From positions 1-45,646 of IMG/VR virus record IMGVR_UViG_3300029750_000003: a stretch of 45,646 nucleotides of DNA; one strand, given 5' to 3'. Shown here one piece after another: positions 1 through 45,646 of the stretch (positions are counted from its first letter, which is position 1; the number at the start of each line of letters is the position of its first letter). The notes under the pieces were generated by a model that searched no databases, was not told the DNA's origin, and was given only the letters and a program-made list of their open reading frames with translations. The translations under genes were made by a program, and so were the position numbers. The stretch is from a virus.

Positions 1-99
1 CCGCCGCCGCCGCCAGCGCCAACCACAACCACAAAAATATCTGTATATTTGCGGTCGAACGTATGGGTGTAGCTCCCTGGCGATGTGTATTCCTTTATC
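1..99. repeat. Exact 99-bp terminal direct repeat, copy 1 (copy 2 = 45548..45646); circular-assembly overlap
   Basis: Compared base by base. The minus-strand ORF starting at 809 stays in frame through the junction into 45547..44935. Confidence 0.95.
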
Positions 100-809
100 A
101 GACTATATCCGATTGAGCCAAGCGCCTGTTCAACACTCGTGTCCACATACTGCTTGTTGGCGGCATCTGCGGAATCAGAAGGAGCGGCCAGATTGGCTAT
201 CTTGTGCCCGGTCATATCCGTGTTTGCTTTAAGTGCAACACCGCTCTCAGAGGTCTGTAGCACCTGCGTCGTGTTGTTGACCAGATTGATGCCGGAAGTG
301 CCGACTGTGATCGCTGCCGCTCCCTCAGCCAGGGGGGCCTCAATCCGGATATTCCCGTTTGGCATCATCTTGATTTGAGCGGCAGAGCCCCCGTGCTTGA
401 TGGCCTTGTCCGCCAGGATGGTGATATCTCCCTGCATCGTCCCGCCAGTCAAAGGCAGATACTCGCCTCCGCCCTTTTGGGCCAGCTCGTCGATCGCCTC
501 TTGCACATTGGTGGCCTCCAGGCCGCTGCCCGTGTTGCTGTAGCCCACATATTCGGCGGAGAGGTCGCCGCCCTCTCCGTCTTCTGTCACCTCAATGGTG
601 TACGGCCCTTCGCCCAGGCTCTCCCCCATCTGCATCGTGCCGCCGCCGGGTATTGAGAGCCAGGGCGCAGCCGTGGCGATAGCGGCTAACTGGGCGGCGT
701 ACTGCTCCAGTGTGGTGCCCGACGGCGGTTCTACTCCCATAGCCTGTAGTGACGCTGCGATACTTGCCTTAGCGGCGGACAGCCGGTCGATTTCGCCCTG
801 AATACTCAT
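1..809 (-). CDS. Tail fibre protein, N-terminal part of a 474-aa ORF that wraps the junction (809..1 joined to 45547..44935)
   Basis: ATG at 809..807 lies six nt after GGAGG. My translation reads MSIQGEIDRLSAAKASIAASLQAMGVEPPSGTTLEQ... and contains TGHKIANLAAPSDSADAANKQYVD. 809+613 nt = 1422 nt closes exactly on the stop at 44935. Confidence 0.8.
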   Translation of the reverse strand, partial: MSIQGEIDRLSAAKASIAASLQAMGVEPPSGTTLEQYAAQLAAIATAAPWLSIPGGGTMQMGESLGEGPYTIEVTEDGEGGDLSAEYVGYSNTGSGLEATNVQEAIDELAQKGGGEYLPLTGGTMQGDITILADKAIKHGGSAAQIKMMPNGNIRIEAPLAEGAAAITVGTSGINLVNNTTQVLQTSESGVALKANTDMTGHKIANLAAPSDSADAANKQYVDTSVEQALGSIGYSLIKEYTSPGSYTHTFDRKYTDIFVVVVGAGGGG

Positions 810-822
810 ACCACGCCTCCAA

Positions 823-1695
823 TCAGATTGCCGCAAGGGCCTCCTCAATGTCGCCCGTCAGGCTCACCGAGCCCCCAGTGGTGTAACCAGCAGGGACGGC
901 AAAGGAGGTTGTGGTCAAGCCGTCAATCTCCCCGGAGACCGCCCCATTGTTTGCCATTGAGCCAGTGACCTTCGCGCCTTTTGCGTAAGCGGTCTTGCCA
1001 TTAAGGATATCCCCGGCAACCGCTGTGCCGTCAGAGGTGTCCACATAAGCCTCCGGGATGGCCGCTACCTCAACGGACGTGAGCACCTTCCCGTCCGTAG
1101 GCTCTACCGTTTGGACAGACTTGTTGGGCGTAACACTCTTCGTCTCCGGGGTGATCTGCACCTTTCCTGTCCCGCTGTGATACCCCTTCGGGATGGTGTA
1201 AGACAGTTTTTCCGGGGTCAGTGTTTCAGTCGCCGCCCCATTGTTTGGCATGGTACCTGTGGTGGTCTTGCCTGCCTTGTCCACAAACACCTTGCCAGTC
1301 AATACGTCAGCGGCGGTAGCCGTAACGGCGGATACGTCCTGGTAGTTCCCGGGGATGGCGGCTACTGTCACATCGGACAGGCCATAATAGCCGGGGTCGG
1401 GCGTCACATTCTGCTGGGACTTGGTTGGCGTGACAGTCTTGCTCTGGAGGTTATAGTTTCCGCCACCGGACACCCCTGACACCGTGCCACTGCCGTTGTG
1501 GTAGCCTTTGGGGATGGTATATGTATCGCCCTCTTGGACAGTAGCAGATACCGCTCCTCTGTTCTCAATTCCATCAATTTCCGTTGCCAGCTTGGTCAGA
1601 TCGTCCGTGCTTGTGCCGATGCCCAGTTCAACGGCCTTTGACCTGATAGTGTTCCGCGCTGTTTGGATTCTGCTGATTTCAGTTGCTACACTCAT
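823..1695 (-). CDS. Tail fibre-like protein with internal repeats
   Basis: ORF track, 290 aa. The N-terminal ~40 aa resemble those of the wrap-around fibre and of 43368..43802. IPKGYH(N/S)G(S/T)G and (M/P)NNGA.. modules are repeated. Confidence 0.7.
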   Translation of the reverse strand: MSVATEISRIQTARNTIRSKAVELGIGTSTDDLTKLATEIDGIENRGAVSATVQEGDTYTIPKGYHNGSGTVSGVSGGGNYNLQSKTVTPTKSQQNVTPDPGYYGLSDVTVAAIPGNYQDVSAVTATAADVLTGKVFVDKAGKTTTGTMPNNGAATETLTPEKLSYTIPKGYHSGTGKVQITPETKSVTPNKSVQTVEPTDGKVLTSVEVAAIPEAYVDTSDGTAVAGDILNGKTAYAKGAKVTGSMANNGAVSGEIDGLTTTSFAVPAGYTTGGSVSLTGDIEEALAAI

Positions 1696-1708
1696 ACTTT
1701 CCCACCTT

Positions 1709-2362
1709 TCAAATTGTCCCTAACAGGATTTCGATATTGCCTACCGTCTCCTGCACCGCGGCTGCGGTAATGGGGAGCGTATTATCACCCTCGTCAAAGC
1801 CGCTTACTGTGTCCACAGATAACGTCCTTGTGTCTCTGTCCAGCTTTAGCCCGTGCCCGATGTTGTAGGATGTACCTCCTCCACCCTCCGGTAAAGGGAT
1901 ATCCGACGCCTCGTACTGGCCGCTATCCGGGTTCCAAATCTCCCAAAACCCATCCAGGCCGGGCCTCGGGGGATGCTGGTTTAGGTCTGTAATGCGCTCC
2001 TCCATCTGCTCAAATTCGGAGGGCAGGGGAGGTGGGAAAGCGTCTACGGCGTTAATGGAGTCATGAACCGTTGCGTAGAATATATTACTGTGCCGCACCT
2101 GCTCCCCGAGGGTGCCTCTGACTTGCATTAAATACTGGCCGTCATCAGCCAGCACGGAGGCCGTCAGCAAGGCGGAGTACACTTGCCCGACGCGCTGGAG
2201 CTGGATAATATTCTTCTGACCGCTCTTCTCCACATCCACCTTTAAGTCCCACTCGTCTGTGAGGTCGGTGGAGATTTCGAGGGCTACAACCTCATTGTCG
2301 CCCTCAAACCCGAGGCAAAATTTAGGCGGGGTACAGATATACCAATCCGTCATGATGAGCAT
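1709..2362 (-). CDS. Tail/baseplate-module structural protein, function unassigned
   Basis: ORF track, 217 aa. Start overlaps the upstream stop (TAATG). Sits inside the fibre cluster. Confidence 0.6.
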   Translation of the reverse strand: MLIMTDWYICTPPKFCLGFEGDNEVVALEISTDLTDEWDLKVDVEKSGQKNIIQLQRVGQVYSALLTASVLADDGQYLMQVRGTLGEQVRHSNIFYATVHDSINAVDAFPPPLPSEFEQMEERITDLNQHPPRPGLDGFWEIWNPDSGQYEASDIPLPEGGGGTSYNIGHGLKLDRDTRTLSVDTVSGFDEGDNTLPITAAAVQETVGNIEILLGTI

Positions 2363-2619
2363 TATGTTTCGCCCCCGTTCATCAACCGTTCTGTCACTTT
2401 GCCGTCCTCCAGCTTGTACCGGGGGATGCCGTCCTCGGTGTAGATGGGCCGCGGGAAGTAGTGACCTTGAGCGTGGTGGTATTTGTCTCCGTAACCTCGG
2501 TCAATCTCCGTGCCCCAATCCCCGCTCACAAAGGCGGAGGAATTGACGGCGGTGATGCGGTTATGTCTATCGGTTTGGACATAAACAATATAGTTTAGGT
2601 CAGGTGTCATTTCGGCCAT
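2362..2619 (-). CDS. Small tail-module protein (85 aa)
   Basis: ORF track. Tightly packed between fibre-like genes. The GYGDKYHHAQGHYF motif is recalled from small proteins next to Firmicutes phage fibres. Confidence 0.55.
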   Translation of the reverse strand: MAEMTPDLNYIVYVQTDRHNRITAVNSSAFVSGDWGTEIDRGYGDKYHHAQGHYFPRPIYTEDGIPRYKLEDGKVTERLMNGGET

Positions 2620-2630
2620 AATGTACTCCC

Positions 2631-3440
2631 TTATAGTTCCGCGGAATTATAATATAGGGTTTGTGCGTTGATTTGGAGTTGACCTTGCGTCGGGTCAATG
2701 CGCATTGTCGGGCGGCAATCCACTGCTTTAGCTGGTCGTTTATCGGCCGCACTGTAAAGTTGAAAATACCTCTGGCATTTCGCTAGCTCCTCGGCATAAT
2801 CCGGCGTCTCGAAGAGCTGCCAGTTGCCTTCCTCGTTTTGGTAGGCTAGAGTTTGGCCGGAGCCAAGTTCTAGCTTGCCTGCAATCAAATTCTTTTCAGT
2901 ATCCGTTAAGATTGAAAATTGAACGTTTCCACCGGCCAAACCAAGCACTGCAATAGTAATGCCGTTTCCCTGATAAGCATTGATACCTATATTTTCGCTA
3001 GTCGCCACAGGGATTGTAACAGTACCGCTAAACAATCCATCCGTTGCTAATATCGAGGCGGTGACAACTTCACCCTGATCAACATTTTGCGTGATCTGGA
3101 ATAGATCACCTACATTGTTGAGTGTCAGATAATCATGGGCAAGCGTAATTACAGATCCAGGTTTGCCGCATTTCCAGCAATCAAAAATAGACCCATATGA
3201 CGTACTATAGCTCGTCTTCCCCCTCTGGTTAACGGGAAACGACCCGCCGCCCTGCTGGGAGCCTCCGCCCACGAAGTACCAGTTATCCAGCAGGTTCCGG
3301 CGGGTGCTGGAGCCCAACAAGGCATCGATCTCCTCACCGCTGTATTTGCTGGTGTAGTATTCGGTTGGTTCTTCTGCCGCTTCTCTGGCTGATAATTTCC
3401 GCTCAAGTGCCGCTACACGCTCCTCCAGAGTCAGTTCCAT
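2631..3440 (-). CDS. Tail fibre / receptor-binding-like protein
   Basis: ORF track, 269 aa. N-terminal coiled coil, then an NLLDNWYF...PVNQRG motif recalled from Firmicutes phage fibre proteins. Confidence 0.6.
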   Translation of the reverse strand: MELTLEERVAALERKLSAREAAEEPTEYYTSKYSGEEIDALLGSSTRRNLLDNWYFVGGGSQQGGGSFPVNQRGKTSYSTSYGSIFDCWKCGKPGSVITLAHDYLTLNNVGDLFQITQNVDQGEVVTASILATDGLFSGTVTIPVATSENIGINAYQGNGITIAVLGLAGGNVQFSILTDTEKNLIAGKLELGSGQTLAYQNEEGNWQLFETPDYAEELAKCQRYFQLYSAADKRPAKAVDCRPTMRIDPTQGQLQINAQTLYYNSAEL

Positions 3441-3449
3441 TTTCTCACC

Positions 3450-5888
3450 TCACACAATTAGCCGACGGCCAAGCTTGTCCAGAACAACGAGGCCATTTCT
3501 GTCTTTCACGGGGCCAGATACCTTTTTTTTAGGTGCGCCATAGTAAACAATTACACATCCATCCGCTCCGTCTCCGCCAGATCCTCCTTTACCACCATGT
3601 CCACCAGAAGAACCATCCGCGGTTGTGTATTTGGTGTATGTTTCCCAAAGCTGAATACGAGACCCACCGCCGCCGCCGCCACCGCCGCCGCCATTTCCTC
3701 CGTCTCCTCCGCATCCGTATAGCGTAGCTATAGACTTTGAATCGCCTGATGCTCCGTTTCCTCCAGATCCGTAAGAAGATGGATTTTGGTCGTTTATCCC
3801 TCCTTGCCCTCCAGGAGAATTATAAGAAGAGCCACCGCCACCACCGCCGCCGTATCCTTTTTGCCATGCAATTCCATAGTTTGGACTTTTGTTTGTCTTA
3901 TAACGATATCCAGGAACGTCTTTAGGGTTTTCTGTGTAATTATTCCCAACAAGTTCTTCTATACGATACTGTGAACTTCCAGACCCAACAAGTGTACAAA
4001 AATAATTAGGGCTTGTACCTGTTGCCTTTATGGTAGCAGATTTAAAGTCGCTTAGCCTCCACTCTCCAGTTTTTGTGTCAAAAGACGACTTTGTATATCC
4101 AGAAATTGTTTCTCCGATTGTAAATCTTGCGGATGAAGATCCTCCATCAACTTCACGCCAACTGTGCGGTGTAGAGCCTCCACTATAACTTCCGGCTTTG
4201 CCCCCAGCGCCACCAGGTATATCTCCTGAATTTTCTCCACTGTCACCTTTCAATAGTTCATAGGCAGTTGATTCCCCTCCGTTTCCTCCATTGGCTCCAT
4301 CGGCTCCGATGTCTCCTGTTTTTGCATAAGTTTCTTTTGTTATGATGTCTGTGTATCCGGCACCTGTCGAATCTCCATCACCACTTGAATAAACCATCCC
4401 ACCTATCGAAATAGTTGTTTCTGTCCCGATAGATCCTTCTGCCCCATTAGCTATCCCTCCAGTTCCTCCAGCCCCACACTGGAATTGAAGGGTCCTATCA
4501 TCTCCGATTTCAAGATCTACTGTAAGAAATTTGCCCCCTCCTCCTCCGTGCCCCCCATTTCCACCAGATCCACCTTTCCCAAAAACTCCAATGCCAGTTC
4601 CGCCATTCGAAGCACTAGCAGATGCACCATCATCACCAGGTTCTCCGTCCATTCCGGCTTGACCTCCGTTACCAGCTCCGATTACGACAACACGCACATT
4701 TACTGCCTGATCAGGTATTTGCCATGTACCGCTACCGGACAAAACAATTCGATTTTCTAATATCTCAACGTCCTCCGTCTGCGGTGGCTTATATCCAACA
4801 AGCATTTTTGAAGTTGACTTTAATGTATTTGAAATGTTAATATCTTCTATTTCAATGCAGGCCGTAACTGGTTCTTTGTTATATGGGTCCCACGTCAACA
4901 CACGGTTTCCTGTTGATTCCCCTTTATAGACAACTGGTGCTTGGATAGATTGAGCATGCTTATAGTAATTTTTCATTCGGTCTGCGACAGCCGCAGAGTT
5001 TATGAGCGATACCAACGTAGCATTTTCAACCTTCTTTACATTCGGCTCTTTGGCTGAAACAATATCACGTATGATTTGGCTTTTGTTGTGTGTATACTTT
5101 GTTCCAGTAAGCCTTCCGGAACCTGAAGATAGTTTTGCGTAGTTGGCTCCACTCTCTAAAATAGTAAAGCCAGATGCGGATAGATTAAAAACAGGCTCTT
5201 CAAATGTGATAATACTGCCTGCTTCTGTGGCCCCTTCAAAAAGTGTAGATGACTCACCAGATTTTATATATTGGTGTTCTGTAACAATTACTTGGGTTAC
5301 TTTGGCCGCGTTAGTGACGCTCGGGCCATGATACATTCGGTCTAAACCAAGGTTCCCGCTAATTCCATCCCAAAGGGCCGCAATCCGAAGAACTCCATTT
5401 AGATCAGTTCGAATAGTTGCGCCAATTGCAAATAGAACCTGTGACAAGTTATCCCTTGCTGTAGCGATAGGCAACCAACCATACAATTTTATGTCTGCTA
5501 AATTTGTTTTGATCTCGTATGGTATTGTGCCGCATATGGAAGCAAGAAGTTCGGATGCAGTCTCTCCAGAGTAGATTCCTCCATAATGCTGATTTTCAGA
5601 TAAAAGCCCAATTGCGCTTGTTGCAGATATCTTATATGTATTAGGGCCATTCCGGTCAATGGATTTCACATAAAACACACCGGTCTGAACGTCATCATAA
5701 AAATAAACAATTGGAGCGTTTCTTTCAAACTCTGTAATTGTTCTGTCCTCAGTCTCAATTACGACTGATAAGGTATTGGCTTCCAGAGAGGAAGATAGAA
5801 GAGATGTTGCAAGATGAAGATTTCCGCTTTTAATTTTGTTGCCCTCAAAAACTCTGTCGCCATACACAATTTTGTTTTTGTTTGCCAT
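3450..5888 (-). CDS. Tail-associated (Tal/hub position) protein with a C-terminal glycine-rich domain
   Basis: 812 aa, immediately after the Dit-position gene. The N-terminal ~380 aa look like phage minor structural or tail-endopeptidase-type regions. From ~aa 385 (GTWQIPDQAVNVRVVVIGAGNGG) the sequence is glycine-rich to the end (..GADGCVIVYYG..). Confidence 0.75.
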   Translation of the reverse strand: MANKNKIVYGDRVFEGNKIKSGNLHLATSLLSSSLEANTLSVVIETEDRTITEFERNAPIVYFYDDVQTGVFYVKSIDRNGPNTYKISATSAIGLLSENQHYGGIYSGETASELLASICGTIPYEIKTNLADIKLYGWLPIATARDNLSQVLFAIGATIRTDLNGVLRIAALWDGISGNLGLDRMYHGPSVTNAAKVTQVIVTEHQYIKSGESSTLFEGATEAGSIITFEEPVFNLSASGFTILESGANYAKLSSGSGRLTGTKYTHNKSQIIRDIVSAKEPNVKKVENATLVSLINSAAVADRMKNYYKHAQSIQAPVVYKGESTGNRVLTWDPYNKEPVTACIEIEDINISNTLKSTSKMLVGYKPPQTEDVEILENRIVLSGSGTWQIPDQAVNVRVVVIGAGNGGQAGMDGEPGDDGASASASNGGTGIGVFGKGGSGGNGGHGGGGGKFLTVDLEIGDDRTLQFQCGAGGTGGIANGAEGSIGTETTISIGGMVYSSGDGDSTGAGYTDIITKETYAKTGDIGADGANGGNGGESTAYELLKGDSGENSGDIPGGAGGKAGSYSGGSTPHSWREVDGGSSSARFTIGETISGYTKSSFDTKTGEWRLSDFKSATIKATGTSPNYFCTLVGSGSSQYRIEELVGNNYTENPKDVPGYRYKTNKSPNYGIAWQKGYGGGGGGGSSYNSPGGQGGINDQNPSSYGSGGNGASGDSKSIATLYGCGGDGGNGGGGGGGGGGSRIQLWETYTKYTTADGSSGGHGGKGGSGGDGADGCVIVYYGAPKKKVSGPVKDRNGLVVLDKLGRRLIV

Positions 5889-5904
5889 CGCCTATCCTCA
5901 CTTT

Positions 5905-6300
5905 TTACGGCTTGACCTGTGCGTCTATCGGAACAAAGCTTACCTCTATTTCTCCCCAATAATTTACGCTACCTTCTACCTTCTCCATGTCTTGAGATGC
6001 GCTAGTATAATACGCCTCGTAGGAGATGGTTGTCTGTCCGTCCGCAGCCTCCAACATAACGCTATCATCGACTGAGTGTTGGTACAGATAGTCCCAAAAG
6101 GTATCCAGCCCTTCGTAATTGTCTCCTCTGCGAAACACTGTAATCTTATGTCCAAGATAGGTTCCAATAACATCACGTATCATTCGACCGGAAAGCACTC
6201 GGCCAGCATTATCTCCATCTAGTACATTGAAACTTCGATTATAAGTCGAAATTGCAACATCTGCGTCAAACTCAATGCCGTTCAATTTGATATAGCTCAT
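5905..6300 (-). CDS. Tail protein in the distal-tail-protein (Dit) position; short, 131 aa
   Basis: ORF track. Abuts the tape measure stop (6301). Confidence 0.55.
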   Translation of the reverse strand: MSYIKLNGIEFDADVAISTYNRSFNVLDGDNAGRVLSGRMIRDVIGTYLGHKITVFRRGDNYEGLDTFWDYLYQHSVDDSVMLEAADGQTTISYEAYYTSASQDMEKVEGSVNYWGEIEVSFVPIDAQVKP

Positions 6301-8892
6301 TTAACCCTCCACCAAATTTACGCCGATACGCTGAACTTCGCTCTGAGTTGCTTGATAAGATACGCGACCAAGCACCTGCTTGTCGATTTCCAAGATAACT
6401 GTATTGGAGCCGCCGCCACCATATCGCTGCATCCCACGGGCAACAGCGGCTTCAATCTCAGATGTTGGAGCCTCTATATTTGTCCCGCTCTTTTGATCTC
6501 CCAGTACGGTGAGGAACTCTTTATTAGGCGGTATGACCGCGCCTTTTGCAAGGGCAGGAACGTCATCAATTGAAAGCCTTGGTACTGACATTCGGCCTAA
6601 GCCTGATCTGGCTGAATAAGAACTCCCCTTCGTACTGCCACTTCCAAGCTTAAGCGCTGTCCCCCCACCTAAAAGTGCAATCCCGGCCAGTATGAATAGA
6701 GGGTTTAATGTCATTGCACCAATAGCGACTAATGCAATTCCAGCAAGCAGCATTGCTGTAGATACCCATCCAGCCACCTCTTCAAGATGTAATGTTTCTA
6801 CCCAACTACGAAACGTCCCACTTTCATTCCCAACGACAAATCCAGCAATAAGGAGTGCACATCCACCTAAAAACATAAGAACGTTCATAGTCATTAGCCC
6901 GATTGCAACAAGCCCGATTCCTACAAGCAAAATTGCAATCGTTACATACTCCATTACTTTTTCAAGGCCTAATGTTTCAACCCAATCCTGCAAATGATCA
7001 TCATTTATTGCGGCAACAATTCCAAGGCCGAGCACCACTGCACCAGCAATTAGCAAAATAAGATTTCCAGTAGCAGCCGCAATAGCTACCATTACGATGC
7101 CTACCAAAAGGATGGCGACAGATACCCATTGAACAACGGTTGTAAGTTTCAGTTTTTCCCACCATGCCATCAGTGTCTGTTCTCCAATTACTTCTGCTGT
7201 CACCCCTGCTCCTAGAAGAACTGCTCCAGCGATAACCATAAAGATATTCCCCATTGCCGCTCCAATACAGATGAGGGCAAATCCAGCTATTTGCATTGCA
7301 GCTGTTACATAGTCAAACGCGGAATCAAGTCCCAGCGTCTTTGCCCAAGATTCAAAAACTCCACTCTCACTCCCTACAAAGACGCCAGTTGCAATCAAAG
7401 AAATACCAGATATAACCATAAGAATATTCCCTAGTCCTGCGCCAATACAAATAAGGGCAAATCCAGCTATCAATAGAGCGGCAGTTATAAACTGGGCTGC
7501 TCTAGAAAGTCCAAGCGCTTCCGCCCAATCTTGCATCATTCCGCTTTGATATGCATAAGCCACAGCAACTCCGATCAAAGCTAGTCCAGCCACAACAAGT
7601 AAAATATTTACAGTTGAAGCTCCAATAGCAACCATGGCGATGCCGCCGAGTATAATTGCCAATAACACAAACTCTTGCACACTATTTAAACCAAGTGCAT
7701 CAACCCAAGACTGTAATTGTTCATTTTCTCCGGAGAAATCAATGCCAGCTCCAAGTAAAAGTAAACCAGAAAGAACCAGCACTAAACTCCCTATAGATGC
7801 TCCTATAGCTACAAGTGCAATACCACCTAGCATTAATGCAATTGGCACCCAAGCAGATACACTCGCCATCATTTCTTGGAGCCATCCGCTATTCATACCT
7901 TCTTGAAAGGCAGAAAAGTCTGGCCCAATATCTTGATTAGAAGATTCACTTTTATTTCTGCTCCCCGAAAGCTGGTTGATTTCATCAAAAGAAGCGAGCG
8001 ATTTCCCGGCCTCCTCAGCCGCCTCACCCGTTTTTTCAAGTGCTTCTGTTTCCTCATACAGATTTTCAGCGGAGTCCGCAGCTTTCTCTGCTGTTGTACC
8101 AAAAAGCGCAGCAGTAATCCGGGCGGCCATTGAAATTATACGGGCCAACATATCGACAAAATTTGTAAATGCTGGTATAATGACCTCAATCATCGGTTGA
8201 GCGAGCGTCAGGAGAGCCCCTTTTAGGCGTGCAATAGACGCTCTAGCCTCGTCATTTGTTTTGATGACTTTCCCCATCCATTCACGGAACTTCGCAAGAG
8301 CTTGTGTAATGACCGTGAATACAAGCGCGCTTCTGATAACTTCACGCATACGAGAAGAAAACTTGCTTGCGCTCTTTTGCGCTCTATCTACTGATTTTGC
8401 CATTTTGGCGGCGGCAGGGCCGGACTTTGCCATGTTCTGCTGGAGCCCTCCGGCTTCCTCTTTTGCCAGGTTCAACTTTCTTTCTAAGCCAGAAATTTTG
8501 GAATCATAATCTGAAAGCGCTTTTTCAGCCTGCCTCCACTCTTTCTCAATTGCGTCAACCTTTTCTTGTTGCTTTTTCAATTTGGAATCGACCATAGGCC
8601 TGTCAGAATAGGCACGCATATAGTCATCAGCGGACGAACCAGGTTTCATGGCGGCATTGATAGCATTCTGTTCGTCCTGGAGCATGGATAACTGCTTCCT
8701 GGCCTCCTCCAACTCCGCATTTACAACGTTGAGGTTTTCTACTAAAGGAAACCTCCCCTGCTTTTTGGACGTAAGTTGATCTTCGAGCGATTGGATTTTC
8801 TTAGCAAGCTGATTCAGCTCTTTTTGTGCTTTCTTATTGTCAATATTGGTTTCAATGACGATGGAGCCGTCAGCGGCCACATTAAACACCAC
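6301..8892 (-). CDS. Tape measure protein
   Basis: 863 aa, the largest ORF in the tail module. Coiled-coil N-terminus (DGSIVIETNIDNKKAQKEL..), long hydrophobic repeat core, C-terminal PALAKGAVIPPNKEFLTVLGDQ motif. GTG start. Confidence 0.9.
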   Translation of the reverse strand: MVFNVAADGSIVIETNIDNKKAQKELNQLAKKIQSLEDQLTSKKQGRFPLVENLNVVNAELEEARKQLSMLQDEQNAINAAMKPGSSADDYMRAYSDRPMVDSKLKKQQEKVDAIEKEWRQAEKALSDYDSKISGLERKLNLAKEEAGGLQQNMAKSGPAAAKMAKSVDRAQKSASKFSSRMREVIRSALVFTVITQALAKFREWMGKVIKTNDEARASIARLKGALLTLAQPMIEVIIPAFTNFVDMLARIISMAARITAALFGTTAEKAADSAENLYEETEALEKTGEAAEEAGKSLASFDEINQLSGSRNKSESSNQDIGPDFSAFQEGMNSGWLQEMMASVSAWVPIALMLGGIALVAIGASIGSLVLVLSGLLLLGAGIDFSGENEQLQSWVDALGLNSVQEFVLLAIILGGIAMVAIGASTVNILLVVAGLALIGVAVAYAYQSGMMQDWAEALGLSRAAQFITAALLIAGFALICIGAGLGNILMVISGISLIATGVFVGSESGVFESWAKTLGLDSAFDYVTAAMQIAGFALICIGAAMGNIFMVIAGAVLLGAGVTAEVIGEQTLMAWWEKLKLTTVVQWVSVAILLVGIVMVAIAAATGNLILLIAGAVVLGLGIVAAINDDHLQDWVETLGLEKVMEYVTIAILLVGIGLVAIGLMTMNVLMFLGGCALLIAGFVVGNESGTFRSWVETLHLEEVAGWVSTAMLLAGIALVAIGAMTLNPLFILAGIALLGGGTALKLGSGSTKGSSYSARSGLGRMSVPRLSIDDVPALAKGAVIPPNKEFLTVLGDQKSGTNIEAPTSEIEAAVARGMQRYGGGGSNTVILEIDKQVLGRVSYQATQSEVQRIGVNLVEG
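6643..7890 (-). repeat. Seven tandem ~60-aa (about 180-nt) hydrophobic modules inside the tape measure gene
   Basis: Protein-level periodicity: W-x-(E/D/K)-x-L-(G/K/H)-L ... GIALVAIGA ... AG..LLG recurs at W337, W396, W456, W516, W578, W637 and W697. Confidence 0.85.
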
Positions 8893-8912
8893 CTTGAGGG
8901 GAGAGATTTACA

Positions 8913-9749
8913 TTGGAAGGGTACAAAGAAATCATTATTACAAGAGAAAAATCGCCGTGGGGATGTGCTGTCGACTTCACGGTACTTTTGGATGACAAAG
9001 TGGTTGGGATTTTAAGAAACGGCACAACCGTTTCTGCATACGCTCAAGATGGACCCCATACGCTTTCGTTCCAAAAGGGGCGTAAAATCGACTGCTCAAT
9101 TTCAATCCTCGTATCGCCGGATGACACTGCAAAAGTTGTAAACACAGCAATATCTGGATCACACCTCGTAGTTGAGAGTGAATACGCAACAAATACACCA
9201 GAAACCGCTGTTTTCGATAGTGAGAACGCCCCAGAAAAAAGAAGCAGAAAAATTAAGGGAAATGTTGCCTTTGCAGCTGTGATTGTCGTTGCTATTATTG
9301 CCGCTGTATCTCTTACTTTTGGGGGCCGCTCTGATAGTCAGTCAAACGATGGCTATAGTCCAAGCCAATCAACTACTACACCCACGCAGCCATCCGATAA
9401 TTTAGCGCAGAACATCCATCCGGAGGAAATTACCATCTCAGCCAACAGCTTGTGGGCGGCATATAAGGAGAATGCAGTGAATGCCGATGCGCTGTATAAG
9501 GATAAAATCTTGGTTGTGACTGGCACAATTCAAAACATCGGGCAGGATGTTTTAACAAAAGCACCTTGCATTTCGCTCGAAACAAATGACGGTTATGGCC
9601 TTTATCCTATACAGTGCTTCTTCCCGAAGGATGGAGACCAAACGGATTTGATTGCACAGCTAAAGGATGGAGACTACATCACTATCGCTGGTGAGTGCGA
9701 TGGAATCCCTCTTGCTCAAGTTCAGTTGACAAAATGCACGATACGATAA
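8913..9749 (+). CDS. Membrane-anchored protein with OB-fold-like C-terminal domain; antisense moron inside the tail module
   Basis: TTG start ~10 nt after GAGGGGAG. The only plus-strand gene between 809 and 20750. Has a hydrophobic helix VAFAAVIVVAIIAAVSLTF, an S/T/P/Q-rich linker and a beta-rich C-terminus. Visibly AT-richer than its neighbours and has its own terminator. Confidence 0.75.
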   Translation: MEGYKEIIITREKSPWGCAVDFTVLLDDKVVGILRNGTTVSAYAQDGPHTLSFQKGRKIDCSISILVSPDDTAKVVNTAISGSHLVVESEYATNTPETAVFDSENAPEKRSRKIKGNVAFAAVIVVAIIAAVSLTFGGRSDSQSNDGYSPSQSTTTPTQPSDNLAQNIHPEEITISANSLWAAYKENAVNADALYKDKILVVTGTIQNIGQDVLTKAPCISLETNDGYGLYPIQCFFPKDGDQTDLIAQLKDGDYITIAGECDGIPLAQVQLTKCTIR

Positions 9750-9755
9750 TCATAG

Positions 9756-9781
9756 CCGCCCCTCCTGGGGCGGTTTCATTT
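9756..9781 (+). terminator. Rho-independent terminator of the antisense moron
   Basis: CCGCCCC-tcct-GGGGCGG followed by TTTCATTTT. Overlaps the stop codon of the minus-strand gene ending at 9776. Confidence 0.75.
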
Positions 9782-10348
9782 TGCGCCCGTCCAGAGGTTG
9801 ACGAGGTCATTCTCCGCCTCGCTGTATGTCTGCTTGATGTCGATAATGTCACGGTTCTTTCGGTAGAACTCCCTGTCAGACTTGTCCAGCGGCTTGCCCT
9901 TTGCCTTCTTGTCGCGGATGCGGACGATCTGGGCAAAGAGGCAGTCCCCTATTTCCGCATAGGCCGCGAGGATAGTCCACCAGTGGATGCCGCCCGTGTT
10001 GGTTTCGATGTCGTAGTCCACAGCGCGGGCTTCATAGCCCAGCACACGGTTGATAGGGGCAATGATGCGGGGGAAGTCCATAGGCCAGTCCACAAGGTGG
10101 GGGCCTTTCTGCTCCCGTGGCTCCTCGCCGCCGTTGATGAATCGAAAAACCTCTTTCATGGCCGCGTCATAGTCGGTCAGCTCGTCAAAATCCACATAGA
10201 AGACTTGGAGCACGTCAAGGGCCCGGTCTTCCTCGCTGGAATCGGGGTCGTTCATGGCCTCGAAAATGTCGAGGATAACCCGATAATCATAGCGGATAGC
10301 AAACTCCTGCCCGTCTATATCCACGCTTTTTGGAAGTCCATAGCTCAT
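9776..10348 (-). CDS. Gp15-like tail assembly protein (Listeria A118 gp15-type position)
   Basis: 190 aa, between the chaperone-like gene and the tape measure (separated from it only by the inserted moron). Family assignment is from recollection of Phage_Gp15-type proteins. Confidence 0.6.
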   Translation of the reverse strand: MSYGLPKSVDIDGQEFAIRYDYRVILDIFEAMNDPDSSEEDRALDVLQVFYVDFDELTDYDAAMKEVFRFINGGEEPREQKGPHLVDWPMDFPRIIAPINRVLGYEARAVDYDIETNTGGIHWWTILAAYAEIGDCLFAQIVRIRDKKAKGKPLDKSDREFYRKNRDIIDIKQTYSEAENDLVNLWTGAK

Positions 10349-10363
10349 GGCGTGCTCCTTTGG

Positions 10364-10795
10364 TTACTTCTTCTGATACTTCTGGTATTTCGCTGTGTAC
10401 TTGCTGATGCGCGGGTTAGTAAGCTTCTGCTCTCTGGTGAAAGTGGTATCAATCTCATCCATGACCGCCATCATCAAGTTGCACCAGACAGGGAGGCCGT
10501 TGGCAATGGCATAGACATTCATGCCGCCGAAGACAGACTCGCTCACAGGGGCATCGAACACGCCGTCAATAATGCCGCGCATTTCAGCGTCCCGCTCTTT
10601 GGCAAACTCGAAGATTTCCTTCTTGTCCACCATCTTCTCGATCTGGGCCTTGTAGCTCTCCTGCTTCTTGTCCAGATCTTCAAAAGTGGAGTACAGCCGC
10701 TCAACGAAGTTGCTGTCAGTGGGGTTGAACGACACCTCGCACTTGCCATTCAAAGAATATGTAACAAGGCCGGAGTCAAAATTCAGTTCCTTCAT
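10364..10795 (-). CDS. Tail assembly chaperone-like protein
   Basis: 143 aa, acidic, directly downstream of the major tail gene. Confidence 0.6.
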   Translation of the reverse strand: MKELNFDSGLVTYSLNGKCEVSFNPTDSNFVERLYSTFEDLDKKQESYKAQIEKMVDKKEIFEFAKERDAEMRGIIDGVFDAPVSESVFGGMNVYAIANGLPVWCNLMMAVMDEIDTTFTREQKLTNPRISKYTAKYQKYQKK

Positions 10796-10798
10796 AAG

Positions 10799-11368
10799 TT
10801 AAACCTCCACGGTTCCCGGTGTGAATTTCACAGTTCCATCACTAATCGATGCTGTACCAACAGTTCTGGTGCCGCCATATGTAACATCAATTGGCATCCC
10901 AATTGTGCCACCGCCTTCACCACCGAGCCCGGACGGCAAAATAGAGCATGAGGAGTATCTTTCAGCAAATACCGCTGTTCCGGCCGTCCCCGCATACAGA
11001 TGGACAATAAGCATATCTTGATTCATCAAAGCGTTCACGTTCTGATCTTTGATAGCAAGGTTCCAGATTTTTTCCTGTGCTGCGTCATCTGCATCCAACT
11101 CACATGGGTCAAAGGTTTGTGTAATGGTTGGTTTCTTCCCGTTGGTATAGGTATTTCCAAAAATATCAACTTTGGTTTCTGTTTGCCAGTCGTATTCGGC
11201 TGAACTGTCCTCTACACGCTTACCGATTGGAGACCACGTAGGCGTAGAGCTCTCTCCAGTGTTTAGGTAAGCAATTAACATTTCACGGCCTACGGTCTGG
11301 CCCGGCGTAGTATTAAAAGTCAAATCAGACTCAGGCATTGTTTTTCTCCTTTCAAACGCCAACTTCAT
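10799..11368 (-). CDS. Major tail protein
   Basis: 189 aa, in the canonical position between the head-tail joining genes and the chaperones. Beta-rich sequence. Confidence 0.7.
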   Translation of the reverse strand: MKLAFERRKTMPESDLTFNTTPGQTVGREMLIAYLNTGESSTPTWSPIGKRVEDSSAEYDWQTETKVDIFGNTYTNGKKPTITQTFDPCELDADDAAQEKIWNLAIKDQNVNALMNQDMLIVHLYAGTAGTAVFAERYSSCSILPSGLGGEGGGTIGMPIDVTYGGTRTVGTASISDGTVKFTPGTVEV

Positions 11369-11822
11369 ATGTCAGTTTCATCAAAATCTGGTAGTCTTCA
11401 TAACCGTCCTCATAAGCGGCAAATTTAGAGGATTGTGTGGTGGGCTCAACTCGGAGCGCCCGAATCTCGTCTCCCAAATCAGGAAGATTTTTTCTTGCCC
11501 AGTCACCGAAGTGGTTCAGTAGCTCGTCAGCCTCCAGGCGCTTGTCGTTGCTGCGCCCAGGCTTAATACGATAAATTAGTTTGAATTGGTACTCCGCCTG
11601 ATAGCCGCCCAGGATGAACCGCTTTGTGATATAGGTCCCCTGGATGGTAGACAATGCCATACCGGTCTCGTCTCCCTGGTCAGCGGACAGAAACTCATAT
11701 TTAATGATGTCCACCGGCTTTTCCGGGAAGGTATTGGCCCACACCCGCATGGAGCGGGAGATTTTATCCACTTCTTCTGTCGCCGCCAGCATGCGGGGTT
11801 TCTCTTTTTTCTCAGAGTTCAC
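11352..11822 (-). CDS. Head-tail joining / tail completion protein
   Basis: 156 aa. Position, and overlap with both neighbours. Confidence 0.55.
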   Translation of the reverse strand: MNSEKKEKPRMLAATEEVDKISRSMRVWANTFPEKPVDIIKYEFLSADQGDETGMALSTIQGTYITKRFILGGYQAEYQFKLIYRIKPGRSNDKRLEADELLNHFGDWARKNLPDLGDEIRALRVEPTTQSSKFAAYEDGYEDYQILMKLTYEVGV

Positions 11823-12222
11823 GTTTCACCGCCTTATCCGCCGTCCGAATCCAGTTATCCAAATTCTCGGCCTTGCTGGCTTCGAACCAATGGGATTGTG
11901 CCTGCGCATGTGATGCTGTATTAAATACAAGGTTTTTGTCAGTCAAGACCTTTGTTGTGCCCTTTGATGCATAACTGCTACCTGTAGCCGGGTCTACCAT
12001 TAGTTTTCCAAAATATAAGTAGCGTGCATATGGGCCTGGGTAAATCACTTCTGAACCATCTACCCGCGTCCGTTTGTCCAATGATCCGGTAAGCATCGGA
12101 ACATATGGTGATGTGTCCTTCCGCACCTGGAGTGCCACAGTATGCTCCGCTTTGGTGCACTCCTCATCCAACTTGTCCCTGATTGCCTCCAGCCCTTCGG
12201 CGCGGAAACTGAATTTCAGCAT
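11812..12222 (-). CDS. Head-tail joining protein (HK97 gp10-like / minor capsid family)
   Basis: 136 aa. The PYVPMLTGSL...YARYLYFG motif is recalled from this family. Confidence 0.6.
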   Translation of the reverse strand: MLKFSFRAEGLEAIRDKLDEECTKAEHTVALQVRKDTSPYVPMLTGSLDKRTRVDGSEVIYPGPYARYLYFGKLMVDPATGSSYASKGTTKVLTDKNLVFNTASHAQAQSHWFEASKAENLDNWIRTADKAVKREL

Positions 12223-12671
12223 TAAACCCCACCAACTTCCCAGTGAGCCATTTCACCGCCGAAGTCCTTTTCATCGACTTTAGTAATATCGTACACACCG
12301 TCGTAGTCGGCCTCTATGGTCTGTACCGTCCATTCCGGGTGTATAGCCTCACCCTTGATGAAAAAACTATCACGGGCCACAGAGAGCGTCCATAGGTCGC
12401 TTTTATCATCTGCTTTCCAGAACTCGACTGGCCCGACATACCTTCTTTGGATGCCTGTCACACCGTCCAACGCCTCAACCGAAAATGGAATGTACAGGTT
12501 GACTGCATCCGCGCTTTCCAGCCCGCTCTTGGTTACATTGGAACCCTTAGAGGCATCCAGAAGGACTCCCCGTAGGACAGTGATGTGGTTCACTGTGGTC
12601 TCCTCAAAGGTGGAATGGTCCGTCTCAACGTAGGTGTTATAGACCGTCACAACATGGGGGAACATGTCCAT
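12222..12671 (-). CDS. Head closure / head-tail adaptor protein
   Basis: Internal ATG (residue 70 of the 218-aa track ORF) lies 7 nt after AAGGGGG. The upstream part of the track ORF overlaps the preceding gene and looks non-coding. Confidence 0.6.
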   Translation of the reverse strand: MDMFPHVVTVYNTYVETDHSTFEETTVNHITVLRGVLLDASKGSNVTKSGLESADAVNLYIPFSVEALDGVTGIQRRYVGPVEFWKADDKSDLWTLSVARDSFFIKGEAIHPEWTVQTIEADYDGVYDITKVDEKDFGGEMAHWEVGGV

Positions 12672-13098
12672 AGCCGCACCCCCTTCCACGGTATAGAAGG
12701 CCCGTACCGACCAAATACTGCGCTGCAACAGATGCAAGATGTGTTTGTGCCGACTGCGCCGCTGTCGCGGCCTGCTGGGCACTTTCACCGCCGCTTCGGT
12801 AGGTCTTGGACCAGCTACCCACACTCTGGCTTTGCAACTCTCCAGTCTCTCCAGCATTTGCGGAGTTTTTAAGGGCATTCAGGGCCGCTTGCTGGGCAAG
12901 GTCGATGCTCTGGTACTGTTCTGCCACGGCGCAGCAAGCCATCTTTACTGCGTCCAGCTCTTTGTTTTGAGCCGCACGGCCCTGCGTGTAGTAGTCCAGA
13001 AAGGAACTTGCACGCAGGGACAGACGAGGGAAGTCAGCCATTTGGATAGCCGTGCCTAGATACGCAGCAGTGTAATACTCATAATCTGCGTAAGCCAT
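12637..13098 (-). CDS. Head-tail connector (gp6-like) protein
   Basis: 153 aa. N-terminal YADYEYYTAAYLG...FPRLSLRASSFLDYYT resembles phage gp6-like connector proteins. Confidence 0.65.
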   Translation of the reverse strand: MAYADYEYYTAAYLGTAIQMADFPRLSLRASSFLDYYTQGRAAQNKELDAVKMACCAVAEQYQSIDLAQQAALNALKNSANAGETGELQSQSVGSWSKTYRSGGESAQQAATAAQSAQTHLASVAAQYLVGTGLLYRGRGCGYGHVPPCCDGL

Positions 13099-13110
13099 CA
13101 GGCCGCCCCC

Positions 13111-13464
13111 TTACTTCTTCGCACGGGCTTTCGTCTTAGCCTGCGGCTCAAACGTCGCCCCAGTGAAACTAAATTTCACTACGCTGGAATCATCAACAAG
13201 CACCTCGAAGGTATCATCCTTGGTCACCCGGAAGACAATGTCCGCGTCAAACAGGATGTCTTCCTTTGTAGGAGAGCCATTTTTCTTGAAGGTCATCTTT
13301 GTCCCGGTCTTTGTCAGGTGAACTGGGAAATAATACCCGCTCTGCTCGTCCGGGGCGTCGCTGAACTCGGTGTAGTTGGTCACATAATGAAATGTGCCCG
13401 TTACAGCGCCACTCTCATAAACCTTCAGGTCATCACCCACAAGCTCGGAAACCTGTTTCCCCAA
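13111..13464 (-). CDS. Hypothetical head-module protein (117 aa)
   Basis: ORF track. Between the capsid and connector genes. Beta-rich with a basic tail. Confidence 0.6.
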   Translation of the reverse strand: MGKQVSELVGDDLKVYESGAVTGTFHYVTNYTEFSDAPDEQSGYYFPVHLTKTGTKMTFKKNGSPTKEDILFDADIVFRVTKDDTFEVLVDDSSVVKFSFTGATFEPQAKTKARAKK

Positions 13465-13508
13465 TAGGGCCTGACCGCTGGGGAATAGCGTTAAAGTGTC
13501 AGACCCTA

Positions 13509-14480
13509 TTAACCCCCCGCCGGTGCGTAAACAGCAAAAGGGAAGGCGTTCTCATTGCCGACGTTGAAGGCGTTGATGGGGTTGGGAATCTCCCAGCCCA
13601 GCCGCATGACGGCGCGGAGGGCCACCATGTCGTTCTGCATCAGGTTATAAAGGATATTGCCAGTGGTGGGATCTTGCACCACGCCGCTATCGAAAATCTT
13701 AAAGGTCATGTCCTGTCGGATGGCATAGACCAACTGGCTCCAGTCACCCACGATAGCCAAAGATTCCTCCGGGTCGTAAGCGCCGTTCACGGGGAAGTAC
13801 ATGCTCATGCCGTCCAGCGCGTAGCGGGTATCTCCCTGCATATCGGTCTTGAAAATGGGCTGGCCGTTCTTGTCCACAAGGCCGCGCAGCTTGGCGCGCA
13901 TCTGAATGGCAGCCATCACGCCGTTGGGGATATAACCGCTCTCCTCCACCTTGGCAATCACGCCACCCTCACCCATGATGTCCTTGAAAATATCGCTGGT
14001 AGCGGTCACAACAGCGCTCGCGGTAGTGGCCGAAGGGACAAGGCCATCACGCCAAGAAGTCGGCTTGTCCGTGCCGTACAGAATAGCGGCGTCGATGACC
14101 TTTCCGAATGCCTCCTGAAGACGGGGCCGCACCTCGCCCCAGATATCGTAATCGCTATCATCCAACACCGCTTCAGGAATGGGGACGATGACGGCGATTT
14201 CCTCGGCGTAGATTTTCTTCTTGTCCCACGCCATGTTGGTGGTCTTTTTGAGGGATGCCTTAGAGTCGGCTGCTCCGGTAGTAGCTTCACCGTTTACAAA
14301 ATAGGCGGTAGGCAGTGCATCCAGCACATTGAGGGTCTGCGTCTTACTGGTCATGTTGGGCAGTCGGCGGGCCATCCGCAGCACAGCGGACTCTGTTACG
14401 GCCCCCTGGATAATTTCACGGGTTACGGGCTCGGGAATAAGCCCGGAAAGTTTACTTCTGTCGATAATGTCAACAGCCAT
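13509..14480 (-). CDS. Major capsid protein (HK97-fold type)
   Basis: 323 aa, directly after the scaffold gene. Sequence character is typical of Firmicutes siphovirus capsid proteins. Confidence 0.85.
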   Translation of the reverse strand: MAVDIIDRSKLSGLIPEPVTREIIQGAVTESAVLRMARRLPNMTSKTQTLNVLDALPTAYFVNGEATTGAADSKASLKKTTNMAWDKKKIYAEEIAVIVPIPEAVLDDSDYDIWGEVRPRLQEAFGKVIDAAILYGTDKPTSWRDGLVPSATTASAVVTATSDIFKDIMGEGGVIAKVEESGYIPNGVMAAIQMRAKLRGLVDKNGQPIFKTDMQGDTRYALDGMSMYFPVNGAYDPEESLAIVGDWSQLVYAIRQDMTFKIFDSGVVQDPTTGNILYNLMQNDMVALRAVMRLGWEIPNPINAFNVGNENAFPFAVYAPAGG

Positions 14481-14493
14481 TTATGTTCTCCTT

Positions 14494-14934
14494 TCATTTC
14501 AGTGCGCCCCGGATCAGGGCGTTCATTACATCGTTTTCTCCTGTTTTTTGCGTCCCTCCGCCCACTGGAGCAGTCCAGTCAAAGGAAGTCTTCTTGCGGT
14601 CGGCGGTGAGCGCGTCCACGGCCTGCTCAAAGGTGGTCTTGTCGTCCACCATCTTCCCTGCCTTGAAGGCGATGAACTCCGCCTCTTCTCCGGTCAGGCC
14701 CTTAGAAAGTACATATTTTTCTTGCTTTAATTTTCCAAGTTCAGTTTTGCTCTTGTTCAACTCCTCTTCAAGGGCAGAAAAGTCCTCGGAAGATTTCATA
14801 CCGGAGCTTTTCTTGATTTCAGCGTCCAATTTTGCCTGAACAGTCGAAAGTGCCTTTGTGACTCTCCTGTCAAACTCCGACTTATATGTCGGGTCTTCCA
14901 GTATTTCGTCAAAAGTCATAATATCGTCTGCCAT
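14494..14934 (-). CDS. Scaffolding protein
   Basis: 146 aa, highly charged and helical. Sits immediately upstream of the capsid gene. Confidence 0.75.
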   Translation of the reverse strand: MADDIMTFDEILEDPTYKSEFDRRVTKALSTVQAKLDAEIKKSSGMKSSEDFSALEEELNKSKTELGKLKQEKYVLSKGLTGEEAEFIAFKAGKMVDDKTTFEQAVDALTADRKKTSFDWTAPVGGGTQKTGENDVMNALIRGALK

Positions 14935-14981
14935 ATTTACACTCCTTTATTTCCACTGCGTCATTCCCCACAGCGTTTTGC

Positions 14982-15053
14982 AAAAAAGAGCCATCTACCC
15001 AACAAGTGAGTAAATGGCTCTAATTACCCTTCTTTTGCGCCAATCCGCAAAAG
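14982..15053 (-). terminator. Two hairpins after the MuF-adjacent gene; the distal one is a rho-independent terminator
   Basis: Read on the minus strand: CTTTTGCG/CGCAAAAG (15053..15032), then AGAGCCAT/ATGGCTCT (15021..14987) followed by TTTTTT (14987..14982). Confidence 0.7.
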
Positions 15054-15068
15054 GTACACATTATTTAG

Positions 15069-15941
15069 TTAAAGTCTTTTTTTGCTACTTACCCTGTGAT
15101 TTAGCGCGTCATCATATTGTTGTTCCGTCCATCCATACAGTTCCATGAACGCCTGTTTCCCAATCTCCATCGCCTTGTTGTAGTCTTTGATGCTAAAGCT
15201 TTTTGTGCTGACAAGTTTAATGGATTTTGGGTCAAGAACTGGCTCGCCATCGCTCCCAATCGATACAACATCTCCAGTTACCGCATACATATGCTTGAAC
15301 GAATATTTAGGCGATTCCCAAACCGAAACGCCGTCCTCGGCTTCTCCTGTATCGTGGTTTTTTGATGCTCGCATTGTCCCGCTTTTCAGATATTCTATTT
15401 CAGCATCGTTATCCGTTCCACGGTAAAACAAACCCTCACGCTTTAATCCGGCTAATCTTAATGTCTCGGCCTCGACAATTCCGTGTAGTTTTGTATTCAT
15501 ATAATTGTTGTAGGAATAATCGTTCAGAACAATGCGCCCGTCTGAAAAAATTGTATTTACATTTTCATCGGATACATACTTCCCATCAACAAACCCAGAA
15601 GTATTGGGGGCCTTAAAAACAACTACTCCATCTGTATCGTTTTCAGGGATTTCTATTTTTTTACCAGCTCTATCGCCAGTCAATGTATACTCATTTGTTG
15701 AAGATGCTTGATAGGTGCCGCCTTCATCTTTACCGTAAATCCTTTGCGTTTCTCCATCCTTTAATCGAGTTGCTGTTTTTGCAGGATCGGCACTCTTCTT
15801 CTCACTTCTCTTTGGCTTTCTGTCATCACCAAACTTGCCGCTTTCCTTCATTGCGTCAGTTAAACTTTGACCTTTCTTGATAAAAACGCGCCGCCCACTG
15901 ATTGTCCGCCACACTCCATCTTCTGACGCCATAGATTTCAC
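15069..15941 (-). CDS. MuF-adjacent protein of unknown function (candidate virion-packaged cargo)
   Basis: 290 aa, AT-rich relative to its neighbours. N-terminal GVWRTISGRRVFIKKGQ motif is recalled from modules linked to MuF/gp7 head proteins. Has its own terminator. Confidence 0.75.
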   Translation of the reverse strand: MKSMASEDGVWRTISGRRVFIKKGQSLTDAMKESGKFGDDRKPKRSEKKSADPAKTATRLKDGETQRIYGKDEGGTYQASSTNEYTLTGDRAGKKIEIPENDTDGVVVFKAPNTSGFVDGKYVSDENVNTIFSDGRIVLNDYSYNNYMNTKLHGIVEAETLRLAGLKREGLFYRGTDNDAEIEYLKSGTMRASKNHDTGEAEDGVSVWESPKYSFKHMYAVTGDVVSIGSDGEPVLDPKSIKLVSTKSFSIKDYNKAMEIGKQAFMELYGWTEQQYDDALNHRVSSKKRL

Positions 15942-15971
15942 CTCATTTTAATTATACTAAACAGCACCTCA

Positions 15972-16121
15972 TTACACAAGGGTTTCATCTGTTTCTTTGT
16001 ACTTTATCCGCCTCTTCACTTCCAGAACCATAATGCGGCCTTTGTTCAGCTGTATCTGTGCATCGTTCCCTCGCTTAAGAATCTCGTTGATAGCGTCCAT
16101 AACCGCCTTTGTGTCATTCAT
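15972..16121 (-). CDS. Small hypothetical protein (49 aa; below the ORF-track cutoff)
   Basis: My translation: MNDTKAVMDAINEILKRGNDAQIQLNKGRIMVLEVKRRIKYKETDETLV. The ATG overlaps the MuF-like stop (ATGAATGA). Confidence 0.45.
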   Translation of the reverse strand: MNDTKAVMDAINEILKRGNDAQIQLNKGRIMVLEVKRRIKYKETDETLV

Positions 16122-17283
16122 AAAGTATCCTCATCCTTTCCCGCTGCAACGGCAGCTGTGCCGCCTCGCTGAACGCCTTGTATTCTGCATTTAACCGACG
16201 TATGCGGGCTGTTACCGCTTGGTAGTCCTCCGTTAGTCCAGCGGATTTGTATGCTGTCTGTTCCCGCTTCAACTTTCGGGCAGTTCGCTCGACCTGCCGC
16301 TGTTTCTGTGTGGCCTCATAAGCTGTGTAGTGCTTTCCCTCAAAATCCACGTCGTGCCCATCGTCTATGTGAGCGAGTTCTTCGTCGGTATATGTGCGCT
16401 CCATCACACCATCCACAAAAGCCATCCTGATATGGCGGCAGTTTGCACCCTCCAAGCCGTCCACATAGCCAAGCCCGCACACCTCATAAATGCTCGGATA
16501 CTTGTCTCCGGTCCTTACGGAGTACACCCGGCCCTGCCATGCCTTGTGGTTTTGCCAGCCAACACCCTTGTCCCGAGCCCCGATGTGGGCGGACACTTCA
16601 AAATAAGGTGTTTCCAGATACTCTGCGCTCTGCTCCGTGTACTTGGCACAGATCTGGGATACGCCTGTCATCACCGCCCTGCGGGCTGCCACGTCGATTT
16701 GGTCTCGGTGTCCGCTCTCATAATCCACGACCTTGATACCACTGTCCGCAAGCTGTTTGACGGCGCTTTTGATGGCCTGATTGTAAGAGATGGCCCTGCT
16801 CGTGATCTGCATTTCAGCGTTATCCAGCGCCCATTGATAGGCCCTGGCCGTGGGAAGCATCGTCCGCCCGTTGTCCACCAGAAAGCCCATAGAGCCGGTC
16901 ATGTTATGGAATGTCTGTTTGGTCTGCTCGTAGATAGCCCATGTGTCCTCGATGCTAACCAGTGTTTCCGGTGCAGTTACACCCGCAATGTCCATAACCT
17001 CCTGGTAGTACCGCTGGTTCCGCTCCGCCACGTCGTCCAAGAGCTTTTGCAAGTCCCGCTGGCTGATGTTTGCGGTGCTCTGGATGGCCTTTTCTATGTC
17101 CTTTAGGTCAATGCCATGGGAGCGGAGTGCCCGTATATCCTGCACCGTGACCTCGTTCAGCTCGCCGGATAATTTCAGGCGAGAACATATTTCCTCCAGG
17201 AGCGTCGCTTCCAGACTGCGGTATAGCTCGGCCAATTCTTCTGGAAGAGAGTCCAGAACTTCGGGATAGAATGGGTATTTCAT
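16114..17283 (-). CDS. Minor head protein, MuF / SPP1 gp7-like
   Basis: 389 aa, directly after the portal gene. VMTGVSQ...HIGARD...NCRH region resembles head morphogenesis proteins of this family. Confidence 0.75.
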   Translation of the reverse strand: MKYPFYPEVLDSLPEELAELYRSLEATLLEEICSRLKLSGELNEVTVQDIRALRSHGIDLKDIEKAIQSTANISQRDLQKLLDDVAERNQRYYQEVMDIAGVTAPETLVSIEDTWAIYEQTKQTFHNMTGSMGFLVDNGRTMLPTARAYQWALDNAEMQITSRAISYNQAIKSAVKQLADSGIKVVDYESGHRDQIDVAARRAVMTGVSQICAKYTEQSAEYLETPYFEVSAHIGARDKGVGWQNHKAWQGRVYSVRTGDKYPSIYEVCGLGYVDGLEGANCRHIRMAFVDGVMERTYTDEELAHIDDGHDVDFEGKHYTAYEATQKQRQVERTARKLKREQTAYKSAGLTEDYQAVTARIRRLNAEYKAFSEAAQLPLQRERMRILYE

Positions 17284-18698
17284 TCAATCTCGTTCTCCCC
17301 TTCCGTTGTCATGTCCTCCATCTTTGGCAGCATTTTCTTAGCCGTAGCCTCGTCCTCGTTGTACCACTTCATGCGGTACTCCCACGGGTTCATAATGCCC
17401 GCCGCAAGGTCCTGACGGTCATTATTCCGCTCGGTGGTCTTATCCTCGATGATAGAGTCATCAAAGTCAATGGTAACTTTAGCATCTTCATTCAGCCCGG
17501 CGCCCATGGCTGCATTCCCAAGCCGAAGAATAATATGGCACAACTCTGTAATGGCCTGTTCCAAAATGATTTCATGCTTTTTGATGGTCCTAAACATGGT
17601 GGAGTTTTCGCTGATGACCTGGGTGGCTGTGGTAATGCTCCCCTGGTCGAAGCGGTAATGGTTTTCTCCAAAGCCACACTTGCTGGACAGTAGATTCAGT
17701 TGGTCTTGGATACCCGTGTTGTGCTCCTGGGTACGTAGTGTCATGTCGATGGGCGTGATGACCGCACCGTCACTTACATCCTCCGGGAGTACATAGTAAG
17801 CCAAGTCGTCCGGGTCAAAAAATGGCTCTCCGTCAAGGTCTTTGGTTGCAGACGGCTTGACCATGATGCGCTTTTTTCCAAGGACGAACTCATTGACGTA
17901 GCTATCATAGGCCACATCTACGCCTTTGAGAACATCGATGGCGTTTGCATAGACAGAAACCCCCAGCGGAGAATCGTCAAAATTGTTGGCAATATTAGGC
18001 CTGTCAATAACAAACTGCCTCTGATCTGATCCGGTATGTACCACAGGAGGGACTGCCTCAAACCCTGGAATGTCGGCCAAAGACAGTTCTGCATCCACAT
18101 TGTTATTGCGGTAATGATAGATGCGATTCTCGATGTCGTATAAGCCGTCTACCTTGTGATGAATCTGGAGATAACAATAATCCTCACCGTTGACGGTCAC
18201 GATGCTATCAAATGCGCAATCGGTAATAATACCGTTCTGCCATGCCAGCGGCCAGATATGCTCCACGGTCACATAATCCATTACAATGCCGCTTGCGCTT
18301 CCAGGAATGGGACCAAACTCCGTCGCTTCCATGCCTACTACTCGCGGTATAAAGGCCACTGTCCCGAGTGCAAACGCTTTTTCCTGCATCTCATTTACCT
18401 GGACCAGAAAGTTGTTTTCGGCGAACACGCGGTCAATAAATTCCTGCTCCCGCTGCCCCTCCAGAGTGATTTCCACCTTTTCATTCATCAGGAGGTTTGC
18501 CCAATCCTCTGGGATCTTCTTGCCCATGTTGAGAGTATACCGCTTGCATCGAACCATGCTCGTTCCGTTTCGAACCTTGTACCGATGGAAGCCCTTCACA
18601 TCTCCAATATACCAGCTTTTCCATTCCTGCACTTTTCGGTAAAAGTATTCGCTGATGGTGGCAAAGCCCAGCTCTTTCAGCTTATCATTTATGTTCAA
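17280..18698 (-). CDS. Portal protein
   Basis: 472 aa, between terL and the MuF-like gene, with 4-nt overlaps on both sides. Confidence 0.85.
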   Translation of the reverse strand: MNINDKLKELGFATISEYFYRKVQEWKSWYIGDVKGFHRYKVRNGTSMVRCKRYTLNMGKKIPEDWANLLMNEKVEITLEGQREQEFIDRVFAENNFLVQVNEMQEKAFALGTVAFIPRVVGMEATEFGPIPGSASGIVMDYVTVEHIWPLAWQNGIITDCAFDSIVTVNGEDYCYLQIHHKVDGLYDIENRIYHYRNNNVDAELSLADIPGFEAVPPVVHTGSDQRQFVIDRPNIANNFDDSPLGVSVYANAIDVLKGVDVAYDSYVNEFVLGKKRIMVKPSATKDLDGEPFFDPDDLAYYVLPEDVSDGAVITPIDMTLRTQEHNTGIQDQLNLLSSKCGFGENHYRFDQGSITTATQVISENSTMFRTIKKHEIILEQAITELCHIILRLGNAAMGAGLNEDAKVTIDFDDSIIEDKTTERNNDRQDLAAGIMNPWEYRMKWYNEDEATAKKMLPKMEDMTTEGENEIE

Positions 18699-19933
18699 GC
18701 AGTTACCCCCATTCTTCTGAATACACGCTCAAGTGCATACCTTGTAGCGTCAATAAGGTGGTTATTCTCGTCAGGATACCCGCTGATGATCTCCCCATCC
18801 TTATTTCGCTCATACTCATAATTCACAAACTCGCTATAAGCGTTTGGAGTCCTTCTGCGGTCAATGACAATCTTCCGCTTCTGGAGCCACTTCATACCAT
18901 ACTCCACGCTTCCAGGCCCCTTAATTGCCTCTTTGGCCGGAAGGCCCATCGCCCGATAGTCTGCTGATGATTTAGGCTCTGCGCTGTCACAGGTAATGTA
19001 AGCATCCTTGTATCCTTTGGAAAGAATCAACTTTGCGCTCGCCTCGTTGGTCAGCTTATTTTGGTATATCTCGTCCATTAGGTATATTGTCTCCCTGGCT
19101 CGGTCATAGTGGAGGCGGATAAAGGCAAATGGATCAGGGAACCAGCCCCAGTCCACACCTTGATAGATACGGTCAAAGGAAGCGAACTCTTCGTCCGTGA
19201 TTCCCCTCAACTCCAGATTCTCAAATACGTTGCCGCCGGTGCCGACCGCTTCGCCCAAGTATTCATGGCGGTATGCCCGCTCATCCGTGGATTTCAGATG
19301 TTCGGCCTCTGCCAGAAACTGCGCCCCAAGCCATTCAGGCGGGGCCTCCAAGTATGTGCTCTTATGGCACAGCCTGTCCGCTCTTTCTTCCAAGCTGTCT
19401 TTGTTGGCCCAGTTGTCCCGGCTGATGGGTGGATTGTAGCTCTCAAAGTTCCAGAACTTCGACCCGCCGCGCATGGTAGATTGTAAAATGGTTCTAATCT
19501 CCGCCCGACCGGAAAACTGATCTTTTTCTTCAAAGTGTGTTACAGCGATATATCCGAACGGAACCTTGATGGACTTTATTTTCATGGGGTCATCAGCGCC
19601 CCGGAACATGATTTTCTGCCCAGTCGGCTTATAAATCAGCTCCATAGGCTGAACCTTAGCGTCCCAGTATGCCGCCATACCCAATTCTCCGATTGCCCAT
19701 AGATATTGTGCATATACGCTGTCCCGGATGGTGTTCGCCACTTTGCGAAGTACCAAGGCGTGGGTGTTTGAATTGGTCAGCAAGATAAGCGGCACCAGCA
19801 GGGAGACGCAGGAAGATTTAAGCGAGCCTCGGCCACCAGACAAATCATAGTGTGTGTGTCCGTGTTGGAATACGTCACGAGCCAGTAGGTGGAATGCAGG
19901 TCCAAGGACGGACGATAAACGAATCTCAGACAT
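18695..19933 (-). CDS. terL: Terminase large subunit (PBSX/Terminase_3-like, headful type)
   Basis: 412 aa. N-terminal Walker-A-like GGRGSLKS. Position after terS. Confidence 0.9.
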   Translation of the reverse strand: MSEIRLSSVLGPAFHLLARDVFQHGHTHYDLSGGRGSLKSSCVSLLVPLILLTNSNTHALVLRKVANTIRDSVYAQYLWAIGELGMAAYWDAKVQPMELIYKPTGQKIMFRGADDPMKIKSIKVPFGYIAVTHFEEKDQFSGRAEIRTILQSTMRGGSKFWNFESYNPPISRDNWANKDSLEERADRLCHKSTYLEAPPEWLGAQFLAEAEHLKSTDERAYRHEYLGEAVGTGGNVFENLELRGITDEEFASFDRIYQGVDWGWFPDPFAFIRLHYDRARETIYLMDEIYQNKLTNEASAKLILSKGYKDAYITCDSAEPKSSADYRAMGLPAKEAIKGPGSVEYGMKWLQKRKIVIDRRRTPNAYSEFVNYEYERNKDGEIISGYPDENNHLIDATRYALERVFRRMGVTA

Positions 19934-20306
19934 CTATGACCACCTTAACCTCCGTATCTCCATCGCCGTTCGCCTTTCCATCGAACGCTCCCACATGCTT
20001 TCCCAGTAATTCAAGCGCTTTTATCTTGCTGGAATACTTCAGATCGCTGTCATTCGCATCCGAGGCCGGTTTATCTGTGATTTCCTTCAGCTTGGCAAGC
20101 ACATAGTCCTGTGTAATCTCTGTCCGTTCACTTCTGGCTCTCTTTGCTTCCTGAATTGCGGAAGAAACGTTATTTTTCGTAATTAGCTGCCGCCCAATTT
20201 CAGGGTTTTTATACCCTGCCCGAAGAGCAGCCTGTGCGGCATTCAAATCCACAAGGTACTCCTGCACAAATCTTTCCTGCTTTGGCGTTAATGCCACACT
20301 CACCAC
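19926..20306 (-). CDS. terS: Terminase small subunit
   Basis: 126 aa. LTPKQERFVQEYLVDLNAAQAALRAGY is the signature N-terminus of Terminase_2-type small subunits. GTG start. Confidence 0.85.
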   Translation of the reverse strand: MVSVALTPKQERFVQEYLVDLNAAQAALRAGYKNPEIGRQLITKNNVSSAIQEAKRARSERTEITQDYVLAKLKEITDKPASDANDSDLKYSSKIKALELLGKHVGAFDGKANGDGDTEVKVVIDV

Positions 20307-20360
20307 CTCTCGCCTAAGTAGAGTCTACAAATGCCCCCCACCGCCACCGATAGAGCGCGC

Positions 20361-20490
20361 CCTCTCTCTTTCTTTTCGGGGGAGATTAAGGGGGGATTAT
20401 AGGGGGGTAAGAGATAGGGGGATCGGGGGGAAGGGAGAGGGGGGATAAAGGGGGCCATCAAGAGGGGGACCTTTTCTTTCTCTCTCCCTT
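20361..20490. repeat. Purine block with nine G5-G6 runs, flanked by an exact 17-nt pyrimidine mirror repeat
   Basis: G runs at ~20378, 20390, 20402, 20417, 20425, 20439, 20450 and 20464, plus GGG at 20433. cctctctctttcttttc (20361-20377) is the exact mirror of cttttctttctctctcc (20471-20487). Confidence 0.85.
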
Positions 20491-20500
20491 GCTTTCGTTT

Positions 20501-20538
20501 TGCTTTTGAAATGCTTTTAAATGCTTTTAAATGCTTTT
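20501..20538. repeat. Phased 10-11-bp repeats of tgctttt (four copies)
   Basis: tgcttttgaa atgcttttaa atgcttttaa atgctttt, giving helically phased T-tracts. Confidence 0.85.
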
Positions 20539-20658
20539 CGCCGCCTACTGTCGAGCACTGGCTCGGATCCGGCCAGCCGTCACAGCCTGTTAAGCGATAC
20601 ACCCGTGTGGGTTGATAGCCTCCCCCGTCTCCTGCAACTGCGGGGCGGCAAATATTTT

Positions 20659-20710
20659 ACGCTAATATTAGCATTTTCATGTTGACAATACGCTAATATT
20701 AGCGTATAAT
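20659..20710 (+). promoter_or_regulatory. Consensus sigma-A-type promoter with two palindromic operators
   Basis: TTGACA (20682-20687), a 17-nt spacer, then TATAAT (20705-20710). The perfect 16-bp palindrome ACGCTAATATTAGCGT (20690-20705) fills the spacer. A second copy, ACGCTAATATTAGC (20659-20672), is centred 31 bp upstream. Confidence 0.8.
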
Positions 20711-20750
20711 AGAATCATCAAGAGGGGGACAGCCCCAGGAGGTAACTAAC

Positions 20751-21098
20751 ATGAAAAAGTACAATCTCTCTGAAATCATGAAAGCCGCTTGGAACCTGCG
20801 CAAGATGTCCCTCAAGTGGGTCACCTCTCTCAGCTTCGGTGAGTGCCTGCGCCGCGCCTGGAAGGCCGCGAAGGACGCCGCCCGTGTGTTCTCCGGCCTC
20901 GTGTGCAATGTCCAGGTCGGCGGAACCCTGGCGCACCCCGTCCTGGTGGATATCGACATGGACGCCCTGACCGTCACTGGCAATACCTACCCCGTGCGTA
21001 GCATGATGCGCGAGTTCGGTCTGGTTTGGGATCGTGACAACAAGGCTTGGACTGGCAGCCGCGAAACTCTCAATCCCATCTGCGTCAAGTACGCTTAA
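20751..21098 (+). CDS. Hypothetical protein (115 aa), first gene of the plus-strand cassette
   Basis: ATG 8 nt after AGGAGGT. Helical N-terminus (NLSEIMKAAWNLRK...FGECLRRAWKAAK). C-terminal GNTYPVRSMMREFGLVWDRDNKAW motif. Confidence 0.75.
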   Translation: MKKYNLSEIMKAAWNLRKMSLKWVTSLSFGECLRRAWKAAKDAARVFSGLVCNVQVGGTLAHPVLVDIDMDALTVTGNTYPVRSMMREFGLVWDRDNKAWTGSRETLNPICVKYA

Positions 21099-21121
21099 TT
21101 ACGATTGGTAAGGAGACAACT

Positions 21122-21574
21122 ATGGAAAAGTATTACATCATTGCAGACTTAAAGCGTAACCCAGCCGCCGGGGAGGATGTTCCCCCCGTCCCTGGTGCCC
21201 AGGTATATGAGGGGAGAATGAAAGCCATCATCGAGGCTGAGAACTGGGAAACAGCCATGAAGCAAGGCCAGGAGCTGATCATGGGCTGCCTGAAAAAGCA
21301 CATCGTCCCGTACCAGTGGGTCTGGATGCCCGTCAAGGACGCCGAGAAGATGGGGGACACCGCCATATATGAGAGGTACCCCACCGCAACCAGGCTGACC
21401 TATGAGCGAGTCAAAGCCGGTCTGACGCAGAAGCAGTTGGCCGAGCGCTCTGGTGTCAATATCCGTCAAATCCAGCGTGTCGAGCTTGGAGAGTCCGAGG
21501 CCGGAAACCTCACCGCCAAGAATCTGCTAGCAATCGCTGACGCGCTTGGCGTGGAGTTGAGGAGACTTCTCTGA
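21122..21574 (+). CDS. XRE-family HTH protein with ~85-aa N-terminal domain of unknown function
   Basis: ATG after AAGGAG. C-terminal LTQKQLAERSGVNIRQIQRVELGESEAGNLTAKNLLAIADALGV is a classic XRE helix-turn-helix. Confidence 0.8.
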   Translation: MEKYYIIADLKRNPAAGEDVPPVPGAQVYEGRMKAIIEAENWETAMKQGQELIMGCLKKHIVPYQWVWMPVKDAEKMGDTAIYERYPTATRLTYERVKAGLTQKQLAERSGVNIRQIQRVELGESEAGNLTAKNLLAIADALGVELRRLL

Positions 21575-21984
21575 TGGCTGTTGTTGTAAAGCCCCGTACC
21601 TGCCGCCAGTGCGGCGCTGTCTTTGATGGCGGCCCCCGCGCATGGTATTGCCCGGCCTGCCGCCTGGTGCGGAGTAGAGAAGCAGACGCGAGGCGGAGAA
21701 AAAAGGGGCGAAAGGCTGACCGCCCTCTCGGTAGTATCGATAAATGCACCGTCTGCGGGAAAGAGTATGTGGTAAACTCTGGCCGGCAAAAGTATTGTCC
21801 CGACTGCGCCTATGAGGCCGTCCGCAAGGTGGATCGTCCAGCCTCACGGGCTTGGAACCAGGCCAACAAGGAAACTTACTATCCAGCCAGGAATGAAAAG
21901 CGCCGAAAAGAACGCGCGGAGAATCCAGAGCTGGTTCGGGCAAAAGAACGAGCTGCCTATGCCAAACGAAAATCTAAAACATAA
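21574..21984 (+). CDS. Basic protein with two zinc-ribbon motifs
   Basis: CRQC..17..CPAC and CTVC..14..CPDC. Lys/Arg-rich C-terminus. ATGA overlap with the preceding gene. Confidence 0.7.
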   Translation: MAVVVKPRTCRQCGAVFDGGPRAWYCPACRLVRSREADARRRKKGRKADRPLGSIDKCTVCGKEYVVNSGRQKYCPDCAYEAVRKVDRPASRAWNQANKETYYPARNEKRRKERAENPELVRAKERAAYAKRKSKT

Positions 21985-21992
21985 CCATCCTT

Positions 21993-22020
21993 CCGCCCCT
22001 TCGGGGGCGGCTTTATTTTT
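21993..22020 (+). terminator. Rho-independent terminator of the plus-strand cassette
   Basis: CCGCCCC-ttcg-GGGGCGG followed by CTTTATTTTT. Confidence 0.85.
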
Positions 22021-22342
22021 GAGCGGGTGAGGATTTGCACCTCACATGAGTGGATTGCTGTCTAACGCCCGTCGCGCATTACTGCGGCCTGCAAACCCGA
22101 GGGACGATACCCATACCGCGAGCAGGATAATAGGTGCCACTCTACCCGTCACCATAGCGTCTACCTTATTCCGCCACCGCTCAATGTTTTCAGACCGACC
22201 AACATCTTTTCACCAGCCACCGCCAGCCCTTCACCCTGAATGGGGTGGTTTTCAGCCGTGCGGCATATTGCACACAGAGGGGGTGGCGGCAGATGCACCG
22301 ACGCCACCCCATCCGTGTGAAGGAGGAAGGGGAATGAAAGAG

Positions 22343-22380
22343 AATGGGAGCGCAGGGGCACACGCTCCCACACTCCCATT
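22343..22380. terminator. GC hairpin, probably a bidirectional terminator closing the early operon
   Basis: GGGAGCG (22346-22352) pairs with CGCTCCC (22363-22369). An alternative outer pairing is AATGGGAG/CTCCCATT. T-rich sequence follows on both strands. Confidence 0.55.
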
Positions 22381-22457
22381 TTCGCATAGTTATTGTTTTG
22401 TGCTCACTACATGTTGTAAAAACAGAATATTTTTAACAATATAATGAAAGGTTAGCC

Positions 22458-22655
22458 TTAATCAAAATACCCCAAGCTCACATTGTAATATTTTGCAATT
22501 ATCAAAAGATTTGATATCGTTGGCTCATGCTCTCCCCTCTCGTATCCTCTCAACGTATTGGGCCCCAACCCCATCAACTGCGACACAATATCAACCCTTT
22601 TCCCGGGCTCCTTTTCTTCCCTTAACTTTATCAATTTCTCCGGGAACTTGTTCAA
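22458..22655 (-). CDS. Small XRE-family HTH protein (65 aa), last gene of the early operon
   Basis: ORF track. HTH-like VDIVSQLMGLGPNTLRGYERGEHEPTISNLLIIAKYYNVSLGY. AT-richer than the upstream genes. Confidence 0.7.
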   Translation of the reverse strand: MNKFPEKLIKLREEKEPGKRVDIVSQLMGLGPNTLRGYERGEHEPTISNLLIIAKYYNVSLGYFD

Positions 22656-22658
22656 GGG

Positions 22659-22868
22659 TTATCCCTCCTTCGGCGGGTCTGGGAGAGGCATCCAGTGGGT
22701 GACACCGCCCGGCTCTCTTTCTCCGTGTGGTGTAATGACACGCCACTTCTTTCCCATGTCACTATGCCAGCCCATCATGGTCTGCCAGCGTTCATGCCAA
22801 AACGCCACCACAAGGACATCCGCTTGACTTTCCGGCAGCCTGTCCTTGACGCTAATCCACTCGCTCAT
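22659..22868 (-). CDS. DUF551-like protein
   Basis: Internal ATG 8 nt after GGGGAGGG. WISVKDRLPE...THWMPLPDPP matches the remembered DUF551 pattern. Confidence 0.6.
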   Translation of the reverse strand: MSEWISVKDRLPESQADVLVVAFWHERWQTMMGWHSDMGKKWRVITPHGEREPGGVTHWMPLPDPPKEG

Positions 22869-23277
22869 GTTGCCCGCCCTCCCCGTCGTGGATGGAGCCG
22901 ATGATTTCTTCCTCACCAGTCCATGCGTATCCTGGCATCAAGTCAGATAGATAGATTGCTGGCATTCCTCCGATAAAGGTTCCGCCGTGTTCCTGAACCC
23001 ATACCACCTCATGGGTGCAACCACGGCTGCATTTTACAATGTCCCCAACAAACACTTTCCTCCCGTTCTTGTCGGTCAGGCCGGTGTACTGGCAGAGCGT
23101 GGAAGGGTCGACCTCAAGGCAATTTACAGTAGAAAAAAGAGACTCGCCCTTCTTGTAAAGCACAGCACTCTCAGATGGTAAAATCGATCGCCCTCCATCT
23201 GCAAACGAAATCAAGCTTCCTTTCACCCACTCGCCATTATCCAGCCGCTTGGCTTTGAAAAGGATTTCTCTGGTCAT
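22852..23277 (-). CDS. YopX-family protein
   Basis: REILFKAKRLDNGEWVKG...LCQYTGLTDKNGRKVFVGDIV is the typical YopX signature. Confidence 0.7.
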   Translation of the reverse strand: MTREILFKAKRLDNGEWVKGSLISFADGGRSILPSESAVLYKKGESLFSTVNCLEVDPSTLCQYTGLTDKNGRKVFVGDIVKCSRGCTHEVVWVQEHGGTFIGGMPAIYLSDLMPGYAWTGEEEIIGSIHDGEGGQHERVD

Positions 23278-24008
23278 TGGGCACCTCCGATGATCTCGTC
23301 CAATGTGGCCCGCCTTATGCTCCTCAGCGTAGGAAACGTTTCATCAAGGTTATCAAGACTGCCCTTATAGTTGTCTTCGTCATCATACATGTAAAATGTC
23401 TGTCCCACTATATCAACGTATGCCAATGTTTTAACAACTGGATATAGCACTTTGATAGCCTTCGCCCTCTCCACCTCCTGCTCCGTCCAGCGGGGCTTGC
23501 GGGCGATGTTTTCTGGATGATTTATGAGATTGTTAAGACATTCCACAGTGGAGAATCCCCAGCAGTCATTTGATATTTCAAGCTGGAATGTCCCATATTT
23601 ATTGATACGAAATCGCCCTAACGTGTTTCCTCTAATTTCAAACTTTTCTTCTGGTTCAACCCCAAGCACCTCGCAAATTCTCGGCTTGTCCATGTTGGCC
23701 TCCTCCTTGATTTTCAGGTACTTTTCGATGGCTTCGTCCAGGTTGTCCTCCTTTCGCTGGCCGTAGGAGCAGAAATCATCCGGCTTGACCGGGTACTCCA
23801 TATCGTGCTTGCCCATCCGGTAGCACAGTCGCATGAGCTGGTTGTGCCGTTTTGTACGTAACTCTCGGTAAAACTTGCACTCCCGGCACCTGACCACAGG
23901 CACGGCGTCGATGGTGGGTAGGCTATCAAACATACGCTTCATGACGGCTCCAGTCACCCCATCACCACCAAAGCACTCTCGTGCATTATCCGCATCAACT
24001 AGTCTCAT
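23274..24008 (-). CDS. Hypothetical early protein (244 aa)
   Basis: ORF track, with a 4-nt overlap to the next gene. CRECKF zinc-like motif. Confidence 0.65.
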   Translation of the reverse strand: MRLVDADNARECFGGDGVTGAVMKRMFDSLPTIDAVPVVRCRECKFYRELRTKRHNQLMRLCYRMGKHDMEYPVKPDDFCSYGQRKEDNLDEAIEKYLKIKEEANMDKPRICEVLGVEPEEKFEIRGNTLGRFRINKYGTFQLEISNDCWGFSTVECLNNLINHPENIARKPRWTEQEVERAKAIKVLYPVVKTLAYVDIVGQTFYMYDDEDNYKGSLDNLDETFPTLRSIRRATLDEIIGGAQ

Positions 24009-24144
24009 GCTCGGCCTCCCACTGTTTCTTCATGTCTTCGTATAACTCTTCCATCTTTCGATTCCATCCCTTGAGCTTCCACAGGACAAGCAGGCCAAGC
24101 GCTATCCACTCAACAGCAGCTATGATCGTCAGAATATCAGCCAT
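23995..24144 (-). CDS. Small single-pass membrane protein (49 aa)
   Basis: ATG 7 nt after GGAGG. MADILTIIAAVEWIALGLLVLWKLKGW.. The longer 111-aa track ORF overlaps the upstream gene in another frame. Confidence 0.5.
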   Translation of the reverse strand: MADILTIIAAVEWIALGLLVLWKLKGWNRKMEELYEDMKKQWEAEHETS

Positions 24145-24556
24145 CCTGCTCCCTCCGCAGTGCGTCCTCGGCGTCCTTTGGGGTATCCCCAAATACACAC
24201 CCGTTGTCCATATCATGTAAAACATTGATGGCGCTTGCATAATGGGCTTTTGCCGGTTTGGGGAAGCGCGCACTGCACATATACACCCATCTCGGAGGCT
24301 TGAATGGCAGCACCACGCACAGCCCCTCATTGTCCGCCTGGACCAGTTCGCGGAGGCGTTCAGGTGTTATACCAAGGGCTTGTCCGGCCAGCTTTAAAAC
24401 ACCATCCTCATTAAATGCCCGCTTTAGGTCCTCCGGCTCCAGACCAGTGTCCTCGTAGGCGGCAAGGCGGTCACAGACATCTTTATTCATTTGTCCATAT
24501 AGGTGGGGCTTGAAACACGCCCTGCCATCGGCTGATCTTCTGGTCAACCGTTCCAT
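24137..24556 (-). CDS. Hypothetical early protein (139 aa)
   Basis: ORF track. The RLAAYEDTGLEPEDL motif is common in Firmicutes phage early genes (recollection). Confidence 0.65.
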   Translation of the reverse strand: MERLTRRSADGRACFKPHLYGQMNKDVCDRLAAYEDTGLEPEDLKRAFNEDGVLKLAGQALGITPERLRELVQADNEGLCVVLPFKPPRWVYMCSARFPKPAKAHYASAINVLHDMDNGCVFGDTPKDAEDALRREQDG

Positions 24557-24557
24557 G

Positions 24558-24836
24558 TCAGTCCTCCTTTTGGCCGTCCCACTTCCATGCGGGGCAAAGT
24601 TTGTGCAGGTCCTCTACTGCCGCATCCCTTTCCCGCTTCACCTGCTCCAGCTCGACCCGCAGCTCCTTGTTTTCGGCTTGGAGCGTGGAGAGGGTGCTCC
24701 GTACTTTCTCCACCACGGTTCTCATGTTCTGCATTGTGTGGTCGTCCCAGCTGGTTATCCAGCGCAGGAACCGCTTCTCTCTCTCCGTCAACTCTACACC
24801 CCGTAAAATGTCCTCAAATTCCGCTGGGATTTTCAT
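24558..24836 (-). CDS. Hypothetical coiled-coil protein
   Basis: ATG at residue 11 of the track ORF, after AGGGGA. The start could instead be 24866. Confidence 0.55.
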   Translation of the reverse strand: MKIPAEFEDILRGVELTEREKRFLRWITSWDDHTMQNMRTVVEKVRSTLSTLQAENKELRVELEQVKRERDAAVEDLHKLCPAWKWDGQKED

Positions 24837-25059
24837 TATTTTTTCCCCTTTCCGGCGGCCCATCAAAGGCCGTCCAGTATTGGCCGTACAGTTCCAGGCT
24901 AAACGGTTTGATATGCTTGCAGTATAGGTACCCGTCCTTCACGCCCTGAGCAATCTCCAAACCGCCCCATTGGAGCTGGGCTATCCCTGCACCCTCAATG
25001 TAGATTGCGGTCTCCTGGGTGATGGATTCCAGCTCCTGGCGGGTGTATTGGCATCTCAT
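24814..25059 (-). CDS. Hypothetical early protein
   Basis: ATG after GGAGGT, with an ATGA overlap onto the upstream stop. Confidence 0.55.
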   Translation of the reverse strand: MRCQYTRQELESITQETAIYIEGAGIAQLQWGGLEIAQGVKDGYLYCKHIKPFSLELYGQYWTAFDGPPERGKNNENPSGI

Positions 25060-25415
25060 GGCGATACCTCCGGCAGGCGGCGGTAGGCAAGCCATGTTTG
25101 GCCGTATAGTTCTCTATTCCCGTAATCGTATTGGTCAAACGCCGACACAAATAAAGCCTTAATATCGTCAACGGTATGCACTAACACCCAGCAACTTTCC
25201 CCATCTTCCAGCTCGACGATATATACAGGCTTTTCCATCATATTGCCCAGCTCATTCCATGTCAGCGGCTCGTTCTGCGGGGTGAGGGTGGGCATATGCT
25301 CAACGCAGTACATTACCCGTCCCATCAATGCCTTTTGTGCATCGGATTTTGCCAGTTTATTTGCAATATTTGCAATCTCCAGTTCGAGCAACTCTCCATC
25401 AATCGCCCTTGCCAT
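25056..25415 (-). CDS. Hypothetical early protein (119 aa)
   Basis: ORF track. Confidence 0.65.
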   Translation of the reverse strand: MARAIDGELLELEIANIANKLAKSDAQKALMGRVMYCVEHMPTLTPQNEPLTWNELGNMMEKPVYIVELEDGESCWVLVHTVDDIKALFVSAFDQYDYGNRELYGQTWLAYRRLPEVSP

Positions 25416-25429
25416 CGTTCAGCGCCTCC

Positions 25430-25633
25430 TTAACCATGCGTGGGCTTCCCTTTGTGGGGATTTCTTGCGTTGGCAATAAAAGCATCCATAATAAGCGTGA
25501 GACGATTATGTTTGACTTCGCCATTTCCATCGATATAAAAGTTTTTCATGCTCCACCGCTGGAGTTCTCGGCCAAATGGATAGTCTACAACTACGTCTTG
25601 CCCAATTAGGGCTATAAATTCATTTTTTGTCAT
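25430..25633 (-). CDS. Hypothetical early protein (67 aa)
   Basis: ORF track. Confidence 0.55.
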   Translation of the reverse strand: MTKNEFIALIGQDVVVDYPFGRELQRWSMKNFYIDGNGEVKHNRLTLIMDAFIANARNPHKGKPTHG

Positions 25634-25928
25634 TGTTTAGCGCCTCCAGTCTCTTTCTCAGTTCCTCCCACGCCTCTGGGGTGAGAGGGCGACCACATTG
25701 AGAACAGTATTGGTGTCCCCACCGCTCCCATGCGATTGCTGTATCAGCTGCTTTGCAACGGTCACACCCCGGCCACAGCCGCTCCACCTGCTCCCGGCTG
25801 ACGGGGCGGAGGGCGGAGAGGGCCATATCAATAGCATCCCAATAAGACAGCCCATCTTCCCGGTCATCCCAGTCCGGAGTCCACCGCTGTATAGTTTTCA
25901 GGCACTCAATCGCTTCTTCCCGCGTCAT
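25620..25928 (-). CDS. Hypothetical protein with CDRC...CSQC zinc-ribbon
   Basis: ORF track, 102 aa. Confidence 0.6.
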   Translation of the reverse strand: MTREEAIECLKTIQRWTPDWDDREDGLSYWDAIDMALSALRPVSREQVERLWPGCDRCKAADTAIAWERWGHQYCSQCGRPLTPEAWEELRKRLEALNNDKK

Positions 25929-26233
25929 GGCTTGACCTCCAATCTCTGCAATTCCTCCGCGCTCAGAATCGGCGCGCGGGTGTTCCAGGCGAGCATAACC
26001 TCATACTCAGTGTCATATCGCCCTCCATAGTCAACATCCCATCCGAACATCATTTCACATTCGTTGCAAGAAACGCTATAAACATGGTTCCTTGATGGGC
26101 GCAATAATCTTGGGCCATATGCTACAACTTCCGCTTCTCCCCCGCAGAACGGGCACGGAACCAGCACCCCCGCCTCCGTCAGCCGCTTGGCTGCCTCTTT
26201 ATTGCCAAGCAGGGCTAATTTGATATCATCCAC
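25925..26233 (-). CDS. Lar-family (restriction alleviation)-like protein
   Basis: GTG 7 nt after GGAGGT. PCPFCGGEAEVV...SVSCNECEMMFG...EVMLAWNTRAP matches the remembered Lar-family pattern (CPFCGG ... C..C ... AWN.R). Confidence 0.6.
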   Translation of the reverse strand: MDDIKLALLGNKEAAKRLTEAGVLVPCPFCGGEAEVVAYGPRLLRPSRNHVYSVSCNECEMMFGWDVDYGGRYDTEYEVMLAWNTRAPILSAEELQRLEVKP

Positions 26234-26825
26234 CACAGATACCTCCCCATTGTTCGGCCATCGCCTTTGCCAATCCAGGAAACGTCTTGGCTCTGTTTTT
26301 CTGACGGTCTTTCCCGCCTCGCATAAACCACGTACCGGCCTCATGGCAGCCGCACTCCGGGTCTACGATGTCTGTCGGTTCCAATGGCGGCAGACCCTTC
26401 AGCCACAGACGGGTCTTTTTCTGTACTGGATGCCCGAACATCCAGGGCTGCACCTCCTGGCTGTGCGGCGGCATTTCATAAATTCTGCTTGATACTGGAT
26501 TTTCAACACAGATTTTCGGGCAGTCCGCGTCCAGAAATTTCAGAAAAAACTCCTTTGCCTCCAAACCTTTCTGGTATCGCTCCTGATTGAGGATGCCGCC
26601 GCGAAACAGGTGCTTAGCACCAGCGTTTGACAAGTATGTACAGGGTGGAAACGCCAGAATCATATCCCACTGTATTTTCAGCAACTCCAGCGCGTCACAT
26701 CTCAGATGCCACTCCGGATGCCCCCCGCTGCACGGCTCAATGTCGCAACTGTACGCCTCATGCCCCAGCGCCCGGAACGCTTTGCAGACTTCCTGCGACT
26801 CCTCACAGGCCACCAACACCCTCAT
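26226..26825 (-). CDS. Short C5-cytosine DNA methyltransferase-like protein
   Basis: 199 aa. FPPCTYLS (PC motif IV-like) and CVENPV (ENV motif VI-like). The N-terminus VLVACEESQ replaces the canonical FxGxG. No target-recognition or C-terminal half. Confidence 0.45.
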   Translation of the reverse strand: MRVLVACEESQEVCKAFRALGHEAYSCDIEPCSGGHPEWHLRCDALELLKIQWDMILAFPPCTYLSNAGAKHLFRGGILNQERYQKGLEAKEFFLKFLDADCPKICVENPVSSRIYEMPPHSQEVQPWMFGHPVQKKTRLWLKGLPPLEPTDIVDPECGCHEAGTWFMRGGKDRQKNRAKTFPGLAKAMAEQWGGICGG

Positions 26826-26864
26826 AGCTTAGCCGCCTCGTGATCACCCAGCAGGGCGCGCGTC

Positions 26865-27293
26865 TTATCGTCCACCGTTTGGCACCTCCTTGGCTGCTTT
26901 CCAGCGCTCTTTTCTGCTGCACGTCCCGCCGGCCGCATCACAAATGCTCTTGGACGAGCATCGTTCACATGGCCCAGCCTTAAAAAAATCTTTCATGTAC
27001 ATCGCGGTGGTTGATATGCTGTATCCGGTGGCCTGGGATATCTCCTCCGGCCCATGCCCGTCCAGCGCCATGCGCTCCAGCAAATCGCGGGACGGTTTTG
27101 GCTTTTTCGCTCTGGTATGTAGGAGGCAGCCAACTCTTTTGGGGTTACAGTCCGGCAGCGGGCACTGTCCACAGATTGCCGCCTCCTCCGCGTCCCGCTC
27201 CGTAATATTGCGTTCCACGATCGGCTCCATCGCGTCCAGGCTGCGCCAGGGTGCCACCGCTCCGCTGATGCCGTAGGGGTCTCTGGTGATCAC
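26865..27293 (-). CDS. Putative DNA-binding protein: HTH flanked by Cys clusters
   Basis: GTG 7 nt after GGAGGTGA, with a GTGA overlap onto the RusA-like stop. CGQCPLPDC ... LERMALDGHGPEEISQATGYSISTTAMYMK ... CERCSSKSIC. Confidence 0.55.
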   Translation of the reverse strand: MITRDPYGISGAVAPWRSLDAMEPIVERNITERDAEEAAICGQCPLPDCNPKRVGCLLHTRAKKPKPSRDLLERMALDGHGPEEISQATGYSISTTAMYMKDFFKAGPCERCSSKSICDAAGGTCSRKERWKAAKEVPNGGR

Positions 27294-27670
27294 AGCTCCG
27301 TCACCTCCACCCGAATACATCCCCCGTCCCAAAGCCTATGTATGACCTGCCTGTACCAGCGGTGATCGTCGTCGGGCAGCAGGTATCCCTTGAGCGCGTC
27401 CACCACGGCTTTGGCGATTGCTGCGTGGTTGTCAATGTCCAGCCCGTCGTCCCATGCAAAGGTGATGGAGACCGGCCCACGTACCATCCCGCGCCTCACA
27501 CGGGCCTGTTTCAGCGCGACCAGGGTCAGCGCATGGAGCTCGTCGGCGTCCTTCTTCCGCTGCGCCCAGTGCTTGCCGGAGTAGTAGGCGTTCAGCCCAA
27601 ACCGGCGGCAGAAGGCCGACTTGCCCTTCTTCGTGGGCGGGTATGGTATGTTAAACGTGATTTTCTCCAT
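27290..27670 (-). CDS. RusA-like Holliday junction resolvase
   Basis: 126 aa. DIDNHAAIAKAVVDALKGYLLPDDD resembles the RusA catalytic Asp region. Confidence 0.65.
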   Translation of the reverse strand: MEKITFNIPYPPTKKGKSAFCRRFGLNAYYSGKHWAQRKKDADELHALTLVALKQARVRRGMVRGPVSITFAWDDGLDIDNHAAIAKAVVDALKGYLLPDDDHRWYRQVIHRLWDGGCIRVEVTEL

Positions 27671-27818
27671 CGTTCCGCTCCAACACTAGGGCAAACAGCG
27701 CATAGGCCACCTCGAAATGCCCCTTCGCCAATTCTACTCCGCCTCCGTCCAACGCAAAAATACCGATTTTCATATGACGCATGGCCTCTTCCGCCGCTAT
27801 GCCTATCGCCTTATCCAT
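27651..27818 (-). CDS. Small hypothetical protein (55 aa; below the track cutoff)
   Basis: My translation: MDKAIGIAAEEAMRHMKIGIFALDGGGVELAKGHFEVAYALFALVLERNDGENHV. The ATG overlaps the helicase stop (ATGGATAA). Confidence 0.4.
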   Translation of the reverse strand: MDKAIGIAAEEAMRHMKIGIFALDGGGVELAKGHFEVAYALFALVLERNDGENHV

Positions 27819-29079
27819 GTCCATCTCTGGCTGCCTCCCAACTATATCTCTTTGTCGGGTTTCCTCCCGCGTCGTAGTATCTCCGTGATTTGGTGTCGAA
27901 CATCAACGGGATTACCTCGCGGCTGCCGGTCTCTCTGGCCTTGATAATCCTGATCCTGGAGTCAACTTCGTCAGATTCTTTTGCCCGCTCAACAGAAAAA
28001 ACATTGTCAGCGAGGTTGGTAATCTCCGCCGCCCCCGCAACGTCGTCTGCTGTCAGTCCCCGCTCCTCTCCAGCCTTCCTGGGATGGGCCACCAGATGCA
28101 CATGTACATCGTGGCGTTTTGCGAAGGCGCTGAGTCTCTGCGTAAAAGCTTTCTGGGCCCCATAATGACCAAGCTCCACTTCTCCCTTCAGACTTGCGGT
28201 CATGATGTTGTCCACCAAGTACACCGAACACCCGTATCGGCGGTAGGCATACTCAAACAGGCGCAGTATGTTGTCCTCGTCATGGGCATTTGACTGTCGC
28301 AAATCGGTCAGGAGAAAGCTCCCTTCCAGCCATTGGTCAATCGCCCGAACAGCTTCTTTTGACGGCGCGTACTCCATCCGCCCCGTTCTGGGGTCTGGCT
28401 GCTCTACAAGATTCCTCGGCCCTGCGATCTGCGGCAGCACAAACCGTTTGAACTGCCTCGCCGGGAGCTCCCCGGAATAGGCACATACAGTTCGGTTCTG
28501 GTTGATTGATTCCACGAGCATCTGCCCGAGAAGCGTCGATTTCCCTTCGCCGCGCCTGCCTGTCCATACTGACAATTCGCCTCCCCGGAATCCGCCGGTG
28601 CAGTAGTCCAGCGGCACCAGCCCGGACATCATGCGGTTTTGCGAAATGGGCGCGTCCATCTCCACTTGCGACAGGTCAATCAGCCCCGGCCTCGGCACAT
28701 CCAAAGCGCCAAACAAAAGGCTTTCTACCGCCTTTGGGCCAGCATTGTCCAGCAATTCGACCACTGATTCATTCCCGCGAAACGCCGCCTTATCCGCCAC
28801 AAGGATAGTGACCGGCACCCACTTCTGGAGCTGGCCTACAATCTCTTCCCGGTCTGCATCGTTTGGTGTTGCGACGAACACATAGCAGAACTGGGTGATA
28901 AACTCCGTGCAGGCAGCTAAGTCCTCCCAAGCCGCGTATCTGTTCTTGCACACGGCGTTAATACCAACCGCCGCCGCGTCCTCCGGCGTAGCGCACCACC
29001 AAAGTCCTGTCGGCAGGGATGGGTCAATCATTTCTGCCCGGAATGTCAGCAGCAGTGAAATATCGCTCTGGCTGGTCAT
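27811..29079 (-). CDS. DnaB-like replicative helicase (RecA-fold ATPase; possibly with a Toprim-like N-terminal region)
   Basis: Walker A GRRGEGKST, Walker B VYLVDNI, and HVHLVAHPRK. Confidence 0.75.
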   Translation of the reverse strand: MTSQSDISLLLTFRAEMIDPSLPTGLWWCATPEDAAAVGINAVCKNRYAAWEDLAACTEFITQFCYVFVATPNDADREEIVGQLQKWVPVTILVADKAAFRGNESVVELLDNAGPKAVESLLFGALDVPRPGLIDLSQVEMDAPISQNRMMSGLVPLDYCTGGFRGGELSVWTGRRGEGKSTLLGQMLVESINQNRTVCAYSGELPARQFKRFVLPQIAGPRNLVEQPDPRTGRMEYAPSKEAVRAIDQWLEGSFLLTDLRQSNAHDEDNILRLFEYAYRRYGCSVYLVDNIMTASLKGEVELGHYGAQKAFTQRLSAFAKRHDVHVHLVAHPRKAGEERGLTADDVAGAAEITNLADNVFSVERAKESDEVDSRIRIIKARETGSREVIPLMFDTKSRRYYDAGGNPTKRYSWEAARDGHG

Positions 29080-29683
29080 GGTTCCCCCCCTTCCTGCGCT
29101 TCTCCCACGTCCGCACAGCAGCTTTCCAGTCTTTCATTTTGGCCTTCCCCAGCATCCACCCTCTGGCCGCGTAGTAGTCCACAAACTCCTGCGGGTCTAT
29201 GCCGTTTTTGCGTGCAAGGCAGTATTCTCTCACCTCGTCCACCGTGGGAGGAACAAACACTTTTCTTTTTGACTCCGTAGGAGTCTTTTCTTTTGTCTTA
29301 GTCTTAGTCTTATATATGGGTAAAGTTTCTTGTAAAGGATTCTGTAAAGGAAACTGTAAAGGTTTATGTAACGTTTCCTGTAAAGAATCAATACCAGAAT
29401 TTGATTGTTCCGATAGGGAATAGCGGCTCGGGGCCCCTTTTTTCCCTTGCTGGTATCGGATAAATCCAGCCTTTACAAGCTCGTCCCTCGCTCTGTAAGC
29501 GGATGGCTTTGACAATCCATTTGTCATTACCTGCAACCGAATGGTGTCTACTGGAACCCACTCAGGCCACCCAGCCCGGTTAAATACGTTCAGCAGCCTG
29601 AAGTACAAGACCTGCGCCGGAAGCGTCAAGTGGTTGTTTTCGATCCAACGGTTGAACTCATTAAGGTAATCAATGTAAGTCAA
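29024..29683 (-). CDS. Replisome organiser / replication initiator (DnaD-like N-terminal wHTH)
   Basis: 219 aa. The C-terminal VDYYAARGWMLGKAKMKDWKAAVRTWE motif is common in phage replication proteins. An iteron array lies in the central linker. Confidence 0.65.
   Translation of the reverse strand: MTYIDYLNEFNRWIENNHLTLPAQVLYFRLLNVFNRAGWPEWVPVDTIRLQVMTNGLSKPSAYRARDELVKAGFIRYQQGKKGAPSRYSLSEQSNSGIDSLQETLHKPLQFPLQNPLQETLPIYKTKTKTKEKTPTESKRKVFVPPTVDEVREYCLARKNGIDPQEFVDYYAARGWMLGKAKMKDWKAAVRTWEKRRKGGNHDQPERYFTAADIPGRND
29331..29386. repeat. Five 12-bp-phased iterons (TGTAAAGG-type) inside the organiser gene; candidate ori
   Basis: TGTAAAGG at 29331, 29343 and 29355, TGTAACG at 29367, TGTAAAGA at 29379. 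The adjacent gtctta x3 (29294-29311) and tatatat are AT-rich. Confidence 0.75.
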
Positions 29684-29695
29684 CCCATCACCGCC

Positions 29696-30109
29696 CTAGA
29701 ACGGGAGCTCTCCGTCGTCGTCCACCTCCGAGAACTCCTGCCCATTCTGTTCTGGAAATTCAGACTCTGGTGCGTTCCCCTCCGACTTCCGGCTGTCGCC
29801 AAAGTACACACTATCAGCCACAACCTCCAGGCTCGACCGCTTGTTCCCGTCCTTGTCTGTCCAGATGTTGGTTTGCAATCTGCCGTCTACCACAGCCATG
29901 CGGCCCTTGGAGAAATATTTGCTTACAAACTCCGCCGTGGAGCGCCATGCGGTCACATTAACCCAATCGGTGGTTTTTTCGCCAGTGGCCTTGTCTTTAA
30001 AATCCCGGTCAACCGCGATGGAGAAACTGACCACCGAGACACCGGACTGCGTGTGACGCAGTTCGATGTCCTTTCCAATGCGGCCCTGGATCACAACCCT
30101 ATTTAGCAT
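29696..30109 (-). CDS. ssb: Single-stranded DNA-binding protein
   Basis: N-terminal OB-fold (MLNRVVIQGRIGKDIELRHTQSG..) and acidic tail DDDGELPF. Confidence 0.95.
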   Translation of the reverse strand: MLNRVVIQGRIGKDIELRHTQSGVSVVSFSIAVDRDFKDKATGEKTTDWVNVTAWRSTAEFVSKYFSKGRMAVVDGRLQTNIWTDKDGNKRSSLEVVADSVYFGDSRKSEGNAPESEFPEQNGQEFSEVDDDGELPF

Positions 30110-30414
30110 TTTGGCCCTTCTTTCTTGTATATCAATTTTGATTCATCCCATCCTGGGTATAAAGTGCGGAGGTAGTCCTGCATCTGCTTATGAAGCGGAC
30201 CATCCGCCCCCTCGTTGTCAAATGCCGCATGGCACCGCTGGCAGCCTGTCCAAATGTTCTCTGGAATCCCAAGACCGCCCTGACTCCGCCGTATGTAATG
30301 ACAGTGTGGCCCCGCATTGATGGAGCCGCAGAGTACGCACCGCCCAAAATCCCTCTCCCATACGGCCTTTTTGGTTGCCGCGGATATGGCGGTGGCCTTA
30401 GTCTCTCGATGCAC
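30103..30414 (-). CDS. HNH endonuclease-like protein
   Basis: GTG 7 nt after GGGAG. CVLCGS...HCHYIRRSQGG...CQRCH. The track ORF extends upstream into the preceding gene. Confidence 0.6.
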   Translation of the reverse strand: MHRETKATAISAATKKAVWERDFGRCVLCGSINAGPHCHYIRRSQGGLGIPENIWTGCQRCHAAFDNEGADGPLHKQMQDYLRTLYPGWDESKLIYKKEGPKC

Positions 30415-30739
30415 GCCCCCACTCCCTTTCCAACTGCGCGTCCAGGATGCGAATTTGCAGTTTGTAGCCCTGTATGGCCTCCCGTGCGGATTCGTACACT
30501 GTCTGCGCAATATCTCTTTCCAAGCGTAGTCGGGCGATCTCCGCGTCACCACGGCAAATATCAGAGATAATAGTTACAGGCGTGCCCTCCGCCCTGGCCT
30601 CCAGAACAGCTTTTCGGAGGGCTACCCTGTAATCGCGTTCCGCCTGCGCATATGCTCTGCCGCGGGCTCCGAGCTGCCCGATTGCCTTATCCAGGAGTGC
30701 GGACTTTGCGCCGATCTCGTTTATCAGCTCATAGCCCAT
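30398..30739 (-). CDS. Hypothetical helical protein (113 aa) in the recombination module
   Basis: ORF track. Confidence 0.65.
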   Translation of the reverse strand: MGYELINEIGAKSALLDKAIGQLGARGRAYAQAERDYRVALRKAVLEARAEGTPVTIISDICRGDAEIARLRLERDIAQTVYESAREAIQGYKLQIRILDAQLEREWGRASRD

Positions 30740-31245
30740 ACAAACGCCCGCTTTCCTGTCCGGTTGTTCAGGATAGATAAACCGGAAATCCTACGGTTGT
30801 CACCATAAGCAATTTTCTCAACCGAGAAGGTGTCGAAGGTACGAAACTTCCCATTGGATTCCAGGATGTTCATTTTCTCAGAGGGTACCCAAATAAACGG
30901 GGCGGTATAAAGCTCTCTGCCAATGCCCCATCGGAACCCAGCACGTTTGAATGCGTCGCTTGCCTCCCCCTTTTTCTCGTTGCCCTCGCCGTCCTCCCTG
31001 GACTCTATTCCACAATCCCACTTCCACGTCCAGGCGTCTCCCTCACGGATGGCAATCCCACAATACAGGTTCCCTTTGATTTCCCGGTAATCGTTCGTCC
31101 AGTTTTCAGAGCCAACCGTCTCATCCAGGATATCCATATCCGTCCTGGCCGTCTTATAAAGCAGGAGAACCGCCCCATTCTTTTTGACCTGCTTGACCTT
31201 CACTTCAATGTCGGAAGCCTCCAGCAGACGGAACTTGTCCATCAC
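30724..31245 (-). CDS. Rad52/Sak-like single-strand annealing protein
   Basis: KKGEASDAFKRAGFRWGIGRELY is the characteristic Rad52-family SSAP motif. Confidence 0.65.
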   Translation of the reverse strand: MMDKFRLLEASDIEVKVKQVKKNGAVLLLYKTARTDMDILDETVGSENWTNDYREIKGNLYCGIAIREGDAWTWKWDCGIESREDGEGNEKKGEASDAFKRAGFRWGIGRELYTAPFIWVPSEKMNILESNGKFRTFDTFSVEKIAYGDNRRISGLSILNNRTGKRAFVWAMS

Positions 31246-31730
31246 TTCACCCCCACACTGCGGCCTTGCTCAATCGAGGCATATGGAACGGGCACGCCCT
31301 CCTTAATGAGCTTGCCAATGCCAGTCTTGCTGACCTCTGGTTCCTTGTACTTGACGCACTCCGCATCATAGCCGTTCTGCTCCAGCCAGCGGATCAGGGC
31401 CTCCGGATTGGACACCTGAATGGACGAGGTTTTGCGGAAAGTGACGGAGCACCTGGCCGTCTGGAACTTCTCGCCGGCTAATGCAAGGGACAGATAGGAT
31501 TTCAGCCGTTCCGCCTTGTTCTCCAGGGCCTTTCTGCGCTCATTGAGCGTGTCTGCCTCCTCCTTGATTGCCTTGGCGTCGGCCATCAAATCCTTGTACC
31601 AAAGGGCCATATTCTCAATCTTAGCGTCCCGATCCATCTGGAGCGCAGCAAACGCCTCATAGTCCATTAGTTCCCCTGTCTCCGGGTCTACCAGACCTTG
31701 AATCGCCTGGTCAATTTCATACAGTGTCAT
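31242..31730 (-). CDS. Siphovirus Gp157-like protein
   Basis: 162 aa. YEIDQAIQGLVDPETGE...ERRKALENKAERLKSYL is typical of the Gp157 family found next to phage SSAPs. Confidence 0.65.
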   Translation of the reverse strand: MTLYEIDQAIQGLVDPETGELMDYEAFAALQMDRDAKIENMALWYKDLMADAKAIKEEADTLNERRKALENKAERLKSYLSLALAGEKFQTARCSVTFRKTSSIQVSNPEALIRWLEQNGYDAECVKYKEPEVSKTGIGKLIKEGVPVPYASIEQGRSVGVK

Positions 31731-31860
31731 TTTGTTCCTCCTTACATTTCTGGCACATTTCTTCGTTTTGGTAAAGTTCTGCTCCGCAATTTGGGCAATT
31801 CCCTGCGGTTGGATCCTGTTGCATATCCCGGTATGGTGAAAACGGAAGCCACCACTCCAT
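31717..31860 (-). CDS. Small zinc-ribbon protein
   Basis: Internal ATG one nt after the upstream stop. CPNCGAELYQNEEMCQKC. No clear RBS, so the start is uncertain. Confidence 0.4.
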   Translation of the reverse strand: MEWWLPFSPYRDMQQDPTAGNCPNCGAELYQNEEMCQKCKEEQNDTV

Positions 31861-31861
31861 A

Positions 31862-32044
31862 TCAGGCAATCGCCGGAAGCACCGCCCGCTGGCAGCCATC
31901 CTCGCCCATATAAAGAAATCCGGTTCGGCCATCTGACAGACGGATATGTACTGTCCCGTCCAGGGCGTTAATCTCGTCGATTGGATAGCCGATATTCTCC
32001 ATTGCCCAGCGCAGCAGGGCGGAAATATTTGTGGTATTCAGCAT
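31862..32044 (-). CDS. Hypothetical protein (60 aa)
   Basis: Strong RBS: GAAGGAGGGAAAGTCA then ATG. Confidence 0.65.
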   Translation of the reverse strand: MLNTTNISALLRWAMENIGYPIDEINALDGTVHIRLSDGRTGFLYMGEDGCQRAVLPAIA

Positions 32045-32132
32045 TGACTTTCCCTCCTTCGTGCCCTAAAATAAGGGCAGATGTTCTTTCTCTTGCCGCC
32101 CTCCGGTCTCGCACACCGGGGAGCGGCGCTTT

Positions 32133-32864
32133 TTATTCGTAAATAACGGCCTCCGCCCGTGTAATAAAGTGATGAATGCCAGTAGAGCACTCGTTCCATC
32201 GGTTATCGTCGAAATCAGTCACCTCAACGGTTTCGCCTATGGCATAAACAAAGTTCGGATCATAATTGCTCTTTACCTGGCCGCCAGCAGGATTTCCGTT
32301 GATATCTGTGATACTCAATACCTTGGCCTTACTGGCGCGGCATTTTCGGCTAGTAGCGGAGGCCCGGCGTGCATCTGCGGGGATTTCCAACTCCACAACA
32401 AGGCCACTTGCCTTTTTATAGCCGATATAAGAGCCGGATTCCGGACATTGCAACGGATAGAACACCGTATAAATATTCCACATCATTTGATCTATAGATG
32501 CCCCGCACAGGTCGGCACGGCGCAGGTCGGCATTGCGCAGGTCGGCATTGCGCAGGTTGGCATCGCTCAGGTTGGCACCGAACAGGTCGGCATTGCACAG
32601 GTTGGCATCGCTCAGGTTGGCACCGCGCAGGTTGGCACCGAACAGGTCGGCACCGCGCAGGTCGGCACAGCGCAGGTCGGCATCGCGCAGGTCGGCATTG
32701 CTCAGGTTGGCACCGCGCAGGTTGGCACCGAACAGGTCGGCATCGCTCAGGTTGGCATCGCTCAGGTTGGCACCGAACAGGTCGGCACCGCGCAGGTTGG
32801 CACGGCTGCCGCCCTCTCCATTCAGCCAAAGGAGATGCTCGTCCAAAATCTTTTTTAAGTCCAT
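32133..32864 (-). CDS. Pentapeptide-repeat protein with a ~115-aa C-terminal domain
   Basis: About 21 consecutive A(D/N)L(x)x pentapeptides ([23 protein letters not shown]...), then a C-terminal domain ending [22 protein letters not shown]. Confidence 0.9.
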
Positions 32865-32876
32865 TTTGCTCCCTCC

Positions 32877-33107
32877 TCAATGTGGGATTTCAATGACCGC
32901 CCACACGTCGTCGATGCTCTCCGCGCCCTCCAGTCCGGTGATCTGGATGGTGAGCGGTCCGGTGGGCGTGGGGGACGGGGTGGTGGTTACTGCCGGGGTT
33001 TCAATGGCTGGCTGCTCCGGCTCCTGGTTCCAGATGATTTCAACTAGTGCAACCAGCGCCAGCAGCAGAAAGAGATATGCAATGGTCACGATCAGTTGTT
33101 TCTTCAT
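32877..33107 (-). CDS. Single-pass membrane protein (76 aa)
   Basis: [26 protein letters not shown], then a Pro/Thr-rich region. ATGA overlap with the preceding small ORF. Preferred over the 135-aa track ORF. Confidence 0.55.
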
Positions 33108-33265
33108 AGGCTGACCGCCACCAGAATAGCCAGCACCAGCGCCGCTCCGGCAACCACCGCCAGTTGTACCCGCTGGGCCACCGCCTGCGCCTGCTGTACC
33201 CGGCGGCGGTAGGCCCGGTAGCTGTACGCCTTTGCGCGCCTGTCGCGCTCGGTTTGTGCTCCCAT
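33104..33265 (-). CDS. Small basic membrane protein (53 aa; below the track cutoff)
   Basis: My translation: [53 protein letters not shown]. Confidence 0.5.
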
Positions 33266-33283
33266 AATTTTCACTCTCTTTCA

Positions 33284-33613
33284 TTAGTTGAAAAGCTCTG
33301 TCTTGAAATCGCTCATTTCGCTTTGAATGGTGCTCGCCACCGCCGTCCGTATCATGTGTACGATGGTTTCGTAGTCAAAGCACGGTACGCCCTCCCGCTT
33401 GTACTTAACCAGCCCGCCGGGGCTGATCTTGTATGTAAGCGCCTTGTCCTTGACCGCAATCCCGAAGGTTGCCCGGCCCTCTCTGAGCGCCAGCCTTACC
33501 GTCTGTTCCGGCCAGTCTAAATACCGGGCCGCAACGTCCACTGGAACATTGTCATACGCTAGTATCTCAGCGTCCGTTGGGATCGGCGGCCGCGCTCTGG
33601 TTCTTGGCCTCAT
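33284..33613 (-). CDS. Putative DNA-binding protein (excisionase/HTH_17-like)
   Basis: ATG 8 nt after GGGAGG. VPVDVAARYLDWPEQTVRLALREGR is HTH-like. Confidence 0.55.
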   Translation of the reverse strand: MRPRTRARPPIPTDAEILAYDNVPVDVAARYLDWPEQTVRLALREGRATFGIAVKDKALTYKISPGGLVKYKREGVPCFDYETIVHMIRTAVASTIQSEMSDFKTELFN

Positions 33614-33773
33614 CGTTTTCGCCTCCCTTCTCCCCGTGGAGCCGCTCATGCTCATCCCAAGTCATCCCATAGTAAGCCCGGCATAGGTCGTCCATGACGC
33701 GGCGTGCATTGCTGAAGCGGTTCTCAATCTCCCGCTTCGTGCTACTCTCGTTGAGTTGCCCATCTTTGGTCAT
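33567..33773 (-). CDS. Hypothetical protein (68 aa)
   Basis: ATG after GGAGGATTTTTT. Confidence 0.55.
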   Translation of the reverse strand: MTKDGQLNESSTKREIENRFSNARRVMDDLCRAYYGMTWDEHERLHGEKGGENDEAKNQSAAADPNGR

Positions 33774-33911
33774 AAAAAATCCTCCAATCTTGCCAGAGGC
33801 CGGAGGATGTGATATACTGTCTCCGATACCTCGTGGCTGCTTCACGTGGTGTCATGCCCTGGTCGGTGGTGCAACACTGGCCGGGGCGCTTTTTGTTGTG
33901 CTCCCTTAAAT

Positions 33912-34064
33912 TTATGAAACAAGGAAATGCATTGCTATCCAAAAAATCGTTATTGCGGAAAGCGCAGAAACCGTTCTCGCATTTATTTCCTCATCAAAGA
34001 GCCAGTAAATAAATATGTACCCAATTTCAAAACCAGCAAAAGCTAAAGCTATCCATTGGAACAT
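33912..34064 (-). CDS. Small two-helix membrane protein (50 aa; below the track cutoff), AT-rich
   Basis: My translation: MFQWIALAFAGFEIGYIFIYWLFDEEINARTVSALSAITIFWIAMHFLVS. Confidence 0.5.
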   Translation of the reverse strand: MFQWIALAFAGFEIGYIFIYWLFDEEINARTVSALSAITIFWIAMHFLVS

Positions 34065-34213
34065 CCCCGGCCCCCACTTTCGTAATCGAGGTATTTGTTT
34101 CCAAAGATATCTATCGTATAGTTCTTAGCAATTTCATCTTGATTCTGCTGGCTTTGTAGTGTAAGTACGAGGTCAGCAATTTCTTTAGAATCAGCCTCAA
34201 TGATGATCTTCAC
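34049..34213 (-). CDS. Hypothetical protein (54 aa)
   Basis: GTG 7 nt after GGAGGT, in frame within the 112-aa track ORF. Confidence 0.45.
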   Translation of the reverse strand: MKIIIEADSKEIADLVLTLQSQQNQDEIAKNYTIDIFGNKYLDYESGGRGCSNG

Positions 34214-34238
34214 CCCACTTACCTCCTTCCCCGCCCCG

Positions 34239-34415
34239 TCAGGGGCGGGCTTCTTTTTCTCCATTGGTGCTATCTTTCTTCTTGCGTTTCCGTGCGGGCC
34301 TGTCCCGCCGCCCCTCAGCATATCCAGCGATATAGAGGAGCGCTTCTTTGGGGAGAAGGGCCAGGTTGTCGGCAATACTCTGGGCATCGGCCAGGTTTTC
34401 CAAATTCACATGCAT
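34239..34415 (-). CDS. First early gene (58 aa; Cro-position)
   Basis: ATG after CAGGAGGTGAAACT, 35 nt downstream of the -10 of the minus-strand switch promoter. Basic C-terminal tail. Confidence 0.6.
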   Translation of the reverse strand: MHVNLENLADAQSIADNLALLPKEALLYIAGYAEGRRDRPARKRKKKDSTNGEKEARP

Positions 34416-34450
34416 AGTTTCACCTCCTGACAAGCTTTCAACCTGGTACA

Positions 34451-34479
34451 ATAATATATCAACCAAGTTTAAATGTCAA
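34451..34479 (-). promoter_or_regulatory. Early (lytic) promoter of the genetic switch
   Basis: Minus strand: TTGACA (34479..34474), a 17-nt spacer containing AACTTGGTTGA, then TATTAT (34456..34451). Confidence 0.75.
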
Positions 34480-34510
34480 GCATTTATTTCAACCCAGTTG
34501 AATTTTTCTC

Positions 34511-34539
34511 TTGCATTTTGATTATCTCCATGATATACT
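34511..34539 (+). promoter_or_regulatory. Repressor promoter of the genetic switch
   Basis: TTGCAT (34511-34516), 17 nt, TATACT (34534-34539). Operator-like CAACC(A/C)AGTT(G) sites at ~34459-34471 and ~34489-34502. Confidence 0.7.
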
Positions 34540-34567
34540 TCGTTGTACAGAGTAGGAGGTGTAAATA

Positions 34568-34939
34568 GTGAAAACCATAGCTGAGCGAATTATGGAAGTG
34601 GTTGAAGAAAAGGGCGGAAACAAAAGTGATTTTGCCCGTAAAATTAACGTTACTCCAGCATACATTTCCAAATTAGGAAAAGATCCAAACTGCATTCCTA
34701 GCGATCGCACCATTGCCGACATCTGCCGTGAATTTAACATCTCCGAGCTCTGGCTGCGTACCGGAGAAGGAGAGCCCCATATCCAGAGGGACGAGGACGA
34801 GGAGTTCCTCGAAGTCACGGAGCAGATCCACATGTCTGATGATGATCTGATTAAGCGGATTATTAAGGCATATTGGTTTATGGAGGACGACGAAAAAGCC
34901 GCCATCAGAAAACTGATAGACGGCTTTACAAAAAAATAA
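34568..34939 (+). CDS. CI-like repressor (XRE HTH, no S24 peptidase domain)
   Basis: GTG 7 nt after AGGAGGT. KSDFARKINVTPAYISKLGK HTH. Divergent from the early operon. 123 aa. Confidence 0.75.
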   Translation: MKTIAERIMEVVEEKGGNKSDFARKINVTPAYISKLGKDPNCIPSDRTIADICREFNISELWLRTGEGEPHIQRDEDEEFLEVTEQIHMSDDDLIKRIIKAYWFMEDDEKAAIRKLIDGFTKK

Positions 34940-34966
34940 GGCCCCGGTTTTCCGGAGCCTTTTTTA
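34931..34966. terminator. Bidirectional terminator between the repressor and the convergent small gene
   Basis: A-run, then GGCCCCGG-tttt-CCGGAGCC, then T-run. Confidence 0.7.
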
Positions 34967-35167
34967 TCACTTATTATGTAGTTTTTCGAGGACGAGGGCG
35001 CGCGTAAGGAGCGATTTCAAATAAGTTTCATTTTTGTTCCGCTCCGTGACAAGTTCAATCTCTTTTTTAAGCATATCAACAGTTTCTCCATTCGGCGTCA
35101 TTTCGCGCCCTCCTCCCAGTTTGTGCCACTCCCAATCAGAACTATGTAATTTTTCTAATTTTGGCAC
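34967..35167 (-). CDS. Hypothetical protein (66 aa) with its own promoter
   Basis: GTG start 9 nt after GAGG. ORF track. Confidence 0.55.
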   Translation of the reverse strand: MPKLEKLHSSDWEWHKLGGGREMTPNGETVDMLKKEIELVTERNKNETYLKSLLTRALVLEKLHNK

Positions 35168-35259
35168 ATTTTGTAGCCTCTGTTTGCACTATACGCCCTG
35201 TTTACCTTATATTCTGTCAGGTTTTGTCGATGCTGGAAAATTTGTTTCTGTTGACTATT

Positions 35260-35287
35260 ATTATAGAACATTAGTTCCATTTTTCAA
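35260..35287 (-). promoter_or_regulatory. Promoter for the 34967..35167 gene
   Basis: Minus strand: TTGAAA (35287..35282), 16 nt, TATAAT (35265..35260). Confidence 0.55.
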
Positions 35288-35426
35288 GATGGGAATATCA
35301 CCAAAAAAGAAGTGTAAATTTTCTGTGCGCGTTTGATCGCTTCCGATATAATGCACGGATTATCGGACTTTTGCATGAGCGTAAAAGAACCGCCAGAGTG
35401 CGGTAAAATAGAGAGGAGAATGGGAT

Positions 35427-35825
35427 ATGGAAAATGAAGCTATCAACGGGACTAACCCAGAAGTCGGCCAGACCACTCCACCCGAATCGCCCAAAAAGTT
35501 TTGTAAATATTGTGGCGAGCGCATCGACATTGACTGTGTTGTTTGCCCTAAGTGCGGAAAACAAATCGAGGCGCTCAGGCAAGACCCGTCTCAGGTAATT
35601 ATCAATAACAATGGAAGCGATTACCCCTATAAAAGTAAAACCGTCGCTCTGCTCTTGTCTATTTTCGTTGGCGGTCTTGGGATACACCGTTTTTATGTCG
35701 GGAAACTCGGAACCGGAATTATCTGGTTGTTGACTGCTGGTTGTCTTGGAGTCGGCTGGATTATCGACATCATTATGATCGCCGTAGGCAGTTTCCGGGA
35801 CAAGGCGGGCATGCCGTTGCAGTAA
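35427..35825 (+). CDS. Zinc-ribbon plus TM2-domain membrane protein
   Basis: CKYCGERIDIDCVVCPKCG, then KTVALLLSIFVGGLGIHRFYVGKLGTGIIWLLTAG...GWIIDII, the typical TM2 pattern. Confidence 0.7.
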   Translation: MENEAINGTNPEVGQTTPPESPKKFCKYCGERIDIDCVVCPKCGKQIEALRQDPSQVIINNNGSDYPYKSKTVALLLSIFVGGLGIHRFYVGKLGTGIIWLLTAGCLGVGWIIDIIMIAVGSFRDKAGMPLQ

Positions 35826-35845
35826 ATAGAAAGGGTAGATATAGT

Positions 35846-36148
35846 ATGCTGGATGAAAAAGATTTGCAGGCAATCGCACAGTTGATGGAGAAGCAGAAAC
35901 AAGACATCATGTCTGAAACGAAGGGCTTGTTGGAACAGCAGAAACAGGACATCATGCACGATGTAAAGGTTTTATTGGACACGGAGGTCACAACCCGATT
36001 TAACCTTTTGGCCGAGGGACAGCAGGTCATTATGGACGCCATCACGCCAAAAAGTGAAATCGAGGAACTGCGAAACGAAGTATCCGTGCTTAAGCTGGCG
36101 ATCCGCACCATGAATCAGGAAATCGCCGAACTGAAAAAAGCGCAATAA
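35846..36148 (+). CDS. Coiled-coil protein (100 aa) with an internal repeat
   Basis: ATG at residue 36 of the track ORF. (E/L)KQKQDIM(S/H) is duplicated. Confidence 0.55.
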   Translation: MLDEKDLQAIAQLMEKQKQDIMSETKGLLEQQKQDIMHDVKVLLDTEVTTRFNLLAEGQQVIMDAITPKSEIEELRNEVSVLKLAIRTMNQEIAELKKAQ

Positions 36149-36191
36149 AAATACCGCCCCCGGTGCTGGAACACCAGGAGCGGCTCACATA

Positions 36192-36232
36192 GGGGTGATA
36201 AGGTTTGGCCGCCATTATCACCCCTTTATTTT
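36192..36232 (+). terminator. Strong hairpin terminator just upstream of the integrase gene
   Basis: GGGGTGATAA (36192-36201) pairs with TTATCACCCC (36215-36224), followed by TTTATTTT. Confidence 0.75.
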
Positions 36233-36254
36233 ACCAGAATAGGGGGAAAAGTCA

Positions 36255-37286
36255 ATGAGAAGAGCGAATGGAACTGGAAGTATTGTAAATCTTGGGCCAA
36301 ACCGCAGAAACCGATACGCCGTCAGGGTGTCGTATTTGGAGCGGCCCGGACTGTGGAAGCAAAAGTATCTATCCTACCACAGAACTGCCAAAGAAGCACA
36401 GGAGGCCCTTGACAAATATTTGGCATCTAATATCCCGGCAAAGTCACTCGCCGTTACCTGGGGAGACGTATACAATCAGTGGTCTGCCAAAAAGTATGCA
36501 AAGGCAGGAACTGCCTCTATCGCCAGCTATAAGGCTTCTTGGGCGCGCCTCTGTGTGCTAGAAAAAAAGGATATGTGCAAGGTTACGATTGACGACCTAC
36601 AATCTATTATTGACCAAGACGAGGCAAACGGATTATCGAAATCTAGTATTAGCAATGACAAAATGCTTATGAAAGCACTTTTTAAGCACGCAACAGAGCG
36701 CGATATCGTGTATAAAGACTATTCCGCTTTTGTGGAACTTCCAGGAGTTGAAGCAAAGCACGAAAAGGGTGCTTTTGATGATATCACAATGCGTAAATTG
36801 GAGAACCTGGCGTCCTCTGGATTCCCTTGGGCTGATACCGTACTAATGCTATGTTATACTGGATTCCGGGTGTCCGAGTTTTTGGGGCTTACCAGATTCT
36901 CGTATCATTCGGAGGCGAATTATTTGCAAGGAGGTCTAAAAACCCAGGCCGGGAAAAATCGCATTGTCCCGGTGCATCCTAAAATCATGCCATATCTGAC
37001 CAAGTGGCTGTCCAGGGGCGGTAAAACTATTATCTGTGATGATGACGGGAATGCAATCCCCGCATACAAATACCGCCCGCTATTCTCTAAAGTTATGGAA
37101 GAATTAGGACTTCCTTCCGCAACCCCTCATTGGTGCAGACATACCGCCGCGTCTCGGATGAGGATGGCCGGGGTGGACGAAGTCGCTATAAAGCGTATCT
37201 TAGGGCATTCCGATGGAGATGTTACCGAGCACTATACGCACGTAGATGTTTCGTTTTTGGCTAAAGAGATCCAGAAGGTTTCCTAA
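36255..37286 (+). CDS. int: Tyrosine integrase
   Basis: 343 aa. Catalytic-type motifs GFRVSE (Arg), HWCRHTAAS (H-x-x-R) and LGHSDGDVTEHYTH (His..Tyr). Confidence 0.9.
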   Translation: MRRANGTGSIVNLGPNRRNRYAVRVSYLERPGLWKQKYLSYHRTAKEAQEALDKYLASNIPAKSLAVTWGDVYNQWSAKKYAKAGTASIASYKASWARLCVLEKKDMCKVTIDDLQSIIDQDEANGLSKSSISNDKMLMKALFKHATERDIVYKDYSAFVELPGVEAKHEKGAFDDITMRKLENLASSGFPWADTVLMLCYTGFRVSEFLGLTRFSYHSEANYLQGGLKTQAGKNRIVPVHPKIMPYLTKWLSRGGKTIICDDDGNAIPAYKYRPLFSKVMEELGLPSATPHWCRHTAASRMRMAGVDEVAIKRILGHSDGDVTEHYTHVDVSFLAKEIQKVS

Positions 37287-37292
37287 GTATTT

Positions 37293-37550
37293 GTAACTTT
37301 CTTTTTAAATATGTGCAAATAGAACAACGAACAAAAAGTTCAAAAAAGTTGTTTTTGTTGTGGATTTTTATTGTTGTTCTAGTATTTTTAGTTCTAAAAT
37401 TAGATTGACTTTTAATCTGTTTGTAATTCCTCAGAAAAAGAAACCTAGTAATTGCAATGGTTGCAGGATTTTTTGTATCTAGTATGTAGCTAGTGCGTAA
37501 CTTTCGGTGTAAATATGTGCAAATAGCAAACCGATGAAAAAGTTCAAAAA
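37293..37550. repeat. Pair of ~54-bp imperfect direct repeats 204 bp apart in an AT-rich region; candidate attP arm sites
   Basis: GTAACTTTC..TAAATATGTGCAAATAG..AAAAAGTTCAAAAA occurs at 37293-37346 and at 37497-37550. All three blocks share the same 204-bp offset. Confidence 0.7.
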
Positions 37551-37580
37551 TAGAGGGCGGAGGCTATTGCCCCCGCCCCT
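37546..37580 (-). terminator. Terminator of the six-gene minus-strand operon
   Basis: Minus strand: GGGCGG...CCGCCC hairpin followed by TCTATTTTTG. Confidence 0.65.
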
Positions 37581-37583
37581 TGT

Positions 37584-38393
37584 TTAGCCCCTCACGATGT
37601 ACTCGTAGTAGCGGGCCAGTTTGTCCTCTGGTGCGTCCTTATCACACAGGAACGATTTTGCCATGTCGGCGTAAAAATCAATCTTATCGCCAACACCGTG
37701 TTTCTTGGCTACCTTAACGTAGTCACTATAGACCATGTTGAGGGCCGCCCAAAACTGGACAGGGTCGCACTCAATCCCACGCTGGGCCATGACCTGCTTT
37801 GCCTGCTCCAGCGTCCAGTGAGCGCCACGGGTGCCGTCTTCGTTATCCATATGCTTAGACCATTCATCGGCCATCTCCTTCGTGAAAGGGATATAGCCGG
37901 AAGCAGCCCCATAACCTGTCATGCGTTCTCCACCTTTTCTGTACGCCATCTCGTCCATGCGGTAGTCATGGTCAAACTCTCTCGGAGTTCTCATTTCTCC
38001 TTCTCCAGAGATAGCGAATCCGATTTTGTTCATTGGCCGATTCATCTCCCGTCGCTCTGTGTATGCGCTCCCATCCTCCCGATAGACCGGTGGGACGTAG
38101 GGGTAGCCGTAGTGAGACTGAGGGCCGTACATCCGGTCATCCCAGTAGCGGTTCTCTACCCACATGCCGCCATCGTTGCGTGGGGCAAAGCGTCCATCAG
38201 AGTAACGACGATAGCCCCGATCCTCCGGCTCCATCATCTCAGAGCGCGGTGCATAACGGCCATTGTCGTAATGCTCCCGGCCATGGCGGTCACGAAACTT
38301 ATCATCGACATCGTAGTTGTCGTAGCTCCGTCCGTCGTTGTAGCGACGATTGTTGCCACTGGACATGAGCATCATCCGAGTAGATCGTTTCAT
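37584..38393 (-). CDS. Hypothetical protein: Arg/Asp/Tyr/Asn-rich low-complexity N-half plus a globular C-terminal domain
   Basis: 269 aa. Repeats DNGRYAPRSEMM and SDGRFAPRNDGGM. C-terminus FTKEMADEWSKHMDNEDGTRGAHWTLEQAKQVM... Confidence 0.7.
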   Translation of the reverse strand: MKRSTRMMLMSSGNNRRYNDGRSYDNYDVDDKFRDRHGREHYDNGRYAPRSEMMEPEDRGYRRYSDGRFAPRNDGGMWVENRYWDDRMYGPQSHYGYPYVPPVYREDGSAYTERREMNRPMNKIGFAISGEGEMRTPREFDHDYRMDEMAYRKGGERMTGYGAASGYIPFTKEMADEWSKHMDNEDGTRGAHWTLEQAKQVMAQRGIECDPVQFWAALNMVYSDYVKVAKKHGVGDKIDFYADMAKSFLCDKDAPEDKLARYYEYIVRG

Positions 38394-38405
38394 TTTGACC
38401 CCTCC

Positions 38406-38801
38406 TTACGCCGTAGGGGCGGGTGCAGCACCGCCGTCAATACTGGCAAGATTGTTGCTGGGAGAGCAGCAGGGCTGCCCCAGCATGCGGAACGAGCCGC
38501 CGGTGGGGGTAGTCACCACACAGACGGAGTATCGGGTGCGAGTACGGATGCCGCAGGCAGTCACCTGCGCGCAGTTACGCTTGGTAAGGGGATATAGCTC
38601 TGTCCCCGTACCAATAGTAATGTACACAGGTGCATTGATGGTAGTTGTGGCCGGGATGGACTGGGCTACCACAATACAATACTTCCCGCCGTTGTTGTAG
38701 GCACCGGCAGGCAGATTGATTTCAAGGTTGCCGCCGGTAAAGGTGACCGCCTGGCTTAGCACCAGGTTGTCGCACAGGCGGCAAACAGGCTTACAAGACA
38801 T
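38406..38801 (-). CDS. Hypothetical Cys-containing beta-rich protein (131 aa)
   Basis: ATG 5 nt after GGAGGT. MSCKPVCRLCDNLVLSQAVTFTGGNLEINLPAGAYNNGGKYCIVVAQ... Confidence 0.7.
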   Translation of the reverse strand: MSCKPVCRLCDNLVLSQAVTFTGGNLEINLPAGAYNNGGKYCIVVAQSIPATTTINAPVYITIGTGTELYPLTKRNCAQVTACGIRTRTRYSVCVVTTPTGGSFRMLGQPCCSPSNNLASIDGGAAPAPTA

Positions 38802-38899
38802 AAAATACCTCCAAGAATCAGGGGCGGCAGACATTTAGCCCGCCGCCCCGAAATAGTCACGGCAGAGCCGGAAATTTAAAGTGGTCGATTTCGACCAGT

Positions 38900-39661
38900 T
38901 TAGCAGCCACAGCCGCAGCCGCTGCTGTAGGTCCCGCAATAGGGATAGGGGGCGGGCACTTGGTAAGCGGGTACGGGCATGGGGTTGATGCGCCGAATCA
39001 GCTCAGAGGTCTGAGCGTCAGACATGGCAGCAAGATAAGAGTTCTGTGCGGTCTGGCTGGCCTGGAACTTCAACGCCTGATTCTCAGACTGGAGGGAGGC
39101 GATCTTATCCTGAGTCAAGAAATTCAGGATTTCACGAGTACCAGCGTTCTGGCTGTCAATGATATCTCGTGTGCTATTCTGGATGGTATTCTGGATGGCG
39201 CAGGTGTTGGTCGCCATGTTGTAGTTCACGCCGTCGATAGCGCGCTGGGTCTGGCAGCAGCAGTCCTGTGCCTGAGCGGCCATGTTGCACATCTGAGACT
39301 GGACGCCGTTGAAGCCCTGGAGAAGTGCCACATTGGTGTTGTTGAAGCCGCTGGTGATGCTGTTATTCAGCGCATAGGTGCTGTCACAGATGCCCTGCTG
39401 GATAGCAGAGATGCCGCGCTCAACGCCATTGAACGCAATGGCCTCGTTCACATCGGCACGGGTGGCTAGGCCCTCGAGGCCGGGATCGGTGCTGGCACCG
39501 CCACCGCCGAAACCACCGAAGCCGCCGCGGCCCCAGCCAAAAATCATGGCGAAGATGATGATAGCCCACCAGCCATCGCCACCCCAAAAGCCGCCATTGT
39601 TACAGTTGCCGCCGTTGGAGTCGGAGCCAAGAGCATAGCCAGTCGCAAAATCGTTATCCAT
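38900..39661 (-). CDS. Hypothetical membrane protein: Gly/Trp-rich N-terminus, Asn/Gln-rich Cys-containing core, CGCGC tail
   Basis: 253 aa. GGFWGGDGWWAIIIFAMIFGWGRGGFGGFGGGG. Ends YCGTYSSGCGCGC. Confidence 0.7.
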   Translation of the reverse strand: MDNDFATGYALGSDSNGGNCNNGGFWGGDGWWAIIIFAMIFGWGRGGFGGFGGGGASTDPGLEGLATRADVNEAIAFNGVERGISAIQQGICDSTYALNNSITSGFNNTNVALLQGFNGVQSQMCNMAAQAQDCCCQTQRAIDGVNYNMATNTCAIQNTIQNSTRDIIDSQNAGTREILNFLTQDKIASLQSENQALKFQASQTAQNSYLAAMSDAQTSELIRRINPMPVPAYQVPAPYPYCGTYSSGCGCGC

Positions 39662-39767
39662 TGTATATACTCCTTTGTCAGTTATTACATCGGGGCCGTA
39701 CGCTCCCCGGATGTTTCCAAAGAGCGGTTTTTATCAAGACCCGAAAACTGATAAAGAGTGCTCTATT

Positions 39768-40004
39768 TTATTTCATGGGTATACCTAGTTGTCGTGCAAT
39801 TTCCTCAACGGAGGTTCCCCTCTGTTTCGCCATGTTTTCTGCTGTTTGGCGAAGCTGCTGCGGGTTTTTCCCCTGAATGAGCCGCATAGCTTGGGCAGCC
39901 TGTGGATTCTGGCCAGCCATCTGTTGGAGCATTTGCATGGGATTCCCGCCGTTCCGCGCCATCTGGAGCATGGCCATCATGGGATTATTCATCGGAGGCA
40001 TCAT
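39768..40004 (-). CDS. Hypothetical Met/Gln/Pro-rich small protein (78 aa)
   Basis: MMPPMNNPMMAMLQMARNGGNPMQMLQQMAGQNPQAAQAM... Confidence 0.6.
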   Translation of the reverse strand: MMPPMNNPMMAMLQMARNGGNPMQMLQQMAGQNPQAAQAMRLIQGKNPQQLRQTAENMAKQRGTSVEEIARQLGIPMK

Positions 40005-40470
40005 TCTTTTTCCCTGCCTTTCCGCCGGACGTGGGCTTTTTCAGCCGTTCTATTTCGTCCTTCAGATTGTTGATGGTGTCCTTCATGTCCATAAATTCAT
40101 CCAGCGGTGCAAAAGCGGGGGCCGGGTTCTCTGCCTGCTGTTCTTTTGCCTGCTGTTGGCCGTGGAACTCAAACACATCAGCAGCTCCGGTATTGGTATT
40201 GAATCGTTTCATATAGACCACATTATGAGCGAGGTCGGGGAAAAACATGGGAGCACCCATGAAGTCAACCGGAACACCCAGCGCTTCTTCCCTGGAGGCC
40301 ACAGGACGGCAGAAAAAAGCGGGCTGTGTGTTTACATTACTCTGTGGCTGAATGGTCTGTGAGGGTTGCTGAGTAGGTTGCTGGGGCTGATATACTTGTG
40401 GAGCCGGAGCAAACGGGGTAACAGGATTGTAGGCCCCATAAGCCGGGTATGTGTAATTAGGAAACGCCAT
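39985..40470 (-). CDS. Hypothetical protein: Pro/Gln/Tyr-rich N-terminus, conserved core, C-terminal coiled coil
   Basis: ATG after GGGGAGGGAGG. The core FFCRPVASREEALGVPVDFMGAPMFFPDLAHNVVYMKRF resembles a family I recall as widespread in Clostridia with unknown function. Confidence 0.7.
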   Translation of the reverse strand: MAFPNYTYPAYGAYNPVTPFAPAPQVYQPQQPTQQPSQTIQPQSNVNTQPAFFCRPVASREEALGVPVDFMGAPMFFPDLAHNVVYMKRFNTNTGAADVFEFHGQQQAKEQQAENPAPAFAPLDEFMDMKDTINNLKDEIERLKKPTSGGKAGKKNDASDE

Positions 40471-40636
40471 ACTGACGCGCCTCCCTCCCCGCCTCCAATG
40501 CGGTTACGTAATCCTCTAGGCCCTCGTCATCTCCCTGTGCCATGTACCACATCGCTGTTTCGGTGGCACAATCGCGGGACATGCCAGCGGCTACCATCCT
40601 CTCAATCAAAGTCATCTCAAACACGTCCTTGTCCAT
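40457..40636 (-). CDS. Small acidic helical protein (59 aa; below the track cutoff), first ORF of the operon
   Basis: My translation: MDKDVFEMTLIERMVAAGMSRDCATETAMWYMAQGDDEGLEDYVTALEAGREARQYGVS. Overlaps the next start. No clear RBS. Confidence 0.4.
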   Translation of the reverse strand: MDKDVFEMTLIERMVAAGMSRDCATETAMWYMAQGDDEGLEDYVTALEAGREARQYGVS

Positions 40637-40838
40637 AAAAATAAGGAGTCCGTGAGGAGGGCGGCGACGTGTACCAACCCTGTATCCTCACGTCCTCCAT
40701 GTCTATATTGTCGCATAAAAATACCCCGCATGGGCGGCACACATGTGGGGGTTGTGTGGAAGTTATGGGGGATTCGCGTAATTTTTTGTATTTACTTTTT
40801 GAGATGTTACTTTATAATAGAAAGGGAGCGTGAAAAAT

Positions 40839-41117
40839 ATGATTATATATCGGCCCCATAGAGGCGGACTGAAAGAGGCTATGTCAGAAGCAAAAGAATT
40901 TAATAATGTAGAGGATATGAAAGAGTATATAGTCAAGCAGCATACTGACGATGTTATGGGAGAGGCATTTTCCAAAAATGATATTGTATTGGAAGAAGAT
41001 GGGATAGAGGATAAAAGAACTGGGTGGAAAGACACAAGACATATTTGTGTGAAACGATATTACAACGAAAATTTTCCAATCCCTCAGTGTATCGGATGGT
41101 TTGCAACAAAATATTAA
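40839..41117 (+). CDS. AT-rich orphan gene (92 aa), plus strand
   Basis: ATG 10 nt after GGGAG. Conspicuously AT-rich. Possible -10 TATAAT at 40813-40818. Ends at the shared terminator. Confidence 0.6.
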   Translation: MIIYRPHRGGLKEAMSEAKEFNNVEDMKEYIVKQHTDDVMGEAFSKNDIVLEEDGIEDKRTGWKDTRHICVKRYYNENFPIPQCIGWFATKY

Positions 41118-41151
41118 AAAAGGAGCCGGGTTAATCCCCGGCTCCCTTTTT
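41116..41151. terminator. Bidirectional terminator
   Basis: AAAAAA, then GGAGCCGGG-ttaatc-CCCGGCTCC, then CTTTTT. Serves both convergent genes. Confidence 0.8.
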
Positions 41152-41391
41152 CGTATAGAGTTGTTTTGCTACAGCCTCAACCCTCTGGAATATGTATTTC
41201 TCGTGGTCGCTAACTGTGCTTCGATCCCAGCCCAGCTCCGCCGCAACATCAATCTGTCCCCACTTATCAATGATGCGCCGCTTGGCGATCAATTCATCGT
41301 CGCGGTGTAGGGCAGCCTCGTGGATGGCGTTCTCCAACTGAGAGCGCAAGAGTTTATCCAATGGTTCCGGTAACTTCGCTCTTGCGCTCAT
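41131..41391 (-). CDS. Small sigma-70 region-4-like / HTH protein (86 aa)
   Basis: ELIAKRRIIDKWGQIDVAAELGWDRSTVSDHEKYIFQRV resembles a region-4 HTH. Confidence 0.5.
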   Translation of the reverse strand: MSARAKLPEPLDKLLRSQLENAIHEAALHRDDELIAKRRIIDKWGQIDVAAELGWDRSTVSDHEKYIFQRVEAVAKQLYTKKGAGD

Positions 41392-41395
41392 TCAG

Positions 41396-41725
41396 TCACG
41401 TCCCTTCCGGCGGCTCCGTGGGCAGTTGTTTCAGGGCCTCCACCAGTTTTGCCGCCATTCCGTTCCCGCCTAACGCCTTGTAGGCGTTGTACATGTCCAG
41501 CACGTTTTCCATGCCGTAGATCGGGATATAACGTTGTTCGGAGTAGTGGTTGTACTCGGCAATGATTTCGCGCCTGAGGAGGGCCTGCACGCCCTGCATG
41601 AGCGCGTCGCTCTTTTGGTTATCTGCCTTGACACGTTTCCGTTCCCGCGCGGCGACCGCCTCAATGATTGCCACCAGGACGACCGCCGCGCCGGAAATCA
41701 GTGGGCCTACCCACTCCATGGGCAT
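41396..41725 (-). CDS. N-terminally membrane-anchored protein after the holin (lysis accessory?)
   Basis: 109 aa. TM helix GPLISGAAVVLVAIIEAV. ATGA-type overlap with the holin stop. Confidence 0.6.
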   Translation of the reverse strand: MPMEWVGPLISGAAVVLVAIIEAVAARERKRVKADNQKSDALMQGVQALLRREIIAEYNHYSEQRYIPIYGMENVLDMYNAYKALGGNGMAAKLVEALKQLPTEPPEGT

Positions 41726-41997
41726 CAGCCCTCCTTAGTCAACTGCTTATAAACCTGATTGATACCAGTGGCCGCAAGTCCGCTCACAATGCCTACGGCG
41801 GCGGCTGTTAGGTAATCACTGGCCGGGAACTCAGGCATGATGAACATGCCGAGGATGCCAAGCACCGCGCCAAACGCACCGCAAATGATGGGAATCCACT
41901 TATTGTCCAGTCCGGTAGCTTTGACCACCTGCCCGACGAGGAAGCAGATCACAGTGATGACTGCTACTCCGGTAATACCCAAAGAAGAAATGTCCAT
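41725..41997 (-). CDS. Holin
   Basis: ATG 7 nt after GGAGGT. 90 aa with hydrophobic helices (GVAVITVICFLVGQVV, WIPIICGAFGAVLGILGMFI, AAAVGIVSGLAATGI). Immediately downstream of the endolysin. Confidence 0.7.
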   Translation of the reverse strand: MDISSLGITGVAVITVICFLVGQVVKATGLDNKWIPIICGAFGAVLGILGMFIMPEFPASDYLTAAAVGIVSGLAATGINQVYKQLTKEG

Positions 41998-42011
41998 GAT
42001 ATGTACCTCCA

Positions 42012-43361
42012 TCAAATCAGATTCAGCCGATCCAACACGACGGCCAGCTCCTGCCGGGTCATATTGTCGCGGGGCCGGGTGCCGTCCAGTACGCCCTTGT
42101 CCTTGGCCTTCTGCCACGCCTCAGCGGCCCAAACGTCCGGGGTATCCTCCGCGCTGTCCGCTCCCGTTTCGCCCTGCCAGGCCACGCCCAGCCAGTCACA
42201 GATTCCCTTTGCGGTGGCCTCGGCCAGTTTGTCCCGGTACTTGCTATCCTTGAGATACTCCGTGTCCATCTTGTTGGTATGGAAGCCGTACTCAATGAGC
42301 GCGGCGGGGGCGTCCGTCTTGGCGAGCACGGTATACATCTCGTGCTTGATCGGTTCGCTCCGCAGGGCCACCCCGGCAACATGGAAGGCGTTGACCAGTT
42401 TGGAGGCCAGCACATTGCGCTGCGCCGTCATAGGCCCTGCGCTGGTGTAGATCTCCAGACCGGACGCGCTCGACCATCCGCCCTCACCGGCCGCGTTGGT
42501 GTGGATGCTCACAAAGCAGTCCGGCTGCGCCTGATTGCTGGTCTCGGCTCGCTCCGTCAGGCTGGGGTAATTGTCCGCGGTCTTGGTGAGCACCACGCCC
42601 ACCCCCTGGACCTCCAGCAGCGCCTTGACGCGCTGGGCCATATCCCAGGTAAACTCCCACTCCTTGTATGTACCGTCCGGGGATCCGTTGACGTTGCCCG
42701 GCCCGTGTCCGGGGTCGAGGCATACAGTATGCTTGCTCATAGGCTTGTCCTCCTCTTCCGGCGGCGTCTCAGCGCCGTCCTGCTTGAGATATACACAAAT
42801 CCAGTTGTGCACCTTGCGGCTGGCGGTGATGCGCTCCCCGCCGAAATCGCACTGGCTGGAGCCGCCCCCGTCCAGCATAACGGCAGAGGCCCAGCCCAGC
42901 CCGGCCAACTCGTCCCGCAGAGTTTCCGGCGTGGCTGCGTCTCCGGTCCCATCGCCAGAGCAGTAGAGGGCCAGACTGCCACCACGCAGGCCGATAGCAC
43001 TGCGCCCCCGCTTGCCTCCCTGGGCCGAGCCATAGGAGGGCTTATCCACCGGCTTGCCGGAGGCAATTAGGGCGGTCACCGCGATAAAGTTATCCGCTCC
43101 CTCGTGCTCGGAGGTCATGCGGATGTCAGGCCCCTTGTCCCAGGCGTAGCCCATCGGCCGCCAGGGCGTGCCGGAGAGCATCGCCCCGCCCACCTTAAGC
43201 AGCGGGCAGGGGGTGCCGTCTAGGTTCCACATGCCGCCATTGAGCACGTAATGAGCCTTTGTTTCAGCCTTGACCTGAGAGAGCGTCTTGCGGCAGTTGG
43301 TGACTCTCAGCTCAATCCGCTCCACGGACGAGAGCGGGACATATGTAATGAGCTTACTCAT
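42012..43361 (-). CDS. Endolysin: phosphodiester-glycosidase (NAGPA)-like N-domain, Amidase_3 domain and a C-terminal wall-binding-like motif
   Basis: LNGGMW...SAIGLRGG...MLDGGGSSQ, then VCLDPGHGPG...FVSIHTNAAG...GLEIYTS, then a C-terminal AAEAWQKAKDKGVLDG...TRQELAVVLDRL. Confidence 0.85.
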   Translation of the reverse strand: MSKLITYVPLSSVERIELRVTNCRKTLSQVKAETKAHYVLNGGMWNLDGTPCPLLKVGGAMLSGTPWRPMGYAWDKGPDIRMTSEHEGADNFIAVTALIASGKPVDKPSYGSAQGGKRGRSAIGLRGGSLALYCSGDGTGDAATPETLRDELAGLGWASAVMLDGGGSSQCDFGGERITASRKVHNWICVYLKQDGAETPPEEEDKPMSKHTVCLDPGHGPGNVNGSPDGTYKEWEFTWDMAQRVKALLEVQGVGVVLTKTADNYPSLTERAETSNQAQPDCFVSIHTNAAGEGGWSSASGLEIYTSAGPMTAQRNVLASKLVNAFHVAGVALRSEPIKHEMYTVLAKTDAPAALIEYGFHTNKMDTEYLKDSKYRDKLAEATAKGICDWLGVAWQGETGADSAEDTPDVWAAEAWQKAKDKGVLDGTRPRDNMTRQELAVVLDRLNLI

Positions 43362-43367
43362 GGTCGC

Positions 43368-43802
43368 CTACACCCCCCCCTCTAGTAAAACATCTTCGTC
43401 TGGCATTATAAAATAGAGGTCTGTCACTGTCGGTGGAACTCTGGTCAGTGCTGCCGGAGACCTTCCGTTCGCAGTCGGTATTCCAATCCCGGTTTCAGCT
43501 CCATAAACGGCCCATCCGACATCGGAGGAAATCCCGAAATAAATGTATTCACCCGGTTGCGCTTCAAGGTCATAGGTTCCCCCTTTGTAAAGCGTTTGTC
43601 CATCAATGGTGATGCTATAGACCCCATCGGTTACAGTCACACCTACTGTGTGTGTGGATGCAACCGGAATCTCCCCCACCATCTCCGCCATTCTGCGAAA
43701 TGTGGTGCCTTCTGGTACCTCCACGCCCTTGGCCGTGAGGTTGGCCTTTAGGGTGTCCTTTGTAGCGCTGAGATAGGCCAGCTTGTCCGCGGTCGTACCC
43801 AT
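43368..43802 (-). CDS. Fibre-module protein sharing the N-terminal ~40-aa module
   Basis: MGTTADKLAYLSATKDTLKANLTAKGVEVPEGTTFRRMAEMVGEI aligns by eye with the N-termini of 823..1695 and the wrap-around fibre. Confidence 0.65.
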   Translation of the reverse strand: MGTTADKLAYLSATKDTLKANLTAKGVEVPEGTTFRRMAEMVGEIPVASTHTVGVTVTDGVYSITIDGQTLYKGGTYDLEAQPGEYIYFGISSDVGWAVYGAETGIGIPTANGRSPAALTRVPPTVTDLYFIMPDEDVLLEGGV

Positions 43803-44308
43803 CAGACTACCTCCCCGTTGATTGCATCCAGCGCGGTGTTGATGTCACCCACCAAGCCATCCACGTACTGCTTGTTGGCGGCGTCGTTTGGACTTCCCGG
43901 CAATGACAAGTTTTTGATCTGGCCGTTATGGAAAATAAGCGACTTCTGATCATTGGAGTTCTGACCGAAAATGATCGTATCTGCGAGAACTCTAAGTCCC
44001 CACGTAGAATCAAATACAACCTGTGCTCCGTTTTCACTCCCAATATATAAGGCACTCCCACTAGAACTATCTACCCCTAATATAAGGTTGCCAGTTACTA
44101 CGCCGCCAGCCAGCGGCAGGAATGGAGCACTTTGCATACCAGCCAGAGCGGTGTTAAACTCCTCTTCGGTTCCGGTATATCCTTTCTCTTTTGCCGCCTG
44201 ATAGGCGGACTTTCCAGGTGCACCATCCTTGCCGTCTGCCCCTGGAGCTCCGTCCTTGCCAGGCAGGCCCACCCCGGCAACTTTTTTGCCGTTTACAACG
44301 ATAGCCAT
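43802..44308 (-). CDS. Tail fibre protein with a short collagen-like stretch
   Basis: GLPGKDGAPGADGKDGAPGKS (G-X-Y repeats, ~44212-44272). C-terminal LPGSPNDAANKQYVD motif shared with the wrap-around fibre. Confidence 0.7.
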   Translation of the reverse strand: MAIVVNGKKVAGVGLPGKDGAPGADGKDGAPGKSAYQAAKEKGYTGTEEEFNTALAGMQSAPFLPLAGGVVTGNLILGVDSSSGSALYIGSENGAQVVFDSTWGLRVLADTIIFGQNSNDQKSLIFHNGQIKNLSLPGSPNDAANKQYVDGLVGDINTALDAINGEVV

Positions 44309-44311
44309 GTG

Positions 44312-44938
44312 CTACACCTCCACCCATTGCCACATATCCGGGGTATCCGGGGCCCACGTGCAGGGAATCATGTCCCCGCCCTCTGCCACCTTGTAGACCT
44401 TGCCGTTGTAGCTGTAGTGCTTACCCGCATGACAGTCCATGCCGTACACCCACGGGATGGGGTCGTCCACTGTGCCAGCGTGCTCGCGGTCAATAGGCCG
44501 GTAGATGGCGAGCATGCCGTCGTCGTGCGGGGGCATCTCCTCTTGAGGAGTTACCGCCTGCACCACCCGGTAGAGCTGGCCGCCGTCGTTGAGGATACGG
44601 CCCGCAGGCAGTTCCTCGCCGTCTGCCAGTACCACCGCCCAGGTGGGAAACAGATCGGGCATGTCCAGGGCGTAGGTGTCGGGGATAGCCGTGCTGGTGG
44701 CCGCATAGGCCCTCATAGCGGCGGCGTATTGCGGAGTTAGTTCAGGCTCCGGCGGTCTATTGTCCGGGGCGGCCTGTCCTGTTTCGGGGTTGTAGCGCCC
44801 CCCCTGCTCTACATCGTCCTGTACCTCTACACAGCGTCGTGCAAATGCCTCGCTATACCACTTCTCCGGTGGAAGTGCGTATTCCGGGATGATTTCGCGG
44901 ACAGTGTTATCCTCATTTAAATAGACTGTTTTCATCAA
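44312..44938 (-). CDS. Hypothetical fibre-associated protein (208 aa)
   Basis: ORF track. The C-terminal HYSYNGKVYKVA...W.P......W pattern resembles small carbohydrate-binding modules (weak). Confidence 0.6.
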   Translation of the reverse strand: MMKTVYLNEDNTVREIIPEYALPPEKWYSEAFARRCVEVQDDVEQGGRYNPETGQAAPDNRPPEPELTPQYAAAMRAYAATSTAIPDTYALDMPDLFPTWAVVLADGEELPAGRILNDGGQLYRVVQAVTPQEEMPPHDDGMLAIYRPIDREHAGTVDDPIPWVYGMDCHAGKHYSYNGKVYKVAEGGDMIPCTWAPDTPDMWQWVEV

Positions 44939-45646
44939 GAAATACCTCTTGCGTAAATCGCCACATATCCATCGCCACCTTTACCGCCATTACCGCTGGG
45001 CTTATTCTCGCTGGAGCGGAAAGCCCATCCCGCTCCAGCACCTCCTCCGCCACCGCCGCGGGTTCCATCAGTACCATTTGTTGCATTGGTCTGGCCGGTA
45101 GCTCCCGCACCTCCAGCACCGCCCCCACCAGCGCCTCCGGCCCCTCCTAATGTAGGAGGGTCATTAAGGGCTTCATCCCCGCCGCCTCCGCCGCCGCCGC
45201 AGAAAAATTTAAACCCCAAAATATCAAGATTAGGACCGTCCTCACCTGGTTTCCCGGTATTGTAGCCCCCATTGCCTCCGCTACCGCCTGTCCAAGGAGG
45301 TTCGCCTCCACCCGTGCCACTACCGTAACCATTACCTCCGTTCCCGCCAGGCGCTATAATCCCAAAAGCGCTGCTGGTCCCTCCGTTTCCTCCCCTCTTC
45401 GCAACCTCGTCTCCGACTGATGCATTCGCCCCGGCACCGCCTGTCCCGATAACAATATTTTTATTTTCGATGCTATCGCTGTCCAAAATGTGATAGTACG
45501 CCGCAGCTCCGCCTCCGCCGCCTCCACCACCTTTGTCGCCACGCGAACCGCCGCCGCCGCCAGCGCCAACCACAACCACAAAAATATCTGTATATTTGCG
45601 GTCGAACGTATGGGTGTAGCTCCCTGGCGATGTGTATTCCTTTATC
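44935..45646 (-). CDS. C-terminal glycine-rich part of the wrap-around tail fibre ORF (45548..45646 duplicates 1..99)
   Basis: The reading frame is open to the window end and continuous with 1..809. VVVVGAGGGGGS...GGDGYVAIYARGIS. Confidence 0.8.
   Translation of the reverse strand, partial: IKEYTSPGSYTHTFDRKYTDIFVVVVGAGGGGGSRGDKGGGGGGGGAAAYYHILDSDSIENKNIVIGTGGAGANASVGDEVAKRGGNGGTSSAFGIIAPGGNGGNGYGSGTGGGEPPWTGGSGGNGGYNTGKPGEDGPNLDILGFKFFCGGGGGGGDEALNDPPTLGGAGGAGGGGAGGAGATGQTNATNGTDGTRGGGGGGAGAGWAFRSSENKPSGNGGKGGDGYVAIYARGIS
45548..45646. repeat. Exact 99-bp terminal direct repeat, copy 2
   Basis: Identical to 1..99. Confidence 0.95.

Follow-up and report, generated by a model that had tools for sequence, protein, structure and literature searches.

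The nearest positional precedent for the gene analysed in this report is HK97 gp15, a proven blocker of genome entry whose specificity follows the tail region of the incoming phage (Cumby et al. 2012, as summarised in PMC3594210); it is a YebO-like protein of 62 aa encoded in the same orientation as the late genes. The Ltp lipoproteins of Streptococcus thermophilus phages (TP-J34; PMC3952083) and the lactococcal Sie2009-type proteins are prophage-encoded, surface-anchored and block DNA injection in Gram-positive hosts. Both carry their ectodomain on a flexible tether and are encoded in the lysogeny module between integrase and repressor, and Ltp contains helical repeat domains. Mpr of Mycobacterium smegmatis is membrane anchored, gives phage resistance and carries a DUF4352 module proposed to be phage derived (PMC12596739). 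Finally, the OB domain of C. difficile TcdC matches the PF12869 profile by HHpred (PMC3575817), and experiments in C. difficile have placed this membrane-anchored OB fold outside the cell (bioRxiv 10.1101/872283).

The locus compared here with these systems lies in a temperate siphophage whose probable host is an Oscillospiraceae-type Clostridia bacterium from the human gut. We refer to the whole 45,646-nucleotide stretch that was analysed as the window, and call the phage temperate because it encodes an integrase (36255-37286) and, judging by eye, a putative HTH repressor (34568-34939). The features at the junction under study are the following.

6301-8880/8892, minus strand: tape measure protein (TMP) gene, matching PHROG tape measure families and carrying the antisense promoter-like element
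8153-8181, plus strand: sigma-A-type promoter-like element TCGACA-17 nt-TGgTATAAT (extended -10), antisense within the TMP coding sequence
8182-8895, plus strand: putative 5' leader of the antisense transcript, complementary to the RBS and first ~230 codons of the TMP mRNA
8896-8905, plus strand: RBS GAGGGGAGAG, 7 nt before the TTG start
8913-9749, plus strand: ORF278 (278 aa, TTG start; stop codon included), predicted bitopic membrane protein
9754-9785, plus strand: intrinsic terminator (hairpin 9754-9775 and T-tract), overlapping the stop codon of the convergent Gp15-like gene
9776-10348, minus strand: Gp15-like gene (PF06854 Phage_Gp15, 56.7 bits against a cutoff of 23)

We assume from its position before the TMP gene that the Gp15-like gene encodes a tail-assembly chaperone; in relatives, the TMP start is an ATG at the equivalent of 8880, with the RBS AAGGTGG. 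Between 823 and 20602, ORF278 is the sole credible plus-strand gene, which upholds the claim of an initial annotation that it is the only such gene in ~20 kb of late operon, the remaining plus-strand ORFs being shadows of longer minus-strand genes. The late genes upstream, on the Gp15-like side, are read towards it, and it shares its strand with the integrase and the putative repressor. The likeness to HK97 gp15 is that a membrane protein gene with its own terminator immediately after it sits at the same tail chaperone/TMP junction. Unlike HK97 gp15, ORF278 is 278 aa long, antisense and multi-domain, has an exchangeable ectodomain and belongs to a phage of a Gram-positive-type host, and BLASTP gives no alignment between the two proteins at E<=100. 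HK97 gp15 is the positional analogue of ORF278, unrelated in sequence and opposite in orientation.

ORF278 is a real gene. Both folded domains of its product are under strong purifying selection (dN/dS 0.02-0.15, against 0.4-0.8 in the linker), and this, together with conservation across about 150 loci or more, rules out a chance ORF. The proposed TTG start with an RBS held up as well, since relatives begin the gene at the same position, with TTG, GTG or ATG, and the RBS is kept in all lineages as GAGGGGAGAG, AGGAGGGA or GAAGGGGAAG. The statement that the gene is AT-richer than its neighbours was half right: its GC content (44.8%) is well below that of the Gp15-like gene (55.5%), but close to that of TMP (45.9%) and of the next tail gene, Dit (43.9%). 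The composition of ORF278 departs from the flank on the Gp15-like side only, and the gene is compositionally part of the distal-tail block rather than an island. An AT-rich island or sporadic recent insertion was ruled out by this TMP-block composition and by fixation in the lineage. No cultured, annotated phage with ORF278 was found, the matches being an unannotated human faecal contig (97.8% identity) and, weakly (34% identity), Burkholderia phage Carl1. A search of PADLOC-DB 2.0 returned a single, marginal match, to PD-T4-6 over a low-complexity region (E 0.015).

The architecture proposed initially, an N-terminal beta domain, one TM helix, an S/T/P/Q linker and an OB-fold-like ectodomain, agrees with Pfam, AF2 and hydropathy, and resolves into four parts.

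8913-9197, plus strand: N-terminal beta-sandwich domain (aa 1-95; AF2), predicted cytoplasmic
9264-9320, plus strand: single transmembrane helix (aa 118-136, VAFAAVIVVAIIAAVSLTF), the only hydrophobic segment
9333-9428, plus strand: S/T/P/Q/N-rich stalk (aa 141-172; 66% S/T/P/Q/N)
9429-9746, plus strand: OB-fold ectodomain (aa 173-278, PF12869 tRNA_anti-like), predicted extracytoplasmic

ORF278 is predicted to be an N-in/C-out bitopic protein. This topology is indicated by the asymmetry of K/R residues around the TM helix (mean Kyte-Doolittle hydropathy 2.8), five in the 15 residues before it and one after. The N-domain is modelled by AF2 as all-beta with eight strands (pLDDT 85-92, about 88) and is highly constrained (dN/dS about 0.03, with dS saturated). 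Its family is rare, with 27 cluster representatives at E<=1e-3 among 1.84 billion, and shows weak similarities to DUF2846 and phrog_890 and no match to catalytic families. Three relatives (P0042, P0045 and P0046) have a zinc ribbon between the N-domain and the TM helix, and in a fourth, P0068, the N-domain is fused to a soluble Mrr_cat nuclease, a restriction-endonuclease domain; both arrangements fit a cytoplasmic N-domain. There is neither a signal peptide nor a lipobox in ORF278, because its N-terminus is a folded domain. Beyond the stalk, for which pLDDT in the model is <50, the ectodomain (about aa 172-278 in AF2, pLDDT about 80; dN/dS 0.02-0.14) has three invariant cysteines, C219, C235 and C262, and a nearly invariant C275.

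The PF12869 match spans residues 123-272 (72.9 bits against a cutoff of 23.5, E 2.6e-20). A search for sequence homologues of ORF278 with a solved structure found none. As for the structural check suggested at the outset, AF2 yielded the beta N-domain and the OB fold, and the top Foldseek match in the PDB is 3f1z, a putative nucleic-acid-binding lipoprotein (E 1e-4, TM-score 0.71 on the target); the BFVD matches are 'tRNA_anti-like' proteins of gut siphoviruses. The ectodomain is a bona fide member of PF12869, as is 3f1z, in a family whose function is not established. ORF278 and TcdC have the anchor-then-OB layout in common, although TcdC is without the N-terminal beta-sandwich; with the TcdC-type phage protein Lrm1 gp25, hhalign gave a probability of 31%, at which homology is not demonstrable. 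Foldseek also links ORF278 to gut-phage proteins named for DUF4352 and 'Host cell surface-exposed lipoprotein', the latter being the Pfam name of the Ltp family. However, ORF278 has no Ltp Pfam match and, unlike the Ltp and Sie2009-type genes, it lies in the tail operon.

At the 5' end of the putative transcription unit, no canonical promoter was found directly upstream of the gene. On the plus strand, the only promoter-like site scoring at least 9/12 between 8182 and the ORF278 start is at 8907-8935, a candidate that was discarded because it overlaps the start codon, with the end of its -10 lying past that codon. The element at 8153-8181, within the TMP gene and about 730 nt before the start, matches 11 of 12 positions plus the TG. 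Both of its hexamers are invariant in nine of nine lineage representatives, whose TMP N-termini are 67-75% identical, and within it seven of the eight amino-acid-invariant degenerate codons are also codon-invariant, against a background of 14%. Such clustering of codon invariance was reached in 5 of 20000 shuffles (permutation test, p about 2.5e-4). In the O. valericigenes prophage, where an antisense gene is present, the element is kept as TTGACA-17-TGGAATAAT, while L091 and most empty-junction loci show it in degenerate form. Retention of the motif is only partly correlated with cargo at the junction, since some cargo-carrying lineages are without it (L137, L155/156 and L143) and one empty-junction lineage, L162, retains a near-consensus version. 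On this sequence conservation, we infer that the element works as a promoter; the extent given for the leader follows from the positions of the element and of ORF278. Weak terminator-like hairpins occur between the two, and no Rfam family matches in 8000-10500.

At the 3' end, the own terminator attributed to the gene was confirmed: a 9-bp, GC-rich hairpin followed by TTTCATTTTG, with a folding energy of -18.8 kcal/mol. It stands directly 3' of the stop codon in all alleles described below (A, B, C and B+C), and one compensatory change in its stem (GCCGCCCC/GGGGCGGT to GCTGCCCC/GGGGCAGT) is seen in L002. The terminator is one-way, being U-rich on the plus strand only, and its minus-strand version has no U-tract.

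Comparison with at least about 150 related loci, from a metagenome scan for Gp15-like loci, places ORF278 in a wider context. An antisense gene abuts the TMP start in all of the 120 scorable loci listed in which the Gp15-like protein is at least 84% identical. In at least 15 distant relatives (Gp15-like identity 51-70%) the junction is empty, L090/L091 also having no cargo, and the Gp15-like and TMP genes adjoin at a distance of -18 to +31 bp, so that the description of a normally contiguous pair was accurate. At 51-73% identity, at least 16 further loci carry antisense cargo genes, encoding ZnR-TM-Ig-like, ZnR-TM-OB, 2TM-B-domain, PH/Gly-zipper and minimal ZnR-TM proteins; cargo length in these other relatives is 0.2-3.4 kb. 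In the O. valericigenes prophage (Gp15-like 52% identical) the junction is filled with a lipoprotein gene whose product has a lipobox and a C-type ectodomain. Among the matches listed, the cargo is always an antisense membrane-protein or lipoprotein gene. Taken together, these sequence comparisons point to a long-lived accessory-gene slot between the Gp15-like and TMP genes. The initial annotation had called ORF278 an inserted moron, and had proposed checking relatives for its presence at this very junction. It is indeed accessory and self-terminated, at a junction that is empty in others, but it is fixed in the close lineage and not sporadic. Extra DNA with respect to relatives and an own terminator, which count among the moron criteria of Juhala et al. 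2000 as summarised in PMC3594210, are both seen in ORF278. Our preferred reading is that it is a moron-type accessory gene of a prophage.

The second notable property of this locus is that its ectodomain-coding segment, from the TM-coding segment to the terminator, is swapped as a cassette among near-identical phages. Alleles A, B, C and B+C (57, 23, 4 and 2 of the loci listed, respectively) have in common nt 1 to ~430 of the gene and the terminator, and nothing in between; DNA homology stops just past the TM-coding segment, at nt ~424-440. Two other findings bear the mark of exchange. In L084, an A allele is followed by a leftover piece of the B 3' end, and OB-domain dS is 0.13-0.18 between lineages in which N-domain dS is saturated. 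Such exchange is what an arms race between phages would lead one to expect of a surface protein. B-type alleles carry a DUF4352/DUF5067-like domain, with matches below the Pfam cutoff, and more distant cargo carries a clear DUF4352, which recalls Mpr; however, the window allele carries OB and not DUF4352, and the nuclease N-terminus of Mpr is absent from ORF278. An AF2 model of the B+C allele (P0024) was unusable (mean pLDDT 41). By inspection, there is no obvious covariation between ectodomain type and the downstream tail genes, where lengths of 217 aa and 290 aa occur alike with A, B+C and C alleles.

The best-supported function of ORF278 would be superinfection exclusion or entry blocking. 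To the whole explanation, that it is a lysogen-expressed, moron-type surface protein which excludes siphophages and in which the ectodomain sets the specificity, we assign a probability of about 50%. Plus-strand transcription would start from the element at 8153-8181, independently of the late operon, and yield an RNA of about 1.6 kb, with a leader complementary to the 5' third of the TMP mRNA; ORF278 would be transcribed in the lysogen, from the strand that also carries the integrase and the putative repressor. Held at the cell surface by the stalk, the ectodomain would block superinfecting siphophages at adsorption or DNA entry. It could bind the tail tip or tape measure protein of the incoming phage, or mask a membrane or cell-wall component that such phages need. 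Exchange of the ectodomain would then alter the set of phages excluded. ORF278 also matches PHROG 8545, 'superinfection exclusion Sie-like' (E 2.6e-12, profile positions 19-161 of 177), a label for which we could trace no underlying experiment. A lead that the label goes back to the TcdC-like genes which Lactobacillus phages carry between int and cI found no confirmation, as Lrm1 gp25 belongs to another PHROG and gave only the 31% hhalign probability noted above.

Of the alternatives, the one that survives best, although we consider it unlikely, is a lysogenic-conversion surface protein that displays a ligand-binding module for the benefit of the host in the gut and has nothing to do with exclusion; adhesion, glycan or eDNA binding, and envelope homeostasis are examples. 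The same architecture and independent transcription unit would serve this purpose, PF12869, DUF4352 and DUF5067 are generic extracytoplasmic binding folds, and the extracellular OB fold of TcdC has been proposed to bind oligosaccharide or eDNA (bioRxiv 10.1101/872283). Indeed, OB, Ig-like and other binding modules could equally be used for host benefit. However, many lineages keep the slot linked to the tail module, ORF278 has the composition of the TMP/distal-tail block, and unrelated ectodomain folds swap on one anchor among near-identical phages. Interchangeable ectodomains fit switching among varied phage targets better than a single host-benefit activity, and the PHROG Sie-like match argues in the same direction.

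We give little credence to a membrane defence acting from inside, in which the cytoplasmic beta-sandwich would be a sensor or effector recruiter at the injection site and the ectodomain would only position it. There are membrane nucleases known to engage tape measure proteins (PMC13190303; Mpr with its DUF4352, PMC12596739), action at the injection site has been described for Mpr or SNIPE, and the N-domain is strongly constrained, rare and joined to Mrr_cat in soluble P0068. Yet that domain matches no catalytic family, it is replaced at the same junction by a zinc ribbon, two TM helices or a lipid anchor, and the part that diversifies is the ectodomain. An equally small chance goes to a function in the lytic cycle, after induction or infection, with the gene silent in the lysogen. 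It might mask receptors like T5 Llp, which would keep progeny from being lost on debris, or set the timing of tail genes. Fixation in the lineage and a base composition like that of the tail module would also suit a role in the phage's own tail or lytic cycle, and co-inheritance with the TMP/distal-tail block and embedding in the late region point the same way. The sigma-A-like promoter and the strand shared with repressor and integrase speak against it, as does the antisense orientation to late transcription, from which lower expression of ORF278 would be expected when the late genes are on.

We find it more improbable still that the main role is in cis, an antisense RNA over the TMP translation start silencing leaky tail genes or interfering with transcription, and the ORF secondary. 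In favour of this, synonymous sites of the TMP gene preserve the promoter-like element, and the putative leader would span the TMP RBS together with about 230 codons; but promoter retention correlates with a downstream antisense gene, and strong purifying selection on both domains combined with turnover of ectodomain cassettes implies that the protein itself is selected. Regulation in cis can be an added function beside the protein, not the sole one. A virion or tail-assembly component made from the opposite strand is hardly credible despite a location between two tail-assembly genes, given the strand, the own terminator, the TM helix and stalk, the absence of the gene from at least 15 related phages with contiguous tail genes, and the non-homologous ectodomains and varying anchors.

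If exclusion is indeed its function, ORF278 would be a Gram-positive, gut-microbiome counterpart of the HK97 gp15 moron. It would be a modular entry blocker in which the specificity domain is swapped like a cassette among near-identical phages, transcribed from a promoter within the coding sequence of a structural gene and housed in a cargo slot that persists across lineages whose Gp15-like proteins have diverged to about 50% identity. Such genes would shape co-infection of abundant gut Clostridia and offer handles for mapping tail-tip/tape-measure interactions at the Gram-positive membrane. A broader proposal, which we advance tentatively and regard as rather doubtful in its entirety, is that gut Clostridia siphophages possess an exclusion slot with combinatorial anchor/ectodomain cargo, retargeting cassettes, a TMP-embedded promoter and a leader that, in the lysogen, silences both the tape measure gene and the tail genes of the phage itself. 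Its anchors would comprise the beta-sandwich, zinc ribbon, two TM helices and lipid, and its ectodomains OB, DUF4352-like, 'GTYxVGxDIPAGxY' and PH/Gly-zipper modules. Function aside, the locus provides a well-defined recombination hotspot and a rare, uncharacterised cytoplasmic beta-sandwich domain. The homologue P0046 lies antisense at another tail-operon site, in a true intergenic region, where it has strong promoter-like sites and its own terminator.

The main finding of this analysis concerns ORF278, the plus-strand membrane-protein gene lying between the tape measure protein (TMP) gene and the Gp15-like gene, whose best-supported role is a predicted superinfection exclusion or entry blocking through a surface-displayed binding domain. 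The gene and its flanks are as follows.

8913-9749, plus strand, ORF278, 278 codons with a TTG start in the ORF list of the window
6301-8892 as listed, minus strand, TMP gene
9776-10348, minus strand, Gp15-like gene (PF06854, Phage_Gp15)

As the initial annotation held, ORF278 is the sole plus-strand gene of the late region: between 823 and 20602 the remaining long ORFs are on the minus strand, antisense shadows excepted. It also has, as proposed, its own TTG start with an RBS (the purine-rich GAGGGGAGAG, 7 nt 5' of the TTG; TTG, GTG or ATG occupies this position in relatives) and its own terminator, a 9-bp GC hairpin (9754-9775) followed by TTTCATTTTG, 4 nt 3' of the stop codon. The hairpin is retained behind all ORF278 alleles, in one lineage with two mutually compensating stem changes, and, because it has no U-tract as a minus-strand transcript, late transcription is expected to pass through it. 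While the mechanically called TMP ORF begins at a GTG at 8892 (window 8878-8892), relatives have an ATG, preceded by the RBS AAGGTGG, at the equivalent of 8880, which is therefore probably the true start. This would probably leave a 32-bp spacer to ORF278, containing the RBSs of both genes.

The layout suggested for the product, i.e., a beta domain, one TM helix, an S/T/P/Q linker and an OB-like domain, was upheld by structure prediction, hydropathy and composition. In an AlphaFold2 model built on a 24-sequence alignment, residues 1-95 form an eight-stranded beta domain (pLDDT ~88) and residues 172-278 an OB-type domain (pLDDT ~80), with a disordered middle region. PF12869 (tRNA_anti-like) matches residues 123-272 (72.9 bits versus a cutoff of 23.5), the top Foldseek match in the PDB is the PF12869 lipoprotein 3f1z, and matches in BFVD are gut siphovirus proteins named tRNA_anti-like, DUF4352 or "Host cell surface-exposed lipoprotein". 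The sole hydrophobic segment (118-136) has five K/R before it and one after it, which predicts an N-in/C-out topology, and the 32 residues that follow are 66% S/T/P/Q/N. This topology is further backed by relatives with zinc ribbons placed between N-domain and TM helix, by P0068, a soluble 404-aa protein with an ORF278-type beta-sandwich at its N-terminus and an Mrr_cat restriction-endonuclease domain at its end, and by the OB fold of Clostridium difficile TcdC, a membrane-anchored protein that matches the PF12869 profile and is experimentally extracellular (PMC3575817; bioRxiv 10.1101/872283). The P0068 fusion also hints at a role of the N-domain in defence-type proteins, and an inside-acting defence via this domain is one rival to exclusion at the surface. 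Strong purifying selection acts on both folded domains of ORF278 (dN/dS 0.02-0.15), with a relaxed stalk (0.4-0.8). The N-domain family is rare, with 27 cluster representatives at E<=1e-3 among 1.84 billion.

The close set surveyed for the junction (Gp15-like proteins at least 84% identical) consisted of 86 loci in viral contigs or assemblies plus 34 scorable ones out of 80 metagenome loci among the matches listed. At every scorable junction an antisense gene abuts the TMP start. The N-domain and TM helix are common to all alleles, and the ectodomains differ.

Ectodomain alleles at the junction
Allele A, OB fold, 57 loci
Allele B, DUF4352/DUF5067-like, 23 loci
Allele C, "GTYxVGxDIPAGTYDC" domain, 4 loci
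Allele B+C, 2 loci

At the DNA level, the alleles are homologous from the start codon as far as nt ~424-440, slightly beyond the TM helix, and again directly 3' of the stop codon, at the terminator. Together with these boundaries, two observations show exchange of ectodomain cassettes among alleles: in one lineage an A allele is followed by 176 nt left over from the B 3' end, and OB-domain dS is only 0.13-0.18 between lineages with saturated N-domain dS. Some loci hold extra cargo in the slot: antirepressor-like genes of the Rha (PF09669) and Bro-N/KilAC (PF02498/PF03374) kinds in late-gene orientation (L037-L068 type loci, with 2.3-2.4 kb of junction cargo, L143 and L093) and, on the antisense strand, a 92-aa coiled-coil gene (phrog_33872; L081 and L132). 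The IMG/VR contig L029 has two Gp15-like copies ~4.2 kb apart, the first followed by the membrane-protein gene in a version truncated to 156 aa. This arrangement may reflect either duplication or an artefact of assembly.

More distant relatives bear out the view that ORF278 splits a normally contiguous pair. Among the matches listed, metagenome loci with 51-73% Gp15-like identity include 15 in which the Gp15-like and TMP genes are contiguous (-18 to +31 bp), 13 with antisense genes of the ZnR (zinc ribbon)-TM-DUF4352-like, ZnR-TM-OB, 2TM-B or PH/Gly-zipper kinds, and three with a minimal ZnR-TM ORF and its own terminator. The junction is empty in loci L090 and L091, where the homologue P0046 lies antisense two genes downstream, in a true intergenic region, where it has a terminator of its own and strong promoter-like sites. 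In the Oscillibacter valericigenes Sjm18-20 prophage (Gp15-like 52% identical), the slot holds an antisense lipoprotein with lipobox LSAC and a C-type ectodomain. Cargo is variably present among relatives, every scorable close one being occupied, and the notion of a long-lasting cargo slot suits the junction better than that of a single insertion.

The exclusion or entry-blocking reading draws on the architecture, a PHROGs match to phrog_8545 ("superinfection exclusion Sie-like", E 2.6e-12), structural neighbours (gut-phage proteins bearing Ltp-family and DUF4352 names), ectodomain cassette turnover and the precedent of HK97 gp15. The latter gene, flanked by the G/GT chaperone genes and the TMP gene, has its own terminator, and its product stops the entry of phage genomes, an effect dependent on the tail region of the phage coming in (PMC3594210). 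A prophage moron for a membrane exclusion protein, including at this junction, is known already. However, ORF278 has the opposite orientation and belongs to an unrelated protein family; homology to HK97 gp15 was sought and none was found, nor did ORF278 match a PADLOC defence model. No experimental basis for the "Sie-like" label could be traced, and a lead placing its origin in TcdC-like genes of Lactobacillus phages was unconfirmed. Also different here are the modular architecture with cassette exchange, the persistence of the slot across divergent lineages with different anchors, and a promoter-like element embedded in a structural gene. Host-benefit lysogenic conversion and receptor masking during the lytic cycle are rivals to exclusion.

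No sigma-70-like site was found directly upstream of ORF278. The best promoter-like site of the region, TCGACA-17-TGgTATAAT (8153-8181, plus strand), is antisense within the TMP gene. Both hexamers are invariant in nine lineage representatives that share 67-75% identity in the TMP N-terminus, in contrast to the variable spacer and flanking synonymous positions. Of the amino-acid-invariant degenerate codons, 7 of 8 in the element are also codon-invariant, versus 26 of 191 (14%) in the first 450 TMP codons, and permutation gave such clustering 5 times in 20000. The element reads TTGACA-17-TGGAATAAT in cargo-bearing O. valericigenes and is degenerate in L091, where the junction is empty. In a wider set, TGGTATAAT is kept by most cargo carriers and absent from most non-carriers, with exceptions both ways and a correlation limited by phylogenetic non-independence. 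An inferred plus-strand transcript of ~1.6 kb (~8188 to ~9780) would carry a 725-nt leader antisense to the TMP RBS and first ~230 TMP codons; a mainly antisense-regulatory role is a further rival. Separately, TMP residues ~340-760 comprise about eight tandem hydrophobic units of ~55 aa ("...W..ALGL..V.E.V..A.LL.GIALVAIGA...N.L.V.AG..LLG.G...") that look like TM hairpins.

The initial annotation called ORF278 AT-richer than its neighbours, which holds against the Gp15-like gene (44.8% versus 55.5% GC) but not against TMP (45.9%). Similar values hold for the next tail gene after TMP (43.9%) and for the large tail protein gene (44.6%), and by composition ORF278 is part of a distal-tail block (3450-9749; GC 44-46%, GC3 0.32-0.43), with the step at its 3' end. 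The Gp15-like and adjoining 143-aa genes have GC 50-56% and GC3 ~0.72, the capsid gene has GC3 0.70, and the major tail gene, further on, is back down to GC 46% and GC3 0.44. The sharp joint at 9750-9780 suggests a mosaic recombination boundary at the ORF278 3' end. A structural role is the remaining rival to exclusion.

Elsewhere in the window, the features of interest are as follows.

3450-5888, minus strand, 812-aa tail protein whose C-terminal half holds long glycine-rich tracts (GGxGG runs), no Pfam match
20751-22444, plus strand, second plus-strand cluster, between early genes and terminase
21047-21574, plus strand, HTH_3 protein in this cluster
21574-21984, plus strand, zinc-ribbon protein in this cluster
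34568-34939, plus strand, putative HTH repressor, by eye from translation
35427-35825, plus strand, 132-aa protein, matches to DZR (zinc ribbon, E 1e-3) and PF05154 (TM2 membrane domain, E 8e-20)
35846-36148, plus strand, 100-aa coiled-coil protein adjoining the integrase
36255-37286, plus strand, tyrosine integrase

The window is a temperate phage with an integrase and a putative repressor, and ORF278 shares their strand; the minus strand carries the portal, terminase, capsid and tail genes. In temperate phages of Gram-positive bacteria, the classical position of Sie genes is between repressor and integrase. Since the DZR/TM2 gene sits there, it is, after ORF278, the prophage's second candidate for exclusion or conversion. 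The coiled-coil protein next to it is 33% identical (E 6e-14) to the phrog_33872 slot gene, which in other lineages occupies the chaperone/TMP slot alongside the membrane-protein gene. In L002, L006, L007 and L008, the SPP1 gp7-like minor capsid protein (PF06152) carries polymorphic-toxin domains (PF18451 CdiA_C, PF15542 Ntox50) as C-terminal fusions. Its counterpart in the window (16114-17283, 389 aa) is without a toxin domain and is followed by a separate 290-aa ORF (15069-15941) with no Pfam match.

Follow-up and report, generated by a model that had tools for sequence, protein, structure and literature searches.

The minus-strand gene at 15069-15941 of the window (the whole 45,646-nucleotide stretch analyzed, IMG/VR virus record IMGVR_UViG_3300029750_000003) encodes a three-part protein composed of an N-terminal tag, a disordered linker and a confidently modelled globular body. 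This 290-amino acid (aa) protein is probably, though not securely, a modular accessory effector that represents a split, non-covalent variant of the MuF-toxin/head-packaged-effector theme, with its packaging, partner and activity predicted. An earlier, sequence-only reading had proposed an effector associated with MuF and had taken the N-terminal motif as a linker. The effector idea gains strong comparative support from the shared tag, the common genomic slot and the fusions of the body to MuF domains, whereas the linker interpretation does not hold.

The phage is probably a temperate SPP1-like siphophage of Faecalispora or related Clostridia, the temperate lifestyle being indicated by an integrase gene (PF00589, 36255-37286). 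The head genes are on the minus strand and include TerL (18695-19933), an SPP1-type portal (17280-18698) and the major capsid protein (MCP, 13509-14480). Directly 3' of the portal gene is a complete, separate open reading frame (ORF) for a 389-aa MuF-like minor capsid protein (16114-17283, minus strand), which matches Phage_min_cap2 (PF06152, E 5.6e-81) over positions 3-364 of the 366-position profile and phrog_581 'minor head protein' (E 8e-87). Behind this gene, the minus strand does carry the two reported ORFs, one of 49 aa (15972-16121) with an 8-nt overlap at the MuF stop codon, and the 290-aa ORF. The scaffolding protein gene (14494-14934, minus strand; phrog_2303 'head scaffolding protein', E 5.7e-6, with a weak DUF4355 match) forms the downstream edge of the slot, and most related loci have a scaffold gene or large ORF 3' of the tag gene. 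No prohead protease gene is detected among the genes from TerL to MCP by Pfam or PHROG. The MuF-like protein is of the same class as SPP1 gp7 and 80alpha gp44, which are low-copy, portal-associated and ejected with DNA (PMC7290940), while the 290-aa protein is not homologous to them. The MuF-like neighbour is a plausible vehicle for the cargo and is presumed to be the docking or co-packaging partner of the 290-aa protein.

The true start of the 290-aa ORF is probably the ATG at 15932, yielding a 287-aa protein (MASEDG...), as a GAGGTG ribosome-binding site read from the sequence (15939-15944, minus strand) is upstream and homologs begin at that position. The 49-aa ORF has homologs of 43-44% identity at the same position in L002, which has an ADP-ribosyltransferase (ART) cargo, and in L010, which has a tag-only gene; it is absent from L006 and L008. 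Its occurrence beside both an ART cargo and a tag-only gene argues that it is not a cargo-specific immunity protein, and a role as immunity protein or chaperone is set aside, given this lack of cargo specificity and its absence from some loci. The ORF appears to encode a small conserved protein to which family searches (Pfam, PHROG, NCBIfam and PADLOC) assign no role.

The tag (MASEDGVWRTISGRRVFIKKGQSLTDAMKESGKF) covers residues 1-34 of the 287-aa protein (15831-15932, minus strand) and includes the motif recognized at the outset, GVWRTISGRRVFIKKGQ, which does open the 290-aa ORF at residues 9-25. The consensus of ~30 residues is GVWRTISGRRVFIxxGQSLTDAMxESGKF (also given as GVWRTIsGRRVFIxxGQSLtDAMxESGKF), with G, W, T, G, R, F, I, Q, A and K invariant in 68 proteins of unrelated C-termini. 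The tag is basic (R/K-rich), is without signal-peptide character, and is modelled by AF2 as a beta-hairpin (residues 9-22) and a helix (27-33) at a pLDDT of 70-78. Among the 30 codons compared, 12-18 synonymous differences are observed versus 3-5 non-synonymous ones; judged from these counts, the tag is under purifying selection at the level of the protein, not the DNA. In L004, 27 of 30 tag residues are identical to those of the window, and the portal, MuF and MCP are without BLASTP similarity. A mere DNA recombination site is rejected as the sole explanation of the tag, since its synonymous sites are saturated and conservation at the DNA level alone cannot account for it. The tag nevertheless coincides with the 5' homology arm of the cassette described below.

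All 90 tag matches are at or near the N-terminus, 89 of them with the whole module and one (P0021) with the second half only, and the C-termini of 67 are unrelated. With IMG/VR and GTDB loci added, at least 180 complete stand-alone tag proteins fall into 38 unrelated C-terminal clusters. The recognized cargos include ADPrib_exo_Tox, ART, ART-PolyVal/DUF3990, a DRAT-like match, Zeta_toxin, PBECR1 and ATLF-like domains, as well as HExxH zincin-like proteases (assigned from sequence and a weak Pfam match). The PBECR1 cargo is an RNase, and several ADP-ribosyltransferase families are found among the cargos. Between proteins with ARTs, zeta toxin, PBECR1 and other domains, the tag is 80-93% identical. 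A comparison of what follows the MuF-like gene in relatives thus strongly supports the effector idea of the sequence-only reading, as the tag is found with diverse cargos and mostly in the same slot. L002-L013 keep one arrangement, which runs from portal and MuF through optional small ORFs to the tag gene, scaffold and MCP; a clear MuF-like gene is directly upstream of the tag gene in 10 of 16 GTDB loci, and a MuF gene is upstream in 62 of the 77 evaluable IMG/VR loci. In most tag loci checked, the tag protein is encoded in Firmicutes phages with MuF on one side and the scaffold gene on the other. By tblastn against 50,697 GenBank phage records, no tag is detected at E<=1; MT835513 carries just the C-terminal half of the cargo. 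The tag motif strings gave no match in a literature search, and the tag is not mentioned in the available portions of the MuF-toxin and polyvalent-protein papers (including PMC5512222 and PMC9503650).

The relationship of the tag to MuF appears to be one of substitution. The MuF(PF06152)-cargo junctions of P0095 and P0102 are without the tag, and a pattern scan detects no tag in other fusion proteins; based on the fusions examined, the tag seems to be an alternative to covalent linkage with MuF. A profile search with the 42-column tag alignment returns short proteins only (34-74 aa), which are too short to show any MuF fusion. The motif once viewed as a linker of MuF-cargo fusions is instead the N-terminal module of stand-alone proteins encoded beside MuF. 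Tag-only minigenes of 43 aa (L010, several contigs) and 58 aa (L035) suggest that the tag may have its own function other than cargo loading. The N-terminus of the scaffolding protein, the one part conserved in both the window and L004, is rejected as the tag partner because at least two unrelated scaffold types are found in tag-bearing phages. In some of these phages, MuF, portal and MCP diverge beyond recognition.

The tag is joined to the body by a Lys/Glu/Ser-rich disordered linker (15765-15830, minus strand; residues 38-59 of the 290-aa ORF) that has a pLDDT <50 at residues 38-56 and varies in length and sequence among orthologs. The body is composed of a beta-rich N-subdomain with a long helix (15447-15764, minus strand; residues 60-165) and a conserved core domain (15072-15446, minus strand; residues 166-290). 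The N-subdomain is modelled at a pLDDT of 87-97 (strands at 65-139, helix at 141-164) and is conserved in closer relatives only, MuF-fused forms included. The core domain matches 216 representative proteins (E<=1e-3) and is defined by the motifs FYRGTDN, S-x-NH-x-TGE-x-EDG(V/L)SV and GSDGEP(L/V)L, with R174, S193, E202, S206, G223, G229, D231 and E233 invariant. The AF2 model of the whole protein (pLDDT 84.7, pTM 0.76), as a predicted hairpin-helix, disordered segment and globule, fits a tag-linker-cargo design.

Known families do not account for this body. The 290-aa protein has no Pfam match at E<=1 and none in PHROG, NCBIfam or PADLOC, and no known toxin family is matched in Pfam, NCBIfam or PADLOC. 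A PDB sequence search finds no match for the single protein or for a 36-sequence core profile, and Foldseek of the pLDDT-85 model versus the PDB gives a best E of 0.35 with TM<=0.13; OB/S1-like matches to the N-subdomain are weak and not significant. Thus, the early impression that the C-terminal part carries no nameable domain is upheld across Pfam, PHROG, NCBIfam and the PDB, and neither a head decoration nor a protease function emerges from the Foldseek and remote-homology searches. The body is instead related to segments of other phage proteins. It is homologous (E 1e-27 to 1e-39) to the C-terminal extensions of eight MuF-domain proteins, in which it is fused C-terminal to MuF PF06152 (P0095 and P0102) or MuF PF04233 (six proteins), and it is fused to the prohead protease XkdF (PF14550) in P0100. 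The body domain also occurs inside polyvalent proteins of 2.9-4.1 kaa with ART-PolyVal and PBECR5 (e.g., the 2874-aa P0093, in which PBECR5 and ART-PolyVal precede the body domain), and partial matches in BFVD likewise lead to giant phage proteins. ART-PolyVal and the body domain share one protein in P0144, P0145, P0165 and P0118, and are directly adjacent in the first two.

The gene differs from its neighbours in composition and is bounded by breaks in homology. Its GC content of 0.426, versus a window mean of 0.516 (sd 0.052), is in the lowest 4.6% of equal-sized windows, and its GC3 is 0.396 versus 0.57-0.70 in TerL, portal, MuF, scaffold and MCP, so that the gene is indeed AT-richer than the flanking head genes. 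The 134-nt spacer 5' of the scaffold gene folds into three hairpins (MFE -47.8 kcal/mol, z = -4.8), a stability that none of 200 shuffled versions reaches. Two hairpins had been reported after the gene, the second as a clear terminator. The terminator stands, but there are three hairpins and the middle one is the terminator: hairpin 1 (15032-15053) and hairpin 2, an intrinsic terminator with a 15-bp stem followed by UUUUUU (14987-15021), are within the variable cassette, while hairpin 3 (14954-14975) is part of the conserved scaffold-gene leader, all on the minus strand. DNA homology to L002, L006 and L015 on the 5' side is restricted to 15936-15831, and 14979-14810 is 81-84% identical to L006, L010 and L015. 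The homology to sister phages thus breaks at 15831/15830, the end of the tag, and at 14980/14979, just past the U-run of the terminator. Judging from these breaks, 15830-14980 (linker, cargo body and terminator) is a horizontally exchangeable swap cassette, with the tag-coding DNA proposed as its 5' homology arm and the scaffold-gene leader as its 3' arm. Recombination between these conserved sequences would exchange the cassette, and such exchange would explain the low GC and the private terminator.

In a common, widespread sister lineage, E159 of this gene is replaced by an amber stop, which indicates that the phage can persist without the cargo and that the gene is dispensable. Many other tag-bearing cargos are accompanied by a small immunity-like ORF that overlaps the cargo stop codon; by contrast, no minus-strand ORF of >=30 aa is found between 15069 and 14934, behind the window cargo. 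With no immunity gene downstream and a nonsense mutation in the sister lineage, a dispensable accessory effector fits better than a self-toxic toxin. Candidate promoters here and in relatives, together with the terminator of the gene, would permit expression outside the late operon. A possible sigma-A type promoter (15951-15979, minus strand) pairs TTGTGT (15974-15979) with TATAAT (15951-15956) across a 17-nt spacer; its -35 hexamer matches at 3/6 positions, which leaves the promoter under the threshold of the promoter scan and uncalled. At the same place in relatives, sigma-A promoters match at 12/12 (L035) and 11/12 (L036) positions, and a terminator follows MuF in L035.

These features also suit a moron or lysogenic-conversion gene, an autonomous, unpackaged gene expressed from the prophage that would aid the lysogen in phage defence or interbacterial antagonism. 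As with morons in the concept of Hendrix and Juhala, an extra gene of deviant GC with its own terminator, and possibly its own promoter, is inserted between conserved late genes and is dispensable, as seen in the amber lineage. The TTGTGT-17-TATAAT upstream of the gene, the perfect and near-perfect promoters of the relatives, the terminator after MuF in L035, the integrase within the window, and the immunity-like ORFs at many other tag cargos, reminiscent of polymorphic toxin loci (PMC5576092), are consistent with this explanation. Yet a moron has no need of a fixed slot, whereas the tag gene follows MuF in most loci checked and its conserved in-frame tag serves as one recombination arm. The body domain is moreover covalently joined in other phages to MuF and to the prohead protease, both proteins of the head interior, and the -35 in the window is weak; a promoter of its own is in any case compatible with packaging. 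A moron is accordingly considered unlikely, as is the associated view that the tag serves in oligomerization, regulator binding or export; the tag has no signal-peptide character. Less likely still is that the tag is a structural element of head assembly or DNA association (e.g., a portal/MuF accessory or DNA-end binder) to which C-terminal domains of little function are added. Intact tag-only genes in the same slot, the 58-aa one with a perfect promoter, the extreme conservation of the tag across otherwise unrelated head modules, and its basic character, given that the MuF-like gp44 of 80alpha binds DNA ends (PMC7290940), would fit such an element. The cargos, however, are recognizable toxins and enzymes under selection (ARTs, zeta toxin and RNase), many residues stay invariant in the window-cargo family at 53-66% identity, and the absence of the tag from all 50,697 GenBank phage records argues that it is not a general requirement of assembly.

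An ART-like toxin overlooked by sequence methods is suggested by the FYRG...S-x-N...E-x-E pattern, in which FYRGTDN resembles the aromatic-R-G motif of C3/VIP2-type ARTs and S-x-N and E-x-E follow, and by the position of the body domain beside ART-PolyVal in several proteins. In known ARTs, the S-to-ExE spacing is ~35-50 residues; by contrast, it is ~7 residues in the body. No ART family is matched in Pfam even at E<=1, Foldseek of the high-confidence model finds no ART in the PDB, and, with a genuine ART domain next to it, the body is more plausibly the partner of an ART than another ART. An ART identity of the body is rejected on fold and motif spacing, with no R-S-E/H-Y-E triad at canonical spacing, and an overlooked ART is thus highly improbable.

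The preferred reading, a split MuF effector, can be outlined as follows. The ~34-residue tag would act as a portable adaptor that draws the protein into the procapsid during assembly, with the MuF or portal minor-capsid complex as the likeliest route, and would replace the covalent MuF fusion used elsewhere for the same cargo domain. The flexible linker would tether the two-subdomain globular cargo, which is predicted to exit the head with the DNA and act in the newly infected cell. Its activity may be enzymatic or an ART-associated host modification, as suggested by the conserved R/S/N-H/E/S/D-E constellation and the repeated adjacency to ART-PolyVal.

The system shares with the MuF polymorphic toxins (Jamet et al. 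2017, PMC5576092; Apk2 and Bxa, PMC12226406 and PMC11699363) the setting of temperate Firmicutes gut phages, a locus just downstream of the portal and MuF genes, and the combination of a conserved 'trafficking' part with highly variable C-terminal toxin/effector domains; the window cargo body is, in addition, homologous to bona fide MuF C-terminal extensions. It differs in that the 290-aa protein has no MuF domain (PF04233, PF06152, MuF3 or MuF4), that no small immunity ORF follows the window cargo, and that the conserved part is the N-terminal tag, which is not described in the available portions of that literature. MuF is a low-copy head/ejection protein, and effectors fused to it or encoded alone beside head genes are predicted to be packaged and injected (PMC5576092, PMC5512222, PMC9503650, PMC7290940 and PMC11699363). 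The solo polyvalent-protein domains of Iyer, Burroughs and Aravind (2017, PMC5512222; 2022, PMC9503650) are likewise found both in giant proteins and alone among head genes, as is the core domain here, and are proposed to be made with head proteins, packaged and injected. The core domain is outside the Pfam LPD, ART and PBECR families, and the N-terminal tag common to many solo effectors is an extra feature, not found in the consulted passages of these papers.

A functional analogy may also be drawn to the internal proteins and Alt of T4, in which a short N-terminal peptide is carried by unrelated cargos, ARTs included; prohead targeting is likewise predicted for the tag. In T4, the targeting peptide attaches to the scaffolding core, and the prohead protease cleaves it off. 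By contrast, the portal-to-MCP stretch here includes no protease gene, and the tag is longer, structured and without sequence similarity to the T4 peptide, so that the analogy is functional only.

Tentatively, and with less confidence than the effector reading itself, the tag may be viewed as a previously undescribed portable head-loading module that defines a split MuF-effector branch in gut Firmicutes phages, with at least 38 cargo families recombining at the tag boundary and the window cargo as an enzyme-like new fold acting alongside, or in the manner of, the ARTs of polyvalent proteins. Gut phages are predicted to carry MuF-linked toxins and head-packaged effectors commonly; a short, extremely conserved tag on dozens of unrelated cargos in one slot makes the packaging question directly testable. 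If the tag is sufficient, it would offer a simple rule to find injected effectors in metagenomes, a handle for protein-delivering phages in which arbitrary proteins are loaded into siphophage capsids for delivery to Gram-positive gut bacteria, and a list of novel effector domains, among them the fold of the window cargo, which has no neighbour in the PDB. If the genes are instead morons, the same list would represent the prophage-borne weapons of gut Clostridia and Bacilli.

All genes of the head region lie on the minus strand of the window and include, in order: (i) the large terminase (18695-19933), SPP1-type portal (17280-18698) and MuF-like minor capsid protein (16114-17283; PF06152, E 5.6e-81), (ii) a 49-aa ORF (15972-16121) that overlaps the MuF stop codon and has no match in family searches, (iii) a 290-aa ORF (15069-15941) with the motif GVWRTISGRRVFIKKGQ at residues 9-25, and (iv) the scaffold (14494-14934), which precedes the HK97-fold major capsid protein (13509-14480) in transcription order. 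The two ORFs thus stand behind the MuF-like gene as the sequence-only reading had placed them. The true product of the 290-aa ORF is probably 287 aa, starting at ATG 15932, because its homologues begin MA(S/D)E and a GAGGTG ribosome-binding site precedes this codon.

The protein is modular, with an N-terminal tag shared by many otherwise different proteins. Of 90 database matches, 23 are full-length orthologues (53-100% identity), and the other 67 have only the first 30-40 residues in common (80-93% identity), followed by unrelated sequence. The tag is at or near the N-terminus of every protein that bears it, and 89 of 90 matches have it whole, the lone exception (P0021) retaining only the second half; ten tag positions are invariant over 68 proteins otherwise unrelated in sequence. 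Domains attached to the tag include ADPrib_exo_Tox, ADP-ribosyltransferase (ART), ART-PolyVal/DUF3990, Zeta_toxin, PBECR1 and anthrax-LF-like domains, with weaker matches to DRAT-like and zincin-like domains. A tag profile scan identifies 135 IMG/VR viral contigs and 16 genome assemblies, the latter mostly labelled Clostridia, Bacilli, Erysipelotrichaceae or Butyricicoccaceae (three of the 16 are labelled Gastranaerophilales or Muribaculaceae); four extra weak matches in Deltaproteobacteria-type MAGs (L030-L033) stand outside these 16. All sources pooled, the C-terminal regions of 180 complete tag proteins form 38 BLASTP clusters. The tag has no match among 50,697 GenBank phage records, and a literature search found no mention of its motif. 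Pairs of tag-coding sequences differ synonymously at 12-18/30 codons versus non-synonymously at 3-5/30, which shows purifying selection on the tag peptide. In one related locus (L004), BLASTP finds no resemblance between the portal, MuF-like and capsid proteins and their window counterparts, yet the tag is identical at 27/30 positions. The scaffold N-terminus was considered as a partner of the tag and rejected.

The synteny of tag genes is consistent. In all metagenomic loci inspected, the tag gene follows the MuF(-like) gene, with 0-3 small ORFs between them, and precedes the scaffold and capsid genes; across related phages, this slot holds tag genes with varied C-terminal domains. A tag-bearing ORF is called in 13 of 16 GTDB loci, 10 of these 13 having a clear MuF-like gene directly upstream, and of 77 IMG/VR loci that could be evaluated, 62 have an upstream MuF gene by profile search (≤700 nt away in 56 of the 62). 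Tag-only minigenes, encoding the tag and a short basic tail, also occur between MuF and scaffold (L010 5001-5132, 43 aa; L035 3501-3677, 58 aa).

From 23 orthologues, AlphaFold2 gives a confident model (pLDDT 84.7, pTM 0.76) in which residues 9-22 form an N-terminal beta-hairpin, 27-33 a short helix and 38-56 a disordered linker rich in Lys, Glu and Ser. The globular body (60-290) comprises a subdomain dominated by beta-strands, then a long helix and an alpha/beta core. Consistent with the earlier remark that the C-terminal part has no nameable domain, the body is unmatched in Pfam, PHROGs, NCBIfam and PADLOC and, by single-sequence and profile search, among PDB sequences. Foldseek of the model against the PDB likewise finds no structural neighbour (best E 0.35, TM≤0.13), and nothing pointed to a decoration or protease role. 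An ART identity was rejected, as neither Pfam nor Foldseek against the PDB yields an ART match.

An exhaustive HMMER search with residues 60-290 against 1.84 billion representative proteins finds 216 relatives, and by these sequences the body is a MuF-associated cargo domain. Among the best matches are fusions in which the cargo domain follows a full MuF domain of PF06152 (P0095, P0102) or PF04233 (P0098, P0099, P0101, P0104, P0107, P0110), a prohead-protease (XkdF, PF14550) fusion (P0100) and a polyvalent protein of 2874 aa in which PBECR5 and ART-PolyVal precede the cargo domain (P0093). The core (166-290) co-occurs with ART-PolyVal in P0118, P0144, P0145 and P0165, directly adjoining it in P0144 and P0145, and partial BFVD matches are giant phage proteins. 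The sequence-only reading had taken the motif for a linker; it is instead an N-terminal tag of stand-alone proteins and is absent from those MuF fusions in which the junction was inspected, so that tag and covalent MuF link look like alternative attachments of the same cargo. Other stand-alone copies carry N-terminal modules 'KH(P/K)RD..GRFA' or 'RWVTINGSHVLI...GGKF', the latter tag-like. The proteins in which the cargo domain goes with these other short modules are P0096, P0106, P0108, P0120, P0122, P0193, P0092 and P0100, and in the P0100 protease fusion the cargo domain lies between two 'FNPYHDS(K/R)GRF' motifs. These motifs may belong to a wider set of short docking/processing motifs ending G(K/R)F. 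The sole GenBank phage match, L001 (MT835513.1, 5864-6423), has MuF followed by only the C-terminal ~140 cargo residues, in a 101-aa ORF; this copy looks decayed, the tag and N-subdomain being missing.

Blastn comparison with sister phages that share the head module and carry other cargos (L002, an ART; L006; L015) delimits the cassette. Homology extends through MuF, covers the tag-coding segment 15936-15831 and resumes from 14979 onward, and none is detected to these three over 15830-14980. Since the flanks are homologous and the interior is not, the exchangeable unit is the linker, cargo body, hairpin 1 and terminator, with the tag and scaffold-gene leader as arms. Such a swap cassette explains the low GC and the mid-operon terminator. 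The cargo gene is AT-richer than the flanking head genes, as proposed: its GC is 0.426 versus 0.516 for the window (among the lowest 4.6% of equal-sized windows), and its GC3 is 0.396 versus 0.57-0.70 in five head-gene neighbours. Of two hairpins originally described, the second a terminator, the terminator-like element stands (15-bp stem, then six U) and the count does not: three hairpins form in the 134-nt spacer 5' of the scaffold gene (z = -4.8), and the terminator-like one is in the middle. The tail region (4000-8000) is likewise GC-poor (0.40-0.46), shows a strongly negative GC skew and has ORFs of 812 aa (3450-5888, no Pfam match) and 863 aa (6301-8892). A second low-GC island (34500-37500, GC 0.40-0.46), with an integrase and neighbouring ORFs lacking Pfam matches, is presumably a lysogeny module.

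Small ORFs (41-110 aa) that overlap the cargo stop codon follow many other tag-bearing cargos, e.g., ARTs, and are candidate immunity proteins; loci include L002 (5663-5812), L014, L016, L021, L024, L025, L027 and L029. In a near-identical sister lineage (L037, L038), a single nonsense mutation, GAG to TAG at codon 159 (E159; window 15465-15467), leaves two ORFs of 155 aa and 101/120 aa in place of the cargo gene. The collection indexes the truncated product in 68 blocks, of which 21 contigs were read. An A7 homopolymer (coding strand, codons GKK) lies within the cargo gene at 15656-15662. The exact protein cluster of the cargo contains a Faecalispora jeddahensis MAG protein annotated hypothetical. 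Two cluster members (P0333, P0334) break exactly at the A7 tract, which suggests slippage or a sequencing artefact. From the nonsense lineage and the A7 variants, the cargo gene is judged dispensable.

Published work describes MuF as a low-copy head or ejection protein and holds effectors fused to MuF, or solo among head genes, to be packaged and injected (PMC5576092, PMC5512222, PMC9503650, PMC7290940, PMC11699363). Within this framework, the best explanation, and a somewhat probable one, is that the cargo gene product is a split, tag-mediated version of MuF cargo: the tag would bring the cargo protein into the procapsid, the cargo would leave the head by ejection, and it may carry enzymatic, host-directed activity. 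Several observations complicate a plain packaged-toxin reading. No immunity-like ORF was found 3' of the window's cargo, the nonsense lineage dispenses with the gene, and the 49-aa upstream ORF, missing from some loci, is otherwise conserved whatever the cargo (43-44% identity in relatives with other cargo or none). Tag-only genes belong here too, as do promoters: TTGTGT-17-TATAAT lies 22 nt 5' of the window's cargo start codon (read from the sequence, below the promoter-scan threshold), the L035 tag-only gene has a perfect extended TTGACA-17-TG-TATAAT (12/12) with a terminator directly upstream, and the L036 tag gene has an 11/12 promoter. The window also encodes a tyrosine integrase (36255-37286, plus strand, PF00589). 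Two rival readings are less probable: a moron that stays out of the virion and is driven by a promoter of its own is unlikely, and an assembly factor of small size to which other domains have been added is rather improbable.

What the sequence-only reading observed is borne out, and its MuF-linked virion-effector hypothesis is substantially strengthened by these comparisons. Systems of this kind are already known; the novelty lies in a tag common to many cargos, in the split architecture, in a cassette with defined limits and in an uncharacterised cargo fold.

What the first reader, a model, noticed from the sequence alone, without database searches (positions are those of the whole stretch)
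20659..22020. Autonomous plus-strand three-gene cassette under a consensus promoter with palindromic operators
A three-gene operon points the opposite way between the early and late minus-strand operons. It encodes a 115-aa protein, an XRE HTH protein with an unknown N-domain, and a basic double zinc-ribbon protein. It is driven by a perfect TTGACA-17-TATAAT promoter. The spacer is a perfect 16-bp palindrome (ACGCTAATATTAGCGT), and a second copy lies 31 bp upstream, about three helical turns away. It ends in a strong terminator. The layout resembles a tightly autorepressed accessory module, such as a secondary immunity or antirepressor region like P22 immI, or a prophage-expressed defence or addiction module. 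The main repressor (34568..34939) lacks an S24 autocleavage domain, so induction through an antirepressor is plausible.
Basis: partly seen in the sequence, partly recalled or inferred. Interest (0 to 1): 0.75.

Follow-up and report, generated by a model that had tools for sequence, protein, structure and literature searches.

The report
Self-repressed anti-defence-like prophage gene cassette
This is a small, horizontally mobile prophage operon built like an anti-CRISPR locus: a very strong promoter probably shut off by the operon's own repressor, a swappable slot for small inhibitor-like genes, and a conserved zinc-ribbon partner protein. The same design recurs widely in gut Firmicutes phages.

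Summary
The only perfect TTGACA-17-TATAAT promoter in the window (20682-20710) has a palindrome filling its spacer, with a 15/16 copy 31 bp upstream. It drives three plus-strand genes and ends in a strong terminator, between terS and the end of the early operon.

Comparison with about 135 related loci shows a modular, mobile cassette:
- A conserved 5' module (operators, promoter, 5'UTR).
- A variable cargo slot, here g1 plus the N-domain of g2.
- A conserved 3' module (XRE HTH domain of g2, zinc-ribbon g3, terminator).

The palindrome sequence co-varies with the HTH family, so g2 is very probably the autorepressor. g3-family proteins are repeatedly fused to HTH domains elsewhere, so g2 and g3 probably act as one regulator.

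In sister cassettes the cargo is mostly small acidic proteins and includes clear homologues of the validated anti-CRISPR AcrIC5. The g1 N-domain is homologous to the N-domain of AcrIIA3.

Best reading: an acr-aca-like anti-defence operon with a new HTH plus zinc-ribbon regulator pair. The P22 immI/antirepressor reading is not supported. The toxin-antitoxin and late-regulator readings are less likely. The function is inferred, not shown.

The parts
20617..20655 (+). Left edge of the conserved 5' module, with a G+C hairpin (CCCCG...CGGGG) followed by AAATATTTT. It may insulate the cassette from upstream transcription. It is shared with some relatives (L012, L013, L015) but not with Cormatin.
   Evidence: blastn breakpoints at window 20618/20622 in L013/L012 and 20649/20650 in L017/L001. 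The fold gives -14.5 kcal/mol with z -1.5, which is not significant.
20659..20674 (.). Distal operator O2, ACGCTAATATTAGCAT. It matches the palindrome at 15/16 and its centre lies 31 bp (about three helical turns) upstream of O1.
   Evidence: It is conserved in Cormatin and in cassettes with other cargo.
20682..20710 (+). Consensus sigma-70-type promoter TTGACA-17-TATAAT. The inferred transcription start is near 20717.
   Evidence: 12/12 match and the only perfect one in the window. The same 11-12/12 design heads related cassettes in many taxa.
20688..20707 (.). Proximal operator O1, a perfect 20-bp palindrome ATACGCTAAT|ATTAGCGTAT. It fills the -35/-10 spacer and overlaps the first bases of the -10 hexamer.
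   Evidence: Its sequence co-varies with the HTH family across cassettes.
20717..20750 (+). 5'UTR with a small GGGG/CCCC hairpin (20724-20736) directly before the Shine-Dalgarno AGGAGG. It contains the 15-mer CATCAAGAGGGGGAC. It is conserved upstream of different cargo genes.
   Evidence: (fold z -1.6, not significant).
20751..21098 (+). g1, 115 aa, basic. This is the cargo gene. Its N-terminal helical hairpin (aa 4-43) is homologous to the N-domain of anti-CRISPR AcrIIA3. Its C-terminal beta-rich domain has no known relative.
   Evidence: NCBIfam NF033948: E 4e-5, 23.6 bits, below the 70-bit cut-off. hhalign vs AcrIIA3: 97.3%, E 1.8e-11. AcrIIA3 scores 37.7 bits on the g1 N-domain HMM. AF2 pLDDT 88.8. 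No PDB fold match. C-domains swap behind the shared N-domain.
21122..21427 (+). N-terminal domain of g2 (aa 1 to about 102). It has no detectable relatives and lies inside the variable cargo slot, so it is a cargo domain fused to the regulator.
   Evidence: The mosaic breakpoint is at window 21428. No Pfam or PDB sequence hits. Only about 60 full-length homologues exist, while the HTH part has hundreds.
21428..21574 (+). XRE/Cro-C1-type HTH domain of g2. It is the inferred autorepressor that binds O1 and O2.
   Evidence: Pfam HTH_3 E 8e-11. Closest solved relatives are HipB, the C.AhdI/C.BclI controller proteins and 434 Cro. Operator and HTH family co-vary.
21574..21984 (+). g3, 136 aa, very basic. 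It consists of two units, each a zinc ribbon followed by a long helix. It is the universal, defining gene of the cassette family and is translationally coupled to g2. It is inferred to be a partner of the HTH regulator.
   Evidence: Family size is 1393/680/253 cluster-50 representatives at E 1e-3/1e-10/1e-30. Family members are fused to HTH_3, HTH_17 and HTH_59 above Pfam cut-offs, and HTH genes lie on either side of it. No PDB fold match.
21993..22019 (+). Intrinsic terminator that closes the cassette. It is convergent with the early-operon terminator at 22371-22344 on the minus strand.

Best explanation
The region is a self-contained, horizontally mobile accessory operon (a moron) of a Flavonifractor/Oscillospiraceae prophage. 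It is built like an anti-CRISPR (acr-aca) locus.

Proposed mechanism:
1. Host RNA polymerase fires the consensus promoter with no phage factor needed. This would happen as soon as the DNA enters a cell, and at a low level in the lysogen.
2. The transcript encodes g1 (a cargo protein with an AcrIIA3-like N-domain), g2 (a cargo-like N-domain fused to an XRE HTH) and g3 (a basic double zinc-ribbon protein).
3. g2 dimers bind the 20-bp palindrome that fills the -35/-10 spacer (O1) and the near-copy three helical turns upstream (O2). They occlude RNA polymerase and clamp expression to a low autoregulated level.
4. g3 is made in step with g2 through the overlapping stop and start codons. It acts with g2 as part of the regulator.
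5. The terminator insulates the convergent early operon.

What is shown: the anatomy, the mobility, the modular cargo slot, the co-variation of operator with HTH family, the HTH/zinc-ribbon gene fusions, and the presence of Acr homologues in the cargo slot of sister cassettes.

What is inferred: that g2 binds O1 and O2, that g3 is a co-regulator, and that g1 and the g2 N-domain inhibit a host defence. The target of any such inhibition is unknown.
For: (1) Discrete mobile unit. Window 20650-22018 is 94% identical to phage Cormatin, with unrelated flanks. Relatives sit either between terS and the early operon or between lysin/holin and integrase. Both are accessory hot spots.

(2) Modular mosaic. 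The 5' module (20618/20649-20745/20755) is 92-93% identical and the 3' module (21428-22017) is 93-98% identical in L012, L013 and L017. The stretch between them (g1 plus the g2 N-domain) is replaced there by unrelated genes.

(3) Conserved promoter design. TTGACA-16/17-TATAAT with a palindromic spacer heads g3-family operons in IMG/VR contigs and in genomes of Oscillospiraceae, Ruminococcus, Lachnospiraceae, Megasphaera and others. The palindrome differs by HTH family:
- XRE type: ACGCTAATATTAGCGT, TACGCCTATATAGGCGTA, CGCCAATATTGGCG.
- C27 type: ATATCATAtttTATGATAT.
- The 111-aa HTH family: TACCAC-N5-7-GTGGTA.

(4) The operator occurs only at the cassette's own promoter.

(5) HTH and zinc ribbon work together. 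The HTH gene lies upstream or downstream of the zinc-ribbon gene, or the two are fused. P0383 has HTH_3 at 58.5 bits, P0374 has HTH_17 at 63.7 bits and P0455 has HTH_59 at 72 bits.

(6) Nature of the cargo. There are many unrelated families of small, mostly very acidic proteins, with charge -10 to -22.
- Four loci (L073, L089, L090, L108) carry an AcrIC5 homologue directly upstream of the regulator genes. Pfam PF22147 gives a best E of 3.6e-24, and phmmer against PDB 7yhr gives E 5.8e-9 and 1.8e-10.
- AcrIC5 is a validated type I-C anti-CRISPR with Firmicutes orthologues (PMC7913775).

(7) g1 N-domain. It is homologous to the AcrIIA3 N-domain. This head domain recurs as the first gene in independent cassettes, with at least 3 different C-domains.

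(8) Precedent. The layout matches established acr-aca biology: a strong promoter, inverted repeats bound by Aca, and variable acr genes upstream of a conserved regulator (PMC6765145, PMC9410906, PMC13551039). Acr-Aca fusion proteins are also known (PMC9001735, PMC10901769).
Against: - No experiment bears on this cassette.
- g1 is basic, not acidic. It reaches only 23.6 bits on the AcrIIA3 model (cut-off 70) and shares only the N-terminal 40-50 residues. The role of that domain in AcrIIA3 is unknown, and the mechanism of AcrIIA3 is itself uncharacterized (bioRxiv 10.64898/2026.06.01.729453).
- The AcrIC5 evidence comes from distant sister cassettes, whose g3 is about 50-55% identical to the window's. 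It does not come from this window.
- The g2 HTH is generic XRE. It matches no structurally solved Aca and is closest to HipB antitoxins and R-M controller proteins.
- The universal conserved gene, g3, has no assigned biochemical activity and could itself be the payload.
- A few proteins in cargo positions carry antitoxin-like RHH or AbrB motifs (TacA1, CopG, MazE_antitoxin hits).
Confidence: 0.55

Rival explanations
1. Toxin-antitoxin, addiction or abortive-infection module. The very basic zinc-ribbon protein g3 would be a nucleic-acid-binding toxin or effector. An upstream protein would neutralise it, and the XRE HTH would be the autoregulating antitoxin or regulator, like a tripartite or reverse-order MqsRA-like system.
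For: - The g2 HTH is closest to HipB and HigA antitoxins and touches MqsA models.
- A fused zinc-ribbon plus XRE-HTH family member passes the MqsA_antitoxin cut-off, at 31 vs 30 bits.
- Charges are complementary: g3 family about +22, many upstream proteins -10 to -22.
- g2 and g3 are translationally coupled, and the promoter is autorepressed.
- A few proteins in cargo positions have RHH or AbrB antitoxin-like motifs.
Against: - L012 keeps g3 at 99% and the HTH at 82% identity, yet it replaces g1 and the g2 N-domain with an unrelated acidic protein. The window has no acidic partner at all. A cognate neutraliser could not be swapped this freely.
- There are no PADLOC hits for g1 or g3 and no toxin family hit.
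- g3 has no enzymatic motif, and its relatives are fused to DNA-binding domains, which fits a regulator.
- Cargo includes AcrIC5 homologues.
Confidence: 0.17
2. One reading: a secondary immunity or antirepressor region like P22 immI. g1 or g3 would be an antirepressor that inactivates the S24-less main repressor, kept silent by the XRE protein.
For: - The main repressor candidate (34568-34939) has an HTH and no S24 domain.
- The cassette is tightly autorepressed and separate from the immunity region.
- In some relatives a Bro-N/KilAC-type antirepressor-like gene lies next to the cassette (C62 in L013-L016, identified by eye from its sequence).
Against: - None of the three proteins has an Ant, Bro, KilAC, Arc or Mnt-like domain.
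- The cassette is shared at 94% identity with Cormatin, an unrelated phage with different regulatory genes. An antirepressor would have to match its cognate repressor.
- The cargo is swapped among otherwise near-identical cassettes.
- Many relatives sit between lysin and integrase.
Confidence: 0.08
3. A late-gene or packaging regulator. g2/g3 would be a DNA-binding activator transcribed divergently from the terS-terL late operon, in the manner of zinc-finger late activators such as P2 Ogr or P4 Delta.
For: - The cassette promoter is divergent from terS, across a 350-bp region with unusual G-tract repeats.
- Several relatives also abut the packaging genes (L025, L013-L016).
- g3 relatives are fused to HTH or AP2 DNA-binding domains.
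Against: - The operator occurs only at the cassette's own promoter and not near terS.
- Many relatives lie between integrase and lysin, far from any late promoter.
- The cassette moves between phages with unrelated late regions.
- A host-consensus promoter would fire early, not late.
- No sequence or fold match to Ogr/Delta-type proteins was found.
Confidence: 0.08
4. A regulator-only module whose payload is g3 itself. g3 would be a basic DNA-binding protein with some other lysogenic-conversion role, such as silencing host or competitor DNA. The upstream small genes would be unrelated hitch-hikers.
For: - g3 is the only universal gene in the family. It is strongly conserved (GGPRAWYCP, RPLGSxD and DRxxSxxWN motifs) and highly basic.
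- No activity has been assigned to it.
Against: - Its recurrent fusion to sequence-specific HTH domains, its tight pairing with an HTH gene and the operator design fit a regulator better than a bulk DNA binder.
- This reading does not explain the systematic cargo slot between the promoter and the regulator.
Confidence: 0.1

Closest known systems
acr-aca operons. Examples are acrIF1-aca1 of Pseudomonas phage JBD30, acrIF8-aca2 of Pectobacterium phage ZF40 and the Listeria acrIIA1 loci.
   Same: - A strong promoter carries inverted-repeat operators bound by the operon's own HTH repressor.
- Variable small inhibitor genes lie upstream of a conserved regulator.
- The unit moves horizontally between unrelated phages.
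- It sits at accessory hot spots.
- Fusion of an inhibitor-like domain to the HTH has precedents (AcrIIA1, AcrIF24, AcrIIA15).
- Sister cassettes carry AcrIC5 homologues, and g1 shares the AcrIIA3 N-domain.
   Different: - The regulator is a pair: an XRE HTH plus a conserved basic multi-zinc-ribbon protein. No described Aca (Aca1-13 HTH, Aca14 RHH) has such a partner.
- The HTH matches no solved Aca.
- The operator fills the whole -35/-10 spacer of a perfect consensus promoter.
- No anti-CRISPR activity has been shown for any gene of this window.
AcrIIA3 (Listeria/Streptococcus prophage anti-CRISPR; NCBIfam NF033948)
   Same: The N-terminal helical hairpin is shared: NxxEIMKxAWN ... SFxxCL+xAWxxAK (hhalign 97.3%, E 1.8e-11). 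Both are small prophage proteins in a multi-gene accessory operon.
   Different: - Only about 45 residues are shared.
- The score is 23.6 bits against a 70-bit family cut-off.
- The C-terminal domain is unrelated.
- g1 is from Oscillospiraceae, not Bacilli.
MqsA antitoxin / MqsRA
   Same: A zinc-ribbon domain plus an XRE HTH binds a palindrome in its own promoter. The small partner gene lies upstream of the regulator. A fused g3-family protein (P0383) passes the MqsA_antitoxin threshold through its HTH part.
   Different: - Here the zinc ribbons and the HTH are separate proteins.
- The zinc-ribbon part is a distinct, larger, very basic family.
- No MqsR/RelE-like toxin is present.
- The upstream genes are diverse and swappable.
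Restriction-modification controller (C) proteins such as C.AhdI and C.Esp1396I
   Same: The small XRE HTH has detectable sequence similarity. Two palindromic operators at the gene's own promoter give timed, autoregulated expression of downstream genes on entry into a new cell.
   Different: There are no restriction or methylase genes. The operator lies inside the promoter spacer, so repression only is expected.
Morons of lambdoid and other temperate phages
   Same: It is an independent transcription unit with its own promoter and terminator, inserted between phage operons on the opposite strand. It is present or absent among otherwise related phages.
   Different: It has a conserved built-in regulator pair and a defined cargo slot, so it is a platform rather than a single added gene.

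Membership tests
acr-aca operon | The operon contains a gene homologous to an experimentally validated anti-CRISPR. | tested here: inconclusive
   In the window, only the g1 N-domain matches AcrIIA3 (hhalign 97.3%; NCBIfam 23.6 bits, below the 70-bit cut-off). In sister cassettes (L073, L089, L090, L108), full-length AcrIC5 homologues occupy the same slot.
acr-aca operon | A DNA-binding regulator gene (Aca) lies in the same operon, downstream of the variable genes. | tested here: met
   g2 has HTH_3 at E 8e-11. The HTH plus zinc-ribbon 3' module is conserved while the upstream genes vary.
acr-aca operon | Inverted-repeat operator(s) lie within or next to the operon promoter. | tested here: met
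   O1 (20688-20707) lies in the spacer and O2 (20659-20674) lies 31 bp upstream. The design is conserved, and the sequence co-varies with the HTH family.
acr-aca operon | The regulator represses the promoter, and the cargo inhibits CRISPR-Cas. | not testable with these tools
   This needs EMSA, reporter and phage-plating assays.
Known Aca families (Aca1-Aca14) | Sequence membership of the regulator in a described Aca family. | tested here: not met
   No Aca chain appears among PDB sequence matches up to E 5. The best matches are HipB, C.AhdI and 434 Cro. Aca HMMs were not available, so Aca families without a solved structure were not tested.
AcrIIA3 family (NF033948, equivalog) | Full-length match above the curated cut-off of 70 bits. 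| tested here: not met
   23.6 bits, covering profile positions 1-50 of 119 only.
AcrIIA11 family | Profile-level homology of g3 to AcrIIA11. | tested here: not met
   The single-sequence hit (E 0.0025) falls to 17.6% in hhalign. It falls to 0.6% against a 14-member AcrIIA11 family profile. 9utm is absent from the 50 listed Foldseek PDB matches.
P22 immI-type secondary immunity region | An antirepressor (Ant) gene controlled by Arc/Mnt-type repressors. | tested here: not met
   No Ant, Bro, KilAC or RHH domain is found in g1-g3. The regulator is XRE-type.
Type II toxin-antitoxin (HicAB, HigBA, MqsRA, HipBA) | A recognisable toxin partner next to the HTH antitoxin. | tested here: not met
   g1 and g3 have no toxin family hit in Pfam, NCBIfam or PADLOC. 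The g2 N-domain gives no HicB hit. The HTH resemblance is generic.
Known anti-phage defence systems (PADLOC-DB v2) | Any component model matches g1 or g3. | tested here: not met
   g1 and g3 match 0 families. g2 gives only generic HTH hits.
Moron (independent accessory transcription unit in a prophage) | It has its own promoter and terminator, lies between phage operons, and is present or absent among related phages. | tested here: met

The most novel reading that the evidence does not exclude
The XRE HTH and the basic multi-zinc-ribbon protein together form a new, widespread class of anti-CRISPR-associated regulator: a split or fused 'MqsA-like Aca'. It marks a plug-in expression platform for anti-defence genes in phages of gut Clostridia and Negativicutes.

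Under this reading:
- g1 (AcrIIA3-like head with a new C-domain) and the g2 N-domain are new anti-defence proteins.
- The dozens of unrelated small acidic proteins in the cargo slot of the g3 family form a large untapped catalogue of Acr or anti-restriction proteins. The family has about 680 clusters at E 1e-10.
- The zinc-ribbon partner adds a regulatory input not seen in known Aca systems, for example sensing of cargo or host state.
Probability: 0.4. Interest if true: 0.8.

Novelty: new variant of a known kind. Interest (0 to 1): 0.68.

Why it matters
Aca genes are the main guilt-by-association handle for finding anti-CRISPR and other anti-defence proteins. Almost all described Aca families come from Proteobacteria and Bacilli, and all are HTH proteins apart from one RHH family. 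A 2026 survey explicitly asks whether zinc-finger regulators also control acr operons (PMC13551039).

If this reading is right, three things follow.
- The conserved zinc-ribbon gene, together with the recognisable consensus promoter with a palindromic spacer, would be a specific and easily searched anchor for anti-defence loci in gut Oscillospiraceae, Ruminococcaceae, Lachnospiraceae and Negativicutes. Few Acrs are known in these groups.
- It would supply dozens of candidate inhibitors at once, including an AcrIIA3-like family that might help explain the still-unknown AcrIIA3 mechanism.
- The promoter, operator and repressor set is a compact, portable, tightly autoregulated expression unit for hard-to-engineer gut anaerobes.

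Tried and rejected
- **AcrIIA11 lead for g3.** A PDB profile search hit AcrIIA11 at E 0.0025 over 53 residues. I rejected it. hhalign gave 17.6% against the single sequence. It gave 0.6% against a family profile built from 14 homologues taken from the eLife supplement. 9utm was not among the 50 listed Foldseek PDB matches. tblastn found no AcrIIA11 homologue elsewhere in the window.
- **HicB-like fold for the g2 N-domain.** I suspected this from the predicted pattern of secondary-structure elements. There was no support in Pfam or in the PDB profile search.
- **Fold searches.** g1 and g3 against PDB gave nothing below E 0.7. g3 against BFVD returned only uncharacterised homologues from gut phage MAGs with automatic labels.
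- **PADLOC and PHROGs.** PADLOC gave no defence-system match for g1 or g3. PHROGs gave only unknown-function families for g1 and g3.
- **Rfam.** Nothing real was found in 19900-22600. The microRNA 'hits' are the palindromes.
- **5'UTR hairpin and upstream hairpin.** Their folding energies were not significant against shuffles.
- **Expression data.** The OMM12 paper that named Cormatin and Chenonceau contains no RNA-seq.
- **Gene calling on loci.** My first two heuristics (longest ORF, then GC3) mis-called g3. I replaced them with a codon log-odds caller trained on long ORFs.
- **Toxin-antitoxin reading.** I considered it seriously because of the charge complementarity, and down-weighted it because of the cargo swapping.
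Full report

Yes. Reading 20300-22300 and the consensus scan give TTGACA at 20682-20687, a 17-nt spacer and TATAAT at 20705-20710.

- This is the only perfect sigma-70 consensus in the 45.6-kb window. With one mismatch allowed there are 3 sites against 0.14 expected.
- One of the other two sites lies beside the repressor gene, at 34451-34479 on the minus strand.
- The spacer holds ACGCTAATATTAGCGT. This is the core of a perfect 20-bp palindrome, ATACGCTAAT|ATTAGCGTAT, at 20688-20707.
- The upstream copy at 20659-20674 has one mismatch (…AGCAT), so 'second copy' is slightly generous. Its centre lies 31 bp upstream.
- No other site with up to 3 mismatches exists in the window (2 found, 0.09 expected).

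The three genes:

| Gene | Coordinates | Size | Main feature |
|---|---|---|---|
| g1 | 20751-21098 | 115 aa | no whole-protein family match |
| g2 | 21122-21574 | 150 aa | Pfam HTH_3 at aa 95-147, E 8e-11 |
| g3 | 21574-21984 | 136 aa | two CxxC…CxxC units; only sub-threshold zinc-ribbon hits |

g1 and g2 have good Shine-Dalgarno sequences. The g3 ATG overlaps the g2 stop codon (TGATG).

The terminator at 21993-22010 has seven G-C pairs, a TTCG loop and a T-run, with dG -15.8 kcal/mol and z -2.7.

- terS and terL are on the minus strand to the left.
- The tail of the early operon is on the minus strand from 22458 to the right.
- A repressor-like HTH protein without an S24 domain is at 34568-34939.
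- An integrase is at 36255-37286.

**2. It is a discrete mobile unit with a cargo slot.**

Window 20650-22018 is 94% identical to Flavonifractor phage Cormatin. The flanking genes of the two phages are unrelated.

I surveyed g3 homologues in 80 IMG/VR contigs and 55 GTDB genome contigs. Gene maps came from a codon-log-odds caller. The same layout recurs: a short operon, usually opposite in direction to its neighbours. It consists of one to three small variable genes, an HTH gene and a basic multi-zinc-ribbon gene.

The cassette sits in one of two places:
- between the packaging genes and the end of the early operon, as in this window;
- between the lysin/holin genes and the integrase.

Both are classic accessory-gene positions.

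Pairwise blastn locates the recombination joints:
- The 5' module (about 20618/20649 to 20745/20755) covers the operators, the promoter and the 5'UTR up to the first start codon. It is 92-93% identical in L012, L013 and L017.
- The 3' module (21428-22017) covers the HTH domain of g2, g3 and the terminator. It is 93-98% identical in the same loci.
- Everything between the two modules (g1 and the first ~100 residues of g2) is replaced there by unrelated genes.

So the 'unknown N-domain' of the XRE protein belongs to the variable slot. It is fused to the regulator.

**3. Who binds the palindromes?**

The promoter design is conserved far beyond sequence homology. TTGACA-16/17-TATAAT (11-12/12) with a palindrome filling the spacer heads these operons in Oscillospiraceae, Ruminococcus, Lachnospiraceae, Megasphaera and other genomes.

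The palindrome changes with the HTH family encoded downstream:

| HTH family | Palindrome in the promoter spacer |
|---|---|
| XRE, g2-type | ACGCTAATATTAGCGT, TACGCCTATATAGGCGTA, CGCCAATATTGGCG |
| C27-type (159 aa) | ATATCATAtttTATGATAT |
| 111-aa 'FAxRFCIPxRTVExW' family | TACCAC-N5-7-GTGGTA |

A second, weaker copy two to three helical turns upstream also recurs. This co-variation is comparative evidence that the cassette's own HTH protein recognises the palindrome.

A dimer bound between -35 and -10 of a consensus promoter must exclude RNA polymerase. Negative autoregulation is therefore the natural inference, but it has not been shown. The closest solved relatives of the g2 HTH are HipB, the R-M controller proteins C.AhdI and C.BclI, and 434 Cro. 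All of these bind palindromic operators as dimers.

**4. What is g3?**

- AF2 models it confidently (pLDDT 86.6) as two units, each a zinc ribbon followed by a long helix, plus C-terminal helices.
- Foldseek finds nothing significant in the PDB. In BFVD it finds only uncharacterised gut-phage homologues.
- The family is sizeable: 1393, 680 and 253 cluster-50 representatives at E 1e-3, 1e-10 and 1e-30.
- It is strongly conserved in the motifs RxCxxCGxxFxGGPRAWYCPxCR and RPLGSxDxCxxCGxxYxVxSxxQ+YCPxCA…DRxxSxxWN.
- It is very basic, with a median net charge of +22.
- It carries from 2 to about 11 CxxC motifs, that is, a variable number of ribbon units.

Its partnership with an HTH is robust.
- The HTH gene lies directly upstream or directly downstream of it.
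- Longer family members carry HTH domains above Pfam thresholds: P0383 (HTH_3, 58.5 bits), P0374 (HTH_17, 63.7 bits) and P0455 (HTH_59, 72 bits).
- Other members carry an N-terminal excisionase-like HTH or a C-terminal AP2 or GerE-like domain. These were identified at sub-threshold scores or by eye.

By Rosetta-stone logic g3 works with g2 as one regulator. The fused form has the architecture of MqsA, a zinc-binding domain plus an XRE HTH. What the ribbons contribute is unknown. Candidates are DNA or RNA contacts, oligomerisation, or binding of a ligand or protein.

**5. What is the cargo?**

*In the window.*
- g1 is a basic 115-aa protein with a confident AF2 model (pLDDT 88.8) and no PDB fold match.
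- Its N-terminal helical hairpin is homologous to the N-terminus of the Listeria anti-CRISPR AcrIIA3.
  - NCBIfam NF033948 gives E 4e-5, but only 23.6 bits against a 70-bit cut-off.
  - hhalign gives 97.3%, E 1.8e-11 over 49 columns.
  - AcrIIA3 scores 37.7 bits on an HMM of the g1 N-domain.
- The same head domain, joined to at least three different C-terminal domains, is the first gene of independent cassettes.
- The mechanism of AcrIIA3 is still uncharacterised (bioRxiv 10.64898/2026.06.01.729453).

*In sister cassettes.*
- The slot holds dozens of unrelated families of small proteins, most of them strongly acidic, with charge -10 to -22.
- A Pfam scan of 72 cargo representatives returned the anti-CRISPR family AcrIC5 for two of them. 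The best E was 3.6e-24, and the other scored 30.2 bits against a 27-bit cut-off.
- phmmer against the PDB confirms full-length homology to AcrIC5 (7yhr), with E 5.8e-9 and 1.8e-10.
- In L073, L089, L090 and L108 this gene is the one directly upstream of the HTH/zinc-ribbon genes.
- AcrIC5 is a validated, broad-spectrum type I-C inhibitor with orthologues in Firmicutes (PMC7913775).

**6. Most likely mechanism.**

The anatomy matches the acr-aca paradigm (PMC6765145, PMC9410906, PMC13551039):
- a promoter that host polymerase can use at once;
- variable small inhibitor genes;
- a conserved downstream repressor that binds inverted repeats in that promoter, limiting over-expression and read-through;
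- free horizontal exchange.

Fusions of an inhibitor domain to the regulator also have precedents, namely AcrIIA1, AcrIF24 and AcrIIA15 (PMC9001735, PMC10901769).

I therefore propose that g1 and the N-domain of g2 are anti-defence cargo, and that g2(HTH)+g3 is the autoregulator.

One further inference rests on general knowledge of tailed phages. The cassette lies immediately upstream of terS. If packaging starts in the 20306-20650 region and proceeds through the late genes, the cassette would be the last DNA packaged and the first injected. That would suit an immediate-early counter-defence gene. This does not apply to the integrase-adjacent relatives and was not tested.

**7. Rivals.**

- *Toxin-antitoxin.* This reading is suggested by the HipB/HigA/MqsA-like HTH, the charge complementarity and the translational coupling. 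The main objection is that L012 keeps g3 at 99% identity while exchanging the upstream genes, and the window has no acidic partner. In addition, no toxin or defence model matches.
- *immI/antirepressor.* This lacks any Ant, Arc or Mnt-like domain. It is also hard to reconcile with a cassette shared between phages that have different immunity regions.
- *Late activator.* This is contradicted by the integrase-adjacent locations and by the absence of operator copies near terS.
- *g3 as payload.* That g3 is itself the payload cannot be excluded.

**8. Novelty and verdict.**

The locus is a new variant of a known kind. It is an acr-aca-like platform whose conserved module is an HTH plus a multi-zinc-ribbon protein.
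- No described Aca family has such a partner.
- The g2 HTH matches no solved Aca.
- The latest survey lists zinc-finger regulators of acr operons as an open question (PMC13551039).

Nothing here is experimental. The anti-defence function of g1 and the g2 N-domain rests on architecture, on one shared domain and on guilt by association with AcrIC5 in distant sister cassettes.

My confidence is:
- about 0.85 that this is a mobile, self-repressed accessory operon with g2 as the operator-binding protein;
- about 0.55 for the full anti-defence reading.

Noticed in passing
window 20379-20470 and 20505-20538: Two unusual repeats lie in the 350 bp between terS and the cassette. One is an array of G5-6 tracts spaced about 11-12 nt apart (GGGGGAGATTAAGGGGGGATTATAGGGGGG...). 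The other is three tandem AATGCTTTT(A) units with a 10-nt period. Window 20300-20617, which spans both repeats, is 75.6% identical to phage Chenonceau, where the match lies upstream of its terS. This may be a pac/cos site, TerS-binding repeats or the late promoter region.
   Followed up: partly
window 20456-20470 and 20716-20730: The exact 15-mer CATCAAGAGGGGGAC occurs twice: once in the G-tract region and once at the start of the cassette's 5'UTR. The UTR copy is conserved in cassettes with different cargo. It is unexplained. It could be a remnant of an older cassette insertion or a shared RNA or DNA signal.
   Followed up: partly
window 22020-22458: About 440 bp between the cassette terminator and the last early gene have no convincing ORF. 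They contain a minus-strand terminator (22371-22344) and two weak minus-strand promoter-like sites. The stretch checked (up to 22200) is 98% identical in L012. It could hold a small RNA or decayed genes.
   Followed up: no
window 34451-34479 (-) and 34568-34939 (+): A near-consensus promoter (TTGACA-17-TATTAT) faces the early operon, divergent from the 123-aa HTH repressor-like gene. This is the probable immunity switch of the prophage.
   Followed up: partly
window 37584-45579: To the right of the integrase there is a further block of minus-strand genes. It includes a 449-aa protein (42012-43361) that clusters with lysin-like proteins (phosphodiester-glycosidase type, by eye) which flank cassettes in other phages. 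This could be a second prophage or remnant, or the true boundary may lie elsewhere.
   Followed up: no
g1 aa 76-101 (window 20976-21053); L082 cargo protein: The C-terminal motif of g1, GNTYPxRxxxxxxGLxWxxxxKAW, also ends a DnaJ-domain protein that occupies a cargo position in L082 (...GNTYPNREALKAAGLRYSKGKAAWYW...). It appears to be a small portable module of unknown function.
   Followed up: no
L007-L010 (5001-6686): A g1 homologue (73% identical) heads a different four-gene operon directly downstream of an integrase. It is followed by a 79-aa acidic protein, a 232-aa CxCxCG-repeat protein with an AP2 domain, and a 140-aa protein with a C-terminal RHH-like tail. No XRE gene is present.
   Followed up: partly
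L001 (Cormatin) and L003-L006: The Cormatin-like phages that share the cassette also encode ParA-like and ParB_N proteins and replication initiators. This suggests a phage-plasmid lifestyle.
   Followed up: no

What the first reader, a model, noticed from the sequence alone, without database searches (positions are those of the whole stretch)
37584..40636. Six-gene operon of low-complexity, Gly/Trp-, Asn/Gln-, Met/Gln- and Cys-rich proteins between the lysis cassette and attP
Six co-oriented, overlapping or closely spaced ORFs share one terminator (37546-37580) and occupy the classic moron slot. None resembles a phage structural, replication or lysis protein, or any enzyme I can recognise.
- A 59-aa acidic helical protein.
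- A 161-aa protein with a prion-like Pro/Gln/Tyr N-terminus, a conserved core and a coiled coil.
- A 78-aa Met/Gln/Pro-rich protein.
- A 253-aa protein with a GGFWGGDGWW..FGWGRGGFGGFGGGG membrane segment, an Asn/Gln-rich core with regularly spaced Cys, and a CGCGC tail.
- A 131-aa beta-rich protein starting MSCKPVCRLC.
- A 269-aa protein with an Arg/Asp/Tyr-rich repetitive half.
I recall proteins of these types as uncharacterised families scattered in Clostridia genomes. The composition resembles self-assembling, cross-linked surface or spore-coat/exosporium-like material. A phage-borne copy suggests a lysogenic-conversion system that remodels the cell or spore surface, or an entirely new function.
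Basis: partly seen in the sequence, partly recalled or inferred. Interest (0 to 1): 0.85.

Follow-up and report, generated by a model that had tools for sequence, protein, structure and literature searches.

The report
Orphan phage cargo cassette, fibre-like proteins
The six genes are real and belong to a self-contained, dispensable cassette that thousands of gut Clostridia phages carry just after their lysis genes; it seems to build a membrane-anchored protein fibre, but what that fibre does is unknown.

Summary
The six co-oriented minus-strand ORFs exist as described, with one likely correction to the p1 start. None matches a characterised family. p6 carries DUF7841, and p4, p2 and p5 match PHROGs of unknown function.

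- A sigma-70-region-4-like gene (orf86) lies upstream and co-occurs with the cassette.
- A terminator hairpin abuts an invariant extended -10-like 12-mer.
- The orphan Rfam motif RAGATH-31 forms the 5' leader.
- Hairpins follow p4, and a terminator closes the unit.

In 160 related loci the order is conserved. p2-p3-p4 is the core (p2 in 75 of 80 divergent loci). p1, p5 and p6 are swappable accessories. The cassette always follows unrelated holin and endolysin types and usually precedes an integrase. A near-identical phage lacks exactly 37428-40810, about 30% of phages with the same lysin lack the cassette, and one complete phage with no annotated integrase has it.

p4 models, at low confidence, as a transmembrane anchor plus a ~145-residue helix. 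A natural p4-p5 fusion suggests p5 sits at its tip.

Best reading (about 0.35): an autonomous cargo cassette building a membrane-anchored, Cys-rich fibre layer. The spore-coat and lysogenic-conversion idea is only weakly supported.

The parts
41131..41391 (-). orf86: an 86-aa helix-turn-helix protein of a sigma-70-region-4-like family. It is the last gene of the lysis operon and travels with the cassette.
   Evidence: Present upstream of the module in nearly all close loci and 48 of 80 divergent loci. Among sibling phages it is present in 39 of 39 module-positive loci and absent in all 16 loci that lack both. The homologue in L161 (HMM E 1.3e-7) hits Pfam Sigma70_r4 at 26.7 bits, above the 24.1 cut-off. 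The window protein itself gave no Pfam hit at E<=0.01.
41116..41151 (.). Bidirectional intrinsic terminator between orf86 (minus) and the inserted plus-strand ORF 40830-41117.
   Evidence: 15-bp stem with T-runs on both strands.
40724..40750 (-). Terminator-like GC hairpin followed by a T-run (40717-40723), immediately upstream of the cassette promoter.
   Evidence: Read from the sequence. Relatives keep a hairpin at the same place with a different, self-complementary sequence.
40705..40716 (-). 12-mer ATGCGACAATAT, invariant in the RAGATH-31 loci inspected from the first two scans (L164 has TGCGAAAATAT). Putative -35-independent extended -10 promoter (TGn-GACAAT). The predicted transcript start falls at the first base of RAGATH-31.
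   Evidence: Conserved in loci whose p1 is only 54-61% identical. Divergent lineages have TGnTATAAG, TGnTATCAT, TGnTATACT or TGnTAATAT at the same place after the T-run. Promoter function is inferred, not shown.
40645..40698 (-). RAGATH-31 RNA motif (RF03101): a 54-nt hairpin forming the 5' leader of the cassette mRNA, followed by a U-run and the p1 ribosome-binding site.
   Evidence: 81.6 bits against a gathering score of 71.8, E 1e-15. Found upstream of p1 in 77 of 80 close loci and in L099, the only divergent locus of the genome scan with p1, and later in L164. 98.7% of cells paired, with 2 compensatory pairs.
40457..40636 (-). p1: a small acidic helical protein. The probable true start is the ATG at 40615 (52 aa).
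   Evidence: ORF. Start-codon conservation and AAGGA ribosome-binding site. Co-occurs with RAGATH-31 and is absent from 79 of 80 divergent cassettes.
39985..40470 (-). p2 (161 aa): a Tyr/Pro/Gln-rich disordered N-terminus, a conserved ~55-aa core (V.S.EEA...G....FPD.....Y.K.....G), and a C-terminal coiled coil. Core member of the module.
   Evidence: Detected in 75 of 80 divergent loci. Alignment A10. Weak match to phrog_21718. Nothing in a PDB profile search beyond coiled-coil noise.
39768..40004 (-). p3 (78 aa): a Met/Gln-rich helical protein with repeated NP motifs. Core member of the module.
   Evidence: Detected in 51 of 80 divergent loci, and most other loci have an unassigned ORF of ~55-90 aa (either strand) between p2 and p4. 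Only sub-threshold Pfam hits.
38900..39661 (-). p4 (253 aa): the hallmark protein. It has an acidic N-tail, a Gly/Trp-flanked transmembrane helix, a long Asn/Gln-rich helix with a CCC motif, a Pro-rich PxPVPAY segment and a C-terminal CGCGC tail.
   Evidence: phrog_16490 at E 1e-80. 1741 clusters at 50% identity. Conserved motifs in A2 and A9. AlphaFold2 gives helices 31-41 and 80-225 at mean pLDDT 50. N-tail charge statistics.
38821..38897 (-). Structured p4-p5 spacer with a small hairpin (38882-38897) and a 12-bp GC hairpin (38821-38849). Putative attenuator or 3' stabiliser that sets a higher level for p1-p4 than for p5-p6.
   Evidence: In 51 of 56 divergent loci the spacer after p4 folds with MFE <= -15 kcal/mol, often as a GC hairpin followed by UUGAUUUU. 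The function is inferred.
38406..38801 (-). p5 (131 aa): a beta-rich protein with an N-terminal CxxxCxxC motif and further conserved Cys residues. Accessory partner of p4.
   Evidence: 4807 homologues, most of the best 120 being 131-139 aa. Conserved Cys in A1 and A7. AlphaFold2 gives 8 strands at pLDDT 59. A natural in-frame p4-p5 fusion exists (P0004). Detected in 46 of 80 divergent loci.
37584..38393 (-). p6 (269 aa): an Arg/Asp/Tyr-rich disordered N-terminal half fused to a C-terminal DUF7841 domain. Accessory member.
   Evidence: Pfam DUF7841 at E 2.4e-33. Detected in 18 of 80 divergent loci. DUF7841 occurs as a stand-alone 157-aa gene in L166. Separate Arg/Asp/Tyr/Ser/Gly-rich proteins take this place in 42 loci.
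37554..37579 (-). Intrinsic terminator closing the cassette.
   Evidence: 11-bp stem with 9 GC pairs, then CTATTTTT.
37497..37550 (.). One copy of a 54-nt direct repeat (the other is at 37293-37346, 85% identical). It lies at the 3' edge of the cassette. It may be a recombination boundary or an attP or integrase arm site.
   Evidence: The cassette-less sibling L215 keeps only the 37293-37346 copy.
37428..40810 (-). Extent of the cassette as a discrete insertion/deletion unit.
   Evidence: L215 matches the window across 42200-40811 (96.6%) and 37427-36129 (98.8%), with nothing in between.

Best explanation
This is an autonomous, mobile accessory cassette of Clostridia phages. Its products are structural rather than enzymatic, and they probably assemble into a membrane-anchored fibre layer.

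Transcription. The late/lysis operon ends in a small sigma-region-4-like gene (orf86) and a terminator. Directly behind the terminator's T-run sits a -35-less extended -10-type promoter. Its transcript begins with the RAGATH-31 hairpin, which I take to be a 5' stabiliser or translational control element for p1. Strong hairpins after p4 attenuate or stabilise the message, so that p1-p4 exceed p5-p6 in amount.

Assembly. p4 inserts with its short acidic N-tail outside. Its ~145-residue Asn/Gln-rich helix projects about 20 nm into the cytoplasm as an oligomeric coiled coil. The beta-rich, Cys-rich p5 docks on p4's Cys-rich C-terminal tip, through a metal site or disulfides formed between p4's CGCGC tail and p5's CxxxCxxC motif. 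p2 (disordered Tyr/Pro/Gln region, small core, coiled coil) and p3 (Met/Gln-rich) act as scaffold or chaperone for the hydrophobic, Gly-rich p4. p6 is an exchangeable accessory.

Role. The layer modifies the envelope of the infected or lysogenic cell, or the integument of its spore where the host sporulates, to the phage's benefit.

What is shown: gene content, synteny, the indel behaviour, the RNA motif and the terminators.
What is inferred: promoter activity, p4 topology, oligomerisation, p4-p5 docking, and above all the biological role.
For: Autonomy and mobility:
- The cassette is an exact presence/absence polymorphism (37428-40810) against the near-identical phage L215.
- Among 56 loci with the same lysin and enough downstream sequence, 39 carry the module and 16 carry other cargo.
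- The terminator + TGn-(-10) junction recurs in lineages with unrelated sequence.
- The cassette has its own terminator.
- A free-standing HNH homing endonuclease sits inside the module in some relatives.

Regulatory RNA:
- RAGATH-31 scores above the gathering threshold and shows compensatory pairs.
- It occurs wherever p1 does.
- Hairpins follow p4 in 51 of 56 divergent loci.

Structural nature of the products:
- No enzyme, defence or virion family matched any product in Pfam, PHROGs, NCBIfam, PADLOC or the PDB.
- p4 models as a transmembrane helix plus one long helix. Stalk length varies through duplication of the CCC repeat (P0365, P0402).

p4-p5 link and topology:
- A natural in-frame fusion joins p4 to p5, deleting exactly p4's CGCGC tail and p5's CxxxCxxC head, in an otherwise normal module.
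- p5 shows no signal peptide on reading its translation, and p4's N-tail is acidic (mean 0.4 Lys/Arg against 3.6 Asp/Glu). Both favour an N-out, C-in orientation.

Core and accessory pattern.
Against: - Both AlphaFold2 models have low confidence (pLDDT 50 and 59), so the coiled-coil stalk and beta head are only indicative.
- The p4-p5 fusion is one variant. Its two assemblies may come from the same sample.
- A p4 N-half fused to an SGNH/GDSL-like hydrolase (P0374) would fit an extracellular C-terminus better, if it is not a chimera.
- The promoter rests on consensus only. The generic promoter scan did not pick up this site.
- Nothing shows when the cassette is expressed, and no phenotype is known.
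- A structural assembly is a default reading for non-enzymatic, low-complexity proteins and may simply reflect ignorance.
Confidence: 0.35

Rival explanations
1. Superinfection exclusion or another membrane-level defence. p4 and its partners sit at the membrane of the lysogen or infected cell and block DNA entry, or another step, of competing phages. The variable downstream genes (p5, the BclA_C-like family, p6 and others) would reflect an arms race.
For: - The cassette occupies the classic variable slot next to integrase and att, and is dispensable and exchangeable with other cargo.
- It is insulated by a terminator and carries a host-type promoter-like sequence, so it could be expressed from a prophage.
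- It includes a membrane protein, and its accessory genes are highly variable.
- Its presence in a phage with no annotated integrase is compatible, since virulent phages such as T4 encode exclusion proteins (Imm, Sp; my own knowledge).
Against: - No PADLOC match.
- The p2-p3-p4 core is strongly conserved across 1741 clusters at 50% identity, which is unlike fast-evolving exclusion genes.
- Five or six proteins, several of them low-complexity, is elaborate for an exclusion function.
- If p4's C-terminus is cytoplasmic, it cannot meet incoming tails.
Confidence: 0.2
2. One reading: lysogenic conversion of the spore surface. The proteins are made in the mother cell. p4 anchors in the outer forespore membrane. 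The Cys/Gly/Tyr-rich partners form a cross-linked coat or exosporium-like nap.
For: - Apart from p4, no product shows a signal peptide or membrane segment on reading the translations, as expected for coat and exosporium proteins.
- The composition is Cys-rich and Gly/Tyr-rich.
- The anchor-stalk-head layout of p4+p5 resembles BclA in outline.
- In 24 cassettes the gene after p4 belongs to a family whose members give weak BclA_C hits (5 members, best 6.5e-5, 21.5 bits).
- Hosts are Clostridia, many of which form spores.
Against: - The BclA_C scores are below Pfam's cut-off of 38 bits, and p5 is unrelated to that family by profile comparison.
- No collagen-like repeats can be read in the translations, and there are no sporulation-family matches, including YjcZ, GerQ and CotZ models.
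- The promoter-like element looks like a housekeeping extended -10, not a sigma-E or sigma-K site (my reading).
- The module is present in a complete phage with no annotated integrase.
- It is present in prophages of isolates I recall as non-sporulating (phenotype from my own knowledge).
Confidence: 0.15
3. A late lytic helper linked to lysis or release. The cassette would be expressed at the very end of infection, possibly driven or favoured by orf86. It would assist envelope disruption or protect progeny, for example by masking receptors on cell debris.
For: - The cassette lies directly downstream of, and is co-oriented with, holin and endolysin genes of many unrelated families in every locus where those flanking genes could be identified.
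- It is present in a phage with no annotated integrase.
- orf86 belongs to the late operon and co-occurs with the module.
- p4's layout of N-terminal transmembrane helix plus coiled coil recalls i-spanins.
Against: - 16 of 56 phages with the same lysin and holin do without it, so it is not needed for lysis by that cassette.
- A terminator separates it from the lysis operon.
- The hosts have a single membrane, so a spanin has no target (my own knowledge).
- No lipoprotein partner is evident on reading the neighbouring translations.
Confidence: 0.12
4. Virion-associated proteins, such as decoration fibres or ejection proteins, encoded outside the structural cluster.
For: The anchor-stalk-head architecture also resembles viral fibres. 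In some siblings the same slot holds a gp58-like fibre gene with an S74 chaperone domain.
Against: - The cassette is absent from about 30% of phages with the same backbone, including a near-identical one.
- It occurs with different virion types, including a phage with a P22-like portal.
- It never lies inside the structural cluster.
- A hydrophobic membrane anchor is unexpected in a tailed-phage virion.
Confidence: 0.03

Closest known systems
Morons: autonomous promoter-gene-terminator cargo units of temperate phages (lambdoid and HK97 concept)
   Same: - The cassette is a discrete insertion between two conserved backbone regions, present or absent among near-identical phages.
- It is flanked by a terminator-promoter junction upstream and a terminator downstream.
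- It lies next to the lysis genes and integrase.
   Different: - It is much larger than a typical moron: six to seven genes, a structured RNA leader and an associated regulator gene.
- It is extraordinarily widespread and conserved.
- It is also present in a phage with no annotated integrase.
- Expression from the prophage has not been shown.
BclA exosporium nap filaments of the Bacillus cereus group, and BclA-like proteins of Clostridioides
   Same: - The layout in outline: a basal anchor, a long oligomeric stalk and a distal beta-rich head.
- No secretion signals.
- In alternative cassettes the gene in the head position gives weak BclA_C matches.
   Different: - The stalk is a predicted alpha-helical coiled coil, not a collagen triple helix.
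- The anchor is a transmembrane helix.
- The head (p5) is a separate gene with no detectable BclA_C relationship.
- There is no evidence of glycosylation genes or sporulation control.
Two-component spanins (Rz/Rz1) of phages of Gram-negative bacteria
   Same: - p4 has an N-terminal transmembrane helix followed by a long coiled coil with conserved Cys residues.
- It is encoded just after the holin and endolysin.
- It has a Pro- and Cys-rich partner region.
   Different: - The hosts have a single membrane.
- No lipoprotein partner.
- A terminator separates it from the lysis genes.
- It is dispensable in siblings with the same lysis cassette.
- The topology is probably N-out, C-in.
RAGATH-31 RNA motif (Rfam RF03101), an orphan motif from the Weinberg et al. 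2017 screen
   Same: The leader at 40645-40698 is a bona fide member: 81.6 bits, full length, near-consensus.
   Different: Rfam lists it as an sRNA with no known function. Here it has a defined context: the first 54 nt of the predicted cassette mRNA, always paired with p1 and preceded by a conserved promoter-like 12-mer.
YjcZ-family tiny sporulation membrane proteins of Bacillus (recalled from memory)
   Same: The first ~60 residues of p4 have the same style: Gly/Cys/aromatic-rich flanks around one very hydrophobic helix.
   Different: No NCBIfam or Pfam match at E<=1. p4 carries a further 190-residue helical domain.

Membership tests
Moron / autonomous accessory cassette | Presence/absence polymorphism between otherwise near-identical phage genomes | tested here: met
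   L215 matches both flanks at 96.6% and 98.8% and lacks exactly 37428-40810. 16 of 56 phages with the same lysin lack the module.
Moron / autonomous accessory cassette | Own terminator downstream, and insulation from the upstream operon | tested here: met
   Terminator at 37554-37579. A terminator hairpin plus T-run lies upstream of the cassette in the window and in divergent lineages.
Moron / autonomous accessory cassette | Own functional promoter, active in the lysogen | not testable with these tools
   Only a conserved TGn-(-10)-like element was found (40705-40716, and analogous sites in other lineages). The generic scan did not call it. No expression data are available.
RAGATH-31 (RF03101) | Covariance-model score at or above Rfam's gathering threshold over the full model | tested here: met
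   81.6 bits against 71.8, model positions 1-54 of 54. L099 scores 76.6 bits.
RAGATH-31 (RF03101) | The helix is maintained by compensatory changes | tested here: met
   98.7% of cells paired and 2 pairs with changes on both sides. Slid controls pair at 45-65%. Variation is limited (12 variants).
DUF7841 (PF25223) | Pfam score above the gathering threshold | tested here: met
   p6 residues 156-264, 115.2 bits against 25.2.
PHROG 16490 (unknown function) | Full-length profile match | tested here: met
   p4 residues 17-253 against profile positions 19-281 of 286, E 1.3e-80.
BclA-type exosporium filament | C-terminal BclA_C (C1q/TNF-like) domain | tested here: not met
   No BclA_C hit for p5 or any window protein at E<=1. 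The positional substitute family in other cassettes scores 18.7-21.5 bits against a cut-off of 38. hhalign of p5 against that family gives probability 0.15%.
BclA-type exosporium filament | Collagen-like Gly-X-X repeat stalk | tested here: not met
   No such repeats in the translations of p1-p6. The p4 stalk is predicted alpha-helical.
Spore coat / sporulation protein families (GerQ, CotZ/ExsY, YjcZ, CotJ) | Match to the curated NCBIfam or Pfam model | tested here: not met
   No such hits for any of the six proteins at E<=1.
Spanin (i-spanin / o-spanin) | N-terminal transmembrane helix plus a coiled-coil domain, encoded next to the holin and endolysin | tested here: met
   p4 architecture and position.
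Spanin (i-spanin / o-spanin) | A lipoprotein (lipobox) partner, and a requirement for lysis | tested here: not met
   No product shows a signal peptide with a lipobox on reading the translations. The module is absent from 16 of 56 phages with the same lysis genes. The hosts have a single membrane (my own knowledge).
Known anti-phage defence systems (PADLOC-DB v2) | A match of any component to a defence-system model | tested here: not met
   No hits for p1-p6, orf86, orf109 or ORF 40830-41117 at E<=0.1.
Sigma-70 region 4 HTH (for orf86) | Pfam Sigma70_r4 above the gathering threshold | tested here: inconclusive
   The window orf86 gave no Pfam hit at E<=0.01. Its homologue in L161 (orf86 HMM E 1.3e-7) scores 26.7 bits against 24.1, and also hits DUF1492 weakly.

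The most novel reading that the evidence does not exclude
The cassette encodes a previously unrecognised kind of phage-borne self-assembling envelope structure. It would be a membrane-anchored nap of ~20-nm coiled-coil stalks (p4) capped by interchangeable Cys-rich beta heads (p5 or BclA_C-like proteins). The nap would be built with dedicated disordered or Met-rich helpers (p2, p3). It would be switched on through a dedicated sigma-region-4 factor and the RAGATH-31 leader. It would give infected cells, lysogens or their spores a new cross-linkable surface or cortical layer. That would also assign the first biological context to an orphan Rfam motif.
Probability: 0.2. Interest if true: 0.85.

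Novelty: categorically new. Interest (0 to 1): 0.62.

Why it matters
- Scale. The p4 family alone spans 1741 clusters at 50% identity, and its closest relatives recur in up to hundreds of contigs from gut Clostridia (Oscillospiraceae, Lachnospiraceae, Agathobaculum and others). This is one of the more common unexplained gene sets in temperate gut phages, yet every member is annotated as hypothetical.
- Testability. The unit is now defined: exact cassette boundaries, core and accessory parts, a natural cassette-less sibling, a promoter-like element and an RNA leader. Knock-out or transplantation experiments can be designed directly from these.
- RNA biology. The orphan motif RAGATH-31 gains a concrete genetic context.
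- Possible outcomes. If the products form a cross-linked membrane-anchored layer, this would be a new type of phage-encoded host remodelling, relevant to spore or cell-surface biology, phage-phage competition and colonisation in the gut. If it proves to be an exclusion system, it would be a new class with no enzymatic component.

Tried and rejected
Database searches that found nothing informative:
- Pfam, PHROGs, NCBIfam and PADLOC scans of all six proteins and their neighbours gave only DUF7841 and PHROGs of unknown function.
- PDB sequence and profile searches for p2, p4, p5, p6 and the BclA_C-like family gave only coiled-coil noise. Weak keratin, myosin and HA2 matches at E>0.05 are not evidence.
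- Literature searches for DUF7841, RAGATH-31 and phage-encoded exosporium or coat proteins found nothing relevant. The Weinberg 2017 main text does not mention RAGATH, and its supplements are not held.
- The annotated phage collection holds only uncultured metagenomic relatives, all annotated as hypothetical.
- An Rfam scan of 15 divergent loci found no ribozyme or other leader upstream of p2.

Structure prediction:
- AlphaFold2 of p5 reached pLDDT 59, and the Foldseek search of the PDB gave nothing below E 0.2.
- AlphaFold2 of p4 reached pLDDT 50, which is too poor for a fold search.

Ideas tested or considered and dropped:
- p5 as a divergent BclA_C domain: rejected by hhalign.
- p3 as an STI1/DP-like domain: recalled from memory, with no Pfam support.
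- The p4 N-terminus as a double-glycine bacteriocin leader cleaved by the Cys-His family: considered, but not testable here and not applicable to the window's p4 variant.
- Sporulation-sigma promoter consensus at the 12-mer: it did not fit on inspection.

Procedural: the first genome scan with the very diverse alignment A2 failed for lack of a conserved stretch. It was repeated with A3.

Full report
**Observation**

p1/p2 and p2/p3 overlap by 14 and 20 nt. A GC-rich hairpin with a T-run closes the set at 37554-37579.

The surroundings are those of a temperate tailed phage:
- An Amidase_3/NAGPA endolysin (42012-43361), a Hol44-type holin (within 41725-42117) and a small membrane/coiled-coil ORF (41396-41725) lie upstream on the same strand.
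- A tyrosine integrase (36255-37286) converges from the other side.

The 131-aa form of p5 is right, because most homologues have that length and the upstream ATG lies inside a hairpin. The p1 start is probably 40615 (52 aa), for three reasons:
- The ATG at 40636 has no ribosome-binding site.
- That ATG is ATA or ACG in many relatives.
- AAGGA followed by a start about 9 nt later is conserved, and gene callers give 53 aa in a relative.

**No match to known families**

- Pfam recognises only DUF7841 in the C-terminal half of p6 (E 2e-33).
- PHROGs places p4 in phrog_16490 (E 1e-80), and places p2 and p5 weakly in other families. All are of unknown function.
- NCBIfam and PADLOC give nothing.
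- PDB sequence and profile searches give only coiled-coil noise.
- The families are very large. p4 has at least 7982 hits at 90% clustering and 1741 clusters at 50% identity. p5 has 4807 hits.
- All named members are called hypothetical proteins from Caudoviricetes, Agathobaculum, Clostridiaceae or Eubacteriales.
- The annotated phage collection holds only uncultured metagenomic relatives.

**Co-occurrence**

In 80 IMG/VR loci with p4 at 80-100% identity, all six genes are syntenic wherever the contig is long enough. This includes loci whose integrase is only 24-31% identical and whose lysin and holin are undetectable by similarity.

In 80 much more distant loci from Clostridia genomes and MAGs (p4 at 34-62% identity), iterated profile searches gave these detection counts:

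| Family | Loci detected (of 80) |
|---|---|
| p2 | 75 |
| p3 | 51 |
| p5 | 46 |
| p6 | 18 |
| p1 | 1 |
| orf86-like small HTH gene upstream | 48 |

In most loci where p3 was not detected, an unassigned small ORF (~55-90 aa, on either strand) lies between p2 and p4. The order is always the same. So p2-p3-p4 is the core, and the genes after p4 are exchangeable. Besides p5 and p6, the downstream positions hold five other families:
- Arg/Asp/Tyr/Ser/Gly-rich disordered proteins flanked by helices (42 loci). These resemble the N-terminal half of p6.
- A ~140-aa beta-type family in p5's position (24 loci). Some members give sub-threshold BclA_C hits.
- A ~120-aa family with a Cys...His...Asp motif. 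It can also sit before p2.
- A ~106-aa HExxH family.
- A small helical family.

DUF7841 also occurs as a stand-alone gene.

**Genomic position and dispensability**

The genes upstream of the module in the distant loci are endolysins of many types (Amidase_2, CHAP, M23, NlpC/P60, M15, glucosaminidase) and holins of at least four families. The genes downstream are tyrosine or serine recombinases and CI-type repressors, or tRNA genes. The position after the lysis genes is therefore conserved across unrelated backbones.

The module is not tied to integration. Bajarodcaudo virus 5 is a complete circular 58-kb genome with its own DNA polymerase and helicase and no annotated integrase. It carries orf86, p2, p3, p4 and p5 homologues right after its holin and lysin.

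The module is also not essential. Among 56 loci that share the window's lysin (85-100% identity) and have at least 5 kb downstream:
- 26 have the full module.
- 12 have a variant module, and 1 lacks only p3.
- 16 have neither the module nor orf86, and carry other cargo such as a gp58-like fibre or a MuF_C polyvalent protein.
- 1 (L215) keeps orf86 but lacks the rest.

L215 matches the window at 96.6% through 40811 and at 98.8% from 37427 onward, with nothing between. The cassette is thus a discrete 3.4-kb insertion/deletion unit, 37428-40810. Its 3' edge carries one copy of a 54-nt direct repeat. The second copy lies beside the integrase gene. In some relatives a free-standing HNH/NUMOD4 homing endonuclease sits between p3 and p4. 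This probably accounts for the ~1-kb gap seen between p3 and p4 in some loci.

**Regulatory anatomy**

A scan of the whole window against Rfam gave a single hit above gathering score: RAGATH-31 (RF03101) at 40645-40698 on the minus strand, 81.6 bits against 71.8. It ends 8 nt before the annotated p1 ATG.

- The motif is present upstream of p1 in 77 of 80 close loci, and in the only locus of the genome scan that has p1.
- A more divergent copy with compensatory changes was later seen in L164.
- Across 12 sequence variants, 98.7% of the proposed pairs hold and two pairs show compensatory changes.

Upstream of the motif, every lineage I inspected has the same arrangement:
- The orf86-type gene ends.
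- A GC hairpin of variable but self-complementary sequence follows, with a T-run.
- An extended -10-like element follows immediately. In the window's lineage it is the 12-mer ATGCGACAATAT (40705-40716), invariant in the RAGATH-31 loci inspected from the first two scans. Elsewhere it is TGnTATAAG, TGnTATCAT, TGnTATACT or TGnTAATAT, and this holds in the integrase-less phage too.

A transcript from this element would begin at the first base of RAGATH-31. I therefore read the cassette as its own transcription unit, with RAGATH-31 as a 5'-terminal leader. It is followed by a U-run and by AAGGACGUG, a near-repeat of its own 5' arm that contains the p1 ribosome-binding site. Promoter activity and the leader's role (stabiliser or translational switch) are inferences.

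After p4 there are two hairpins (38882-38897 and 38821-38849). In 51 of 56 distant loci the spacer after p4 likewise folds strongly, often as a GC hairpin plus UUGAUUUU. This suggests a conserved attenuator or 3' stabiliser that sets p2-p4 above the downstream genes.

In the window, a small plus-strand ORF (40830-41117) and a bidirectional terminator (41116-41151) are inserted between orf86 and the cassette. That ORF was detected in only a minority of the close loci.

orf86 co-occurs with the module. Its family reaches Pfam Sigma70_r4 above threshold in one homologue.

**The proteins**

p4:
- AlphaFold2 with a 42-sequence alignment gave a low-confidence model (pLDDT 50). It shows a transmembrane helix (31-41), one long helix (80-225) and disordered tails.
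- The family conserves the Gly/Trp-flanked hydrophobic helix, a CCC motif, TRDIIDxQNAN, ENQALKxxASQxxQN, PxPVPAYxVPNPY and a Cys/Gly tail.
- Longer members duplicate the CCC-containing repeat.
- The N-tail is acidic (mean 0.4 Lys/Arg against 3.6 Asp/Glu in 88 sequences), which weakly favours N-out, C-in.

p5:
- The model is poor (pLDDT 59, eight strands) and has no structural neighbour.
- The family conserves CxxxCxxC at the N-terminus and several other Cys residues.

The p4-p5 link:
- A natural variant, found in two assemblies, fuses p4 in frame to p5 within an otherwise normal module.
- The fusion deletes exactly p4's CGCGC tail and p5's Cys-rich head.
- This is Rosetta-stone-type evidence that p5 works at the C-terminal tip of p4, and that the two Cys-rich ends normally join them.
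- p5 and the other partners show no signal peptide on reading, so the assembly would lie on the cytoplasmic side.
- One representative instead fuses the p4 N-half to an SGNH-like domain. If genuine, that argues the other way.

p2 and p3:
- p2 has a Tyr/Pro/Gln-rich disordered N-terminus, a ~55-aa conserved core and a coiled coil.
- p3 is Met/Gln-rich with NP repeats.

**Interpretation**

The best-supported statement is that this is an autonomous, mobile, dispensable cargo cassette. Its non-enzymatic products assemble around a membrane-anchored coiled-coil protein, with a beta-rich Cys-rich cap and disordered helpers. I give the structural-assembly mechanism about 0.35.

Its biological role is open. 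The rivals are:
- Membrane-level exclusion or defence (0.2).
- A late helper of lysis or release (0.12).
- A virion component (0.03).

The spore idea gains some support:
- The partner proteins show no secretion signals.
- The composition fits coat-like material.
- The anchor-stalk-head layout resembles BclA in outline.
- The positional substitutes of p5 give weak BclA_C signals.

Several findings count against it:
- p5 is unrelated to the BclA_C-like family.
- No sporulation family matched.
- The promoter-like element is of the housekeeping type.
- The module is present in a phage with no annotated integrase.
- It is also present in prophages of isolates I recall as non-sporulating.

A lysis role is unlikely to be essential, given the siblings with the same lysis genes that lack the module. 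A virion role is very unlikely for the same reason.

**Novelty**

Every component is catalogued only as unknown: PHROGs of unknown function, a Pfam DUF and an orphan Rfam motif. I found no paper describing the module. It matches no known kind of system feature for feature. It shares the moron's genetic behaviour, and only the outline of BclA filaments and spanins. I rate it as lying outside known kinds, with the caveat that no function has been shown.

Noticed in passing
window 40830-41117 (+), with promoter-like site 40791-40818 (+): A 95-aa plus-strand ORF (phrog_8785, unknown function) is inserted between orf86 and the cassette. It is bounded by the bidirectional terminator 41116-41151. It was detected in only a minority of the 80 close loci, so it looks like a separate small insertion.
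   Followed up: partly
window 37293-37346 and 37497-37550: A 54-nt direct repeat (85% identical, 204 nt apart) lies between the cassette terminator and the integrase stop. The cassette-less sibling L215 keeps only the integrase-proximal copy. It may be a recombination boundary for cassette exchange, or an integrase arm site within attP.
   Followed up: partly
L164:7273-7833 (-) and L166:7273-7833 (-): A free-standing HNH_3/NUMOD4 homing endonuclease gene sits on the opposite strand between p3 and p4. It probably accounts for the ~1-kb p3-p4 gap seen in L029-L032, L058-L060 and others.
   Followed up: partly
L243:2529-3629 and L244:1043-2143 (protein P0004): A natural in-frame p4-p5 fusion (366 aa) lacks p4's CGCGC tail and p5's CxxxCxxC head, within an otherwise normal orf86-p1-p2-p3-[p4p5]-p6-integrase arrangement.
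   Followed up: yes
protein P0374 (399 aa; contig not examined): The N-terminal 175 residues of a p4 relative continue into a domain with GDS and GxND motifs typical of SGNH/GDSL hydrolases. This is either a real fusion, which would bear on p4 topology, or an assembly or recombination chimera.
   Followed up: no
L083, L084, L092, L093, L142: spacer after p4: In addition to the large GC hairpin, a small conserved hairpin of the form CCCCGAAAGGGUGA recurs just after the p4 stop in several divergent lineages. The window has UGGUCGAAAUCGACCA at 38882-38897. This may be an undescribed RNA element.
   Followed up: partly
L099:8796-9170, L084:4775-5143, L128:11909-12262 and relatives: A ~120-aa family with the motifs N-x6-DC(T/S)IRA(I/L)S ... 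GH(I/V) ... DG-YYDTWD suggests a Cys-His-Asp papain-like or transglutaminase-like site. It occurs either before p2 or at the end of the cassette and has no Pfam hit. It is absent from the window.
   Followed up: partly
window 41725-42117 and 42012-43361 (-): The listed holin ORF overlaps the endolysin ORF by about 100 nt. The holin profile matches start at residues 41-54, so the holin probably starts at an internal Met. The endolysin combines a NAGPA-like N-terminal domain with Amidase_3.
   Followed up: no
L090:5877-5953 and L082:1040-1187: The Rfam motifs RT-18 and RT-2 (RNAs associated with reverse transcriptases) occur a few kb upstream of the module in two divergent prophages. This suggests diversity-generating or retron-type elements in those phages.
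   Followed up: no
window 1-45646: Structural genes run off the low-coordinate end and resume at the high-coordinate end. The window therefore looks like a complete, circularly permuted temperate phage genome of about 45.6 kb. It has no tRNA genes.
   Followed up: no
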